A DNA stretch of 64,000 bases from NCBI GenBank assembly GCA_964016885.1, contig OZ024748.1, forward strand, positions 43,338,001 to 43,402,000, given 5' to 3'. The stretch's first letter is position 1. Each line of letters begins with the position of its first letter. A program made the translations under genes and the position numbers. Shown here one piece after another: positions 1-64,000 of this stretch. Under the pieces are notes generated by a model. That model did no database searches. It was not told where the DNA came from and was given only the letters and a program-made list of their open reading frames with translations. The stretch is from Eledone cirrhosa (taxonomy: Eukaryota).

Positions 1-19
1 ACCAGTGTCAGGTAAATAA

Positions 20-210
20 TTATTTCTACTTTTGGCACAAGGCCAACAATTACCCCAGTGCATTACTGGTACTTTATTTCATTGACCCCCGTAAGGATGA
101 AAGGCTAAGCCAACCTCGGTGGAATTTGAACCTAGAACGTGAAGGACCATAACTCTATGCTGCCAAACATGGTGTCTGATGCTCTACCGATTCTGCCAAA
201 CTACTACCCT
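20..210 (-). mobile_element. tRNA-derived SINE (family A, Nin/Deu-like central domain)
   Basis: Shares gcctttcatccttacggggtc and the tail gtaattgctggccttgtgccaaaagtagaaa with copies at about 1195-1310(+), 13075-13270(-), 45020-45203(-), 49385-49455(-) and 51085-51175(+). Confidence 0.7.
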
Positions 211-611
211 GGTAAATATATATTAGTTAAAACCAGAGTCAGGTAAATAATATATTATATTAATTATAACCTGAGATAAGTAAATATACATTACATTAAT
301 AATGTTTAATAGGACCCTTCAGTTGTGTTAAGGACCTGACAGCCTCCCTCGTGTTGGTGATCAACATAACCTCCCTCATGTTGGTGAACTACATGATAAC
401 CTCCCTCGTGTTGGCGATCAACATGATAACCTCCTGCATGTTGGCGAACTACACAATAAAGACACCCAGTAACTGACAAATGATACTTCTGGTATCTGTA
501 AACAATAAAATGGGATTGTCACAACAATGTTTGTAACATTTCTTTCATTTAATGTCTATACATGTTCCCCACTAATATGAATTCATTTTTAATCATTGTA
601 AACAAGAGATA

Positions 612-1085
612 ATAGGCAGTGAATTGGCAGAATTGTTAGAACGTAGGATAGAATACTTTGTGGTATTGTTAGAACGTAGGATAGAATACTTTGTGGTATT
701 GTTAGAATGTAGGATAGAATACTTTGTGGCATTAGTTCCAACTCTCTGCTCTCTGAGTTTGAATCCTGTCGAGGTCAACTTTGCTTTTCCTCCTTTCAAG
801 ATCAATAAAAAAAAAGTACTAGTCAAATATTGGGGTTTATTCTTCCTCTACATATCTTTCTCACTTCCTCTCTATCTTTTGAGATTGATAAAAAAAAGTA
901 GCAGTCAAATACTGGGGTCAATTCTTCCTCTATATCTCTTTCTCACCCTCTCTATCCTTCTCTGGAAGAAATCTGCTGTATTCAGACACAGAGAGAAGAT
1001 GAGTTCCACCAGGTTTTAAAATGCCTTAGAAATGTTGTATACCACTAGAGCACCCCTACAACTCCATCGAAGTTATGGGACCATA
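612..1085 (+). mobile_element. tRNA-derived SINE (family C) with a 3x tandem duplication of about 39 bp in the head
   Basis: ggcagtgaattggcagaa A-box-like head, gagtttgaatcc B-box, gaggtcaactttgcttttc domain. Homologous copies at 39905-40240(-), 41595-41935(+) and 46020-46335(+). Confidence 0.7.
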
Positions 1086-2457
1086 GAAACAAACAAGAAA
1101 TGAAACGGTAACACCAGTGTTCGTCTTGAGTTCAAGTTACATATAGTATGGCTAACTGAATATTCATGGGACCTTGAGCTCTTGTTTAAAAAGGCATGGA
1201 TTGGCAGTATCAGTAGAGGGTTGGATGCCATGTTTTGCCATTCTGAGTTCAAAGTACCAGTAATGCACTGAGATAATTACTGGCCTTGTACCAAATGTAG
1301 AAACAATTATTTTGGATAATTGATGTTTGACACGAATACTGTACTGAAGATAGCAAGTTTGGCTTTTACGCCACCTCCTGAATGCTGAAGCTGGCATACT
1401 ACTGCACCAGCTCCTGCAATGGAAGCAAGAAAGTTAAAACAATATTTGCAGACTATTCATCATAAGGATGGTACCTACTTTATCAATCTCTTCTTCGTCG
1501 AACCACAAATTTATGGGACATAAATAAATTATAAATCTAAGTAAGGAAAAATTACAAAAAATTATTTTTAATGTCATTGGGAATGTTTTTAAAAAAATGC
1601 AACTGGATTCAGTAGTGTGGACACTATAAAATTGTTGAACAGTTCAGCTGACTTGTGACATGTAGTTGATAGCTCTTGTTATGTAGGTGACCAAATTATT
1701 GAGAGTGGGTGGAGGTAGCCAGACAAAGAACTGTTACTTCTATAGACAACAGGTTTCTCTCTATAGAGAAGTACACTGTATGACTCATGTGTAAGAAATA
1801 TGAAACATATATAGAGAGAAACAAATACAAAAAAAAAAAAATGGGCTAAGGGGAAGTAACTCAAATAGGCCTATGACAAGATCAAACAAATTAAAAACAA
1901 GAAAAGTATTTTAGAAAAACATTTACTTTTTACACCAAATATTAGTTGTATGTCTCTCACTCTATCTATATCTATATATTAATTTCAACAACGTCAGTAT
2001 TCCGTGTGTCATAATTCTCAATTATCATTGGTTCATAGGTTTCAAACGACTCCGCCCACCTCAACGACGCCAAACTTAAATTAATACGCATAATGCCAAT
2101 GAGGGAGTGAGAGGGGAGAGTAAGAAACAGAGAGGCAAAGTGAACGCTGTAACTATTACCATGTGTGCGTATGTTTTTACGTGGGCGTATGTTTATGTGT
2201 GCGTGCGAGCAGCGTTCCACAGAAAGTAAAAACTATCAACATGTGTGAGTGTCTGCGTGTGTAAGTTTGCGTGCGTGTGCGTTTCCATGAGTGTATGTGT
2301 GTGTACGTGGGGCGCCCCACAATCGCCACGCAGTTTATCTGTCTGTGCGCCTGTCTGTCAGTCTAACATACACAGAGCTGTGAAGGGAGTAAATAGGGAC
2401 CTTTACTTTACATTGACGGACATCTTTTATATTTATTATTGTGTCATTTTTTGACAA

Positions 2458-5400
2458 TTGCTCGAAATGAATACTGATAATAAAAGCAATTCGACTTTAT
2501 CAAACAGTGAACTACAGCGGCGACGGCGTGCAGCCAGGAATGAAGAAAAACAGGTCGAACAGCACCATCGGAACGCCAAACTTCAGAGGCGAAGACGTGT
2601 CGCCATGAATGAAGAGAAGCTGGCTGAACAACGCCAACGTAAGGCTGGAGCCAAGCAGCAACGCCGTGCTGCGATGGTTGAAGACAAACTGGCTCAACAT
2701 CATCAGCAGATGGCCAGAATTCAGCAGCAACGGCATGCTGCGATGGATGAAGAGGAGCTGGCTGAACAGCGCCAGCGCAATACAGAAGTTCAGAGAATGT
2801 GTCGCCAAAGTGCTCCTCATTCCAGTAAAGAGGCTAGAAGGCGAACGGATGATATTAAAAATGGATCATGGCAACCGTGTCATTTTCAGATTGGTGGACG
2901 AGCAGAGTGTCCACATTTTGGAGCATTGCTTTGGAGGCACGAAAAGACGTGGACCACAATGTGCTGTCATAAAGGAGCAGTTCAACTAGAACCCTTGCGA
3001 ATGCCGGATGATGAGGAGTCACCAGAGTTTAAAATACTAAGTATGTGGGGTGATCAAGGAAACCGAGGTAGACTACTGCGCAAATATTCGCGGCAAATTA
3101 ACAATTCATTAGCATTAGCATCGCAGAGAATTAGTGAGATGTTTGAGAGTGGAGCATGGCAACTGAATGTAATCATTCAAGGCCGTTTGTATCATTGTAT
3201 CGGTAATTTAGAAGTTATCCCAGGAGAGAGGCCTCGATTCGCTCAAATTTACGTTAACGATCCAGATTATAGTGAATCGGAGGAGGATATCAGGATCGGT
3301 TGGATGAAGTTGCCGGGAAATATAACTGAACTTGAACGGCAAAGGTTAAGTTATTTGATCCGTGATTTGCAATCATGGCTTAGACAGTGTAACCCTTATG
3401 TTATGGATTTCATATTGGTGGCTGAACTGCAAAATGTTCAGCAGCAAACATTGGTGATTAAGGCTGACGCAGTGCCAAGGAATCAACACGAACAGCGATA
3501 TAATGCCCCTGAAGGATTTCGTGAAGTTGCTGTGTTGATGGACGATAAGCCTGGATCGAGAGATATCGTCCTCAATCGCAGAGATGGTGGTCTCAAGACT
3601 ATCAATGAGTCAAATGGGGCATACGCTCCATTGCATTATGTTCTTTTATTCCCAAAAAGTGAAAATGGATGGAACATGTCTGTTCATTTAGATGATCATG
3701 AGAATCAGCATCAACAGGGAGGCGGCAATAGACACAATATTTCGATTCGCGACTTTTACGCATTCCATTTGAACGAGAGGAATCAACAGAGAAATGCGCT
3801 ATTTCAAGCCAGCAGATTGTTCCAGGAATACTGTTGTATAGCATTCGCAAAGATCGAAAATCAAAGGCTAAATTATATAGCTACACATCAGCAACATATC
3901 AGAGCTGAATTGTATAATAATATACAGGATGCGATAACAGCCAATGATGCCAATTACAAGCAAATTGGTCGACGCATCATTTTGCCATCATCGTTCATCG
4001 GCGGCCTGAGATATATGAACATTCGCTATTAGGATGCAACGGCTATTGTCAGAAAGTTTGGAAAGCCAGATTTGTTTATAACAGTTACATGCAATCCTGA
4101 ATAGACTGATATTAAGGATGCACTTTTGCCAGGACAACAGCCAAAGCACCGTCCTGATATTGTGGCAAGAGTATTCAAAGGATATCTGAAAAAGATAATG
4201 AATGATGTGGAAAAAGAGGGAATCTTTGGAGGTATAGTTGCTTTTACATACGTAATTGACTTCCAAAAAAGAGGATTGTCACATGCACATTTGCTGATCA
4301 TTTTACATAGAGATTGCAAATTGTGATGTGCTGAGGATGTCGACAGCATTGTGTGTGCTGAACTGCCGGAGAATAAGGCACTATGCAACTTGGTGGCAAA
4401 GTCAATGGTGCACAACCAATGCGGAGTGGCAAATCGGAAAGTGCCTTGCATGAAAAATGGCCAATGCAGTAAGCAATTTCCGAAATCTTTTGTCACGAAC
4501 ACTTCCTGGAACGATGGGGATGCTCATCCCTCATACAGAAGACGGTCGCCTGCCGATGGCGGTTTGGTCGAAAATGTAAACGGTCGACAGGTTACAAATC
4601 AATGGGTTGTGCCATACAATCCATATTTGATTATGAAATATCGTTGTCATATTAATGTGGAAATTTGTAGCTCAGTGAAAGCTTGCAAATATCTATTCAA
4701 ATATGTTTACAAAGGTCATGATGGGGCAATGATGAATGTCAGGAATGAGGAAGCGAACCAAGGAGATGAAGTTGGCAGGTTCCAGGATGTTCGCTCGATT
4801 GGATCTAGCGAAGCTTGCTGGAGATTGTTCGATTTTGATCTCAATGAACGCAAACCCAGCGTTCAGAAACTGACGGTTCACTTAGAGAATAGGCAAATGG
4901 TCTGTTTTAAGGACACTAGAAGATGTGTCAAAAGAATTGCTAACGCACCACCTCCTAAGACGGAATTGACTGAGTGGTTCAAGTATAATAGGGAACATGC
5001 TTTGAACCCGGATCAAAAGCAACTCTACTGCGATTTCCCTTTGCACTATACGTGGGATAAGAAGGGAAAGAAATAGAATAATAGAAAACAAAAGTTAAGA
5101 TTCATGACTATTGGATGGGTTTGTAATGTCCATCCAGCATCTGGTGATGTGTTTTATCTCCGAATTCTGTTGCATAATGATTTTTCGAGAGGTAAACAGA
5201 GCTTCGCTGATTTGAAAACAATCAATGGCATGGAATATGAAACATACCAGGCTGTGTGTCAGCATCTGGGACTCCTTCAAGATGATGCTGAATGGAATAA
5301 CGCCATGGAAGCTGCAGGAACAACACAGATGCCAGCTCAAATAAGGCAGTTGTTTGTCACGATTCTAGGATTCTGCAATCCTGCCGATCCAAGAGAGTTA

Positions 5401-7106
5401 TTTGAACGCCATTGGGGAATTATGGCTGATGATTTTAGGCATCATCTTCAGGTCGATGATGAAAATTTGATGAAAGCTATTGTTTTGCTCAATATTGAGC
5501 AACTGCTTGAAGTTCATTTCAAATGTTTAACAGATTTCAATTTGCCAATTCCTGATGAAGAAATGCGGCAACGTGTCTTAGCATTGAACATGAGATTGCA
5601 GCTTAGACGGTTGCCACTCGATCGGAGGGAACTATTCCAGTTTGATCCACTGGAACAGCAACGTATTGTGGATGAACGTATGCCAATGTTGACCCAATCT
5701 CAGAGAGAATTGGTCGATGGCGTTCCTCACTCGATTTCCACTAATGAGCAACTTTGTGCTTTCACAGATGCTCCAGGAGGCACCGGAAAGACATTCTGTT
5801 TCAACACTATGTTATCGGCAGTCAGAGCTCAGAGGAAGATTGCTCTCCCTGTGGCCACCAGTGGGATCGCTGCCACTTTGCTGAGTGGTGAAAGGACCTT
5901 CCACTCATGCTTCAAGGCTCCATTGGCTCCGGATAAGTTGAGTGTCTGTAACATTACAGGACAAAGTGAACTCGTGGGCCTTATACGCAATATGTCTCTG
6001 ATTATTTGGGACGAGGCTCCAATGGCACACAGATATTTGCTGGAGGCATTGGACAGAACTTTGAGAGATATCTGCGGTAGTGACCTGCCATTCGGTGGTA
6101 AGACTATCGTTCTTGGTGGCGATTTCAGACAGGTGCTACCAATTGTTTTGAATGCTCAAAGAGCGCAAATTGTCGATGCATGTCTGAAAAAGCCCCCATT
6201 GTGGCGCCATTTCAGAGTTTTGCGATTACACGATAATATGCGACTTCGTATGTTTGGGCAAAACGAAGAGGCTGAGACATACGGCCGATGGTTGATGCAG
6301 TTGGGAAACGATGAATTGCCACACGTTGGGGATAATCAGACTGTAAGAATCCCAGACCATTTGGTCATGCCACTGGACCGCCAAGCATTGATTGACTGGG
6401 TGTTCCCTAATTTGAATGCTTTTTGGCAGAATATCTCCTGGATATCGGAACGTGTTATTCTAACTCATATGAATGCAACGGTCGATGAAATAAATTCACA
6501 AGTAGCCGGAATGTTTCCTGGAGAGGAATGGTTGACCGTCAGTGCGGATGCAATGGAGCCTAATCAGCAGAACAATATGGATGTTCCGACTGAGTATCTG
6601 AATTCACTTCAAATACCCGGATTTCCCCCACATATTTTGAGGTTGAAAAAGGGTATGCCGATTATATTGCTTAGAAAATGGGTCTTTGCAATGGTACCAG
6701 ATTGATTGTTGAGAGATTGATTAATGGAAGAGTTTTAGAAGCTAAACTCCCAGGCAGAGAGGAATCGGTTCTCATTCCGAGGATCATGCTGAGACCAAGT
6801 GAAGATCTGCTGCCATTCATTTGGCAAAGGAGACAGTTTCCCGTCAATTTGGCCTTCTCCATGACTGTCAACAAGGCACAGGGACAGACTTTCAAGTGTG
6901 TCGGTGTCTACTTGAATGATCCAGCATTCAGCCATGGGCTGAATGTTGCTGCATCTCGAGTGTGCAATCCTGATGGTATAAAATTTGCAATTGATACCAC
7001 TAACAGAGGAACAACCCTGAATATTGTCTATAATGAAGCTGATGTATGCATATCATTAATGCTATCAATAAGCGACGTAAATGATTCGGACATTGGTGTC
7101 CTTTGA
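2458..7106 (+). pseudogene. Helitron Rep-Helicase (HUH endonuclease plus PIF1-like SF1 helicase), disrupted
   Basis: Rep motifs FITVTCNP, FQKRGLSHAHLLI, YLFKYVYKG. Helicase motifs DAPGGTGKT, IIWDEAPM, GGDFRQVLP, AFSMTVNKAQGQT. In-frame stops near 4030, 4102, 4324 and 5074; frameshift near 6677. Confidence 0.93.
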
Positions 7107-7408
7107 TCAGTATTGTGAGCTTTGACAGAATTATCATTTATGTTCAATGTCATTTAATGTCGTTATGAGCAATAAAAACAAACAAGCATTGGTAAAAATT
7201 GCTTTCACTGCTATGTTGCGCAATAAATACCAACAAGTATTGGTAGAAATTGCCTTCACTGCTATGAATATTCGACGTAAATGATTCAGACATTGGTGTC
7301 CTTTGATCAGTATTGTGAGCTTTGACAGAGTTATCATTTCTGTTCAATGTCATTTATTGTCGATAATGAGCAATAAAAACCAACAAGTATTGGTAGAAAT
7401 TGCCTTCA
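7079..7408 (+). repeat. About 200-bp-period tandem duplication in the Helitron 3' region
   Basis: taaatgattc.gacattggtgtcctttgatcagtattgtgagctttgacaga occurs at about 7079 and 7279, with internal ~55-bp sub-repeats. Confidence 0.8.
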
Positions 7409-8173
7409 AATTTATCGCTTCTGATTGCGGTGGTAATAAAACCTCATCATATGGCTGAGTCTGGCAAAAAGGTTGGATCCTATGGCCGGCCAGGGCTAGA
7501 GTAATATTGAAAAACAATTCTATTTTCGAAGTAGAAGGATCCGCCATTTGGAGTTCAAACCAAGCCACCTCCCCAAGTTAAACTCTGGGCAACATTGACT
7601 GTCTATTACTCAGTGGCTAAGAGCCTGGAAATTACTGAATAAATTTTTGTGTCATATAATTTGTTGTTTTATTATTATAGCTGACCACGTTATCCATATC
7701 CATATTAATTTGGCATTTGTATAAACCATTTCAAGTAAATAGGGACCTTTTTACATTGACGGACATCTTTTATATTAATTATCTACATCTATATCTACAT
7801 ATAATATAAAAGATTGGAACTTCCATCATCCTTTTGAGAAATGTGGAACAACCACGTCTATGCAATAATACACGTTTTACAGTCAGGCAGAAGATGAACC
7901 ATCTCCTAGAGGTCACTATTCTATGTGGGAGCACCTAGAATTGTTCATATACTATGCACAAACGGTACAACAAAGAATCTGGTATATCTGGAAGATTTTT
8001 TTTTACTGTCTTTTGTATCACACAGACACCACGGACTCGCCTCATACTATAACCAGACAGACATCCAATACAGTCATTTTCTCTTTTACCTGTCTTCTCT
8101 TATCATCTGTTTACCCGGGCGAAGCCGGGTACGTCAGCTAGTATGTATATATGTATATATGCATATATATATA

Positions 8174-9039
8174 CAGGGTGCGGACGACATCTGTTCGCAA
8201 TTTTCAACTGCTAATTTTATGCAAATTTTTTTTACTTCCGATGTCACTCTTGCCTTCATAAAGACAGTGACTATATTTCCATTATTTATTTTCTGAATAA
8301 TTGATTATCAATAATTTTGAACCTCCAAATTTGTGAAAGAGACACAGAGTTCTTCTTGGAATCCGCACTGGGAGGACAAATAAGGAAATTTCAGACTTTC
8401 TCAGTGTCAGCAGGAGAATGGTGTCTCATCCAAAGACGTGCCCAGAGTCATGCAGACAAAGTTTCCAGTGACAACATTGGTCTTAGGTGTCGTCAGCAGT
8501 CAAGGCGATGTCATGCCACCTCACTTCTTCCCTGAGGCCTCAAGCTGAACACTGATGGCTACATCCGGGTTCTGGGCGAGGTAGTAAAGCCCTGGATCAA
8601 CCAGGTAGCTGCAGGTATGCCGTACGTGTGGAAGCAAGACTCAGCGCCCTGCCATACCAGCCGAAAGACCCAAGCCTGGCTGTCAGAGAACTTCATCGAC
8701 CACACTTCACCTGACATCTGGCCTCCCAGCTCGCCTGACTGCAACCCCTTCGACTTCTTTGTGTGGGGCGCAGTGGAACGAGACACCAACAGATCTAGCT
8801 GCAATACAAAAGACTATCTGAAGGCCAGGATCACAAGTGCCTTTAGGGGCCTAAGTTGGGGGACAGTGACGAAGGCCTGTAGCCGGTTCCGAGGCCGTCA
8901 TCAAAGCCAATGGCGGGTTTATCAAGTGAGATCGAAAGAACAAGTCATGAAGACAAACTGACCCAAATTTGATAAATAAATCTTAAAAAATTAAACTACT
9001 GTGACAGTAATCTTGCGAAGAGATATCGTCCGCACCCTG
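8174..9039 (+). mobile_element. Internally deleted Tc1/mariner element, DD37D (maT) type
   Basis: TIRs cagggtgcggacga.atct...tcgtccgcaccctg with TA flanks. Transposase C-terminus QDSAPCH...WPPSSPDCNPFD has 37 residues between the 2nd and 3rd D. Confidence 0.88.
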
Positions 9040-9086
9040 TATGTATATATATATATATATTCATGGGGAGATGCAAAGTGAGTATA

Positions 9087-10395
9087 TCATCATCATCATT
9101 TTACGTCCGCTTTTCCCTGCTTGCAATGGTTGGATTGGTCCTATTCAGCATCTCTCCACTTGTCACGGTCCTTCGTCATCTCCACCGTGAGTTTCAGCGA
9201 TCTGAGGTCTGCTCTCACCACCTCCGCCCATGTTTTTCGAGGTTTACCTCTACTGCGTCTTCCCTCAACTGGGACTTCCTGGCACTTCTTCACCCATCAG
9301 TCATCTTCCATGCGCATCACATGTCCATACCATCTCAGCCTTCTCTCCTGCACACCACAACTTATGCCTCTGATACCTAGTTTCTTTCTCAACTCGTCTA
9401 TGCTTGGTTGTTCACGCACATTGACATTGCACATCAAACGGATCATGCTTGCTTCATTTCTCTCCAGCCGTCGCATATCTTCTGCAGTTGCTGCCCATGT
9501 CTCACTACCATGCAGCATCGCGCATCTCACACAGGCATCATATAACTGTCCTTTCGTATGCAGGGAGAAACCCTTCTTTGTCAACAGAGGAAGCAGCTCC
9601 CTAAACTTCTTCCAACCCATCCTTATTCTAGATACTATGGCCTCGGAACACCCCCCTCCCATGCTAATCTGATCACCTAGGTACCGGAAGCTATCAACCA
9701 CTTCTATAGAACCCACCTGCATTGGAAAAATGAGTCTATCACAGTGATGACTACTGCCAACTTTCCCTGTACATCTACTGCATACGTAGTTTTCCCTACC
9801 TGTTAGTTTGCCTACTATCCCACTACATCTCTTGTGTACCCAAAATCTGCATTGCGTACATTTTATGGAATTTATGCCAGTTCCTTTCCTACATATCGAA
9901 CATGGCCATTTTTCTGATGGAATCAGAGTATTGTCCTCTCTTCTACTTATCAACACTTTTGTTTTAGCTATGTTCACTTTCAGGCCTCTTGATTCCAACT
10001 GCTGTTTCCATAGCCAGAATTTATTCTCTACCTCCTTTGCTGATTCTGCTATAAGAACCAGATCATCAACATCGAGAAGTTCCCATGGGCATCCAGTCTT
10101 AAACTCCTCTGTTATGGCTTGGAGGACTATAATGAACAAGAGTGGGCTGAGGACAGATCCCTGATGTACTCCTACTTGTATCTGGAATTCCTCACTAAAC
10201 TCCATTCCTACCCTGACTTTACTGAGAGTACCTCTGTACAAAGTTTGCACTGTCCTCACAAGCCATTCCTCAACACCTAGTTTCCTTAGGGACCACCAGA
10301 TGACAGATCGGGGTACACTATCAAAGGCCTTCTCTAGGTCAACATAAGCTAAGGATAGTGGCTTATTCTTCTCTAAGAACCTCTCTTGTAGTTGC
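9087..10395 (-). mobile_element. RTE-clade LINE, 5'-truncated
   Basis: RT motifs DLEKAFD, GVHQGSVLSPLLF, (Y)VDD, FRYLG, RRLRWYGHV, and a (gat)n tail at about 9087-9100. Confidence 0.9.
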
Positions 10396-10671
10396 CTTAC
10401 TATATATATATCTATAAATATATGTGCATGTGTGTGTGTCTGTCTCAGTGTGTGTCTATGTGTGTGTGTTTGTGTATGTCAGTGTATGTGTCGGTATATA
10501 TGTGTATGTCAATGTATGTGTCGGTATATATGTGTATGTCAATGTATGTGTCTATAGTCAGTGTGTATATATGACAGCTGTCTCTAATACAGAAACAATG
10601 ACAATATTAAACATTAGTGAAGCTAACAATTATATACATGTTAGTATTTGTTTTATTCTTTTACTAGTTTA

Positions 10672-11555
10672 AGAGTGTGGCCATACTGGAGCACTGCTTT
10701 AAACAGTCCTAGTCTGTCATACACCAAAAGACTGTGGCCATACTGGGGCACTGCTTTAAACAGTCCTAGTCTGTCATACACCACAAGACTGTGGCCATAC
10801 TGGAGCACTGCTTTAAACAGTCCTAGTCTGTCATACACCATAAGAGTGTGGCCATACTGGGGCACTGCTTTAAACAGTCCTAGTCTGTCATACACCACAA
10901 GACTGTGGCCATACTGGGGAACTGCTTTAAACAGTCCTAGTCTGTCATACACCATAAGACTGTGGCCATACTGGGGCACTGCTTTAAACAGTCCTAGTCT
11001 GTCATACACCATAAGACTGGCCATACTGGGGCACTGCTTTAAACAGTCCTAGTCTGACATACACTGTGGCCATACTGGGGCACTGCTTTAAACAGTCCTA
11101 GTCTGTCATACACTGTGGCCATACTGGGGCACTGCTTTAAACAGTCCTAGTCTGACATACACTGTGGCCATACTGGGGCACTGCTTTAGACAGTCCTAGT
11201 CTGTCATACACTGTGGCCATACTGGGGCACTGCTTTAAACAGTCCTAGTCTGTCATACACCATAAAACTGTGGCCATACAGGGACATTGCTTTAAACAGT
11301 CCTAGCCAGTCATATTTACACCATAAGACTGTGGCCATACTGGGGCACTGCTTTAAACAGTCCTAGTCTGTCATACACCATAAGACTGTTGCCATACTGG
11401 AGCACTGTTTTAAACAGTCCTAGTCTTGTCATATTTACACCATAAAACTGTGGCCATACTGGAGCACTGTTTTAAACTGTCCTAGTCTGTCATACACCAT
11501 AAGACTGGCCATACTGGGGCACTGCTTTAAACAGTCCTAGTCTGCCATATTTACA
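10672..11555. repeat. 57-bp (some 49-bp) minisatellite, about 16 copies
   Basis: Unit gactgtggccatactggggcactgctttaaacagtcctagtctgtcatacaccataa in head-to-tail order, no spacers. Confidence 0.95.
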
Positions 11556-11674
11556 CTGATACTTATTTTATTGATTTCATTTTGTCAAACCACAAATATA
11601 AACAAATGATAGATGTAAGCACACACACACACACACATATATATATACACACACACACATGCATTGATTAAAGA

Positions 11675-11920
11675 AGGCTCATGGCTTAGTGGTTAGAAAG
11701 TTGGATTCGCAATCGTGGGGTTGTGAGTTCAATTCTCAGACCAGGTGATGCATTGTGTCCTTGAGCAAGACAATTTATTTCACATTGCTCCTTCTGCCAG
11801 AAGTTATGACTGGTAGATAGTATAAGCAATGGAAAGACCAATGCAAACAGTGTTTCTTTGGTCCGATTTAACGAGGTCCACCCCACTCGGCAAGCAAATG
11901 AGGTCCGGGAACTTGTCAAG
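11675..11920 (+). mobile_element. tRNA-derived SINE fragment (family B, CORE-like domain)
   Basis: tggcttagtggttag A-box, gagttcaattct B-box, tgtgtccttgagcaagaca domain. Confidence 0.65.
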
Positions 11921-13284
11921 CGATCACATATATATAATATAAATAGATGGTCTGTGGCTTAGTAGTTAAAGTGTTGAGTTCACAGCCATGTCTACACCAA
12001 TGTGTGAAATGAACTCTTTAACCACACAGTCATTGTAAAATTGAGCAGTATTAGAGTAAAGACTTTAATTCTCAATATGATGCAGTTGTAGTGTGGTTTT
12101 TGTACTTTTCAAGAATGTCTTGCTAATGTCGTTTGTTAATACAAATATCCAAAGTATCTTTATTTGTATATAAATCATCGTAAAAAAAAAGAAGCCAAAA
12201 TTTGCAGTATTAGCATAAAGACTTTAATATTTAATGTGACGCAGTCTCAGAGCTATTTTAATGCTTTTCAAAAATGTTTTAATGCAGTTTTATGCAATAT
12301 AGGACGTTAAGTGTTGAAATAGTTAAACTATTGGCAACATTTCAAATGTTGCCAACATTAAGAGACCAGAGCTGCCAAAAAGTACTTGAAAATAACCATC
12401 GCTCATTTGAGATATTTTACTTCATCTACCATTATGTTTTTTGTGTGATTCAAAAGAACAGCCATTAAACAGTATTCACTGTATAATGGATGTTTCCAGA
12501 AAGGTTAATACAAAACAAACACAATAATTATGCCATCTAAAATATATGGATTTTTTTCTTACTCATTAACTTATTAAATATATCTTGGTTAATTATTCCT
12601 AAATTTAGTTATTTTAATTTTATGGAGATCAATAGCAGGCTTTATTGCCTGTAGACAAATCCATTGATTTTTATATTTCTGTAGAGATCAATGGGGGCAT
12701 TTATTGACTGTATACAAATCCACTGACTTTTATATTTCTGTAGAGATCAATAGAATTTATTGACTGTATACAAACAAAGAATTGGGATGACCCTTCAGGT
12801 GTGTCAAGGACATGGCACCCTCTCTAGTGCTGGTTATCTACATAATAAATACACCCAGCATACACTGTAAGGTGGTTGGTGATAGGAAGGGCATCCAGCC
12901 ATAGAAACCAAGCCAGAAACAGTTCCGTATGAGTAAGACACGGTCACCTGACACAACTTGCCTCAAATGGGACATGTCTAACCCATGCTAGTGTGGAAAA
13001 TGGACGTTAAACGATGATGATGATGATGATGGTGGTGATGATATACAACAACAATAAATAATAATAAAAATAATAATAATTGTTTCTACTTTTGGCACAA
13101 GGCCAGCAATTACCCAGTGCATTACTGGTACTTTATTTTATCGACCCCGTAAGGATGAAAGGCAAAGTTAACCTCGGCTGGATTTGAACTCAGATCATAA
13201 AGGGAGGTAACTCTATGCTTCAAAGCATGGCGGCCGACCCTCTACCGATACTGCCAATCCACCGCCTTAAAAATAATCATAATA

Positions 13285-13560
13285 AAAAGGATTTGGGACT
13301 GTCATGAAATCAAGGTCATCTCGATTGTCATGGGAGCACTAGGTACTATCTCAAAGAGTTTTCAAGGATGGTTAAAGAAAATTAGTCCAGCCCCTATTTT
13401 TGGAACACTTCAAAAGACGTACTTGCTGGGAACAGCAAGAACCGTCTGATACGTCTTGAATATCTGAGGCTGCAGATAATGGCTTGATGTTCATTTGAAC
13501 AAACTTTCCAGTTAAATAACATCAATGACTGAGACTCCAAGAATATTAAATAAATAACAT
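13285..13560 (+). mobile_element. R4/Dong-clade non-LTR retrotransposon 3' fragment
   Basis: Hand translation KRIWDCHEIKVISIVMGALGTISK...LQKTYLLGTARTV*YVLNI* resembles the REL-endonuclease C-terminus of R4/Dong elements. Flanked by TAA-rich sequence. Confidence 0.7.
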
Positions 13561-14948
13561 GTCTAAAATTCTATCAGATATATTCAAAAATATATTTGAA
13601 GTTACCACCCTTTCCCTTACGATGTCTTGTTTGAACATTCCATGATGGCACAGTTAAGACAGGTCATCACGAGATCAGTGACAGTTCTTATATGGACTTG
13701 CTACTACTCCTTGCTTGTACATTCTATTTTGGCACAGTTTGGAAGGGTCAGATTGTCAAGGTCTGAGGCAATTCTTATTTGGAGATACTGCCATTTCTTC
13801 TACGATGTCTTGTTTCTACATTCTGTTTTGCCAAAGTTTGGCTGGATCATCATGAGGTCTGTGACAGTTTATATTTAAAGTTACTGCCCCATTCCTCTAC
13901 GATGTCTCAGAGTTTTGTCAGGCCATCATGAGGTCTGGGGCCTTTTTTATTTGGAGATACTGCCCGTTCCCCTACAATGTCTTGTTTGTACATTCAATTT
14001 TTGTAGAGTTTTGTCGGGTCATCATGGTCTGAGGCAGTTTATATTTAGAGTTACTGCCTCCACCCAATTGAGAAATATGTCTCGTTTCTGTGTTACAATT
14101 TGGCACAGTTTCTGCAACTGTCTGCCTCTCCTCCCCAACACCACCATAACTGACAACATAAATAGCAGTCACATATATAAGTCAATTAAAAGGTTCTAAT
14201 TCTCCACCTAAAATAATTTGTGATCAACATTTCCTAAATAAATATTTTTGTTATGTTAAATTAAGAGGAGCTGAGAGTTGTAATTATAAGCAACCAAAGA
14301 GACAATGATAACGAGGTCTGAAAATATGTTTCATAACCTTCCTCTTTATTATATATAAACTGGCTGACTTTCAACAGAGCGTGCTGTTTAATTAAAATAA
14401 AGAGCTGCTGTATTCAGTGCTGGATTTAGGACAAATGAGGCCCTGTGCTTGTTAAGTTATGAGGCCCCTTACGGAGGTAATTCATAAAAATTTGCAAGGT
14501 CAGAAATATTGTTCTCAAAATAAATAATACCAAAATCTCATAGATTCAATATTATGTGAGATAATTATGTGATGTAAAGCCTTTACCATGAAAATATAGT
14601 AAATATAGAGTAAAGTAAATGCTAAATAGCTTAATATCATAGAACCAGGAATGGTTTCAAGCAGTTTGGTATCAAAAGAGTTAATGCATTATATTTCACT
14701 TAGAATATAACTGGCTGACTTGGTGTGACCTCTTTTAAGGTACTTCACACTACTTCACCTCTCATCAGCCATATTGTGTCCAGACCCATGTATATGGGTG
14801 TGTGTCTGACTGTGTCTGTGTCAGTGTGTGTGTGTGTGTGTGTGTGTGTGCTGATGCCAATCCTTTTCTGTTTAATGGGTTTATACATCCTGTTATTATT
14901 AGACTATTTTATATAGTCAAACGTTACGGAGAAATCTTCTTATTCAAT

Positions 14949-14983
<35 letters not shown>

Positions 14984-15083
14984 ATTAATGAATGAAACAA
15001 AACAATATATATGTATATATGTATAATATATATTTATGTCTACAAACAATTCCACATTCTGCCAAGTGTATTTTATTGTAACA

Positions 15084-15118
<35 letters not shown>

Positions 15119-15288
15119 TATATATATACAGTGCGTACAGGACCATTGTGCCAAAAGTAGAAACAATTATATAAAATATATATATATAAAATATATGTAG
15201 AGGTTATATTTAATTTGTTGGGATACAAACTAAAACTAACCTATATTATATTTTATTATATATTATATAAAACTAACCTATATTATAT

Positions 15289-15348
15289 TTTATCTGATGA
15301 AAGCGCACCATAGTTTGCCTTGGTGGCCCTTGAAATATGTATAATGAA
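15289..15348 (+). ncRNA. Minimal type I hammerhead ribozyme motif (Penelope-like pLTR type)
   Basis: UUUAU-CUGAUGA-[aag..cacca...uggug..cuu]-GAAA-UAUGUA-UA-AUGAA, then AATAAA. Homolog at 51624-51682(-). Confidence 0.75.
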
Positions 15349-15758
15349 ATAAATATGGTTTTATAAATATAGTTTCCATTTGTTAATATATTGTATATAT
15401 AAAATATATATATATACATTTTATACCATAAGAGGTACGCGTGCACACATACATACATACATATACATGATGCAACAGGAAATATGCTATGTGCTTATGT
15501 CTGCTTCCTTCAACTCTGCCTTTATAACAGGTTTCAACTTTCACAGTAAATAGGGTGTTTTCACTACTTAGCGACATTGAAGGTCATATTCATATTACTA
15601 CACTACAGATAATTCTAAACTATTAAATAAAAACTTCTGAAGCTTACACAATGGAACATTGTAAGCACGTGAAAAACAACTAGCTTTTTGTTTGTTGTAC
15701 AAGACACTTTTGTTTAAAACTTTTTTTTTTAAATGCGTGTGTATGTATGTGTGTATGA

Positions 15759-15802
<44 letters not shown>

Positions 15803-16129
15803 TTAAAAGGTCAACGTGTTCCAGCATAAATATATATATAAATATGTATGTATATAGGTGTGTGTGTGTATTATATATTTAAAAGATCAACAAGTTCCGG
15901 TATTTTGAATATGTCAATAAGGCAGCATAATATATAGATATATAATGGTTTCTGTTTTAGGCACATCATTATCATCATCACCATTTAACGTTAATTTTTC
16001 CACGCTACCATGAGTTAGACGAGTTGTCCTGTTGTATGCAATGTCAGGTCAGGTGACCTTGTCTTGCACATACAGAACTGATTTTGGCTTGGTTTCTACA
16101 GCTGGAAGCCCTTCTTAGTGCCAACCTCA

Positions 16130-16800
16130 TTTACAGTGTGTACTGAGTGCTTTTTGTCATGTCACCTACATGACCACTTTACAGTGTGTACTGAGTGCTT
16201 TTTGTCATGTCACCTACATGACCACTTTACAGTGTGTACTGAGTGCTTTTTGTCGTGTCACCTACAGGACCGCTTTACAGTGTGTACTGGGTGCTTTTTG
16301 TCGTGTCACCTACAGGACCACTTTACAGTGTGTACTGGGTACTTTTTGTCATGACTCCTACATGACCACTTTACAGTGCGTACTGGGTGCTTTTTGTCGT
16401 GTCACCTACAGGACCGCTTTACAGTGTGTACTGGGTGCTTTTTGTCGTGTCACCTACAGGACCACTTTACAGTGTGTACTGGGTACTTTTTGTCATGACT
16501 CCTACAGGACCACTTTACAGTGTGTACTGGGTACTTTTTGTCATAACACCTACATGACCACTTTACAGTGCGTACTGGGTGCTTTTTGTCATGTCACCTA
16601 CACGACCGCTTTACAGTGCGTACTGGGTGCTTTTTGTCATGACTCCTACACGACCGCTTTACAGTGCGTACTGGGTGCTTTTTGTCATGACTCCTACACG
16701 ACCGCTTTACAGTGCGTACTGGGTGCTTTTTGTCGTGTCACCTACAGGACCACTTTACAGTGTGTACTGAGTGCTTTTTGTTGTGTCACCATCACAACCA
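16130..16800. repeat. 48-bp minisatellite (about 14 copies) expanded inside an RTE/SINE-type 3' tail
   Basis: Unit tttacagtgtgtactgggtgctttttgtcgtgtcacctacaggaccac. It is preceded by the tail sequence gtttctacagctggaagcccttc and catcatcat-ttaacg on the minus-oriented element. Confidence 0.92.
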
Positions 16801-17398
16801 CTTTAGGGGAGGGGAAAGTCTATCTATGTGTCATCAACCCTGAAAAATTCATTGCTAGGGACATAGGCCATCCCCCAAGCTGCACTATCTTTGGTGATCC
16901 AGAGTCATTCGTGGTCCTAATTTTTCAATTTTCTGTGGTGACCACAGCAGAGTTATCCAAGGTGGATTTAGCCAGAGTGTAACAATTGCTATATCTCTGC
17001 ACTTAACTCAGCACATTGGTGCTATTGATGCTGCAGCTACTTCTGTCTGTGTGTGTGTGAGTCTCTGTGTGTGTGTGGTTGATAATTGCTAAGTGGTCTG
17101 CGGAGACACACCCACACTCACATATCATCATCATCATCATTTTATGTCTGCTTTTCCCTGCTTGCAAGGATATATATATATATATATACACACACCAACA
17201 TCTCACACTTGTGTATATATATATATATATATATACAAGTGTATATATATATAATTATACATACAAGTGTATATATATATACACAAGTGTGTATATATAT
17301 ATATATATATACACAAGTGTGTATATATATATATATATATACACAAGTGTATATATATATATATATACACAAGTGTATATATATATATATATATACAA

Positions 17399-17444
<46 letters not shown>

Positions 17445-17460
17445 CAACATCTCACACTTG

Positions 17461-17516
<56 letters not shown>

Positions 17517-18558
17517 AGTGTGTATATATATATACAAGTGTATATCTATACTATAAAGCCGACATTGTTATACACGCTGACAAGGTTCCACCTGGTGAGC
17601 ATCGTAGACACTTCAATGCTCCAGCTGTCCTTGCTGGTCACACCGGGGGAAAGTGTGATATAGTCATCCGACTTGGTGATGAAGGTCTAAAAAAAATTCC
17701 CGATACCAACCAAGCATACGATGGCCTTCAGTACCCACTTCTGTACCAACAGGGGAGCATGGATACCACTGGCTGCTTCGTCAAGTTGGATCTAATGGTG
17801 AGCCAACCAACAAGAAAGTCTCTGCGATGGATTTTTATGCCTTTCCCCTGATGCTTCGTTCAAACAACTTCGATCATCTTCACCCAGCACGCGACCTATT
17901 TCACCAAGATAGAGAGTGAACGCCTTGCTTATACTGCAAGGCATCAGAAGGAACTTTGAAGCTGACAACTAGGCTCACCTTCGTGATGCTGTGAATAATG
18001 ATGCCAGACATGGCCACGAGATTGGTAAGTTGGTTATCCTCCCTTCCACCTTCGCAGGCAGTCCTTGATATATTCATGAGAAGACTCAAGATGCAATGAC
18101 ATACGTGAGGCACTATGGCTGTCCCAACCTTTTCATCATTTTCACATGCAACCCAAGGTGTATGAAACAACTGGTGAACTCCTTCCTGGCCAAACGTCTG
18201 CTCACCGTCATGACCTTATTGCAAGAGTATTCCGTCTGAAAGTTATGAAGCTGACGTCAATCCCAACGAAGTAAGAAATCTTTGGATCAACACGATGTGA
18301 TATGTGCACCATTGAGTGGCAGAAACGAGGACTTCCCCATGCCCACATTCTAATCTGGCTAATCGAGAAAATCCGTCCTTCCCGGATTGACTCATTGATC
18401 CTGCAGAACTCCCTGATCCTGCAGAAGACCAGAGGCTGTTCGACATTATCACAGCTCAAATGGTTCATGGTCCATGTGGGGAATTCAACCCAAGGTCACC
18501 TTGCATGGAAGATGGAAAATGCAGCAAGAAGTTTCCACGCAAATTCCTAAAGGAGACA

Positions 18559-19134
18559 CAAACAGAGCATGATGGCTACCCACTGTATAGGAGAAACAGG
18601 GCATGATGGCTACCCACTGTATAGGAGAAACAGGGCATGATGGCTACCCACTGTATAGGAGAAACAGACCATGATGGCTACCCACTGTATAGGAGAAACA
18701 GGGCAGGATGGCTACCCACTGTATAGGAGAACAGGGCATGATGGCTACCCATTGTATAGGAGAAACAGGGCAGGATGGCTACCCACTGTATAGGAGAACA
18801 GGGCATGATGGCTACCCACTGTATAGGAGAAACAGGGCAGGATGGCTACCCACTGTATAGGAGAAACAGGGCAGGATGGCTACCCACTGTATAGGAGAAC
18901 AGGGCATGATGGCTACCCATTGTATAGGAGAAACAGGGCATGATGGCTACCCATTGTATAGGAGAAACAGGGCATGATGGCTACCCATTGTATAGGAGAA
19001 ACAGGGCATGATGGCTACCCACTGTATAGGAGAAACAGGGCATGATGGCTACCCACTGTATAGGAGAAACAGGGCATGATGGCTACCCACTGTATAGGAG
19101 AAACAGGGCATGATGGCTACCCACTGTATAGGAG
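18559..19134. repeat. 34/33-bp tandem array (about 17 copies) inside the Helitron Rep coding region
   Basis: Unit gagaaacagggcatgatggctacccactgtatag, covering the DGYPLYR codons. Confidence 0.95.
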
Positions 19135-20553
19135 AAGAAAGCCAGAGGATGGTGGGAAAACACACACAGCCATTATAAGAGTCAGTGGTCAGCCAGAACA
19201 ATTCATTATTGACAACAGGTGGATTGTTGCGTACTGTCCTCTCCTCTCCAAAGCCTTCGATGTACACATCAACATTGAATTCTGCAATTCCATAAAGTCT
19301 ATCAAATATGTCAACAAGGGGTCAGACATGGCAGTGTTCAATCTTCAAGCACAGAATGGCAGAGATGAAGTGAAACAATACCAGAGTGATCGATACATAA
19401 GCAGCAATGAGGCCATTTGGCAAATTCTTGGTTTTCTACTTCATGAACGCCATCCTGCAGTCGAGCACCTGGCAGTGCATCTCGAAAATGGCCAGAGAGT
19501 TTTCTTCCATCCAGAACAGGCTGCTCAAATTGTTCAAGAACCATCGAAGAATACAACCCCTACGGCCTCTTTCAAGCTCTGCCAAGAAGACGAATTCGCT
19601 CAAACACTCTTCTATTGGCAACTTCCCCGCTTCTACACATGGAACAGACCAACCCGAATGTGGCAGCGTAGAAAGGCTGGCAAAGCAGTGGAAGGACACC
19701 CTCAAATCAAGTCAGCAGATGTTCTTGGAAGGGTCTACAGCGTCCATCCGACTCAGTTCGAGTGTTTCTTCCTAAGAATGCTCCTGTTCGAGGTTAGAGG
19801 ACCACAGTCTTTCCAAGATCTGAGAACCATCAATGGCCATCAATGTTCCACTTACAGTTTGGCTTGCCAGATGCATGGTATGTTACACGATGACAGCCAT
19901 TGGCACCTCACCCTGCAAGAAGCAGCAACTGCTAAAGTCCCTTCTCGGCTGCGAAAACCTTTTGCTATTATGCTGCACAACTGTGATCTCGCCGACCCTC
20001 TCGCACTGTGAAACAACCAGCATGAAAGTCTAGCTGAGGAAATCCTTCACCGCACACGCAGACACAATCCGAGCGTAACATACGATGTCGTTTTCAACGA
20101 GGCACTCATTTGTCTTGAAAACAGTGTCCTGGAGATTGGTGGTAGGCCTCTAAGTCACTACAGTTTACCTGCTCCTGACAGGAGTGACCAACGAACCCAA
20201 ATTGATCCATGATCAGCAACTGGCTTACAACACCATTGTTGATGATATGACAACTAACAAGGGTGGCCTCTTCTTCGTTGATGCTCCAGGAGGCACAGGA
20301 AAGACATTCGTCATCAACCTCTTACTTGCAACGGTGAGAAAGAACAGGTGGATCGCACTGGCCGTTGCTTCCTCTGGAATTGCAGCGACTCTTCTCTCCG
20401 GAAGTCACACCGCTCATTCCAGTTTCAAACTCCCGCTGAACCTTGCGAAGATTGAAACTCCAATCTGCAACATTCAACATGGAAGTGTTCTGGCTGATCT
20501 CATCAAGCAATGTCGCCTCATTCTCTGGGATGAATGCACTATGGCTCACAAAG

Positions 20554-20658
20554 GTACTTATTTCTAATTTGGGCGTCATTTTTTTTTCTATTTCTTTGTT
20601 TTTTGGCACTTTTGGCATCCTCCTATAATTCCTTTTCCATGTTTTTTTTCTCGCACAG
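20554..20658 (+). other. Spliceosomal GT-AG intron in the Helitron 2 helicase
   Basis: AAA G|gtactt...ttttttttctcgcacag|CT GCT TTT. Removal gives MAHKAAFEALDRTLQD, collinear with MAHRYLLEALDRTLRD in Helitron 1. Confidence 0.85.
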
Positions 20659-21492
20659 CTGCTTTTGAGGCGCTGGACAGGACACTGCAAGACATTTGAG
20701 GAAATAACTCCATCATGGGAGGTGTTACCTTCGTCATGGCTGGTGACTTCAGACAGACATTTCCAGTTATCCCTCGCGGAACTCGAGCTGATGAGGTGAA
20801 GGCATCAATTAAGTCTTCATACCTCTGGAACAAAATCTCAAAGCTCAGTCTGTCGACCAATATGAGGGTTCACCTGCATGGTGACCAACAAGCAGGAATT
20901 TTTGCACAGTACCTACTTGAGCTTGGAAGCAGGGCCACAAGTGCTGGCGATCGACTCATTGGTGTGGATGGAATTGGGATGGTTGTCCAGACAGAAGAAG
21001 AACTTTCATCCAAAGTCTTCCCACGGCTGTCTGAGAATTTCACTTGCCATGATTGGCTCTGTGAAAGAGCAATACTTGCACCAAGAAATTAGTGTCAGAG
21101 ACATCAACGATAGGCTTCTTAAGCAGATCCCTGGGCCTGTTCACACGTACCAGTCAATGGATTGTGTGGTTGACACAGATGTGGCAGTTCAATACCCAGT
21201 GGAATTCTTGAACGCTCTTGATTTGCCAGGAATTCCTCCACACTGGTTACAGTTAAAGCTTGGTTCCCCTATCATCCTGCTGCAAAATCTGAACCCACCA
21301 AAGCTCTGCAATGGCACACGACTTGCAGTGAAGCAGATACTGCGTCATGTCATTGAAGCCACAATCATGACTGGAGTTGGTAGGGAAGATGTATTTATTC
21401 CTCGCATCCCATTGCTGCCAGCCAACTTACCCTTTGAGTTCAAGCGACTTCAATTTCTAATAAGACTAAGCTTCGCAATTGCCATCAACAAT

Positions 21493-21838
21493 GGAGGCAC
21501 ATGGCTTAGTGGTTAGAGCATTGGCCTTGCAATCGAACGTTGTGGGTTCAATTCTTAGACCGGGTGATGTGTTGTTTCCTTGAGCAAGACACTTTATTTC
21601 ACATTGCTCCAGTTTACTCAGCTGTAGAAATGAGATGATAGGGACTGGGGGTCCATATCATGCCACTGCAAAGTGGTCGTGGATATACCACGGCAAAAAA
21701 GCACCCAGCCCACACTGTAAATGAGGTTGGTGTTAGGAAGGGCATCCAGCTGTAGAAATCAAGCTAGAATCAGTTCCCGTCCCACCCTTGCAAGCAGGGA
21801 AAAAGCGGACGTAAAATGAAATGATGATGATGATGATG
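21493..21838 (+). mobile_element. Full-length tRNA-derived SINE (family B) inserted in the Helitron helicase motif INK/AQGQ
   Basis: ggaggcacatggcttagtggttagagc head, B-box gggttcaattct, RTE-like tail gttaggaagggcatccagc...(gat)n. Near-identical copy at 38550-39003. Confidence 0.88.
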
Positions 21839-22191
21839 AAAGCTCAGGGTCAAAATCTACAAGTGGCCGGCCTTCATCTTGGAAAACCATGCTTCTCCCA
21901 TGGTCAATTGTATGTAGGATGCTCTAGGGTGAGCTCGGCAAACAATCTCTTCATCTTTGCTCTGGAGGGCCGAACAAAAAATATTGTATACTCTGAGGCT
22001 CTAACAATGTAATATAAATATTTTCAGTTACTTGGAATCATAAAAGTGATTCAAACCCAACATCAGAGCACGTTAACCCCCACCTACCGCCACCTCACTC
22101 CAACCTCGCAGACTTGAGTGGGCGTATGGTATCTTTGCACTGGATAAAATGCCAGTATACCTTGCCGGGCGCCAGCCGGACGGGCCAGCTA

Positions 22192-22236
<45 letters not shown>

Positions 22237-22308
22237 CAAATAACGAAACGAAATTAAATTTCGTTTCGTTTGTAACTCACTTTTGTATGACTGACGCTTA
22301 AACAATTA

Positions 22309-22654
22309 AGTTAAAAATGTACATCCACATATGTATACTGAAATACTAGTATGCATATGAATACACACACGTATACATATGTAGATGTACCGAGTTTTTC
22401 ACTGGTCACTTTACTGTGAGTGTCCAGCTATTCTGTATGTAAACACACAGACAAACCGGTTTTTAGAGTCATACTGGTTTTTGAGGAAACACCTTTCCTC
22501 TATTCTCCAGAAAGCCAGACATACATACAGAATAGCTGGACACTCACAGTAAAGTGACCAGTGAAAAACTCGGTACATCTACATATGTATACGTGTGTGT
22601 ATTCATATGCATACTAGTATTTCAGTATACATATGTGGATGTACATTTTTAACT
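22309..22654. repeat. Foldback inverted repeat, 133-bp arms and 80-bp loop
   Basis: 22309-22441 is the reverse complement of 22522-22654 with no mismatch seen. Lies between (TA)n tracts. Confidence 0.92.
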
Positions 22655-22739
22655 ATATATATATATATATATATAACCCATGCTAGCGTGGAAGATGGAC
22701 GTTAAACGAAGATGATGATATATATATATATATATATCA

Positions 22740-23775
22740 CCAAAGGATACTAGCTCCTTCTATTGCCCAGATGGTTCTATAGAAATAGTAGACACTTTCC
22801 GTTACCTGGGTGACAAAATCAGCAGTGGTGGAGGGTGTTCTGAAAGTACAGTAGCCAGAGTCAGAACGGGATGGAAAAAGTTCAGAGAGCTTATACCGCT
22901 GTTGGCCACAAAAGGTTTCTCTCTAAAAATGAAAGGCAGATTGTATGATGCCTGTATACGAACAGCAATGCTAGATGGCAGTGAGTCACGGGCATTACGT
23001 GTAGAGGACCTGCGCAGACTGGAGAGAAACGAAGCTTGCATGCTCCGTTGGATGTGTAATAGTAATATACGTGAATGGCAAAGCATAAATGAACTAAGTG
23101 AGAAATTAGGAATAAGAGGGATCAGATGCTGTTTACTTGAGAGAAGACTACGTTGGTATGGTCACGCTTGAAAGACGACAGCTGCATAAAAAAGTGTAGG
23201 GCGAACAAAATTGATGGTAGTTACGGAGTTGGTAGACCCAGAAAAACCTGGGATTATCTGATAAATTCCGACCTCACACACTTACATCTCTCTAAGACAA
23301 TGTCTCTGGACCGAGATCTTTGGTGCTACGCAGTAATACAGAAGACCCGCCTTGCCTATGTACAAAGCGAAACCTACAGACAGTAGGCACCTCTAACAAA
23401 AATACACCCCCGCCCCACCTACAGTCAGTAGGCACCTCTTGACCAAATATACACCCCAATCCACTACCCCTACCCTATCCTCCCACTCCCACCAACAGCA
23501 CAAGAAAATGAGATCGAGATCGTGTAGGTGTCACGAGAAAAAACACACAGTCCACGCTGTAATGTGGCCGTGTAGGTAACACGGTAAAAACCTCCCAGTC
23601 CACACTGTAAATGTGGTTGGTGTTAGGAAGGGCATCCAGCCGTAGAAAACCTGCCAGATAGTCCTATATGAGCGAGACACGGTCACCCAACCAGCCTTGC
23701 CTCAAGCGGGACAACTCCCGTCTAACCCATGCTAGCGTGGAAAATGTACATTAAACGAAGATGATGATGATGATA
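22740..23775 (+). mobile_element. RTE LINE 3' fragment
   Basis: FRYLG, GWKKFREL, RRLRWYGH, GRPRKTW; 3' UTR and (gat)n tail as in 34521-37262. Confidence 0.88.
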
Positions 23776-24479
23776 TATATATATATACACATACGAACAA
23801 CTCACACTCATATGAATATATATAAGCATATATATACACATACATATATATAATGACTAAATGGAGGTAATAAGACATCTACCTTTATTAATTAGCAGAT
23901 GTTGATAATATCAGACAAGATATCATCTGAAGATCTGAAGATCTCCCCTCTTTCCCACCCCTGAAATATCACAGGATGTTTTCAAGAGGAATTACTTAGA
24001 TTTCTGATAAAACAGATTAATATCTTTAATTGATGCCAATTCTGCCAGTAATAGCTGCTAGCAAAACAGAAATTTAAATATTCTATTCACTTTTTTTTTT
24101 TTTTAAATTGAAAAAATAAAAAAGATATAGTGTAATTAGATTTTCAGAGATAATTAAATTAATTTTAGCACCTAAAAAGTCAGCCAATCTCAAAGAAACA
24201 GATTTTCAAACATTTTTTTTTCATTCTTTTTATTACCATATTTCTAATGACATCAACAACAAATGTTTTAAAGCCATTTTCCCTGCTACAACAAGAGGTT
24301 AGCCATATGACAAACACTGTACAAGGTCAGCTGAAAAGTTCATAGGCTGACTATGAAGGAGTGATGCTAGAGCCATGAAATCTGGCAAGCATTAATTTCA
24401 ACTCTTCTTATTAATAACTGCATTGTTTCTTTCTAGGGACTATGTTGAAAAATAAACCTTATTTGGTCATTACATGAGA

Positions 24480-24810
24480 CAGTACTGGGTGTATTTTATT
24501 GTGGAACCAGTGCTAACAGTTTACAGAGTGTACTGGGTGTATTTTATCGTAGCATCAGCACTACCATTTTACAGAGTGTACTGGGTGTGCTTTATTGTAG
24601 CACCAGCACTACTAATTTACAGTGCACTGGGTGTATTTTATTGTAGCACTAGCACTACTAATTTACAGCGTACTGGGTGTATTTTATTGTAACATCAGCT
24701 CTACCGTTTTACAGAGTGTACTGGGTGTATTTCATTGTAGCGCCAGCACTATTAATTTACAGAGTGTACTGGGTGTGTTTCATTGTAGCATCAGCTCTAC
24801 TAATTTACAG
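24480..24810. repeat. Degenerate ~47-bp tandem repeat related to the 16130 array
   Basis: tttacagagtgtactgggtgtattttattgtagca units. Confidence 0.75.
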
Positions 24811-24826
24811 ATTATAGTATTGTATC

Positions 24827-25021
24827 AGACCTGCCAACCTCTAAAAACCGAAACGAGGAGTACCATGAAAAAAAAGGGTCCCAAAACGAAGAGAAATGAG
24901 GCAAAATGGGAAGATTTTACATAATAAAAGCTATACCTATTTTCACAAGATAAGACATCTCTTACCTACCCCAGATTGGTTGGGAGATCTCCCCATCAGA
25001 CGGAGAGAGTTGACAGGTCTG
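24827..25021. mobile_element. Putative hAT-like MITE
   Basis: Terminal inverted sequences cagacctgccaac / gttgacaggtctg; the TSD is imperfect. Confidence 0.45.
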
Positions 25022-25152
25022 TTGTAACCTTAATGTATTTTTTATGTATATTATATATACATGTACTTTCAGAAAATCAACCAATAAAAATCAATATATA
25101 TATATATATTAGATATATATATATATATAGATATATACATATATATATATAG

Positions 25153-25183
<31 letters not shown>

Positions 25184-25190
25184 TATAGAC

Positions 25191-25446
<256 letters not shown>

Positions 25447-25845
25447 CATCATCATCGTTTAACGTCCATGTTCCACGCTTGCATGGGTTTGGACGGGAGT
25501 TTTCCCACTTGAGGCAAGAGTGGTTGTCTTGCTCGTATAGGGCTGACTGGCGGGTTTTCTACAGCTGGATGCCCTTCCTAACACCAACCACGTTTACAGT
25601 GTGGACTGGGCGGTTTTTACCATGTTACCTACACGACCAGATTACAGCGTGGACTGTGTGTTTTTTTGTCGTGACACCTACACAACCTCATTTGTTTCGG
25701 ACTGGATGTTGTGGTACCAACATAGCTTTACATTTAAGGGGGTGGTGTGGATGGGGTGGGGGTAGTGGGACGGGGGTGTATTTTGTTAGAGGTGCTTACT
25801 GACTGTAGGTTTCGCTTTGTACTTAGGTAAGGCAGGTCTTCTGTA
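25447..25845 (-). mobile_element. RTE LINE 3' UTR fragment
   Basis: Reverse complement of 26495-26890 with mismatches; (gat)n tail at 25447. Confidence 0.85.
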
Positions 25846-25849
25846 ATAT

Positions 25850-26881
25850 AGATTTTATATGTGGCCGGTGCTCTGGTGCAATAAGTAGCAGCAAGTGCCC
25901 ACAGAATACTAGCTCATTCCATTGCACAGATGATGGTTCTATAGAAATAGTGGAACCTGGGTGACAAAATCAGCAGTGGGGGAGGGTGCTCTGAAAGTAC
26001 AGTAGCTAGAGTCAGAACGGGATGGAAAAAGTTCAGAGAGCTTATACCACTATTGGCCGCTAAAGGGTTCTCTCTAAAAATGAAAGGCAGGTTGTATGAT
26101 GCCTGCATACGAACAGCAATGTTACATGGCAGTGAGACCTGGGCATTGTGTGCAGAGGATATACGCAGACTGGAGAGAAACAAAGCTTGCATGCTCCACT
26201 GGATGTGTAATAGTAATATACGTGAACGGCAAAGCATAAACGAACTAAGGGAGAAATTAGGAATAAGAGGGATCAGATGTTGTTTACTCGAGAGAAGGCT
26301 ACGTTGGTACGGTCACGTGATGCGCATGAAAGATGACAGCTGTATAAAAATGTGCAGGGCGATAAAAATAGACGGTAGCCACGGAGTAGGCAGACCCAGA
26401 AAAACCTGGGACGACTTGAGAAATTCCGACCTCACACACTTACACCTCTCCAAGACAATGTCACTGGACCGAGATCTTTGGCGCTACACAGTAATACAGA
26501 AGACCCGCCTTGCCTAAGTACAAAGCGAAACCTACAGTCAGTAGGCACCTCTAACAAATTACACCCCCGTCCCACTACCCCCCCACCCCATCCACACCAC
26601 CCCCTTAAATGTGAAGTTATGTTGGTACCACAACATCCAGTCTGAAACAAATGAGGTCGTGTAGGTGTCACAACAAAAAAACACACAGTCCACGCTGTAA
26701 TCTGGTCGTGTAGGTAACATGGTAAAAACCGCCCAGTCCACACTGTAAACGTGGTTGGTGTTAGGAAGGGCATCCAGCCGTAGAAAACCCGCCAGACAGT
26801 CCTGAGCAAGACAACCAATCTTGCCCCAAGTGGGACAATTCCCGTCCAGGCCCATGTTAGCGTGGAAAATGGATGTTAAAC

Positions 26882-26912
<31 letters not shown>
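25850..26912 (+). mobile_element. RTE LINE 3' fragment
   Basis: ORF 26053-26517 (RRLRWYGHV, GRPRKTW), 3' UTR and (gat)n tail. Confidence 0.9.
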
Positions 26913-26914
<2 letters not shown>

Positions 26915-26927
26915 AGAGAGAGAGAGA

Positions 26928-26971
<44 letters not shown>

Positions 26972-27035
26972 TGTGTATATATATATTATATATATATATA
27001 AAAGAAATTTTCGCTCTACATGGCTGAATACAATA

Positions 27036-27270
27036 AATGTAATCTGAGTTTTTTGAATATTAATAATAACATTCGATTCGTTTGCAATTATGCAAACAAG
27101 CCTCAATTTTATAGCCATGTCAGTAGAATGAACCCTTCATTCTTGCTCTTGTGTTGGCATGTGAACACAAGAGCAAGAATGAAGGGTTCACTCTACTGAA
27201 TAAAAATGAGGCTTTTTTTCATAATTGCAAATTAATCGAATGTTATTAATATTCGAAAAACTCTGATTAC

Positions 27271-27273
<3 letters not shown>
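27036..27273. repeat. Foldback inverted repeat, about 110-bp imperfect arms and 8-bp loop
   Basis: Inner 27120-27155 pairs with 27164-27199 (1 mismatch); the outer arms are diverged. Confidence 0.88.
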
Positions 27274-27332
<59 letters not shown>

Positions 27333-27410
27333 ATATATAGAGAGAGATAGAGATAGATATATAGACATGTAGATAGATATATAGATAGGTAGAGATAGAT
27401 ATATACTTAC

Positions 27411-27548
27411 AATATCACCCAAATCAATTTTCTCAAATTTAAATGATTGTAAAGCTGCAGGTAGACTTTCCTTGATCTTTGGCTCCACAGTTGTAGTGAG
27501 CAGGTTTTGGACATAAATCCCAACATAGGGCCACACTTGGTTTAATAT
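27411..27548 (-). CDS. ESYT2: Extended synaptotagmin exon 3 (SMP domain; ILNQVWPYVG...FKFEKIDLGDI)
   Basis: 138-nt exon with tgtgtAG acceptor and GTAAGT donor, phase 0. WP.V and F.F..IDLG are typical SMP motifs. Exon 4 was not found in the window. Confidence 0.92.
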
Positions 27549-27599
27549 CTACACAGAAGACAGAAAGATATGAAACACTTCAGTTATTAACTCTTTATC

Positions 27600-28720
27600 T
27601 TATTATAATGATAATGAAAATTACTGTTTACAGTGCTCAGGTGCACTACAACTCATCAAAGGTGTATGTATAGTACATAGAATAATGTACAAATGTCAGG
27701 AAAGTGAACAATGTCTATGTCATGATATACACACAGATACATGTGTGTGTATGAAGGGGGGGATATCAGGTGTAGTGTTGGCGAATTTCAGGAAGCATGG
27801 AGGTTTTAAAGGATGCAGTGTCTCGACAGCTAACAACTGATGCAGGTAGTTTGTTCCATGAAGGTTTTAAAGGATGCAGTGTCTCGACAGCTAACAACTG
27901 ATGCAGGTAGTTTGTTCCATGGAGGTTTTAAAGGATGCAGTGTCTCGACAGCTAACAACTGATGCAGGTAATTTGTTCCATGGAGGTTTTAAAGGATGCA
28001 GTGTCTCGACAGCTAACAACTGATGCAGGGAGTTTGTTCCATGGAGGTTTTAAAAGATGCAGTGTCTCGACAGCTAACAACTGATGCAGGTAGTTTGTTC
28101 CATGGAGGTTTTAAAGGATGCAGTGTCTCGACAGCTAACAACTAATGCAGGTAGTTTGTTCCATGGAGGTTTTAAAGGATGCAGTGTCTTGACAGTTAAC
28201 AAGTGATGCAGGTAGTTTGTTCCATAGAGGTTTTAAGGATGCAGTGTCTCGACAGCTAACAACTAATGCAGGTAGTTTGTTCCATGGAGGTTTTAAAGGA
28301 TGCAGTGTCTTGACAGTTAACAAGTGATGCAGGTAGTTTGTTCCATAGAGGTTTTAAAGGATGCAGTGTCTCAACAGCTAACAACTGATGCAAGTAGTTT
28401 GTTCCATGGAGGTTTTAAAGGATGCAGTGTCCTGACAGCTAACAACTGATGCAGGTAGTTTGTTCCATGCTTCAACAAATCTGAGTGTGAAAAAATCTTT
28501 CCGAAAGTCATGGGGAAGCTGTGCTGTTTTCTGACTTTGTAGGCATGTCCATGGGTGATAGACACATGGAATTCAAAAAGGTGCTCAGGGTTGTTGGCAA
28601 AATGGTAAATAATCTTGTGGGTGTCTACAATGACAGTTGCCAGATGTCATAGCTTTAATGCATCCATGCCCAGGGAAGCAAGGCATTCAGAGTATGGTAG
28701 ATGCCTGATTGAGTGTATGA
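27600..28720 (-). mobile_element. CR1-clade LINE 3' fragment with internal 61-bp tandem expansion (about 11 copies, 27790-28480)
   Basis: Minus-strand translation HGHAYKVRKQH...FFTLRFVEAWNKLPASVVSC..ASFK fits the CR1 ORF2 C-terminus. Repeat unit ggaggttttaaaggatgcagtgtctcgacagctaacaactgatgcaggtagtttgttccat. Confidence 0.78.
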
Positions 28721-28939
28721 TTTAGCAGAATAGATTTAAATACAGCTTTGTTAATTCAAATATTTATAATATTTTTACAAGTGGTTAGGTTGTTGTGAAA
28801 ATTTGCAGTATCACAGTAATGAATTTAAATGTTAATGTTGGTGCAATCAGGGAGATGTTTTGCACTTTTCAAGAATGTCTAGCTAATGTGGTTTCATGTG
28901 CTTTGTTAATTTAAATATTGATACCATAGTATCTTAACT

Positions 28940-29210
28940 AATGGTGACATGGTGTCATGGTGACATGATGACAGTGTCGTCGTCTCATAGTGACGTGGTG
29001 AGATGGTGCCATGGTGCCATGATGCCATAGTTCCATAGTGACAGTGACATGGTGACAATGTCATGGTGATGTGGTGCTGCAGTGTCATGGTTCCACAGTG
29101 CCATGGTGCCAAAGTGACATGGTGTTGTGGTGTCATGAGCTATGGTAACATGGTGTCATGGAACTGTGGTGCTGTGGTGACATAGTGACATGGTGACAAG
29201 GTGACACAGA
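28940..29210. repeat. Cryptic (catggtg/tgaca)-rich simple repeat
   Basis: Dense catggtg and gtgaca motifs. Confidence 0.7.
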
Positions 29211-29248
29211 ACACAGAGATAAAGAATGATCTCCAATGTAATACTTAC

Positions 29249-29290
29249 ATGATTAACCCATTCTGCTCTCTCAACATCTGGAAAGTAAAC
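29249..29290 (-). CDS. ESYT2: Extended synaptotagmin exon 2 (VYFPDVERAEWVNH, start of SMP domain)
   Basis: 42-nt exon between (CT)n-ttttctAG acceptor and GTAAGT donor. It continues LPSW|VYFPDVERAEW in phase 0, the conserved E-Syt motif. Confidence 0.92.
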
Positions 29291-29329
29291 CTAGAAAAAG
29301 AGAGAGAGAGAGAGAGAGAGATATAGATA

Positions 29330-29970
29330 TGTTTCTTTATTAGCCACAGGTGCACAAAAGAAGGGGACAATACAAAGGGGGAAATATATAGATATGTTTC
29401 TTTATTAGCCACAGGGGCACAAAAGCAGGGGACAATACAAAGGGGGAAGTTTACATACAATAAAAACGTGTAAAATACTATCACAAATGCAATTTAAAAA
29501 TTAATCGATTTTCCCCAATAGGGGGAGACATTACATATGGGTAACACATACCCCCGAAAAATGTGCTACCCTCATCTCCAGGAGATAGATAGATAGATAG
29601 ATACATTTCTTTATTAGCCACAAGGGCACAAAAGAAGGGGACAAATACAAATGGGGAGTTTACATACAGGTATATGAAAATAAAACTATTAATACAATAA
29701 CAAATAACAATTGAAATCCCCAATAGGGGGAGGTGTTACACAGGGGTTGTACACACCCCGAACAAATGTACAACCCTCATCTCCAGGAGCACCAAGAGTG
29801 AGTACTCCATTCCTCTTTTCCTCTTTTTCCTCAACCTACAGGCTTATATAGAGAGAATGCCCAACCACTCGAGCCATCTTTGCCACATTCACCCACCTTT
29901 TATAAAATTTGCTGGGGTACAGCACCTCTCTCTCTCCATCCTGATTCTTCTTCCAAAATGATATTTGAAA
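29330..29970 (-). mobile_element. Three short 3'-end copies of an L1/Tx1-clade LINE (29330-29385, 29395-29583, 29604-29970)
   Basis: Each has tttctttatt..cacaaaag..gggacaa.tacaaaggggg homologous to the 3' UTR of 29995-32563. They are separated by (gata)n-like tracts. Confidence 0.8.
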
Positions 29971-29994
29971 GATAGATAGATAGATAGATAGATA

Positions 29995-32563
29995 ACTTTC
30001 TTTTTATTTGCCACCAGGGTGTCAAAGAGTGGGACAAGTACAATGGGGGGGAGTTTACATAAAGAGGCGTCCTCAATAAGGAGGAGGCAATAACAAAATA
30101 TAAAAATATAAGATATAAAATATAACAAAAACAAATTGAATAACAAAATCCTCAATAGGGAGGAGGCGCCTTGGGGGTCGCACACACCCCTGAAAAAGTG
30201 TGCAACCCTTCTCCTCAGGAGCACAGAGAGAGGGTGCTCCCTTGATCTCTCATCTTTCTCACCTACAGTCTGATGTAGAGTGAAGGCCCATTCACACGGG
30301 CCATTCTCGCCACTTTCACCCATCTTTCATAAAAACAAATGGGGTGCAGCACCTCTCTCTCCATCCTGATCCTTCTTCCGAAATGATATCGGAAGAAACG
30401 GACCAGTTGTTGGCCAGAGAGAAAGGTGTCTGACCTCAGTCCTTTCAGACGCGTCCACCATACAACCTCTTTCGCCATGGCTATTACGCACAGAAACACC
30501 GCCTCTCCTTCGTTTTTGAAAAGGGGAGGTGGCTTGATCGTTACAATAGACTCGGTGGTCAACCGGATTGGTCCCACCCTTGACAGCAGTTGTTCGACAT
30601 AGCCCCACAGATCGGCAATGCCCGAGCAGTGTACCAATGTGTGTGCGACGGTTTCCTCGTCGCACACGCATCTGGGACAGATCTTTTTCGAGGGGTCCCT
30701 ACCCGGGCGCCCGTGTCTGTAGAGCCTTTCTCGAACGGGCAGAGCCCTTCTGTAGCATTGCCAGGCCAGGGACCTCTGGAAGTTATCCATGGGTCCCGGG
30801 CTGAATGTCCTACCGAACAGGTTGGCCAGTTCGTCTTCCTCCATGCCTAGGGCTTCTCCGAGGGCGTCGTCGCACCTGCTAACCACCAGCCCTCTATAGA
30901 ATGACGAGGTGGATTCTCCACTGACAGCCGGGTCCGCCTGCCAGAGAGCCGTGAGCGCCTGGGCACACTCGGTGTGCCAGGCGCCCAGTTTTCTCGGTCT
31001 TTGCTTGACCCAGGATTGCAGCTCGGTGAGTGAGACTAGTCTGGGAAAGGCTCGCCTCACAAACGGGGCCCACACCGGTTGACCGGAGAGGAATACCTGA
31101 AGGTGCCGTAGCCACGGCATCTCCAGCCCTCCTTTCGAAGGGTGTTGACAGCAGATGGATCTCCTCACCATAGGAGCCCGCTTCTTCCAAAGGAATTGGA
31201 AGAGTGCACGCTCCATTTTGGCGAGTGTTTCCCTTGGGCAAGGCACAACGGTCAGGCGGTAGTAGATGACGGACGCTATATAAGTGTTCGCCACCTCCAC
31301 CCGACCTTTCAGGGACAGTTTGCACTCGGCCCACTTCTGGGTCAGTGCAAACACCCTGTTCGTTACCTCACCCCAGTTCTTCTCCACCTGGAGGTCTGGT
31401 CCGAACCAGACTCCGAGCAACTTCACCGGGCCCTCCGTCCAGCGCCCGACGACGCCATCGGAGGGTATCGATCTGCCCCTCCACGTGCCGAGTTGCAGAC
31501 CCATCGACTTGTCCCGGTTCAGCTTAGCCCCTGTAAACCTTTCGTACTCCTCCAGTAAGGTGCCGATCGCCCCGATTTGCGAGGCCGTCGACACCATTAC
31601 TGTCACGTCATCGGCGTAGGCTGACACCGCTTTCCGCAATCCCGGTTCCAACGGGATGCCCTGCAACAACTCCAACTTCTGCAGCAGTGGCTCTAGAGTC
31701 ATCACATACAGAAGGGAGGAGAGAGGGCACCCCTGTCGGATGGACCGCGCGATTTCGAACGGCTCCGAGAGGTAGCCGTTCACCTTGACCCTAGAGCAGA
31801 TGCGGCTGCTGTGCATGGCATTGATCCAGTCCCTGAAAACAGGTCCGAAGCCTGCCGCCGCTAGCACCGCATCCAGGTAACCATGGTCGACCCTATCGAA
31901 TGCCTTAGATTGATCCAAGTTGATCAGGGCCCCACCAAAGCCGATGTATCGCATGAGGTGGAGGTTGTCGTGGATGGACCTGGACGGGATAGCACATGTC
32001 TGCGCATCTCCCACCAGGTTGCCCACGACAAGCGCCAACCTCTTTGCTAGCACCTTGGCCAAAATCTGTAACTCTGTATTTAGCAGAGTTATGGGCCTGA
32101 AATTATTTATATCGTCCCCCTTGTTCTCGTCCTTCCTCACTAGCGTGACTACGCCCTTGGTCACAGCACAGGGAATTCTCCCGTTCTGTTGCCAGTTGCA
32201 GTAGGCCGCCTCGAGGAGATCGGGGAACAAGTCCGGCATAGCTAGATATAGTTCGTATGGAAGACCATCGAGACCCGGGGATTTGCGTTTGCCGCATTGG
32301 CTCAGCACGTCCTCTATCTCAGCGGCTGAAATCGGCTCCTCGCAGGACTTCGCCTCCCTGTCCTAGAGACGCGGCAGGCCGTCGAGGTATGGACCGAAGT
32401 CCACATCCCCAACCGGCCCCCTGCCCCTTCTGAACAATCCGGCAAAGAGCTTTTGAAAAGCCTCACACATCTGCTTCGGTTCAAGGATCACCCGTCCATC
32501 CTGGTCTCGCAAAAACCGGATAGTGGATCTGCTCCCTCTTTTGGCTTCTGTCACGCGGGCCCA
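29995..32563 (-). mobile_element. L1/Tx1-clade LINE, 5'-truncated (ORF2 RT plus CCHC)
   Basis: ORF 30263-32308: KSPGLDG, FRPITLLN, LDQSKAFDRVDH, IRQGCPLS, AYADD, CPRCVCDEETVAHTLVHC. AATAAA followed by a (TATC)n tail. Confidence 0.92.
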
Positions 32564-32639
32564 GCTAACAGATAGATAGGTATAGATAGATAGATATAAA
32601 TAGATAGATATAAATAGATAGATATAAATAGATAGATAT

Positions 32640-33862
32640 ATTTCTTTATTTACCATAAAGGCATAAAAAGAAGGGACAAATACAAAGGGGGAGTTTACAT
32701 ATAATCGAGTAAAAAGGGTGTAACATGAAAATAATCGAAAATAACCTCAAAAGGGAGGGGACGTGATGGGGGTTGCACACACCCCCGAAAAAGTGTGCAA
32801 TCCTTTGCCCGGGGAGCACATGGAGAAGGTGCTCCCCTCTCCTTTACTTCTTTACCTACAGGATGGTATACAGAGAAGGCCCATTTACACGAGCCTTTCT
32901 CGCCACTATCACCCACCTTTCATAAAACTGCCTGTGGCCAAGCACCTCTCTCTCCATTCTTATCATTCTTCCGAAGTGATATCGGAAGAAGTAGACCAGA
33001 CTATGGCCAGAGAGGAAGTTGCCTGACCTCAGACCTTTCAATCGTGTCCACCAAACAACCTCTTTCAACATGGCTATTACGCACAGAAAAACCACCTTTG
33101 CTTCCTTTGTGAAGAGGGGAGGCGGTTTGATTGTCATCACGGACTCGGCGGTTTGATTGTCATCCAGCCTCTGAAAACAGGACCGAACCCAGCCTCTGAA
33201 AACAGGACCGAACCCAGCCGCCGCTAGCACCGCATCCAGGTAACCATGGTCGACCCTATCGAAGGCCTTAGACTGATCCAAGTTGATCAGGGCCCCACCG
33301 AAGCCGGGTTTGTTGCCAACCCTCTCTATGATGTATCGCATGAGGTGGAGGTTATCGTGAATGGACCTGGATGGGATAGCACATGTCTGCGCATCTTCCA
33401 CCAGGCCACCCACGACAAGCGCCAACCTCTTTGCTAACACCTTGGCCAAAATCTTTAACTCTGTGTTTAGTAGGGTTATGGGCCGAAAATTATTTATACT
33501 ATCTCCCTTGTTCTCGTCCTTCCTCACCAGCGTGACTACGCCCTTGGCTACAGAACAAGGAATTCTCCCGTTCTGCTGCCAATTGCAGTAGACCGCTTCG
33601 AGGAGTTCGGAGAATAAGACCGGCATTGCTAAATAAAGTTCGTAAGGTATACCATCGAGACCTGGAGATTTGCGTCTGCTGCATTGGCTCAGCGCATCTC
33701 CGATCTCATCAGCCGAGATTGGTCCCTCGCAGGACTCTGCCTCTTCGCTCGAGAGACGCGGTAGGCCGTCGAGGTATGGACCGAAATCCACGCCCCCGCC
33801 CGGACCCTCGCCTCCCCCGAACAATCGGGCAAAGTGTCTTTGAAAGGCCTCGCACATTTGCT
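32640..33862 (-). mobile_element. Second L1/Tx1 copy with a large internal deletion
   Basis: ORF 32856-33857 joins the AFDRVDH region directly to the C-terminus. Short direct duplications occur at the junction (33120-33215). Confidence 0.88.
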
Positions 33863-34366
33863 TAGATAGATAGATAGATAGATAGATATAGACAGAGATA
33901 GATAAATATATAGATATATATAGATAGGTATATATTTAGAGAGAGATATAGAGATAGATAGATATAGAGAAATAGAGATAGATTGGGGTGGGAGGAGGAG
34001 ATCGGTAGAGGAAGGGATGAGAGGAGGAGGAAGAGAAGGCCAGATAGAGTGAGAGTTAGAAACAAATATAAAACAGTATAAAAAGACAGAGATAAAAGTT
34101 TGGAGAGGGAGAAAGAGATAGAGACAGAAAAATGTAGAGAGAGGGGGTAGGGGCAAAAGATAAGGAAATTGAAATAAAGCAGACAGACAGCTACGAAGAA
34201 AAGTCAAAAATAAGCTGTATGGCTTTGACAAAGATCAAGTTAATAGATAAAGAGCTTAGAAAGGCTGAAAGTTGAAGGAGTTAGGTTATATAAAGCAAAC
34301 AAAATTGTTTGTCTAAGAAATCTAAAAATGAAGTCTTCTAGTAATTTAATGAGACTGACTACTTAA

Positions 34367-37300
34367 CTCTTTAGCATTTACATTACTCTATATATACTAT
34401 TATATTTTCATGGTAAAGGCTTTACCTCAAATAATATCTCTCATAACATTACATTACTCTATATATATTATTGTATTTTCATGGTAAAGGCTTTACCTCA
34501 CATAATATTTACATTACTCTCATCATCTTCGTTTAACGTCCATATTCCACGCTTGCATTTGTTTGGACGGGAGTTTTCCCACTTGAGGCAAGAGTGGTTG
34601 TCTTGCTCGTATAGGACTGTCTGGCAGGTTTTCTACGGCTGGATGCCCTTCCTAACACCAACCACATTTACAGTGTGGGACTGGGAGGTTTTTACCGTGT
34701 TACCTACACGGCCACATTACAGCGTGGACTGTGTGTTTTTTTGTCGTGACACCTACACGACCTCATTTGTTTCGGCCTGGATGTTGTGGTACCAACATAA
34801 CTTTACATTGAAAGGGGTGGTGTGGATGGGGTGGGGTAGTGGGACGGGGTGTATTTTGTTAGAGGTGCCTACTGACTGTAGTAGGTTTCACTTTGCACTT
34901 AGGTAAGGCGGGTCTTCTCTATTACTGTGTAGCGCCAAAGGTCTCGGTCCAGTGACATTGTCTTGGAGAGGTGTAAGTGTGTGAGGTCGGAATTTATCAA
35001 GTCGTCCCAGGTTTTTCTGGGTCTGCCTACTCCGTGGCTACCGTCTATTTTTATTGCCCTGCACTTTTTTATACAGCCGTCGTCTTTCATGCGCATCACG
35101 TGACCATACCAACGTAGTCTTCTCTTGAGTAAACAACATCTGATCCCTCTTATTTCTAATTTCTCCCTTAGCTCGTTTATGCTTTGCCGTTCACGTATAT
35201 TACTATTACACATCCAGCGGAGCATGCAAGCTTCGTTTCTCTCCAGTCTGCGTATATCCTCTGCAAACAATGCCCAGGTCTCACTGCCATGTAACATTGC
35301 TGTTCGTATGCAGGCATCATACAGCCTGCCTTTCATTTTTAGAGAGAACCCTTTCGCGGCCAATAGTGGTATAAGCTCTCTGAACTTTTTCCATCCCGTT
35401 CTGACTCTAGCTACTGTTCTTTCAGAGCACCCTCCCCCACTGCTGATTTTATCACCCAGGTAACGGAAGCTGTCCACTATTTCTATAGAACCATCTGTGC
35501 AATGGAATGAGTTAGTATTCTGTGGGCACTTGCTGCTACTTATTGCACCAGAGCACCGGCCACATATAAAATCTATATTCTTAGTTAGCTTACCTGTGAT
35601 CCCACTACATCTTTTATGTACCCATACTTTGCATTTGGGACATAAAATGGAGTTTCTACCTACTCCTTTCCTACACACTGAGCATGGCCATTTCCCAGAT
35701 GGGACCGGTGCCCTATTTTCCTTCCTACAAACTAGAACTTTAGTCTTAGACAAGTTAACTTTAAGGCCTTTTGATTCTAGGCCATGCTTCCATGTTTGGA
35801 ATTTTTTCTCTAGTTCAGCCATTGATTCAGCTATGAGCGTTAGATCATCTGCATATAGGAGTTCCCATGGGCAGCCGGTCTTGAACTCCTCTGTTATAGC
35901 CTGAAGGGCAATAATAAATAGTAGGGGGCTAAGGACGGAGCCCTGATGAACACCAACTTTTACGCTAAACTCTTCACTATATTCGTTGTTAATTCTAACC
36001 TTGCTGACTGTTTCTTTATACATGGCTTGTATAGCTCTCACAAGCCATTCATCAACACCCAGTTTTCTAAGAGCCCACCAGATAATGGAGCGGGCTACTC
36101 TGTCAAAGGCTTTCTCCAAGTCAACAAAAGCTAAGTATAGGGGTTTACTTTTAGCTAGGTACTTCTCCTGTAGTTGTCGTACAATGAAGAGAGCGTTTGT
36201 TGTACTTTTACCTGACACAAACCTGAACTGCATTTCATCTAGATCAATTCGCTCTCTGATTAGTTGTGCTATTACTTTTTCTGTGACCTTCATGACCTGG
36301 TCAATTAATTTAATGTCTCTATAGTTTCCCCTATCTAGGGCATCTCCTTTACCCTTGTAGCAGTTAATGATGATGCTGCTGCGCCAGTCCTTCGGAACGA
36401 CCCCATTCTGTATGACTTGGTTTACTATCCGGGTGACCATAGTGTGTCCCACCATTCCAGATGCTTTCAGCATTTCGGCAACTATTTCCAAAGGCCCGGC
36501 CGCCTTGCCCGTATTCATGTCTTTGATCGCCTTACTTATTATACTACCTTCAACTTGCACTGCTGGTCCCTCTATTGGGTCGATGTGGGGGAGACTGTCT
36601 TTCTCCCAATTATTCTCCTCATTTAGTAGCCTTTCGTAGTGACACTTCCAAGCTACCTTCTTATCAGAGTCAGTGATGGCAAGTACACCATCATCATTTA
36701 GGACACACTTCTCCCCGACAATATCACTGTTTTCCTTGACACATTGCCTGGCAATCCTGAACACCTCACGTTTTTGGTCCTCGCGTTGTAGAACATGCTT
36801 GAACTTTCTTTCCTCTGCTTCCCTTCTTGCGAAGTACACTTGTCTCCTAGCTTCCCTCCTGGCCACTTGATAGTCTTCTCTACTTCCCCCATCCCGCCAT
36901 GCTTTCCAAGCCTGCTTTTTGGTCTTGATTGACCTCTCCACCTTACTGTTCCACCACCAAGTTACTCTCCTCCTGCCTATAGGCCTGCTCCAGCCACAGG
37001 TTTCATCTGTCGCCTTCAGCAGGTTAGCTTTCTGGAATTCCCACTGTTCCTCTATATTGTACGACTCTAATTGCTCTTCCTTACTATCAAAAGCATCAAG
37101 TAATATGCTTTTAAATTTATGACTGGCTGTGGGGTCCTTTAATTTCCATATTTTTCTCCTGAGGATAGTCCTCTTCTGTTGTCGAATACGTCTCGTCCTG
37201 ACTATGAGGTCGCTAATTATGAGTCTATGTTGAGACGTGCATTCTTCATGGGGGAGGGATTTAGTATTATATTTTCATGGTAAAGGCTTTATCTCACATA

Positions 37301-37651
37301 ATATATCACATAACATTCACATTACTCTATATATACTATTGTATTTTCATGGTAAAGGCTTTACCTCACATAATATCTCACATAAAATTTACATTACTCT
37401 ATATATACTATTGTATTTTCACAGTAAAGGCTTTACCTCACATAATATCTCACATAACATTTACATTACTCTCTATTTACTATTGTATTTTCATGGTAAA
37501 GGCTTTACCTCACATAATGAATCTATGAGATTTTGATATTTATTTTGAGAACAATACTTTAACATCAGTATGAGTGGCCTGTTACAACTGGTTTGAACAG
37601 AAAGAGGTGAGGGAATTCTGGCCGGATGTGATCGGTTCAAATGCTAAATGA
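34367..37651. mobile_element. TTAA-flanked (piggyBac-like) MITE split by an RTE insertion
   Basis: ttaa|ctctttagcattt ... aaatgctaaatga|ttaa, with ~69-bp internal repeats on both sides of the RTE. Intact copies at 40613-40888 and 44339-44605. Confidence 0.72.
34521..37262 (-). mobile_element. RTE-clade LINE, 5'-truncated, long open RT ORF (34899-36941)
   Basis: End of APE domain (TSQHRLIISDL), NYRDIKL, FVDLEKAFDRV, GVHQGSVLSP, LYADD, PHD-like insert, RRLRWYGHV, GRPRKTW, (gat)n tail. Confidence 0.95.
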
Positions 37652-38465
37652 TTAAACCAATGAAGGAATCTCTATATAGTCACTCAATATATTAAAAACA
37701 GCAGGCAAATCTCCCTCAAATAACACCCAAAATGGACACAATGGATAAAACATGATCCTTAGACACGGTGTATACCCTAATGGTTAAAGTGTTGTGGGTT
37801 CAATTCCTGGTCCAGCTTTTGTGTTGTGTTCTTTGAACAAAACATTTCATTTCCTGTTGCTCCATTATATTCAGCTGAAAATGAGTACCAGCAGTAACTG
37901 GAGGTGAGTTAACCCTGCAATGGACTTGTGTCCTGTCCAGGGGAAGGAGTCTCTTAACACCAAACAACTGATCAACCCCAAACCACCTCTATTAGAATTT
38001 CAAATACACTCATGTCAACAATATTTATTAAACTATTACCCATGCTAACGTGGAACATTGATGGCAAACGATGATGATTATTAAAGTATATATTAAAATC
38101 CTGAACTGAATTCTTACATAACAGATAATATTAGATTTATCTAGTTAAATAATTGTCTATTATTATTAAGTTGAAAGTTAATTATTTCATTAAACCTCTC
38201 ATAATTATTCAGTATTATTTATTTTGGTAATAAAATACAAAGACAGAATATTCTTGGTAGAAATATGGTTACAAAAGAATTCAACAGCTGGCTACAAATA
38301 TTTGAATGCAGGAAAAACAATGTATGTTAGTTTTACCAGATAGCAACGGTTAGACTATTGCATTCCAAGAGATGTCAACATGAATGGATCTGTTATTTTT
38401 ATCTAAAGACATTTTTTCCAATTCCACCCAGCCTGACCCTTCAATCTATCTTATTTCACATTCTT

Positions 38466-38501
38466 TCTTCTGATGAAGAACTAGCGTCCGAAACATTAAG
38501 A
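38466..38501 (+). ncRNA. Minimal hammerhead ribozyme motif
   Basis: UCUU-CUGAUGA-agaacuagcgucc-GAAA-CA-UU-AAGA. Stem I has 4 bp; CA is probably a decayed CG of the palindromic AACGUU. Confidence 0.6.
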
Positions 38502-38549
38502 CCCTCTTCCTGCTATTTCAAGTGTTAACCTAACATATTCCTTCCATAT

Positions 38550-39003
38550 GGAGGCACATGGCTTAGTGGTTAGAGCATTGGCCTTGCAATCGAAAGGTTG
38601 TGAGTTCAATTCTCAGACCGGGTGATGTGTTGTTTCCTTGAGCAAGACACTTTATTTCACATTGCTCCAGTTTACTCAGCTGTAGAAATGATAGGGACTG
38701 GGGTTCATATCATTCCACTGCAAAGTGGTCGTGGAGGTGCCACGGCAAAAAAGCACCCAGCCCTCACTGTAAAGTTGACGTGGAGGTGCCACAGCAAAAA
38801 AAACACCCAGCCCACACTGTAAAGTGGACGTGGAGGTGCCACGGCAAAAAAGCACCCAGCCCACACTGTAAAGTGGACGTGTAGGCGCCATGGAAAAAAA
38901 GCACCCAGCACTCACTGTAAATGAGGTTGGTGTTAGGAAGGGCATCCAGCTGTAGAAATCAAGCCAGAATCAGTTCCCATATGAGCAAAATGATGATGAT
39001 GAT
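38550..39003 (+). mobile_element. tRNA-derived SINE (family B) with 4 copies of the 48-bp tail unit
   Basis: Head nearly identical to 21493; aaaaaagcacccagcccacactgtaaag repeated; (gat)n tail. Confidence 0.88.
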
Positions 39004-39150
39004 ACTGTACCGATTGTGCTATTTCTGTTTACCTTTTACACATATATATATATAAATTTGAGTATATGTTGGTTGGTTACCGACACTTCAGTATGCAGGG
39101 TAGAGCACTCAAAGAAGTGTGCAGGAAGGTCTGTTTACTCCAAAGTAATT

Positions 39151-39361
39151 TAAAAACAAGAAGTGTAAGTCAACAGGTTAAAATTAACTTTGTTTATTCA
39201 TATTCGCTGTTATATATATTTCAGTGATAACCATTATTCAACAGCTATGACCTCATCAGACAGCTAGAACTTGAATAATGGTTATCACCGAAATATATAT
39301 AACAGCGAATATGAATAAACAAAGTTAATTTTAACCTGTTGACTTACACTTCTTGTTTTTA
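39151..39361. repeat. Foldback inverted repeat, about 91-bp arms (1 mismatch) and 29-bp loop
   Basis: 39151-39241 is the reverse complement of 39271-39361. Confidence 0.92.
39206..39264 (-). ncRNA. Type I hammerhead ribozyme motif inside foldback 39151-39361
   Basis: GCUGU-CUGAUGA-[ggucauagcuguu gaau aaugguuaucacu]-GAAA-UAUAUA-UA-ACAGC: 5-bp stem I, about 12-bp stem II, palindromic stem III, downstream AATAAA. Confidence 0.82.
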
Positions 39362-39377
39362 TATATCTATGTGTGTG

Positions 39378-39479
<102 letters not shown>

Positions 39480-40612
39480 TATGTATATAAATATATTGAT
39501 GATGATGATAGTATAATATACTCATAGTTTTGTTAGACAATGGTGAAGAAACTGAATATTACTTATTCCCTCCATAAAACAACGGGTTATGTTCTAGTAT
39601 ATATATATATATATATAAAGATTTTTTTCCCTGAATAGTTCAAAACTAGAATCAGTGGACCATGCAGCAGGTGGTGAAAATATTTAACTAGTATTAGAAA
39701 CGGAATTAAACAAGAAAAGTGTTTATTCTCGTAACATAGTTCAGTATTTTTACAGCTTCTGCTGGCATATACTGTATAGTAGCTTATTGAAACTACACAC
39801 ATACAGGCCTATATAATATACTTGAGGCATTTAAAGCTGGTGAGGACCACAGAAAGTCATTGTTTTAAATCATCCACTATTAAACTATACAGATGGATGG
39901 CTCCGTAACTCCTGGGGGAGTTGTAGGAGTGCCATACTGACATACAATGTTTCTAGGGCATGATTAAACTTGGCAGAGCCCATCTCCTCTCTCCAGGTCT
40001 GAATATAGCAGATTTCTTCCTGAAAACAATAGAGAAAGTGAGAGAATAGAAGTGAGGAAGATACACAGAGGAAGAATTGACTCTGGTATTATCCTAGTAA
40101 TTTTTTTATCGTCCTTGAATGGATGAAAGGCAAAGTTGACCTCGGTGGTATTTGGACTCAGAAAACTCAGAGAGCTGGAACTAATACCACAGAGCATTCT
40201 ATCTGACGTTCTACCGACTCAGCTAATTCACTGCCTTTTAAACTATACACTAACAATAATCCATGTTATAATAAATGTACACTAGGTTTTGTCCATCTGT
40301 CACAGGAACACTATGGTCTGTGACAAAAGCTTCTTAATCAAACTTGGCCATCTTTTTTCAAGTAGAGGATCACAAAGAATATGGGTCATATATTAGAAAT
40401 GAAGTATCATAGAATCTTTTATGTTCAGTCAACCCTTTTGATACAAAACCATCTGACCCTCTCACCCACCCCTGGTTCTATAAGACAAAACTGTTCATTT
40501 TAAAGTACTCATATTTATCTGAAAATCTTCCATTATAATTTCCTGTAAGAACCTTTGTTAAGTTATGTTCTGAAGATTAGATAAGTATTGATAAAGTTAG
40601 TTATATTATTAA

Positions 40613-40888
40613 CACTTTAGCATTTAAACTGGCCATATCAGGCCAGAATTCTTGCACCTCTTTCTGTTTAAACCGGCTGTAACTGGCCACTCATACTGAT
40701 GTTAAGGTATTGTTCTCAAAATAATATCAAAATCTCATAGATTCGGTCTTATGTGAGATAAAGCCTTTACCGTGAAAATACAATAGTATATATAGAGTAA
40801 TGTAAATGTTATGTGAGATATTATGTGAGGTAAAACCTTTACCGTGAAAATACAATAGTAAATATAGAGTAATGTAAATGGTAAAGGG
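40613..40888. mobile_element. TTAA-flanked MITE, nested in a second TTAA-type MITE (about 40430-40983)
   Basis: ttaa|cactttagcatttaaac ... gtaaatggtaaaggg|ttaa. Further copies at 41965-42189 and 44339-44605, and a fragment at about 14500-14630. Confidence 0.75.
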
Positions 40889-42240
40889 TTAAATCCTTCC
40901 AATTTCTTTATTTTTTTTTTTCAAAATAATTTGAAAATTATAGTCAATGTGTTCCATTAGAAATATGTTAAAGAAAGAGTTAAAAGTCACATCTGGGAAT
41001 TTGGTAACACATTGGAACCATATTTTGAGATTTCAGATAAATAAAAATTGCATTTAAAATCTGAGTCCATGGAAGCTATAAAAATATTCAACAAGAGAAA
41101 GTTCTAGATCTTTTACAGCTTCCCTTATTTCCTCTTTTCTTTCTCCGTTTCCTCATCCATAATCTGCCTCCATTGGTCTTCAATATTTGAAATTTTATTT
41201 TTTGTTGTTTTATATTTTCCTCCTTTTTCTTTTTTTTTCTTTCAGTTTGTAATTTTTTTTATTACTTATCTCTCTGGTTCTTTTTGATTACCAACTATAA
41301 AGAGTACTCAATACTTTCCCTAGTCTGTCATAGCTTACTAGCTCTATACGAACGTTTAAATTGAATGAATAAATAAATAAAACTTGAGTAGACTATTTAG
41401 ATCAAAATGTTGTTGCACGATTACAGTTAGTAGTTACTAGTTTCAGAAAATGTCAAATCAGAACGTAGATAATGTTTCAAATAAAATATTTAGATTGCCA
41501 TTAAAAAACAGAGATAAAAATATATGTAAAAGGATTGTGAAATATATAAGATCAGCTAAACTTTCATATTTATTCTTGCGTGATTCTCTTAAGTAGGCGG
41601 TGAATTGGTAGAGATGTCAGAACATCATCATCATCATCTTACGTCCGCTTTTCCCTGCTTGCAAGACGTCAGAACATTGGATAGAATACTTTGTGGTATT
41701 TGTTCCAGCTCTCTGAGTTCAAATCCCATTGAAGTCAACTTTGCCTTTCATCCATTTGAGGTCGATAAAAAAAGTACTGGGGTCAAGTCTTCCTCTATAT
41801 CTCTTTCTCACTTTCTGTCCTTCTCTGGAAGAAATCTGCTGGAAAGGAGATGGGCTCTGCCAGGTTTCAAATACCCAAGAAACACTGTATGTCACGACAG
41901 AACCCCTGCAACTATCAGAAGTTATGGGACCAGACAAATTCCCTTAACTCTTCATATAAAACCAGCACTTTAGCATTTACATTACTCTATATATACTATT
42001 ATATTTTCGTGGTAAATGCTTTATCTCACATAATTATCTCCCACATTATCAAATCTATGAGATTTTGAAAGTATTTATTTTGAGAATAATACCTTAACAT
42101 TAGTATGAGTGACCAGTTGCAACCAGTTTCAACAGAAAAAGGTAGAGAATTCTGGCCGGTTTTGGCCGGTTTGAACATTAAAGGGTTAAAGAGTTTATAT
42201 TTATTGAGAAACCTTCCACATTTATCTTAATGTAAGAACC

Positions 42241-42432
42241 TTGGTGGTGGTGGTGTTGGTGGTGGTGGTGGTGATGGTGGTGGTGGTGGAGATGATGGTG
42301 GTGGTGGTGGAGATGATGGTGGTGGTGGTGGAGATGATGGTGGTGGTGGTGGTGGTGATAATGGTGGTGGTGGTGATGGTGATAATGATGATGATGGTGG
42401 TGGTGATAATGATTGTGATGGTGATAGTGATG
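42241..42432. repeat. (GGT)n/(GAT)n trinucleotide microsatellite
   Basis: Directly visible; it explains the poly-His, poly-Thr and poly-Val ORFs. Confidence 0.95.
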
Positions 42433-42625
42433 ACTATTAACTCTATAATACCCATTGTCAGTAATTCTCGCTGTCCTATTATAATAATCACGTGACATAC
42501 AACAGATGTCACATGATCATGTGACACACAACAGATGTCACTATCTCTGTTATACTAATATTTCATAATTTACTCTTGTTTCTTGGTCAATGTTGACCCC
42601 TTTTAAAGCTACTACACTATAAATA

Positions 42626-43670
42626 TTTACTGTAAACAGTGTTTACAGTAAATATGTGACTATAAACAAACTAGTGTTCACTGTAAATATGTGACTGTAA
42701 ACCAACTAGTGTTCACTGTAAATATGTGACTATAAACAAACTAGTGTTCACTATAAATATGTGACTATAAACAAACTAGTGTTCACTGTAAATATGTGAC
42801 TATAAACAAACTAGTGTTCACTGTAAATATGTGACTATAAACAAACTAGTGTTCACTGTAAATATGTGACTATAAACAAACTAGTGTTCACTGTAAATAT
42901 GTGACTATAAACAAACTAATGTACACTGTAAATATGTGACTATAAACAAACTAGTGTTCACTGTAAATATGTGACTATAAACAAACTAATATTCACTGTA
43001 AATGTGTGACTATAAACAAACTAGTGTTCACTATAAATATGTGACTATAAACAAACTAATGTACACTGTAAATATGTGACTATAAACAAACTAATGTTCA
43101 CTGTAAATATGTGACTATAAACAAACTAGTGTTCACTGTAAATATGTGACTATAAACAAACTAATGTACACTGTAAATATGTGACTATAAACAAACTAGT
43201 GTTCACTATAAATATGTGACTATAAACAAACTAGTGTTCACTGTAAATATGTGACTGTAAACCAACTAGTGTTCACTGTAAATATGTGACTATAAACAAA
43301 CTAGTGTTCACTATAAATATGTGACTGTAAACCAACTAGTGTTCACTGTAAATGTGTGACTATAAACAAACTAGTGTTCACTATAAATATGTGACTGTAA
43401 ACCAACTAGTGTTCACTGTAAATATGTGACTATAAACAAACTAGTGTTCACTATAAATATGTGACTGTAAACCAACTAGTGTTCACTGTAAATGTGTGAC
43501 TATAAACAAACTAATGTACACTGTAAATATGTGACTATAAACAAACTAATGTTCACTGTAAATATGTGACTATAAACAAACTAATGTTCACTGTAAATAT
43601 GTGACTGTAAACAAACTAATGTTCACTGTAAATATGTGACTGTAAACAGTGTTTACAGTCACATATGTGA
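42626..43670. repeat. 35-bp minisatellite, about 28 copies
   Basis: Unit aatatgtgactataaacaaactagtgttcactgta, bracketed at both ends by ctgtaaacagtgtttacag palindromes. Confidence 0.95.
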
Positions 43671-44276
43671 TTTTCGTTTTCAATTTTATTTACATCATTC
43701 TTAAACTCCGGGGCTGGAAATCATTCTGTTATTTTAAATAGAATATTAGTCTAACGACTCCATTTACACCATAAACTTGGTCTTGTCTTTGCATGAAATT
43801 GTTCTTCTCGCTGCACATAACGACGTATTATCCTCGTTTTTTTCCGTTCATTGCCAGGGAACATCTTCACGAACCAAAATATCGTCTTTCCGTTTTCCTT
43901 CGGTTGCAACGTTTCTCAAAATATTTACTTCTGCATTCACAGATTACTCTCAGTTCAATTTGAATGGGAAATTCCTGTTTCATCGATTTTCTCCGTAACC
44001 ATGGAAGCTTGTAGCTTGAAAGTCGACCCAACGCCTCCTCGGGTCATTCTACATAACTGTGTCAATTTTCATTGCATTCCACCAAGCCGTTTCGACGTTT
44101 ATCTGACTACACCTACTTATACAATGTCCGACTACTTCCAATTTATATAGTAGATACACATTTCACTTTACATGATGGTTAGTCTATCAGGAAATAAAAT
44201 GTCTAGATATTTTTGGGAATAGCTTAGCTTTCTATATTTCATCATATTTAATAGTTCGTACAACTCCTATAGTAAT

Positions 44277-44317
<41 letters not shown>

Positions 44318-44338
44318 AAATTATATCAGCTTTCTTAA

Positions 44339-44605
44339 CCCTTTAGCATTTATATTACTCTATATATACTATCATATTTTCATGGTAAGGCTTTACCTCA
44401 CATAATATCTCACATAACATTTACATTACTCTGTATTTTAACAGTAAAGGCTTTATCTCACATAATATTGAATCTATGAGATTTTTATATTTATTTTGTA
44501 AACAATACCTTAACATCAGTATGAACGGCCAGTTAGAGCCAGTTTAAACAACAGAAAGAGATGGGAGAATTCTGGCCAGATATGGCCAGTTTAAATTCTA
44601 AAGGG
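44339..44605. mobile_element. TTAA-flanked MITE
   Basis: ttaa|ccctttagcattt ... aaattctaaaggg|ttaa. Confidence 0.8.
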
Positions 44606-45203
44606 TTAACAATGTAAACCTAATGATCTGGACTTCAATGTCGGTCCCCTTACAGTGTGAAACTTTCAGACTTCCTTGATTGAAAACTCCACCCCGTGAC
44701 ATGTCAAAAGCTGTTTCTACAAGAGTCATTAACATAAATCAATATATTTAGTAGTAGAAATAGTAGCAGCTTGAAGACATTAAGTACTTTCAGCAATTCA
44801 CAGACGGATAAGTTTCTATTATATTTTTGTTTTTATTGTATTTTGTTATTCTATATGTAATTAATATATAGATTTTATTTATTTATTTGCATTCCAGCAA
44901 GGGGCTGAGGCCATGCTGGACAATTAATATATATATATATATATATATATTTAATATTATTGGGTAATTGCTGGCCTTGTGCCTAAATTAGAAACAATTA
45001 TATATATATATATATAATTAATTGTTTCTACTTTAGGCACAGGGCCAGCAATTACCCAGTACATTACTGGTACTTTATTTTATCGACCCCGTAAGGATGA
45101 AAGGCAAAGTTAACCTCGGCGGGATTTGAACTCAGACTGTAAAGGGACGTAACTCTATGCTAGAAAGCATGGCGTCCGACCCTCTATCGATAACTGCCAA
45201 TCC

Positions 45204-45290
45204 ATTGTTTCTATGTTATGAAAACAAAATCTTTCTTTATTTCCTTCCTTTTCCAATTCCCCATCTCTGTATTACCTAGAATTAAGTAAA

Positions 45291-45357
<67 letters not shown>

Positions 45358-45534
45358 TAGGAAAAGAGTCACGGCCCCGACAGCTGAGCTCCAGCCATTT
45401 CAACAGCTAGATCTGAACTAAGCCACCACATATAATATTATATATATATATATATATATAGGCCTCAGCTGGATAGCTGGAACAGGTTAAAGATATACAT
45501 ATATATATATATAATATTAATTATATATATATAA

Positions 45535-45581
<47 letters not shown>

Positions 45582-45643
45582 TATGTGGTGGCTTAGTTCA
45601 GATCTAGCTGTTGAAATGGCTGGAGCTCAGCTGTCGGGGCCGT

Positions 45644-45698
<55 letters not shown>

Positions 45699-45785
45699 TT
45701 TACTTAATTCTAGGTAATACAGAGATGGGGAATTGGAAAAGGAAGGAAATAAAGAAAGATTTTGTTTTCATAACATAGAAACAAT
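45204..45785. repeat. Large compound inverted repeat including microsatellites
   Basis: 45204-45300 pairs with 45690-45785, and 45369-45440 pairs with 45575-45646, nearly perfectly. Confidence 0.9.
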
Positions 45786-46875
45786 TTGTTGCTTTATCTT
45801 AAACCCCATTAGTCAGCAGAATCTGAGCTGATGACCAGTAGATCTACACAGAGTTTCATGAAACTATTTATACTAAGGTATATTTTCAGTATAAATATCT
45901 CTAAGTTGGTGTCTGTAGGAATAAAACAAAAAATGTGTGCGTGAAGAAAATTCTGGTAGATTGAATATCTGCCTTAGAACTTGAACTGTCTAGAATTAGT
46001 ATAGTAGTATTAGTAAATGCAATGGCAGCAAATTAGCTGGGTTAATAGAACGTTGGATGTTTTATGGTATTCATTCCAGCTCTCTGAATTCAAATCCCAC
46101 CAAGGTCAACTTTACCTTTCATCCTTTCGAGGTCAATAAAAAAGTACCAGTCTAGTACTAGGGTCTATTCTTCCTCTAAATCTCTTTCTCATTTCCTCTC
46201 TCTCACTTTCTCCAGGAGATATCTGCTGTACTCAGACCTGGAGAGGGATGGGCTCCACCAAACTAAAAATGCCCAAAGAAACACTGTATGTCAATGCGAA
46301 GCCCCTACAACTATCAGGAATTATGGGACCATATATACTATACATACATATAAGTACATTGGTTAGTGTAGAGTTTGGGATTGTGAGACAATATACCATA
46401 TATACTTAAATATAAGCAGGCTCCACTATTTTATGTCTGAGAAATGGGCAAAAATCCAAAACTTCTTTACATTGATGAAGTTGGTGAAAATCGTCAAAAT
46501 ATTGACCCCAAATATAAGCTGACCCGCCTCCACTATCGATTTTTGGGGGTTATATATTTCTCGGCTAATATTCAAGTATATATGATGATATGAAGAAAGA
46601 GAGAAATGGGTGTTGCAGTTAGGCCTCAGACGGGGGGGGGGGGGTCAAGAGGAGAGCTGAGGTAAGTGTAGTGGGAACAGAACAGAGAGGAGACAATCAC
46701 ATCTATAGATCAGAGGCTGTAGTGTATTTGTAAGGAGTCCAATAAGGGATCTGTCATTAGGTAAATCAGGAGGGCACAGAACTGACAGAGCAAGTAAGCC
46801 ATGATAGATTAAGAGAGGTATCTAATACCCTTATAAATTAAGAAAAAAAAAGGGGGAAAACAGGAGGCGAAAGAA

Positions 46876-46920
<45 letters not shown>

Positions 46921-46969
46921 TTTTCAGCCCCATGGATTGTGTCTAATATATTCCTTTGTTAAATTTCGA

Positions 46970-47027
46970 ATACCTGATGATGTCACAGGATTCATACTGA
47001 ACCCGGTCAGTGAAATGATCATAGTAT
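46970..47027 (+). ncRNA. Minimal hammerhead ribozyme motif
   Basis: AUAC-CUGAUGA-[stem II]-GAAA-UGAUCA-UA-GUAU-AAUAAA; stem III AUGAUCAU is a perfect palindrome. Homolog at 52670-52727(-). Confidence 0.78.
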
Positions 47028-47209
47028 AATAAACCTTTAAGGAATTACACCAGTCCAGCCTCCTGTTATTTTATAATATATATATATATATATATATATC
47101 CATCATCATCATCATCTATATATATATATATAAATAAGAGAGAGAGAGGGTCCTGGGTTCAATCGGGGTAATCAAAGTATGGTACTCAATACATTAATAG
47201 AGTGTAAAC

Positions 47210-47314
47210 ATCAAATTTAATATAGAAATGGCTTCTACGGGACTAGGACTGTTTCATTCGAAGGAAATGAAACAGTTCTAGTCCCGTAGAAGCCATTTCT
47301 ATATTAAATTTGAT
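47210..47314. repeat. Foldback (49-bp arms, 7-nt loop) made of the 3' half of a hammerhead element
   Basis: Arms contain aatGAAACAGtyCTAgtcccgtagaagccatttctata, homologous to the downstream half of the 49250 element. Confidence 0.85.
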
Positions 47315-47859
47315 TTATATATATATAGTATCCACACAGCTCCCTGTTTCTTCTATATATAGATAGATACACACGCAAATGTAAGAAGTGTAAAGGGAAT
47401 ACATTTTTGCGATTCATAATTCCCTCTAAGGTTGAGAAAACAAGGGATCCTTTACGAGGTTGAAAGGTCTGCTAGATATAGCCAAATCTTCTGGAATCAC
47501 ACACCCTTGCTGCCCTTTAAAACATAAGGACACATCTCCAACCTCGCCCTAAAATGACCCTAAATATATACAAACGGACGCGATGGGCGTAGATGTACTT
47601 AATCAGAACTGAACATTAACTATAAACAACATCTGGATGTGACAAGAAAGGAAAATATAAAGAAAGAAAGCATCAAACATCGCATCATGGTAACATTCTT
47701 ATAAGATGAACAAGTTGTAATGAATATTAGGAAGACGGTGTAAAATGTTGAGTAGTCTAAAAGAGAGAGAGTAGCTTATTTTATAGCTTTTCTTTCTGAT
47801 TTGTTTTGTTTTGTTTTGTTTTTTCTTGCCTTGCAGGTTATTTTCTCGGCATATATAAT

Positions 47860-48070
47860 GAGAGAGAGAGAGAAGGACGAAGTGAGAGAGAGAGAAAGAC
47901 GAAGTGAGAGAGAGAGAAAGACGAAGTAGGGGAGAGAGAGAGACGGGGTAGGGAGAGAGAGAGAGAGAGAGAGGGGGAGACGAGGTAGGGAGAGAGAGGG
48001 GGAGACGAGGTAGGGAGAGAGAGAGGGGGAGACGAAGTAGGGAGAGAGAGAGAGGGAGACGAGGTAGGGG
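47860..48070. repeat. (GA)n-rich compound repeat with gacgaggtaggg units
   Basis: Directly visible. Confidence 0.85.
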
Positions 48071-48937
48071 TGTGCTCTATAAAAAGGTAAAGGTTGCAAA
48101 GTAGAAAAGTGAGAGAGACAAAGAAGAAGAAAAAAGCCCCACATTAATTTCTTTTAATATTACAATCTATATGACAAATATAAATAGCAATATTATAATA
48201 TTGTTTTAATCATATGAACATTATAGAAACATTTATTACGGGTGTACGGACTTTCATATGAATAGATTTTCTGCGAATGTATATATTTGCAATCAACCAC
48301 GCCCTAAAGGTATGCTGGTTTTCAGAAGGTAACTTCAATAGATCATCTCTTTTACAGAAAGATATATATTAAGAAAATGTCAAATGTTTGGTGCAAATAA
48401 GAGCTTGAAATCGAAATTAAATCGTTAGCAATTATTAACGGTAAATAAATGAGATTAGCATCAGTTGCGCTAGTTAGTGACGTCATGTTGCAACAAAGTT
48501 CCAACATTTCCATCACCAACTTAAGTACCCCGTAAAAGTTTGGAATTTCTAGATTTTAGATAAACACAAAAAAAAACATTACAATTCTCCGCTGAACGTA
48601 TCTTTTAAAATCAATAACATTGAAGATATTCATCTAATTATAATCCATCTAATTATAATCCATTTACGCATAAAGATGTTTTATTTCATACACGGTTTCT
48701 ACCCAGGGTTTAAGATGGACGTTGTTGCTCTGCGTTCGACACAACTAGTGGCTAAATAACAACAATATTATAGATTGTCATGATGATATCAACAAGAATA
48801 AATAATTAGTTAGAGGGTTTTTTTTTCACATAATTTTTAGACTTGTAACATTCATGCCTTTCCCCGAAGGCATTAAATACAATTTTACCAGAGGATTCTT
48901 ATTGAAAACTCTCTCGCTCTCTTTCTCTCCCTCCATA

Positions 48938-49005
<68 letters not shown>

Positions 49006-49249
49006 CAGGGTGTCCCCAAAAATGTATACACACTTTAACAGCGTTCTAATAAACATTGCCTGTATATAATTATAGACACAATCCATGGGGCTTTATATAA
49101 TCAAAGTGTGCATATATTATATATATATATATAGTTTTGAGAGGATTCCAGAAGGGTATCAGATGACCATAGTTTTGGGGGGTTTTTTTAAGTACTCAAT
49201 ACATTAGTAAAGTATGGGTATGTTTATTTTATATAGAAATGCCTTCTAC

Positions 49250-49291
49250 ATAACTACAACTGTTTCATTCGTAACAAAATCATCAGGATAT
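49250..49291 (-). ncRNA. Minimal hammerhead ribozyme motif
   Basis: AUAUC-CUGAUGA-uuuuguuacgaau-GAAA-CAGUUG-UA-GUUAU; near-palindromic stem III, one stem I mismatch, AATAAA downstream. Confidence 0.65.
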
Positions 49292-50019
49292 ATATATATA
49301 TATATATATATTTATCGGATTTCCAACAAATTAAATACCCCTTCTACTTATATTTTTATATATATTTGTGATTCTTAAAGAAAATAATTGTTTCTACTTT
49401 AGGCACAAGGCCAGCAATTACCCAGTGCATTACTGGTACTTTATTTTATCGACCCTGAATACAAAACATGGGATTTCTTTCAGATTTGACAGGGTTCGTA
49501 GCATTAGTACCTTTACCGAAATAAGGCTACTACTACTACTACTAATACGACGACCTTAAAAGTAAACAAATCAGAGAATTTAACAGAATTAAAAGAAGAC
49601 AACGAACTGTGTATTTCTCATAAGATTGTATTTTCTTACAATGATTGTTCTAAAGTTTAGAAATAAGATACTGACGCTAGAACAGAGAACACATTTCCTA
49701 CCGGCTTTGGCTGCCTTGATAAGTAAATATTGGAATTGTTACGAAGACTTTCGCTGACATTCGCAGAAATGTCAGAGCAGCTTTGAAGACAAATATATAC
49801 AATACTTGATTCTGCTGCAAAAAGAATTTATTTACCATTCACTGACGAATATATTAAAGAAAATTCGTGAAATAAATTAAGAATCTCTTCAGGTGTCTAC
49901 AATAATAAATCGAAGCTTAATATTGAAATAATTTCAACGAAAGTCATGTCCTCATGTCCTGAGTACAGCCTTAAAATAATCGATAAACAAAATAGAATAA
50001 ATAACACATTGATACACAC

Positions 50020-50382
50020 CCATGATGGTAGATCTTCCACCCGAGCTAGTATGGATTTCTTCTCGGAACGGGCCGCAGTCTGCGCAATTTCGATTTGCAT
50101 ATCTCTGACTTGGGAATATCTTTCTCTCCATAAATACACAAAAAGTGCCAGTAATAACCAGCTGAAACTGAAGTTGAAATAACCGACAAGCCATATTACG
50201 AAAACAAGAAGGGCCAACTTAAAAAATCGTTGCACTAACGACAATACCATCGTATCGTCAAAAGAAGAATTTTTCGCTTCTTCTTTTGGTGCTTCTGTAG
50301 CTTCATTTTGAGATGTGGAACGAGAAGGAGCTGCTGGTTTAGACACAGCCGCTTTAGAGGCAGGCTTTTCTGCTTTCGACAT
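50020..50382 (-). CDS. ESYT2: Extended synaptotagmin (ESYT2-like), first coding exon: N-terminal tail plus hydrophobic membrane hairpin
   Basis: Translation MSKAEK...LALLVFVIWLVGYFNFSFSWLLLALFVYLW...ARVEDLPSW matches the E-Syt N-terminus. It is followed by a GT donor (gtgtgt at 50019); 363 nt, phase 0. Paralog number is uncertain. Confidence 0.88.
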
Positions 50383-51449
50383 TTCTGTCTGACAACTTTC
50401 GTCACACTGCTTCAGCTAAACGTCTCGCCAACCAAAGCACATTCGACAAGGTGCGCGGTCAAACAGGGGAGATCACTCAACACAGACGAGATTTTACTAG
50501 CTTATAATTCTATTAATAGCGAGACATTTGTCTGAGCACGTTCAATTTTATTTCACTTTAAAACCCTCAAACATTTAGCTATTTAAGACTACGATTATTT
50601 TATGAAAATAAACTTATAGTGACTATCGTCTCCTTTTATGGAAGTCTTCCTTGTTCATCCTACACTATACTTTTAAACCTATAGTTAGTCTTATCTATGC
50701 TCGACTGTAGTCTTTCGAAGAATCTGATTTCACTACAGTCGCCTGCTTGTTCTCTCTCTCTCTCATACACACACATATACACACGTGTGTGTGTTTGACT
50801 CTCTCTCTCTCTATCTATCTATCTCACATACATATTGTGTGTTTGCTCCTCCCCCCTCTCTCTCTCTTTCTCTCTGTTCTGCCCAAAGGCCAAGCATGTC
50901 TTATGCAGGATTTGACTGCTTTGAATAAATTCTTTGAAACCCATTCACAAAATCAACAAAGAAAATAGACAATACTAATAATAATATAAATGTTTCGGAA
51001 AGAAGAAAAACAAAGACACGGTCATTTCATTGAAGTAAACATTACATTACATGACAAGGATGAAAGGCAAAGTTAAACTCAAATCCCGCCTTTCATCCTT
51101 ACGGGGTCGATAAAATAAAGTACCAGTCATGTAATGGATTATTGCTGGCCTTGTGCCAAAAGTAGAAACAATTACTTTACATGACAAAAAGACACGCCGG
51201 AAATTTCAAGAAACCTCTCTCAATCCCCGCAAAATACTCGATACAACCGAGATGTTGTATTTGAAATTAGAGACCTGCTACGCTGGGTCACGGTGGACCA
51301 CTTTCCTCGCTAGCAGAACTCAAGATATAGGAGGTGTAATTGCAACACAGGAATGGATCAGACCACCCCGACTGATGTCTTCGTTAATTCTCCTGTCTTA
51401 GGCTGGTACTTTGTTTAACGAATCAGAAAGGGGTGGTGGTGTCTATTGT

Positions 51450-51492
<43 letters not shown>

Positions 51493-51623
51493 AAAGTTCT
51501 ATTTAAAGTTGTTGGGATACAACAAGTAAATATTTTTATAACTGATATAAAGCACTCGACAAGTGTTTGGAGTAGATATACGATATTAATAAATGGAAAC
51601 TATATTTATAAAACCATATTTAT

Positions 51624-51682
51624 TTCATTATACATATTTCAGGGATACCACATCAAATTATGGTATGCCTTCATCAGACAAA
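51624..51682 (-). ncRNA. Minimal hammerhead ribozyme motif (same family as 15289)
   Basis: UUUGU-CUGAUGA-agg.auacca...ugguau.ccu-GAAA-UAUGUA-UA-AUGAA-AUAAA. Confidence 0.78.
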
Positions 51683-51752
51683 ATACAATATATATAACAG
51701 TTTTACAAATAGCTTTGACGTACCCTTTTAAAATGCAACCATTACTTTTGGA

Positions 51753-51798
<46 letters not shown>

Positions 51799-51806
<8 letters not shown>

Positions 51807-52213
51807 ATACTTTGGGAGGGTCATGTTGCCAATAAGAAACACACGCACCAGTTGCTTTCACTTCAATTTATTATAAATTAAATTTAAAAATTTAGAAATT
51901 TAGAAATTTCCGGTTGGTTGGTTCCACAACCAGACGATTGTTCATATATTGTCAAAGTTCTTTCGTCACACATTCTGTGACCTCTTCAGTGACTGGGGAT
52001 TCTTTTCTTTGTTTTTGTGCCTCTCAAGAGGTCACAGAATGTGTGACGAAAGAACTTTGACAATATATGAACAATCGTCTGGTTGTGGAACCAACCAACC
52101 GGAAATTTATGAATTCCTAGATTTATAAATTTAATTTATAATAAATTGAAGTGAAAGCAACTGGTGCGTGTGTTTCTTATTGGCAACATGACCCTCCCAA
52201 AGTATAACAATAT
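51799..52213. repeat. Foldback inverted repeat, about 185-bp arms and 39-bp loop
   Basis: 51799-51986 pairs with 52026-52213; it diverges only in a short AT-rich patch. Confidence 0.92.
51951..51993 (-). ncRNA. Minimal hammerhead ribozyme motif inside a foldback
   Basis: GUCA-CUGAAGA-G-GUCACA(gaaug)UGUGAC-GAAA-GAAC-UU-UGAC: perfect 6-bp stem II and 4-bp stem I. Confidence 0.75.
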
Positions 52214-52295
52214 CGGTTTCAACACACGTTTTCAGATAAAGAACCTTGCTAAACAAATTCAGAAACGAAATATATATATATATATACTTTATAAA

Positions 52296-52379
<84 letters not shown>

Positions 52380-52421
52380 TTTATAAAGTATATATATATA
52401 TATATATAGTATATATGTATA

Positions 52422-52474
<53 letters not shown>

Positions 52475-52578
52475 ATAAGAAGAATCAGTGTTGCGACGAA
52501 TAAAATTTATTAGACATATTACATCCATCGAGTGCTCAAACGACCTACCGCTTACGGGCGCTTTAAGCATCCCACACC

Positions 52579-52615
<37 letters not shown>

Positions 52616-52619
<4 letters not shown>

Positions 52620-52869
52620 TAATGAAATGACAGGAGGCTGGATTTGTGTAAATCCTTGAAAGGTTTATTATACTATGATCATTTCAATGACCGGGTTCCG
52701 TATGAATCCGGTGATATCATCAGGTATTCGAAATATAATACGTGAATGTAATAGATAAAATCCATGGGGCTGAAAATCGAGGACCCGAAGGCGACCGCTA
52801 TTCTGTTCCTTCAACCTCAGCCGGCCGCCCTCGAGCGACAAATCCAGCCTCCTGTCATTTCATTATAAT
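52616..52869 (-). mobile_element. Short non-coding element with 32-bp terminal inverted repeat and an internal hammerhead
   Basis: attataatgaaatgacaggaggctggatttgt ... acaaatccagcctcctgtcatttcattataat. Homologous to 46918-47078. Confidence 0.75.
52670..52727 (-). ncRNA. Minimal hammerhead ribozyme motif
   Basis: AUAC-CUGAUGA-uauc-ACCGG...CCGGU-cauu-GAAA-UGAUCA-UA-GUAU-AAUAAA. Confidence 0.8.
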
Positions 52870-53019
52870 ATTTAACTCCGTAATAGCACCACCAACTACA
52901 AAAACAAAGACGGTTGAACTGCTTTACGTTGAGTACTCTCTATATTATTGCATTACGATTGACCATACGGAATAGACCAGCTCTATACAGTGGTGAACCT
53001 CAAACCTGAATATATATAT

Positions 53020-53227
53020 ATAGGAACGAGTAGGACCCCGACGGCTGAGTTCAAGCCGTTTCGACCAGCTAATTCTGGACTAGAATTCTGAGTCCAGAAT
53101 TAGCCGTCGAAACGGCTTGAGCTCAGCCGTCGGGGTCCTACTCATTCCTATTACCCACTCTACTACCCTAAGTATTGAGTACTTTGGTGCGTTATGGTCC
53201 ATCTGGTTCCTTACCACATTTCCTTCG

Positions 53228-53305
<78 letters not shown>

Positions 53306-53358
53306 CAGGTGGACCATAATGCACCAAAGTACTCTATACTTAGGGTAGTAGAATGGGT
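53020..53358. repeat. Two adjacent inverted repeats (53020-53151; 53153-53207 with 53304-53358)
   Basis: Arm pairing is visible. The first shares sequence with 45369-45425; the second contains the gtattgagtac tail motif also seen at 47182 and 49192. Confidence 0.8.
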
Positions 53359-53799
53359 CCTGACTCTTTTCCTATATGTATATATATATTAAAAAAAAGA
53401 AGATCGGAGGCCATATTCAGTTGATTCAGGTTTATTTCAAACTCCGTTATACACTGAGGACTATCAGTTATGATAGCCCGAGCTCTTCAGGCGGCAAAAC
53501 CTAAAAATAAACATTGAAAGTTCATAAGAAACCTTTAAATTTGGAAAAATCCAATAATTTCCCCGAAAAGGGATTTTCTTTTCATGATATAAGGGGCCGG
53601 CCGAACACGTGGTGTTGTTTCTTCGACGGCCTTTCACATTTAAAGGTATCTTAGGAAATTTCAATGTTTAGGTCAATCCATACTTCCATTCTATTTCTCA
53701 GAATTAGAAGCTTTGACCACTTGATAGAATTCAGGCCCAGTAATGTAATCACTCTGTAATTGTAAACATCTTGTATCACTATCATTCAGGTTTTGATTT

Positions 53800-56700
53800 T
53801 ACTGATGTCTTGCCCATGTGTTTTGTTTTTTTTTGTTTTCTGTTTTTTTTCACACAAACTCACAATTTCGGTTTTTACTGCGAACTATAACGCAAACTCA
53901 CAGCCTTAGATTTTGTATTTCTAGCGTTTTTATTTTCCTTCTCTTTGCATGTTCAGTGCTCTTTCTCTCCCACTGTATTTACCTGCCTCTCACATGACCA
54001 CACTCCTCTCCACGCACTCATAATCTTCTCCACTTTCTATCCCTCCCCTTGCTCACCCCTTACTTCGTCCTCGCGCACAGCCCACCTAGGTATTCGTTCA
54101 ACCCGTCGGTCGCCTGATGTTTCGACCGAACTATCACCGGCGATTGCCGATTGCTAAAGTTGCCACCACTTTAACCTAGTCCACTCTAGGTGGCGGTGGC
54201 ATGCGTCGAACGACCAAGAGACCTGCTTGGTGGAACGACTATGTGACAAACGGTCAGCCTTCGACCTCTCATTCTCCACCAACTGCGGCACGAGAGAGCT
54301 AACTTTCCCCCACCTACCCCTCCTCCCCTTCACGGCAGATTCCGAACGAATCCAACCCGGCGAACCACACCACCCCTACAACTGTTAGCTCACCACCCAA
54401 CCTCCGCTCTAGTCCCACAGTTAGAACCACTGCTGTCTCCTTTACTGACTCACTCCCTCCACCGAATTCCAACGCTGGCCCTCTACTGCCGGCTGCTGTT
54501 AGCCCGCCACCTGATTGCTCTCTCTGTGCCCGCACTAGCCGGTACTTAAAGACAATTAAATGTCACCTATGCCACGCAAGCTACCACATGTCGGCATCAC
54601 CAAAGTTCAAGCCGAAAGGCTTCAACACGACCTGTAATCGGTGCCACTTCAGCTCCGACGTATTCCGTGGGGATTCCCCACCCTTTGACACCAACTCTCT
54701 ACCGACGACTTTGCCACAGCCCTCCAGAGCTTCTCCAAATCAAAGCTCGTTAATCGGATCCCTAAGGGAGCTCGGAATAGCTTTACACGTGCCCTTTCTA
54801 ATTTACTGAAAAACGTTTGCTCGTCCAACATTAGGTCTGACTGGCAGAAATTGTTTTTGTTTCCCCCTCATCTCTCTTCACGTGCACAATGAGAACTCGG
54901 GTTCCCTCACGTCCTCTCTCAAGCGGCAGTTCCAGCTGTTTGAGTCCACCCCAACCACGTCTCATCTCAGTTCGACACCGAGCTCGGTGTCCACCAACAG
55001 ACAACCGGTAGACCTCAAGCGAGCGGTCACTGGCAAATTCAGCGTATTTGACATTAAAGGGGCTGTTCGTCTCCTCTCTTCTCTGTCCCCACTTGCTCCG
55101 TGCAACTCTGATTCTCTTGAGCGTCTGAAAGAGAAGCACCCATCGGCACCCCCTGATGATCAGCTACACTGGCCCGAACCATTAGAATACTCGAGACCGG
55201 TTTACACCACCGATATCATCAGAAAGGCGATTTCATCCTTCCCCGCTGGATCAGGCGCAGGAATTGACGGCCTTCGTCCTCAACACCTCAATGATGATAT
55301 CTCCTTATCGGCTGGTGACGCCGGTCTCGAGCTCTTGGAGAGTCTGAATCAGTTTGTGAATCAGTTCTCTTCAGTGAACGTTCTCCCGTTCATCCGGCAA
55401 CTGTTCTTCGATGCGAAGCTATTTGGTCTCACCAAGCCCAATGAGGACCTGTGCCCCATTGCGGTTGGCTGCACTCTTTGCCGCCTCACTGCAAAGGCGT
55501 GTTTGTTGTTGGTCTCCGACTCACTGGCGGAGGAATTTTCCCCCATCCAGCTGGGGGTGGGTACCAGGTTGGGATGTGAGGCTGCTGTCCACGCTGCCAG
55601 AGCATTTACCAACTTACCCTCCTCGTCCCCCAAGGTCATCCTCAAACTTGACCTCAGGAATGCCTTCAACTCCGTCAGCCGCGACATCGTCCTCGGCTCA
55701 GTAAGAGAGAGGGTCCCACGACTCTACCACTTTGCTTGGCAGGCTTATCGGGAGCCCTCCTACCTCTCTTTCGGTGACCAGATCATCACCGCTGCCTCAG
55801 GAATCCAACAGGGTGATCCACTCGGGCCTGCACTGTTTGCACTGGGCATTGATGACCTCACCAAGATGGGGGTTGAGTTAGACCTCAATGCCTGGTACCT
55901 CGACGACGCCTGTTTGGAGGGAACTCCGGATATGGTTCTCGCCACTGCCAACAGGATGGTGGAGGAGCTTGGCCGCCGGGGTCTCCAGATCAATAGCTCC
56001 AAATGTGAGCTCTGGATCCTCAACCACCCGGCTTCTCAACACCAACAGCTGATCGACCTGTTCGCAGGGTCCTTCCCTTCCCCCGTCGGTTTGGTGCTCC
56101 TTAGGAGCCCCAATCACAGACCTGGCCTTCGAGTCAACCTTCCAATCGAAGATGGTTGGCCTTGGGCTGCTGCTGAGGAATATCGAAGTTATCGAACCCC
56201 ATCAAGGTTTCTTCATATTCAGGAACTACCTGTCTGTTCCTAAGCTTCTGTATCTTCTCAGGGTCAGCCCCTCTCACAGATTTCTGTCTTGCCTCCAACG
56301 CTTCGACGACCTAATCGTCGAGAGACTCGAGTGCCTGGTCAATGTTAGACTCTCTCCGGAGTCCCGCGATCAGGCTGCGTTGTCCAAGCGATTTGGGGGT
56401 CTTGGTCTTCGTAAGTGTTCGTCCCTCTCTCTCCCCTGCTTCCTTTCCTCCACCCTGGGGAGCAGCATCCTCTCCTCTCCAACATGGACTAGTTTCAACA
56501 GGGAGTTGGGTGAAGCTCTCCAGCAATGGAGTGAGTTGGGCTTGTCTCTTCCTGAGAAGGTGGAGGACAGTCGAAGTCAGAGAGTTTGGGACAGCATAAG
56601 TTCGAAGGCCACCTTCGACTCCCTCTTCGTCCAGTCAGATCAGTTTGTAAGGTGCCGCTTACTATCTGCCAGCGCCAAATACTCAGGCGACTGGGTCGAT

Positions 56701-57640
56701 GCCCTACATGTGGCCTACTCAGCCTGGATGAACTTCGTGTCTCCATCACCCTCAGAGTCTGCATGGGTTTGAGGTGCCGATTCGGCAATCTCCTCGACTC
56801 TACAGGCCTCCACGGTCTTTCTTGCCGCCTGAATGCCGGCCGCTTCGCGCGTCACACGGCGCTAAACCTCATTCTGAAGAGAGCTTTGGCCCGGGCGAAT
56901 ATCCACTCAGTCTTGGAACCATCTGGGTTGTCTAGAAGTGACAGCAAAAGACCTGACGATCTTACTCTGTGCCCCTGGTCGAGAGGCAGGTGCCTTGTCT
57001 GGGACGTCACTGTTAGTGACTCTTTTGCACTTTCCCACATCCTGGATGCTGCGGTTAGGACGAGAGCCACAGCTTCTGCAGCCGAGCGGAGTAAGACCCT
57101 CAAATACTCTGATCTGTCGGCCAGCTACATTTTTCAGCCTGTGGCTTTCGAGACGGTTGGGGGAGTCGGGCCGCTGACTGAGAGGTTCCTTTCCTCACTG
57201 GCGGCTCGCTTAATAGAGGTGACTGGCGAATCTCGCGAGGACGCTTGGCTGTTTCAGCGCATCAGCCTCGCCATCACCCGGGGCAACGCTGCGAGTGTGC
57301 TGGCTTGCCTCAAAAATCATTAGAGAGGTTGCCCAGTACACGCGACATTGCTGTCTTTTGCTCTGGTGTTGGCTCTGTTATTCACCCTTTCCTTTACATT
57401 TTCTTTAATATTGTAGCATTGAAGGAATATATCTTTCATTGTATCATCCTTTGTAATGTTACCGAGGCATTTGTAATGTTATTTATGTATATATTTAAAA
57501 CATATTTGTTATGTTATTCTACTGTAAATTTATTTATATGCTGTTTATATTTTTATTCTGAAGGAATTGCAAACGATTTGTAATGTTTGTGCAACTATGA
57601 AGGATATATATTTATGAAATAAAGTATATATCATCATCAT
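53800..57640 (+). mobile_element. CRE-clade non-LTR retrotransposon (RT plus restriction-like endonuclease), frameshifted
   Basis: ORFs 54882-56243, 56152-56772 and 56586-57323: GSGAGIDGLRP, LDLRNAFNSV, GIQQGDPLGPALF, WYLDD, GGLGLR, HGLSC..RH, KRPD..WDVTV..AE..K..KY..FETVG. AATAAA and (tca)n at the 3' end; the 5' boundary is approximate. Confidence 0.85.
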
Positions 57641-57788
57641 TATATATATATATTTTTTTTTTTTCAGAAATAAAAGGTAATTTTAGAAAGATCTCCCAGG
57701 GGTTCAAAAGAGGGGGTAGGGGTTGGAGAACTTTGTCGTTCTTTACAGATAAAAAAATTTGTTGTGTGTGTGTGTTTATTTATATATA

Positions 57789-58530
57789 CAGGGTGCGGAC
57801 GATATTTGTTTGCAAGATTACTGTCTAGGAAAAATAACACAGTAGTTTTATTTTTTAAGATATATTTATCAAACTTGGATCAGTTTGTCTTCATGACTTG
57901 TTCTTTCGATCTCACTCGATAAACCCGCCATTGGCTTTGATGACGGCCTCGGAACTGGCTACAGACCTTCGTCACTGTCCCTCGACTTAGGCCCCTAAAA
58001 GCACTTGTGATCCTGGCCTTCAGATAGTCTTTCGTATTGCAGCTAGATCTGTTGGTGTCTCGTTCCACTGCGCCCCACACAAAGAAGTCGAGGGGGTTGC
58101 AGTCAGGCGATCTGGGAGGCCAGATGTCAGGTGAAGTGTGGTCGACGAAGTTCTCTGACAGCCAGGCTTGGGTCTTTCGGCTGGTATGGCAGGGCGCTGA
58201 GTGTTGCTGCCACACGTACGGCCTACCTGCAGCTACCTGGTCGATCCAGGGCTTTACTACCTCGCTCAGAACGCGGATGTAGCTATCGGTGTTCAGCTTG
58301 AGGCCCTCAGGGAAGAAGTGAGATGGCATGACGTCACCTTGACTGCTGACGACACCTAAGACGAATGTTGTCGCTGGAAACTTTGTCTGGATGACTCTAG
58401 GCACGTCTTTGGATGAGACACCATTCTCCTGCTGACGCTGAGAAAGTCTGAAATTTCCTTATTTGTCCTCCCGGCGCAGATTCCAAGAACTCCGTGTCTC
58501 TTCCACAAATTTGGAGGTTCAAAATTTTAT
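57789..58530 (-). mobile_element. Second copy of the deleted DD37D mariner element, lacking its 5' TIR
   Basis: TA|cagggtgcggacga TIR; ORF 57880-58404 is highly similar to 8440-8961. Confidence 0.88.
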
Positions 58531-58534
58531 GTGC

Positions 58535-58915
58535 ATAATACGCCCTGAAATTTCATGAAAAGTCGGCTAGACGTAACGCCTCAAAAAAGCCCTAAAATAC
58601 TGAAAAATGAAGTTTTTTACCTAATGCGGGCCCTAGGCCATACTAAAGTTGGATTATCTTTGCTCACGGTATGAAGAAGAGACTGACTAATAGAATTTCA
58701 AGGAAATCGGTCTGACGTAACGCCTCAAAAACCCCCTAAAAAGCTGGAAAAAAACGCAGTTTTTCCATCTAATGCGGGCCCTAGGGGAACATAAGTTGAA
58801 TTTGATGTGCATAACACTCCCTGAAACATAAGTAATACACATGTAAAGTTTGAAAAAAATCGGTTGCGTACTTCTCGAGCTTTAGGGATTTTTAGGATAT
58901 TAGTATCAGTGTATA
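58535..58915 (+). mobile_element. Possible non-autonomous Helentron/HINE-like element with a ~155-bp internal duplication
   Basis: aaatttca...tcgg...gacgtaacgcctcaaaaa.ccctaaaa...ctaatgcgggccctagg occurs twice. The aagtttgaaaaaaatcggttg end motif resembles 44060-44155. Confidence 0.35.
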
Positions 58916-59013
58916 TATATATTATCAAGAATGACAATAAATGCAGGTGAGTGTTGTGACAAGGTTTTACTTCACAGAAGTCAAATAAATTAATATAAAT
59001 AAGTGTTACCACA

Positions 59014-59357
59014 TGTAGATGTTCAGTTGGTCACAACTCCCAGACTGGAGTGTGTAGAGAAGAACAGAAATCTTCTCTTGGAGGTGTTCAAGTATTTCTT
59101 TAGGCTGCCGGTATTCTTCTTCTTGCGGGCGAAGGAAGTGAGACAGGAGTCATCTCTTGACAAGGTCTCGGGTGTTCTTGTTGTCCCTTCGAAGTTCAGG
59201 ATGCGAGAGAAGCTTATGCCTTGACAGTCCTCAAATGTATAGTCCCCAGGGGGACGCAACTCCATTTAGTACATAAATCTGCCAATGGGGGTCGCGCCCG
59301 TCGCAAAGGGACGTAACTCCTATACGTGCTGAGTCACAGCCGTAAGGGGGCGCTACA
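59014..59357 (-). repeat. Putative 3' LTR
   Basis: Polypurine tract ggaggaggg (59361-59369, minus) followed by TGTAG...CTACA termini. No matching second LTR was seen in the window. Confidence 0.45.
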
Positions 59358-59536
59358 GTACCCTCCTCCAGACGCTAGGCGAAAAGCCCGAAGGTAACTG
59401 CAGCGAACCCACAAGCATGGGCTCCCAGCACAGGCATGAAATGGTAACGAGAAGGTACAATCATGAAATGGTAACGAAAGGTACATGGTAATACAATAAC
59501 GAGAAAAACAAAAAAAATAAGGCTCCAGTGGCCAGT

Positions 59537-60730
59537 TCACATGAAAACAGTTTGGCAGAGTTTTTTGGGCCAGTGGACTCTTCGCCCGGAACGGGTTGTG
59601 GTCTTGTATGTAGGTGAAGGTGGGGCAGAAGGAGCAGGTGTATGCACAAGAGAGAAATATTGGGGTATTTGTGGATCGGGTGTATGAGCGTCATTGTATG
59701 CCCTTTTTAGTCTATCCACCGAAATTGTCTCTCTGGATCCCTTAATGTCTACAGTGAAATGTTTATCAGAACGAGCCAACACATGATAGGGTCCAGAGTA
59801 TGGTTGTGTGAGAGGTGGTCTCACAGCATGGTTTCTTACGAACACATGGGTCCACGAGGCAATATCCCTCGGGACTGCAGATTTTACAGTTTGTTTCCTC
59901 GTATCCATCGGCGGCAGGTCCTGAAAATAAGAACGCAGACGGGATACGTAGGAAAGCGGATCTTGTGCAGCAAGATCGACAGGGGCAAGCATTTGCTCAG
60001 GTAACGCTAGAGGAGCACCATATAATAATTCGGCCGGGGAGAACCCAAGGTCCTCCTTTATTGATGACCGAATCCCCAACAACACAATAGGGAGGTACTT
60101 GCTCCAACGCGTAGAGTCAGGAGAAGTCCGTAGAGCGGCATTTAGTTGTCGGTGGAAGCGCTCCACCATTCCATTAGAGTCAGGATGATATGCAGTCGTT
60201 CGAATGCGTTTAGCGCCGATGATTTTCGTTAATTCATGGAAGAAATTCGATTCAAACTGCCTTCCACGGTCTGTGGTAATTGACGTTGGTACTCCATATC
60301 GAGCGATCAATCCAGACACAAGAGCACGTGCTGTCGTCTCAGCAGTGATATCTTTCAAGGGGATGGCTTCAGGCCATCGCGAAAAACGATCGATAACAGT
60401 CAATATGTAATTATGACCACCGCTGATTGGCCAAGGTCCCATGATGTCCACATGAATGTGGCGGAAACGGCCGTCCAGTGTACTGAAAGTACCGAGCGGA
60501 GCCTTAATGTGTTTATGGATTTTCGATTTCTGGCAAGCGATGCAGGAACGGCACCAAGCAGTAATATCGCGCCTCATATTTGGCCAGAAGAATCTGGCTG
60601 TTATGAGCTTTACTGTGGCAGAAGATCCTGGGTGAGAAATGTTGTGCAAAGCAAGGAACACAATTCGACGGTGAGTCTCAGGAACAAGTGGTCGTGGTGA
60701 ATCCGTAGATACATCACATAGAATCGACAA
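59537..60730 (-). pseudogene. Gypsy integrase
   Basis: [42 protein letters not shown]. Confidence 0.92.
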
Positions 60731-62593
60731 GGGCAGATATTTGAAGATGCAAGTCGCAAATTAGGCAGAAAGAGTATCCAACGATTGGAGTGCAGGCTGG
60801 TCTGCAGCTAAACGACCTGAATCGATCTCCTGATGAGATGGAGCTGATTGGCAAACGTGACAATGCGTCTGCAGCTATGTTATGCGAGCCAGCAATGTGC
60901 TGGATATCATTTGTAAATTGCGAAACGTAGTCCAGGTGCCTTGTCTCTCTGGGCGAATAGCTGTCGGCTTTAGCCCTCAAAGCGAAGGTCAGAGGTTTGT
61001 GGTCGGTTAAAACTGTAACATTTCTCCCCTCAAGAATATGAGAAAAATGTTTCACCGACAGATATATGGCTAATAATTCCCGCCCAAACGTGCTGTAACG
61101 CGTTTCTGCTGGTTTTCGCTTCCTCGAGAAAAATGCCAAAGGTTGTTGGTTTTCAGCGTTGAACTGCTGTAAAACTGCTCCCACAGCGGTATCAGATGCA
61201 TCAACACAAAGCGAAAGCTTGGCCTCTGGTACCGGGTGGGCTAGCAAAGATGAACTAGCGAGTGCTGTCTTGGCAGTCTGGAAGTCTTGAAGCTGTCTTT
61301 GTGTCAAGGAAATATCCTCATTCTTCTTACGACGATTTTTCAATATGTCAGTAAGGGAAGATAGCAAATTATCACAATGAGGAACGAAACGCCTATAGAA
61401 ATTGATTAGGCCTATGAAGTGACGCAACTGGTGAAGTGTAGTAGGCGGAGGTAAATCCTGTATGGCTTGAACTCGCTGAGGTGGTCTAAAAAATTTAGCG
61501 AAGTGGAACCGAAAACACACTTTGCGGGATTCACACGAACGCGGTAATCCTGAAGTCGCCGAAATAAGAGATGCATGTGGCGCATATGCTCTTCCGGAGA
61601 GGAACTAGCGACGAGAATATCATCTATGTAAGCATAAACGAAGTCCAGACCACGCTGAAAAGTGCTAGCGGCGTTCCTGAGCCCGAAAGGCATGGTCAAA
61701 AATTCGAAGGATCCGAAAGGAGTTGTAATCGCCGTTTTCGGAATATCCTCCTTCCTGACCGGAATTTGGTGGTAGGCTCGCACTAAATCTAGTTTTGAGA
61801 AAATCTTACACCCATGCAGTGAAGATGCAAAATCCCGGAGATGGGGAATGGGATACCTATCCGGGACGGTCATGGCATTTAACCTTCTATAATCCCCAGT
61901 GGGTCTCCAGTCGCCGGAAGTCTTGGGCACCATGTGTAACGGTGAAGCCCAAGGACTCGTAGATGGGCGAATAATGCCCAGCTGCAGCATATAGTCGAAC
62001 TCGGACCGTGCTGCCTTTAATTTGTCCGCCGGTAAGCGGCGCGGACGGGAAAACACTGGAGCACCGGTGGTGGAAATGAAATGTTCAGTTGAGTGTGTTG
62101 GCTCAGTGACTCGAAAATTTCCATCGGTGAGCTCCGGGAAAGAACCTAACAACGAATGGTAGGCGTCTCCAGCGGCAGCGATGAAGAATATGGGGCTGAC
62201 TGTTGGAGCATCGGCTTTCCGGCCACGAATTGAAAAACCGGTGATGTCATTCACCACGCGTTGGCCACGGACGTCCACAGTCAAAGAGAAGATGTGGAGG
62301 AAATCCGCTCCTAAGATAGGGTATGGCAAATCGGCAACCGTAAAAATCCACTTAAAATCCCTACGAAGATTTAGGAACTTAAGAGGAAGCGAGATTTTCC
62401 CGTACGTCTTTATAGACGAGTGATTAACTGCCTGCAGAGTAACGAATGACTCTACGGGGGTAACTTTCAGGCAATGGACCGGCCAAATACTACAGGAGGC
62501 TCCTGTATCCACGAGGAAACCTCTTCCCGACCTAAGGTCCTTAACGAAGAAATGTCGGTTTGGTGGCTTTATATTGAGGTCAACTGCCCCCAT
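60714..62593 (-). pseudogene. Gypsy protease-RT-RNase H (frameshifted, small deletions)
   Basis: ORFs 61412-62593 and 60714-61520; a deletion lies between FQR and [11 protein letters not shown]. Confidence 0.9.
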
Positions 62594-63363
62594 CAGCGGA
62601 CCTCTTTGGCGTTTCCTGCCTTATGAAACGAGCAATGTTGCACACAGTGGTTCGCGCTCTCAGCAAATCGCTCATGGTACCAGTATAAAGATGAACCTGG
62701 TGACTTGGAACGACGTCTAAAAGATTGCGATCTCCCGCAGCTGCGGGGGCTCGAACGGGCACCACACCAGGCCTTCATCTTCTGGAGCTCCAGAATAGCC
62801 TTCTGCATCGTCATAATAGCTGAGCTGTATATAGGAGCTGCCGCGCAGATGGCATGGCTAGGTGTGGCCTGAGCTGGGTGGGAAACAGCGGCAAGGGCTT
62901 CGCTGCCTCCAGCACCCGTCACTTCGAAAACTTTGTCCGCTGAGGCGGCAAGCTGATCCACCATGCAAGTATGCCTAATGGGGGCCAAAATTGCCTGTAC
63001 GTTGGTCGGTAGGCACGAGAAGAACAACTGCTTCAGCATGGCAGGTTCCGCTACCGACCCCTCCGTTAGGTCCTTCATTCGCCTTAGGAGGTTCGATGGG
63101 GTGCCATCACCTATATGCTCCAGACGGACCAGAGCCCTAAATCTTTTTTCTGCAGACTGTGCAGTCCGGCTGAGTATTTCAGCCTTCAGAGACTTGTACG
63201 TCGCGTCGGTGGGTGTCTCTAACACCAGGTCCTTAATCGCTGGGATAAGTGCCGGCGGAATTGCACTAAGGACAATTCTGTTTGCCTCGAAAAATGCTTC
63301 GAGTTGGGCGAACCAGAACCTTACGTCGCCTGTGTACGTAGGTAGAACAGAATGAGATGCCAT
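62593..63363 (-). pseudogene. Gypsy gag
   Basis: MASHSVLPTY..FWFAQLEAFF...PSNLLRRM...LPTNVQAIL...CHCC-like end. Confidence 0.8.
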
Positions 63364-64000
63364 TGGTATACCGTAGGTAATTTGCCAAAAAAAAATCGTC
63401 TCCGTTTGGAAAAATGTCTCCAACACAACAGAAAAGGAAAACAAAATCGCTTATTTTTCTTTGTCAAACAACTGGACAGGAAAAAGAATGCATCCGGGTC
63501 AATATGCAAAGGAGCGACTAACCGAGCGATGTCATTAATAAGGTATAGGCAGGGAACTTAAAACTAAAACCAACATGGTGGACTATTTCGCGGCAAAAAC
63601 ACTATTCATGGAGAAGAAAGCCGCCATCTTGTCATCCTCAAAACTTTTAGCCAGAGAAAAGAAGAAAAGAAGAAAAAAAAAGGAAAAAACATTCATACAA
63701 TTGCTGTTTGTTTGTGTGTAAATAACTTTGGGTGTTCGTTTTGCACATATGAAGAGTTTGATGTTAAGTGTTACAGAGAAATATGTTTAGATCGGTCAAT
63801 ACAGCCATATCAGAATCAAGTGTGTTGTTCTGTATTAAATGTTTTTTTCTCTCTTTTTTTTTTTATATACACATGGTACTATTTCCCATTTTTTTTTTTT
63901 TTTAAACGTCAAGTCACCAATTTAGCAGTTAAGAGTGTGTTATTGTTAGTAGCGCCATGAGTGACCAGTTCTGTAGAAAGATGTGGTAAGAACATCGACA

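Follow-up and report, generated by a model that had tools for sequence, protein, structure and literature searches.

A stack of diverged Tx1-like LINE copies in one tract of Eledone cirrhosa DNA suggests a preference for (TATC)n

Introduction

Why do five truncated copies of a LINE lie head to tail in a single tract of TATC-type DNA? The locus is part of a 64,000-nucleotide stretch of the Eledone cirrhosa genome (GCA_964016885.1, contig OZ024748.1, positions 43,338,001 to 43,402,000), referred to here as the window, and an earlier, sequence-only reading had proposed that the copies belong to a family specific for (TATC)n. Tx1 families are known to target (TC)n, (TTC)n, (TTCC)n and (TTTC)n (PMC4494074), among them Kibi on (TC)n and Koshi on (TTC)n in teleosts and crocodilian families on (TTCC)n/(TTTC)n (PMC4494074, PMC3812793), and the target of Xenopus Tx1 is the DNA transposon Tx1D (PMC4494074). 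The criterion applied to target preference in Tx1 families is more than 20% of flanks (PMC4494074). LINEs of other clades that target microsatellites include Waldo/Mino, Dong, Togen and some HERO elements (PMC3812793, PMC4640811), and the mechanism of such targeting is described as not well understood (PMC3812793).

Results

The window contains, at 29330-33863 on the minus strand, five 5'-truncated copies (c1 to c5) of one Tx1-like lineage, arranged head to tail with (TATC)n-type DNA around each (Table 1). Their number, their common orientation and their different 5' truncations had all been noted correctly beforehand, as had the lack of further copies: blastn, tblastn and nhmmer found none in the window, where otherwise only an RTE element matched weakly in its RT, together with some non-significant fragments and a weak reverse-strand match of c4 to itself.

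Table 1. Copies, linkers and flanks of the stack, in the reading direction of the elements
Feature	Position in window	Strand	Description
Upstream tract	33864-33983	-	Host degenerate TC/TA/TATC tract leading to perfect (TATC)6T at c5 5' junction
Copy c5	32641-33863	-	1223 bp, 5'-truncated; N-terminal part of RT joined to ORF2 C-terminus; 215-bp 3' UTR
c5-c4 linker	32570-32640	-	71 bp, degenerate (TATC)n including a 14-bp higher-order repeat
Copy c4	29995-32569	-	2575 bp, longest of the five; 268-bp 3' UTR
c4-c3 linker	29970-29994	-	25 bp, perfect (TATC)6T
Copy c3	29604-29969	-	366 bp, last ~37 codons of ORF2 and 3' UTR
c3-c2 linker	29583-29603	-	21 bp, perfect (TATC)5T
Copy c2	29395-29582	-	188 bp, 3' UTR alone
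c2-c1 linker	29384-29394	-	11 bp, imperfect
Copy c1	29330-29383	-	54-bp 3' end, 96% identical to c2
Right flank	29299-29329	-	9-nt TATC-like stub, then (CT)11

The ORF2 remnant of c4 (30263-32569) matches RVT_1 (E=1e-25) and zf-RVT (E=2e-5, below the curated cut-off) and carries a CX2CX8HX4C motif, so that c4 has the RT and C-terminal CCHC-type zinc finger found in ORF2 of the Tx1 clade (L1 group). It has one in-frame stop (32363-32365) and an 8-codon gap in the RT relative to c5; c5 has an internal deletion of 1,266 bases relative to c4, and 25 bp are duplicated where its two parts meet (33164-33219). The region of the N-terminal APE endonuclease is cut off by 5' truncation in all five copies. 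The closest relative, P0367 (75% to c4), carries only the C-terminal half of the endonuclease; PF03372 was matched in two elements of a sister subclade (L012 and L001), and full-length relatives have an APE-RT-CCHC ORF2 of about 1150 aa, compared with 1284-1308 aa in two named vertebrate references. An ORF1 with a CCHC zinc knuckle is a feature of the Tx1 clade. None was found in the window, and zf-CCHC was matched in all three sister ORF1s scanned, once under the cut-off. Atlas gave no identification for an ORF elsewhere in the window (49897-50415).

The best Atlas cluster for the element is named after Xenopus Tx1, and its RT is homologous to that of Xenopus Tx1 ORF2 (P14381; 207 bits at 36% identity; human L1 ORF2p gave 129 bits), although the two fall in different starred clades of the RT tree. 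There the element belongs to a strongly supported, long-stemmed clade whose named members are all cephalopod; the base is an open polytomy, and the tree contains no identified L1, Kibi or Koshi reference. The zebrafish pol-like BAC82613 forms a separate starred clade, and its joining with the clade of the element was not rejected (p-AU 0.122). This tree comprised 42 hand-chosen rows, with c5, Pelobates, Leptobrachium and near-duplicates left out; a first one of 77 rows was a quick tree only, with a long-branch warning.

Pairwise identity among c2-c5 is 62-77%, and each of these copies has its own 5' breakpoint. Between c4 and c5, dS is 0.45-0.54 and dN/dS is 0.115 over 175 codons of the RT (mismatches 12/10/40 by codon position) and 0.27 over 93 codons of the C-terminus, a pattern which, as judged from these codon comparisons, shows purifying selection. 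Because of this selection between c4 and c5 and the low identities, c2-c5 are shown, at the level of sequence comparison, to be independent insertions. The copies had been called mutually diverged, which is true of c2-c5 but not of c1 and c2, which form a 65-bp tandem. Since these two are so similar, c1 may be a duplication of c2. Counted from the AATAAA end, the c2-c1 linker is 17 nt long and matches the 17 nt after the AATAAA of c1 at 16/17 positions; two origins fit c1, a 65-bp tandem duplication or the re-insertion of a very short piece with a ~17-nt target-site duplication.

The junctions have a constant structure. At the 3' ends, AATAAA-(AA)-GAAA-NN is followed by TATCT in 5/5 motif matches (whole window, both strands), and the two bases before TATCT vary by copy (CA, CA, TG, GT, TA). 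The proposed (TATC)n-like sequence at every 3' end is borne out to this extent, and perfect (TATC)5-6 lies directly 3' of c3 and c4, but c1 and c2 are followed by imperfect tracts of only 9-11 nt, that of c1 running into (CT)n. Likewise, the 5' ends abut TATCT in c2-c5, that is in 4/4 clearly independent copies, but TATAT in c1. Assuming four equally likely phases, a fixed phase would arise by chance with a probability of ~1/64 for each junction type (our own arithmetic). Repeated independent insertion of a Tx1-like LINE at one site, with the repeat phase unchanged at either type of junction, is supported. The c2 5' junction has CT microhomology when compared with the c3 sequence, and at the c4 5' junction the in-frame flank codon TCT encodes Ser, as does the same position of P0367. 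A 3' poly(A) tail in DNA is a feature of mammalian-type L1; it is present in 0/5 window copies, and none is visible at 50 sister junctions. Folding of the 3' ends gave mixed results, with no consistent hairpin (z = 0.07, -0.47, -1.83, 1.00 and -2.96 for c1-c5).

Repeats of this type are rare in the window. On the plus strand, all perfect (AGAT)≥3 tracts fall inside the stack, outside which, among 111 perfect tracts with 2-4-mer units and a length of at least 12 nt, a single one (50810-50824) is AGAT-type. This tract (3 perfect units) and a degenerate TATC-like one (27274-27405) contain no insertion, nor is there a copy in any of the 12 perfect AG-type tracts that lie outside the stack. Insertion into (TC)n or (TTC)n, as for Kibi and Koshi, was not seen, the stack linkers being (TATC)n. 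Under uniform placement, the chance that four independent copies share one 279-bp tract is ~1e-7; in a 2.5-Gb genome, such a stack would be expected 2e-6 times with 1e4 copies and 0.02 times with 1e5, genome size and copy numbers being assumptions.

A single-sequence scan of genome contigs for relatives matched 83 stretches, none of them confirmed, and so gave no second locus of the window subclade with flanks; tblastn of plasmids matched no relative, and a translated (TATC)n run occurred in 0/453 fetched proteins, a weak test since ORF calls seldom reach the flanks. An alignment-based scan of genome contigs recovered the sister subclade only (38 loci), on animal-like contigs within one bacterial MAG. 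Its elements form head-to-tail arrays without microsatellite: the next copy follows 50/50 3' ends, (TATC)2 follows 0/50, and the linkers are ~17 nt long, the same spacing from AATAAA as between c2 and c1. Linkers are array-specific and mutually unrelated, with endonucleases 92-96% identical between arrays and ORF2 99.4-100% identical within a linker group. They are present before two differently 5'-truncated copies (L023, L029) and before the first copy of two arrays with no AATAAA ahead (L014, L010). Some arrays include near-identical neighbours, L023 having two identical truncated units. Identity of these elements to c4 is just 42-43%, and their origin from one MAG makes them a biased sample; the host flanks of L010 and L014 match the window only in simple repeats and one weak 30-bp stretch, so that relatedness of the hosts rests on protein similarity. 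Given that the sister subclade also forms head-to-tail arrays, stacking is, on this comparison, a trait of the lineage, and since the sister linkers are non-repetitive, stacking in itself is no evidence of microsatellite specificity.

Discussion

On balance, we consider it probable, from this one locus, that a cephalopod-associated Tx1-like LINE lineage prefers (TATC)n and that at least four diverged subfamilies inserted successively at one tract. Target-primed reverse transcription would have placed each of them in the same orientation and phase in one host TATC-containing tract. The nicked strand would be the one reading (AGAT)n, and the RNA would end shortly past AATAAA, probably with a read-through (UAUC)n tag that could pair with the nicked strand and prime synthesis; the truncated cDNA would then join the other strand at ...TATCT, with 1-3 nt of microhomology possibly helping. 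Every insertion would leave (TATC)n on both sides, as target-site duplication plus any copied tag, and by regenerating the target would allow the stack to grow. We give about equal weight to site choice by the endonuclease, known in this subclade from the C-terminal half in P0367, and by the RNA tag. Against a (TATC)n preference, the sister subclade stacks without the microsatellite, so TATC is not needed for stacking, and two TATC-like tracts of the window are empty. That the tail regenerates its own target, as proposed earlier, is only one possible reading: perfect (TATC)6 stands upstream of c5, the 5'-most copy. With no element 3' end upstream of it, this tract is target or target-site duplication and not the tail of any recognisable copy, and a pre-existing target with target-site duplication accounts for it at least as well as tail regeneration.

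A possible, though in our view unlikely, alternative is that the element re-inserts just after the AATAAA of an existing copy, recognising its own 3' end or linker and duplicating the following ~17-25 nt; the TATC linkers could then mark only the landing site of the founder, lengthened later by slippage. The sister arrays speak for it, with their invariable succession of copies, their unrelated linkers despite near-identical endonucleases, the linkers kept before truncated and first copies, and the shared 17-nt spacing. However, the founder would have had to land in an AGAT-type repeat, which is unlikely by chance given the rarity of such repeats here, and the sisters are distant and from a single MAG. 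The bases after GAAA vary by copy, with no single target-site duplication repeated, so RNA-templated ends fit better than re-duplication of one founder site. Moreover, the sister arrays are homogeneous in ORF2, whereas the window stack gathered subfamilies at dS about 0.5.

Both kinds of array would be accommodated if target specificity in this lineage lay not in the endonuclease but in a ~15-25 nt flank tag on the transcript that guides priming at matching DNA, the target being self-written, an idea we regard as doubtful. Since the element ends with its poly(A) signal, each transcript would run on for ~15-25 nt into the flank behind it. Having landed in unique DNA, a founder would then home to its own junction and build a private head-to-tail array with its own linker, as in the sister arrays, and a founder in (TATC)n would give rise to a heritable microsatellite-targeting family, as in the window.

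Element-encoded 3' tails are found in many microsatellite-seeding LINEs. It is improbable, however, that (TATC)n is such a tail only and that copies built up passively at a site that was open or tolerated them: the perfect tracts directly behind c3 and c4 would fit, and Waldo-A/B have been proposed to accumulate passively near microsatellites (PMC3812793), but zero spacing, single orientation, the fixed 5' phase and the perfect tract upstream of c5 would be left unexplained, and the chance estimate of about 1e-7 is unfavourable. That the stack grew out of one insertion through tandem duplication or unequal exchange of DNA is highly improbable, since for c2-c5 it is refuted by the purifying-selection signal (differences between c4 and c5 are mostly synonymous) and opposed by their divergence and separate breakpoints, even if near-identical neighbours occur in sister arrays and the c1/c2 pair alone, the possible exception, is about evenly balanced.

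Like Kibi, Koshi and the crocodilian families, the element is a Tx1-like LINE (probably of APE type) in a pyrimidine-rich microsatellite, but its repeat is (TATC)n and its clade stands separately in the RT tree, where a close relationship to Kibi and Koshi is possible. As for Waldo/Mino, Dong, Togen and some HERO elements, a simple repeat would serve it as a safe, multicopy target, but these belong to other clades and use other repeat units, (TATC)n/(GATA)n not being listed for them in the available parts of the sources. Tandem insertions with target-site duplications between them are described for Drosophila R1 arrays and non-LTR tail-to-internal tandems (PMC5932611), and tandem SINEU-3 is driven by Tx1-Mar (PMC4494074). 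These systems resemble ours in that insertions followed one another at one site, differently truncated at the 5' end and with a target-site duplication per junction, and that unequal exchange brought later expansion; R1, however, has one fixed rDNA target, whereas each sister array has its own unrelated linker and the window stack a microsatellite. Our literature search returned, among the matches listed, no (TATC)/(GATA)-targeting Tx1 and no cephalopod Tx1 arrays, and Repbase Reports or the Fig. 3 labels and supplements of PMC4494074 may list such a target. Repeat-targeting Tx1 elements are thus known, and (TATC)n as a target looks new.

Together, the window stack and the sister arrays, with their unrelated linkers and near-identical endonucleases, make it testable whether site choice in an APE-type LINE lies with the endonuclease or with the RNA 3' end. 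If the flank-tag idea is true, target choice would in principle be programmable via the RNA 3' end, and RNA-guided site choice would be relevant to insertion tools built on LINEs. Should (TATC)n prove to be the target across the genome, the microsatellite-targeting Tx1 elements would gain both a new repeat and an invertebrate lineage, and a class of repeated flanks at cephalopod GATA loci would be explained.

Results

The five minus-strand copies (c1-c5) form a genuine multi-insertion array of a cephalopod-associated Tx1-like LINE, built up as one insertion followed another into a single site, always in the same orientation and with a fixed phase at both junction types. All five end in AATAAA-(AA)-GAAA-NN followed by TATCT, and poly(A) is absent from every 3' end. 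The stack described in the sequence-only reading is real, and searches of the 64-kb window by blastn, by tblastn and with an HMM built from the five 3' ends gave no further copy. Of the 111 perfect short-unit tracts that lie outside the stack, a single one is of AGAT type. Under uniform placement, the probability of four copies sharing a tract of such size is ~1e-7; the genome-wide expectation for such a stack is 2e-6 to 0.02, copy numbers and genome size being assumed.

The aligned 3' parts of c2-c5 are 62-77% identical in pairwise comparisons. Differences between c4 and c5 (dS 0.45-0.54) fall chiefly at third codon positions, with a dN/dS of 0.115 over 175 codons of the RT and of 0.27 over 93 codons of the C-terminus, so that the two derive from separate active source lineages; c2-c5 did not arise by one tandem duplication. 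The description of all copies as mutually diverged fails for c1 and c2, whose aligned 3' parts are 96% identical. The 17 nt ahead of the c1 5' end match the 17 nt past its AATAAA at 16 positions, and c1 is ambiguous between a tiny re-insertion with a TSD and a 65-bp duplication, giving a safe count of four independent insertions and one uncertain. Damage to c4 consists of a single in-frame stop codon plus a gap of 8 codons. c5 has lost 1,266 bp internally; a 25-bp tandem duplication at the join and an ~18-bp repeat nearby (33122-33219) suggest template switching in reverse transcription or repair.

c4 encodes an RT and a C-terminal zinc finger, and its nearest proteins are 61-69% identical across most of its length, the best credibly named relative being from Argonauta hians (61%); these matches make an octopod the probable host. 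Two relatives (P0008 and P0151, 62-64% identical to c4) were deposited as Herbaspirillum proteins from a 1.8-kb contig; the Herbaspirillum-labelled relatives, these included, probably represent host sequence that ended up in bacterial bins. In a careful RT tree of 42 rows chosen by hand, c4 lies within a 13-row clade (support 100/100) in which the named taxa are Argonauta and Sepia pharaonis. This clade comprises the window's own subclade and a sister subclade including the L001 and L012 families. Xenopus Tx1 and BAC82613, a zebrafish pol-like protein, fall in other starred clades; the branching order at the base is not resolved, and a forced union of the window and BAC82613 clades is not rejected (p-AU 0.122). 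c4 scores 207 bits against Xenopus Tx1 and 129 bits against human L1 ORF2p, and its top Atlas cluster carries the TX1 name. In full-length sister elements, ORF1 encodes a zinc knuckle and ORF2 an APE-RT-zf protein of 1155 aa. The element behaves as a Tx1 does, and formal membership is likely, the tree base not resolving it.

A scan of genome contigs yielded no further locus from the subclade to which the window copies belong. An alignment scan gave 38 sister loci on 16 contigs (CAXXMW0100000xx) of one GTDB representative 'Arenicella' MAG; LINE arrays are present on these contigs, together with (AT)n/(AC)n flanks, and the DNA looks animal in origin, apparently a contaminant of the bacterial bin. 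The sample is biased, because binning would favour array-rich contigs. The sister elements, 42-43% identical to c4, are arranged head to tail in arrays that span tens of kb, each unit measuring 6.4-6.8 kb and containing two ORFs; one 91-kb contig has nine 3' ends. All 50 distinct 3' ends found lead directly into a further copy downstream, and (TATC)2 follows none of the 50. Past AATAAA lies a linker of ~17-20 nt, common to a contig group and unrelated across groups. A complete endonuclease is present on 11 of the 16 contigs; this domain is 100% identical inside a linker group and 92-96% across groups, that of the L001 family being 44-47% identical to the remaining sisters. The linker is kept ahead of two copies whose truncations differ (L023, L029) and also precedes the first copy of two arrays (L014, L010), with no AATAAA before it. 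A TSD that is copied anew with every insertion leaves this pattern, as reported for R1 and other non-LTR tandems (PMC5932611) and for SINEU-3 (PMC4494074). The near-identity of neighbouring units indicates that DNA-level expansion is also at work. At seven loci (L012, L013, L015, L020, L024, L031, L034) the ORF2 and 3' UTR are 99.6-100% identical between units and the 5' UTR/ORF1 part only 63-84% between variants, which points to an exchange of 5' modules or to homogenisation of ORF2 inside arrays.

Sister 3' ends have two common hairpins immediately ahead of AATAAA (L014:7413-7466 and equivalents); in 10 sequences, 2 of 11 consensus pairs changed on both sides, with a negligible covariation term. 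A five-base loop on a short G-C closing stem occurs in every listed sister variant, and one with an inverted stem lies 10 nt before the AATAAA end in four of the five window copies (c2-c5). Since this motif was selected post hoc and the window 3' ends give mixed folding z-scores, it is a lead towards stringent-type recognition of the 3' end and not a result.

Features of the stack, in element orientation, and of the rest of the window
Feature	Position or length	Strand	Remarks
Host tract upstream of c5	120 bp		degenerate, ending (TATC)6T
c5	33863-32641	minus
Linker c5-c4	71 bp
c4	32569-29995	minus
Linker c4-c3	(TATC)6T
c3	29969-29604	minus
Linker c3-c2	(TATC)5T
c2	29582-29395	minus
Linker c2-c1	11 bp
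c1	29383-29330	minus
Downstream end, after c1	9-nt stub, then (CT)11
TATC-like tracts without insertion	27274-27405; 50799-50824		degenerate; three perfect units
LINE copy, longest of those presumed RTE-like	34899-37274	minus	RT and PHD-finger matches; tree outgroup
Further LINE copies, presumed RTE-like	9297-10478; 22719-23171; 25951-26517
Two decayed Rep-helicase regions	2455-7106; 19064-21516	plus	PIF1 match at 5077-6702; taken to be Helitron-like
Broken non-LTR element	54303-57323	plus	RT match; presumably a restriction-like endonuclease tail, by motif
Frameshifted gag-pol region	59537-63450	minus	from translations; assumed Ty3/Gypsy-like
Probable host exon, hydrophobic hairpin	49897-50415	minus	presumed likeness to extended synaptotagmin N-terminus; no confirmation from Pfam or Atlas
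Minisatellite, 57-bp period	10670-11556
Minisatellite, 48-bp period	16130-16805
Minisatellite, 34-bp period	18560-19136
Minisatellite, 61-bp period	27796-28469
Minisatellite, 35-bp period	42634-43648

Discussion

The best reading of this one locus is a family-wide preference for (TATC)n, which we consider probable: subfamilies converge on the repeat at a dS of ~0.5, the repeat type is rare in the window, and the two bases ahead of TATCT vary among copies. Insertion would involve nicking of the (AGAT)n strand; an RNA whose end lies shortly past AATAAA would serve for priming, joining would take place at ...TATCT through short microhomology, and the TSD would regenerate the target. The proposal that the element's tail regenerates its own target may hold in part, as a copied tail may add to the regenerated target; no recognisable copy can have left the perfect tract upstream of c5 as its tail, and therefore target and TSD are needed. 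A tail-only model, with (TATC)n nothing but the element's own 3' tail and the copies gathering passively, fits poorly and is improbable.

The lineage may instead re-insert at its own junctions, TATC being merely the founder's site. This is doubtful, and it is kept alive by the sister arrays, which lack TATC; the interpretation given in the sequence-only reading finds partial support. An RNA read-through tag guiding priming, a rather unlikely scheme, would reconcile and overlap both (TATC)n preference and self-junction re-insertion. Pure tandem duplication fits poorly and is very hard to credit.

The established microsatellite targets of Tx1 families are (TC)n, (TTC)n, (TTCC)n and (TTTC)n (PMC4494074, PMC3812793), in contrast to the (TATC)n of the stack. 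Octopus vulgaris is rich in L1-Tx1 elements, which have been active recently (13 families, 421 recent insertions; PMC13282606), and the term 'target site' is missing from the main text of that paper. The literature searched, a scope outside which lay Repbase and the supplements and figure labels of PMC4494074, gave no description of a (TATC)- or (GATA)-targeting Tx1, and the novelty of (TATC)n as a Tx1 target is provisional. For this lineage, the sister arrays provide both a serious rival to TATC targeting and a testable mechanism.
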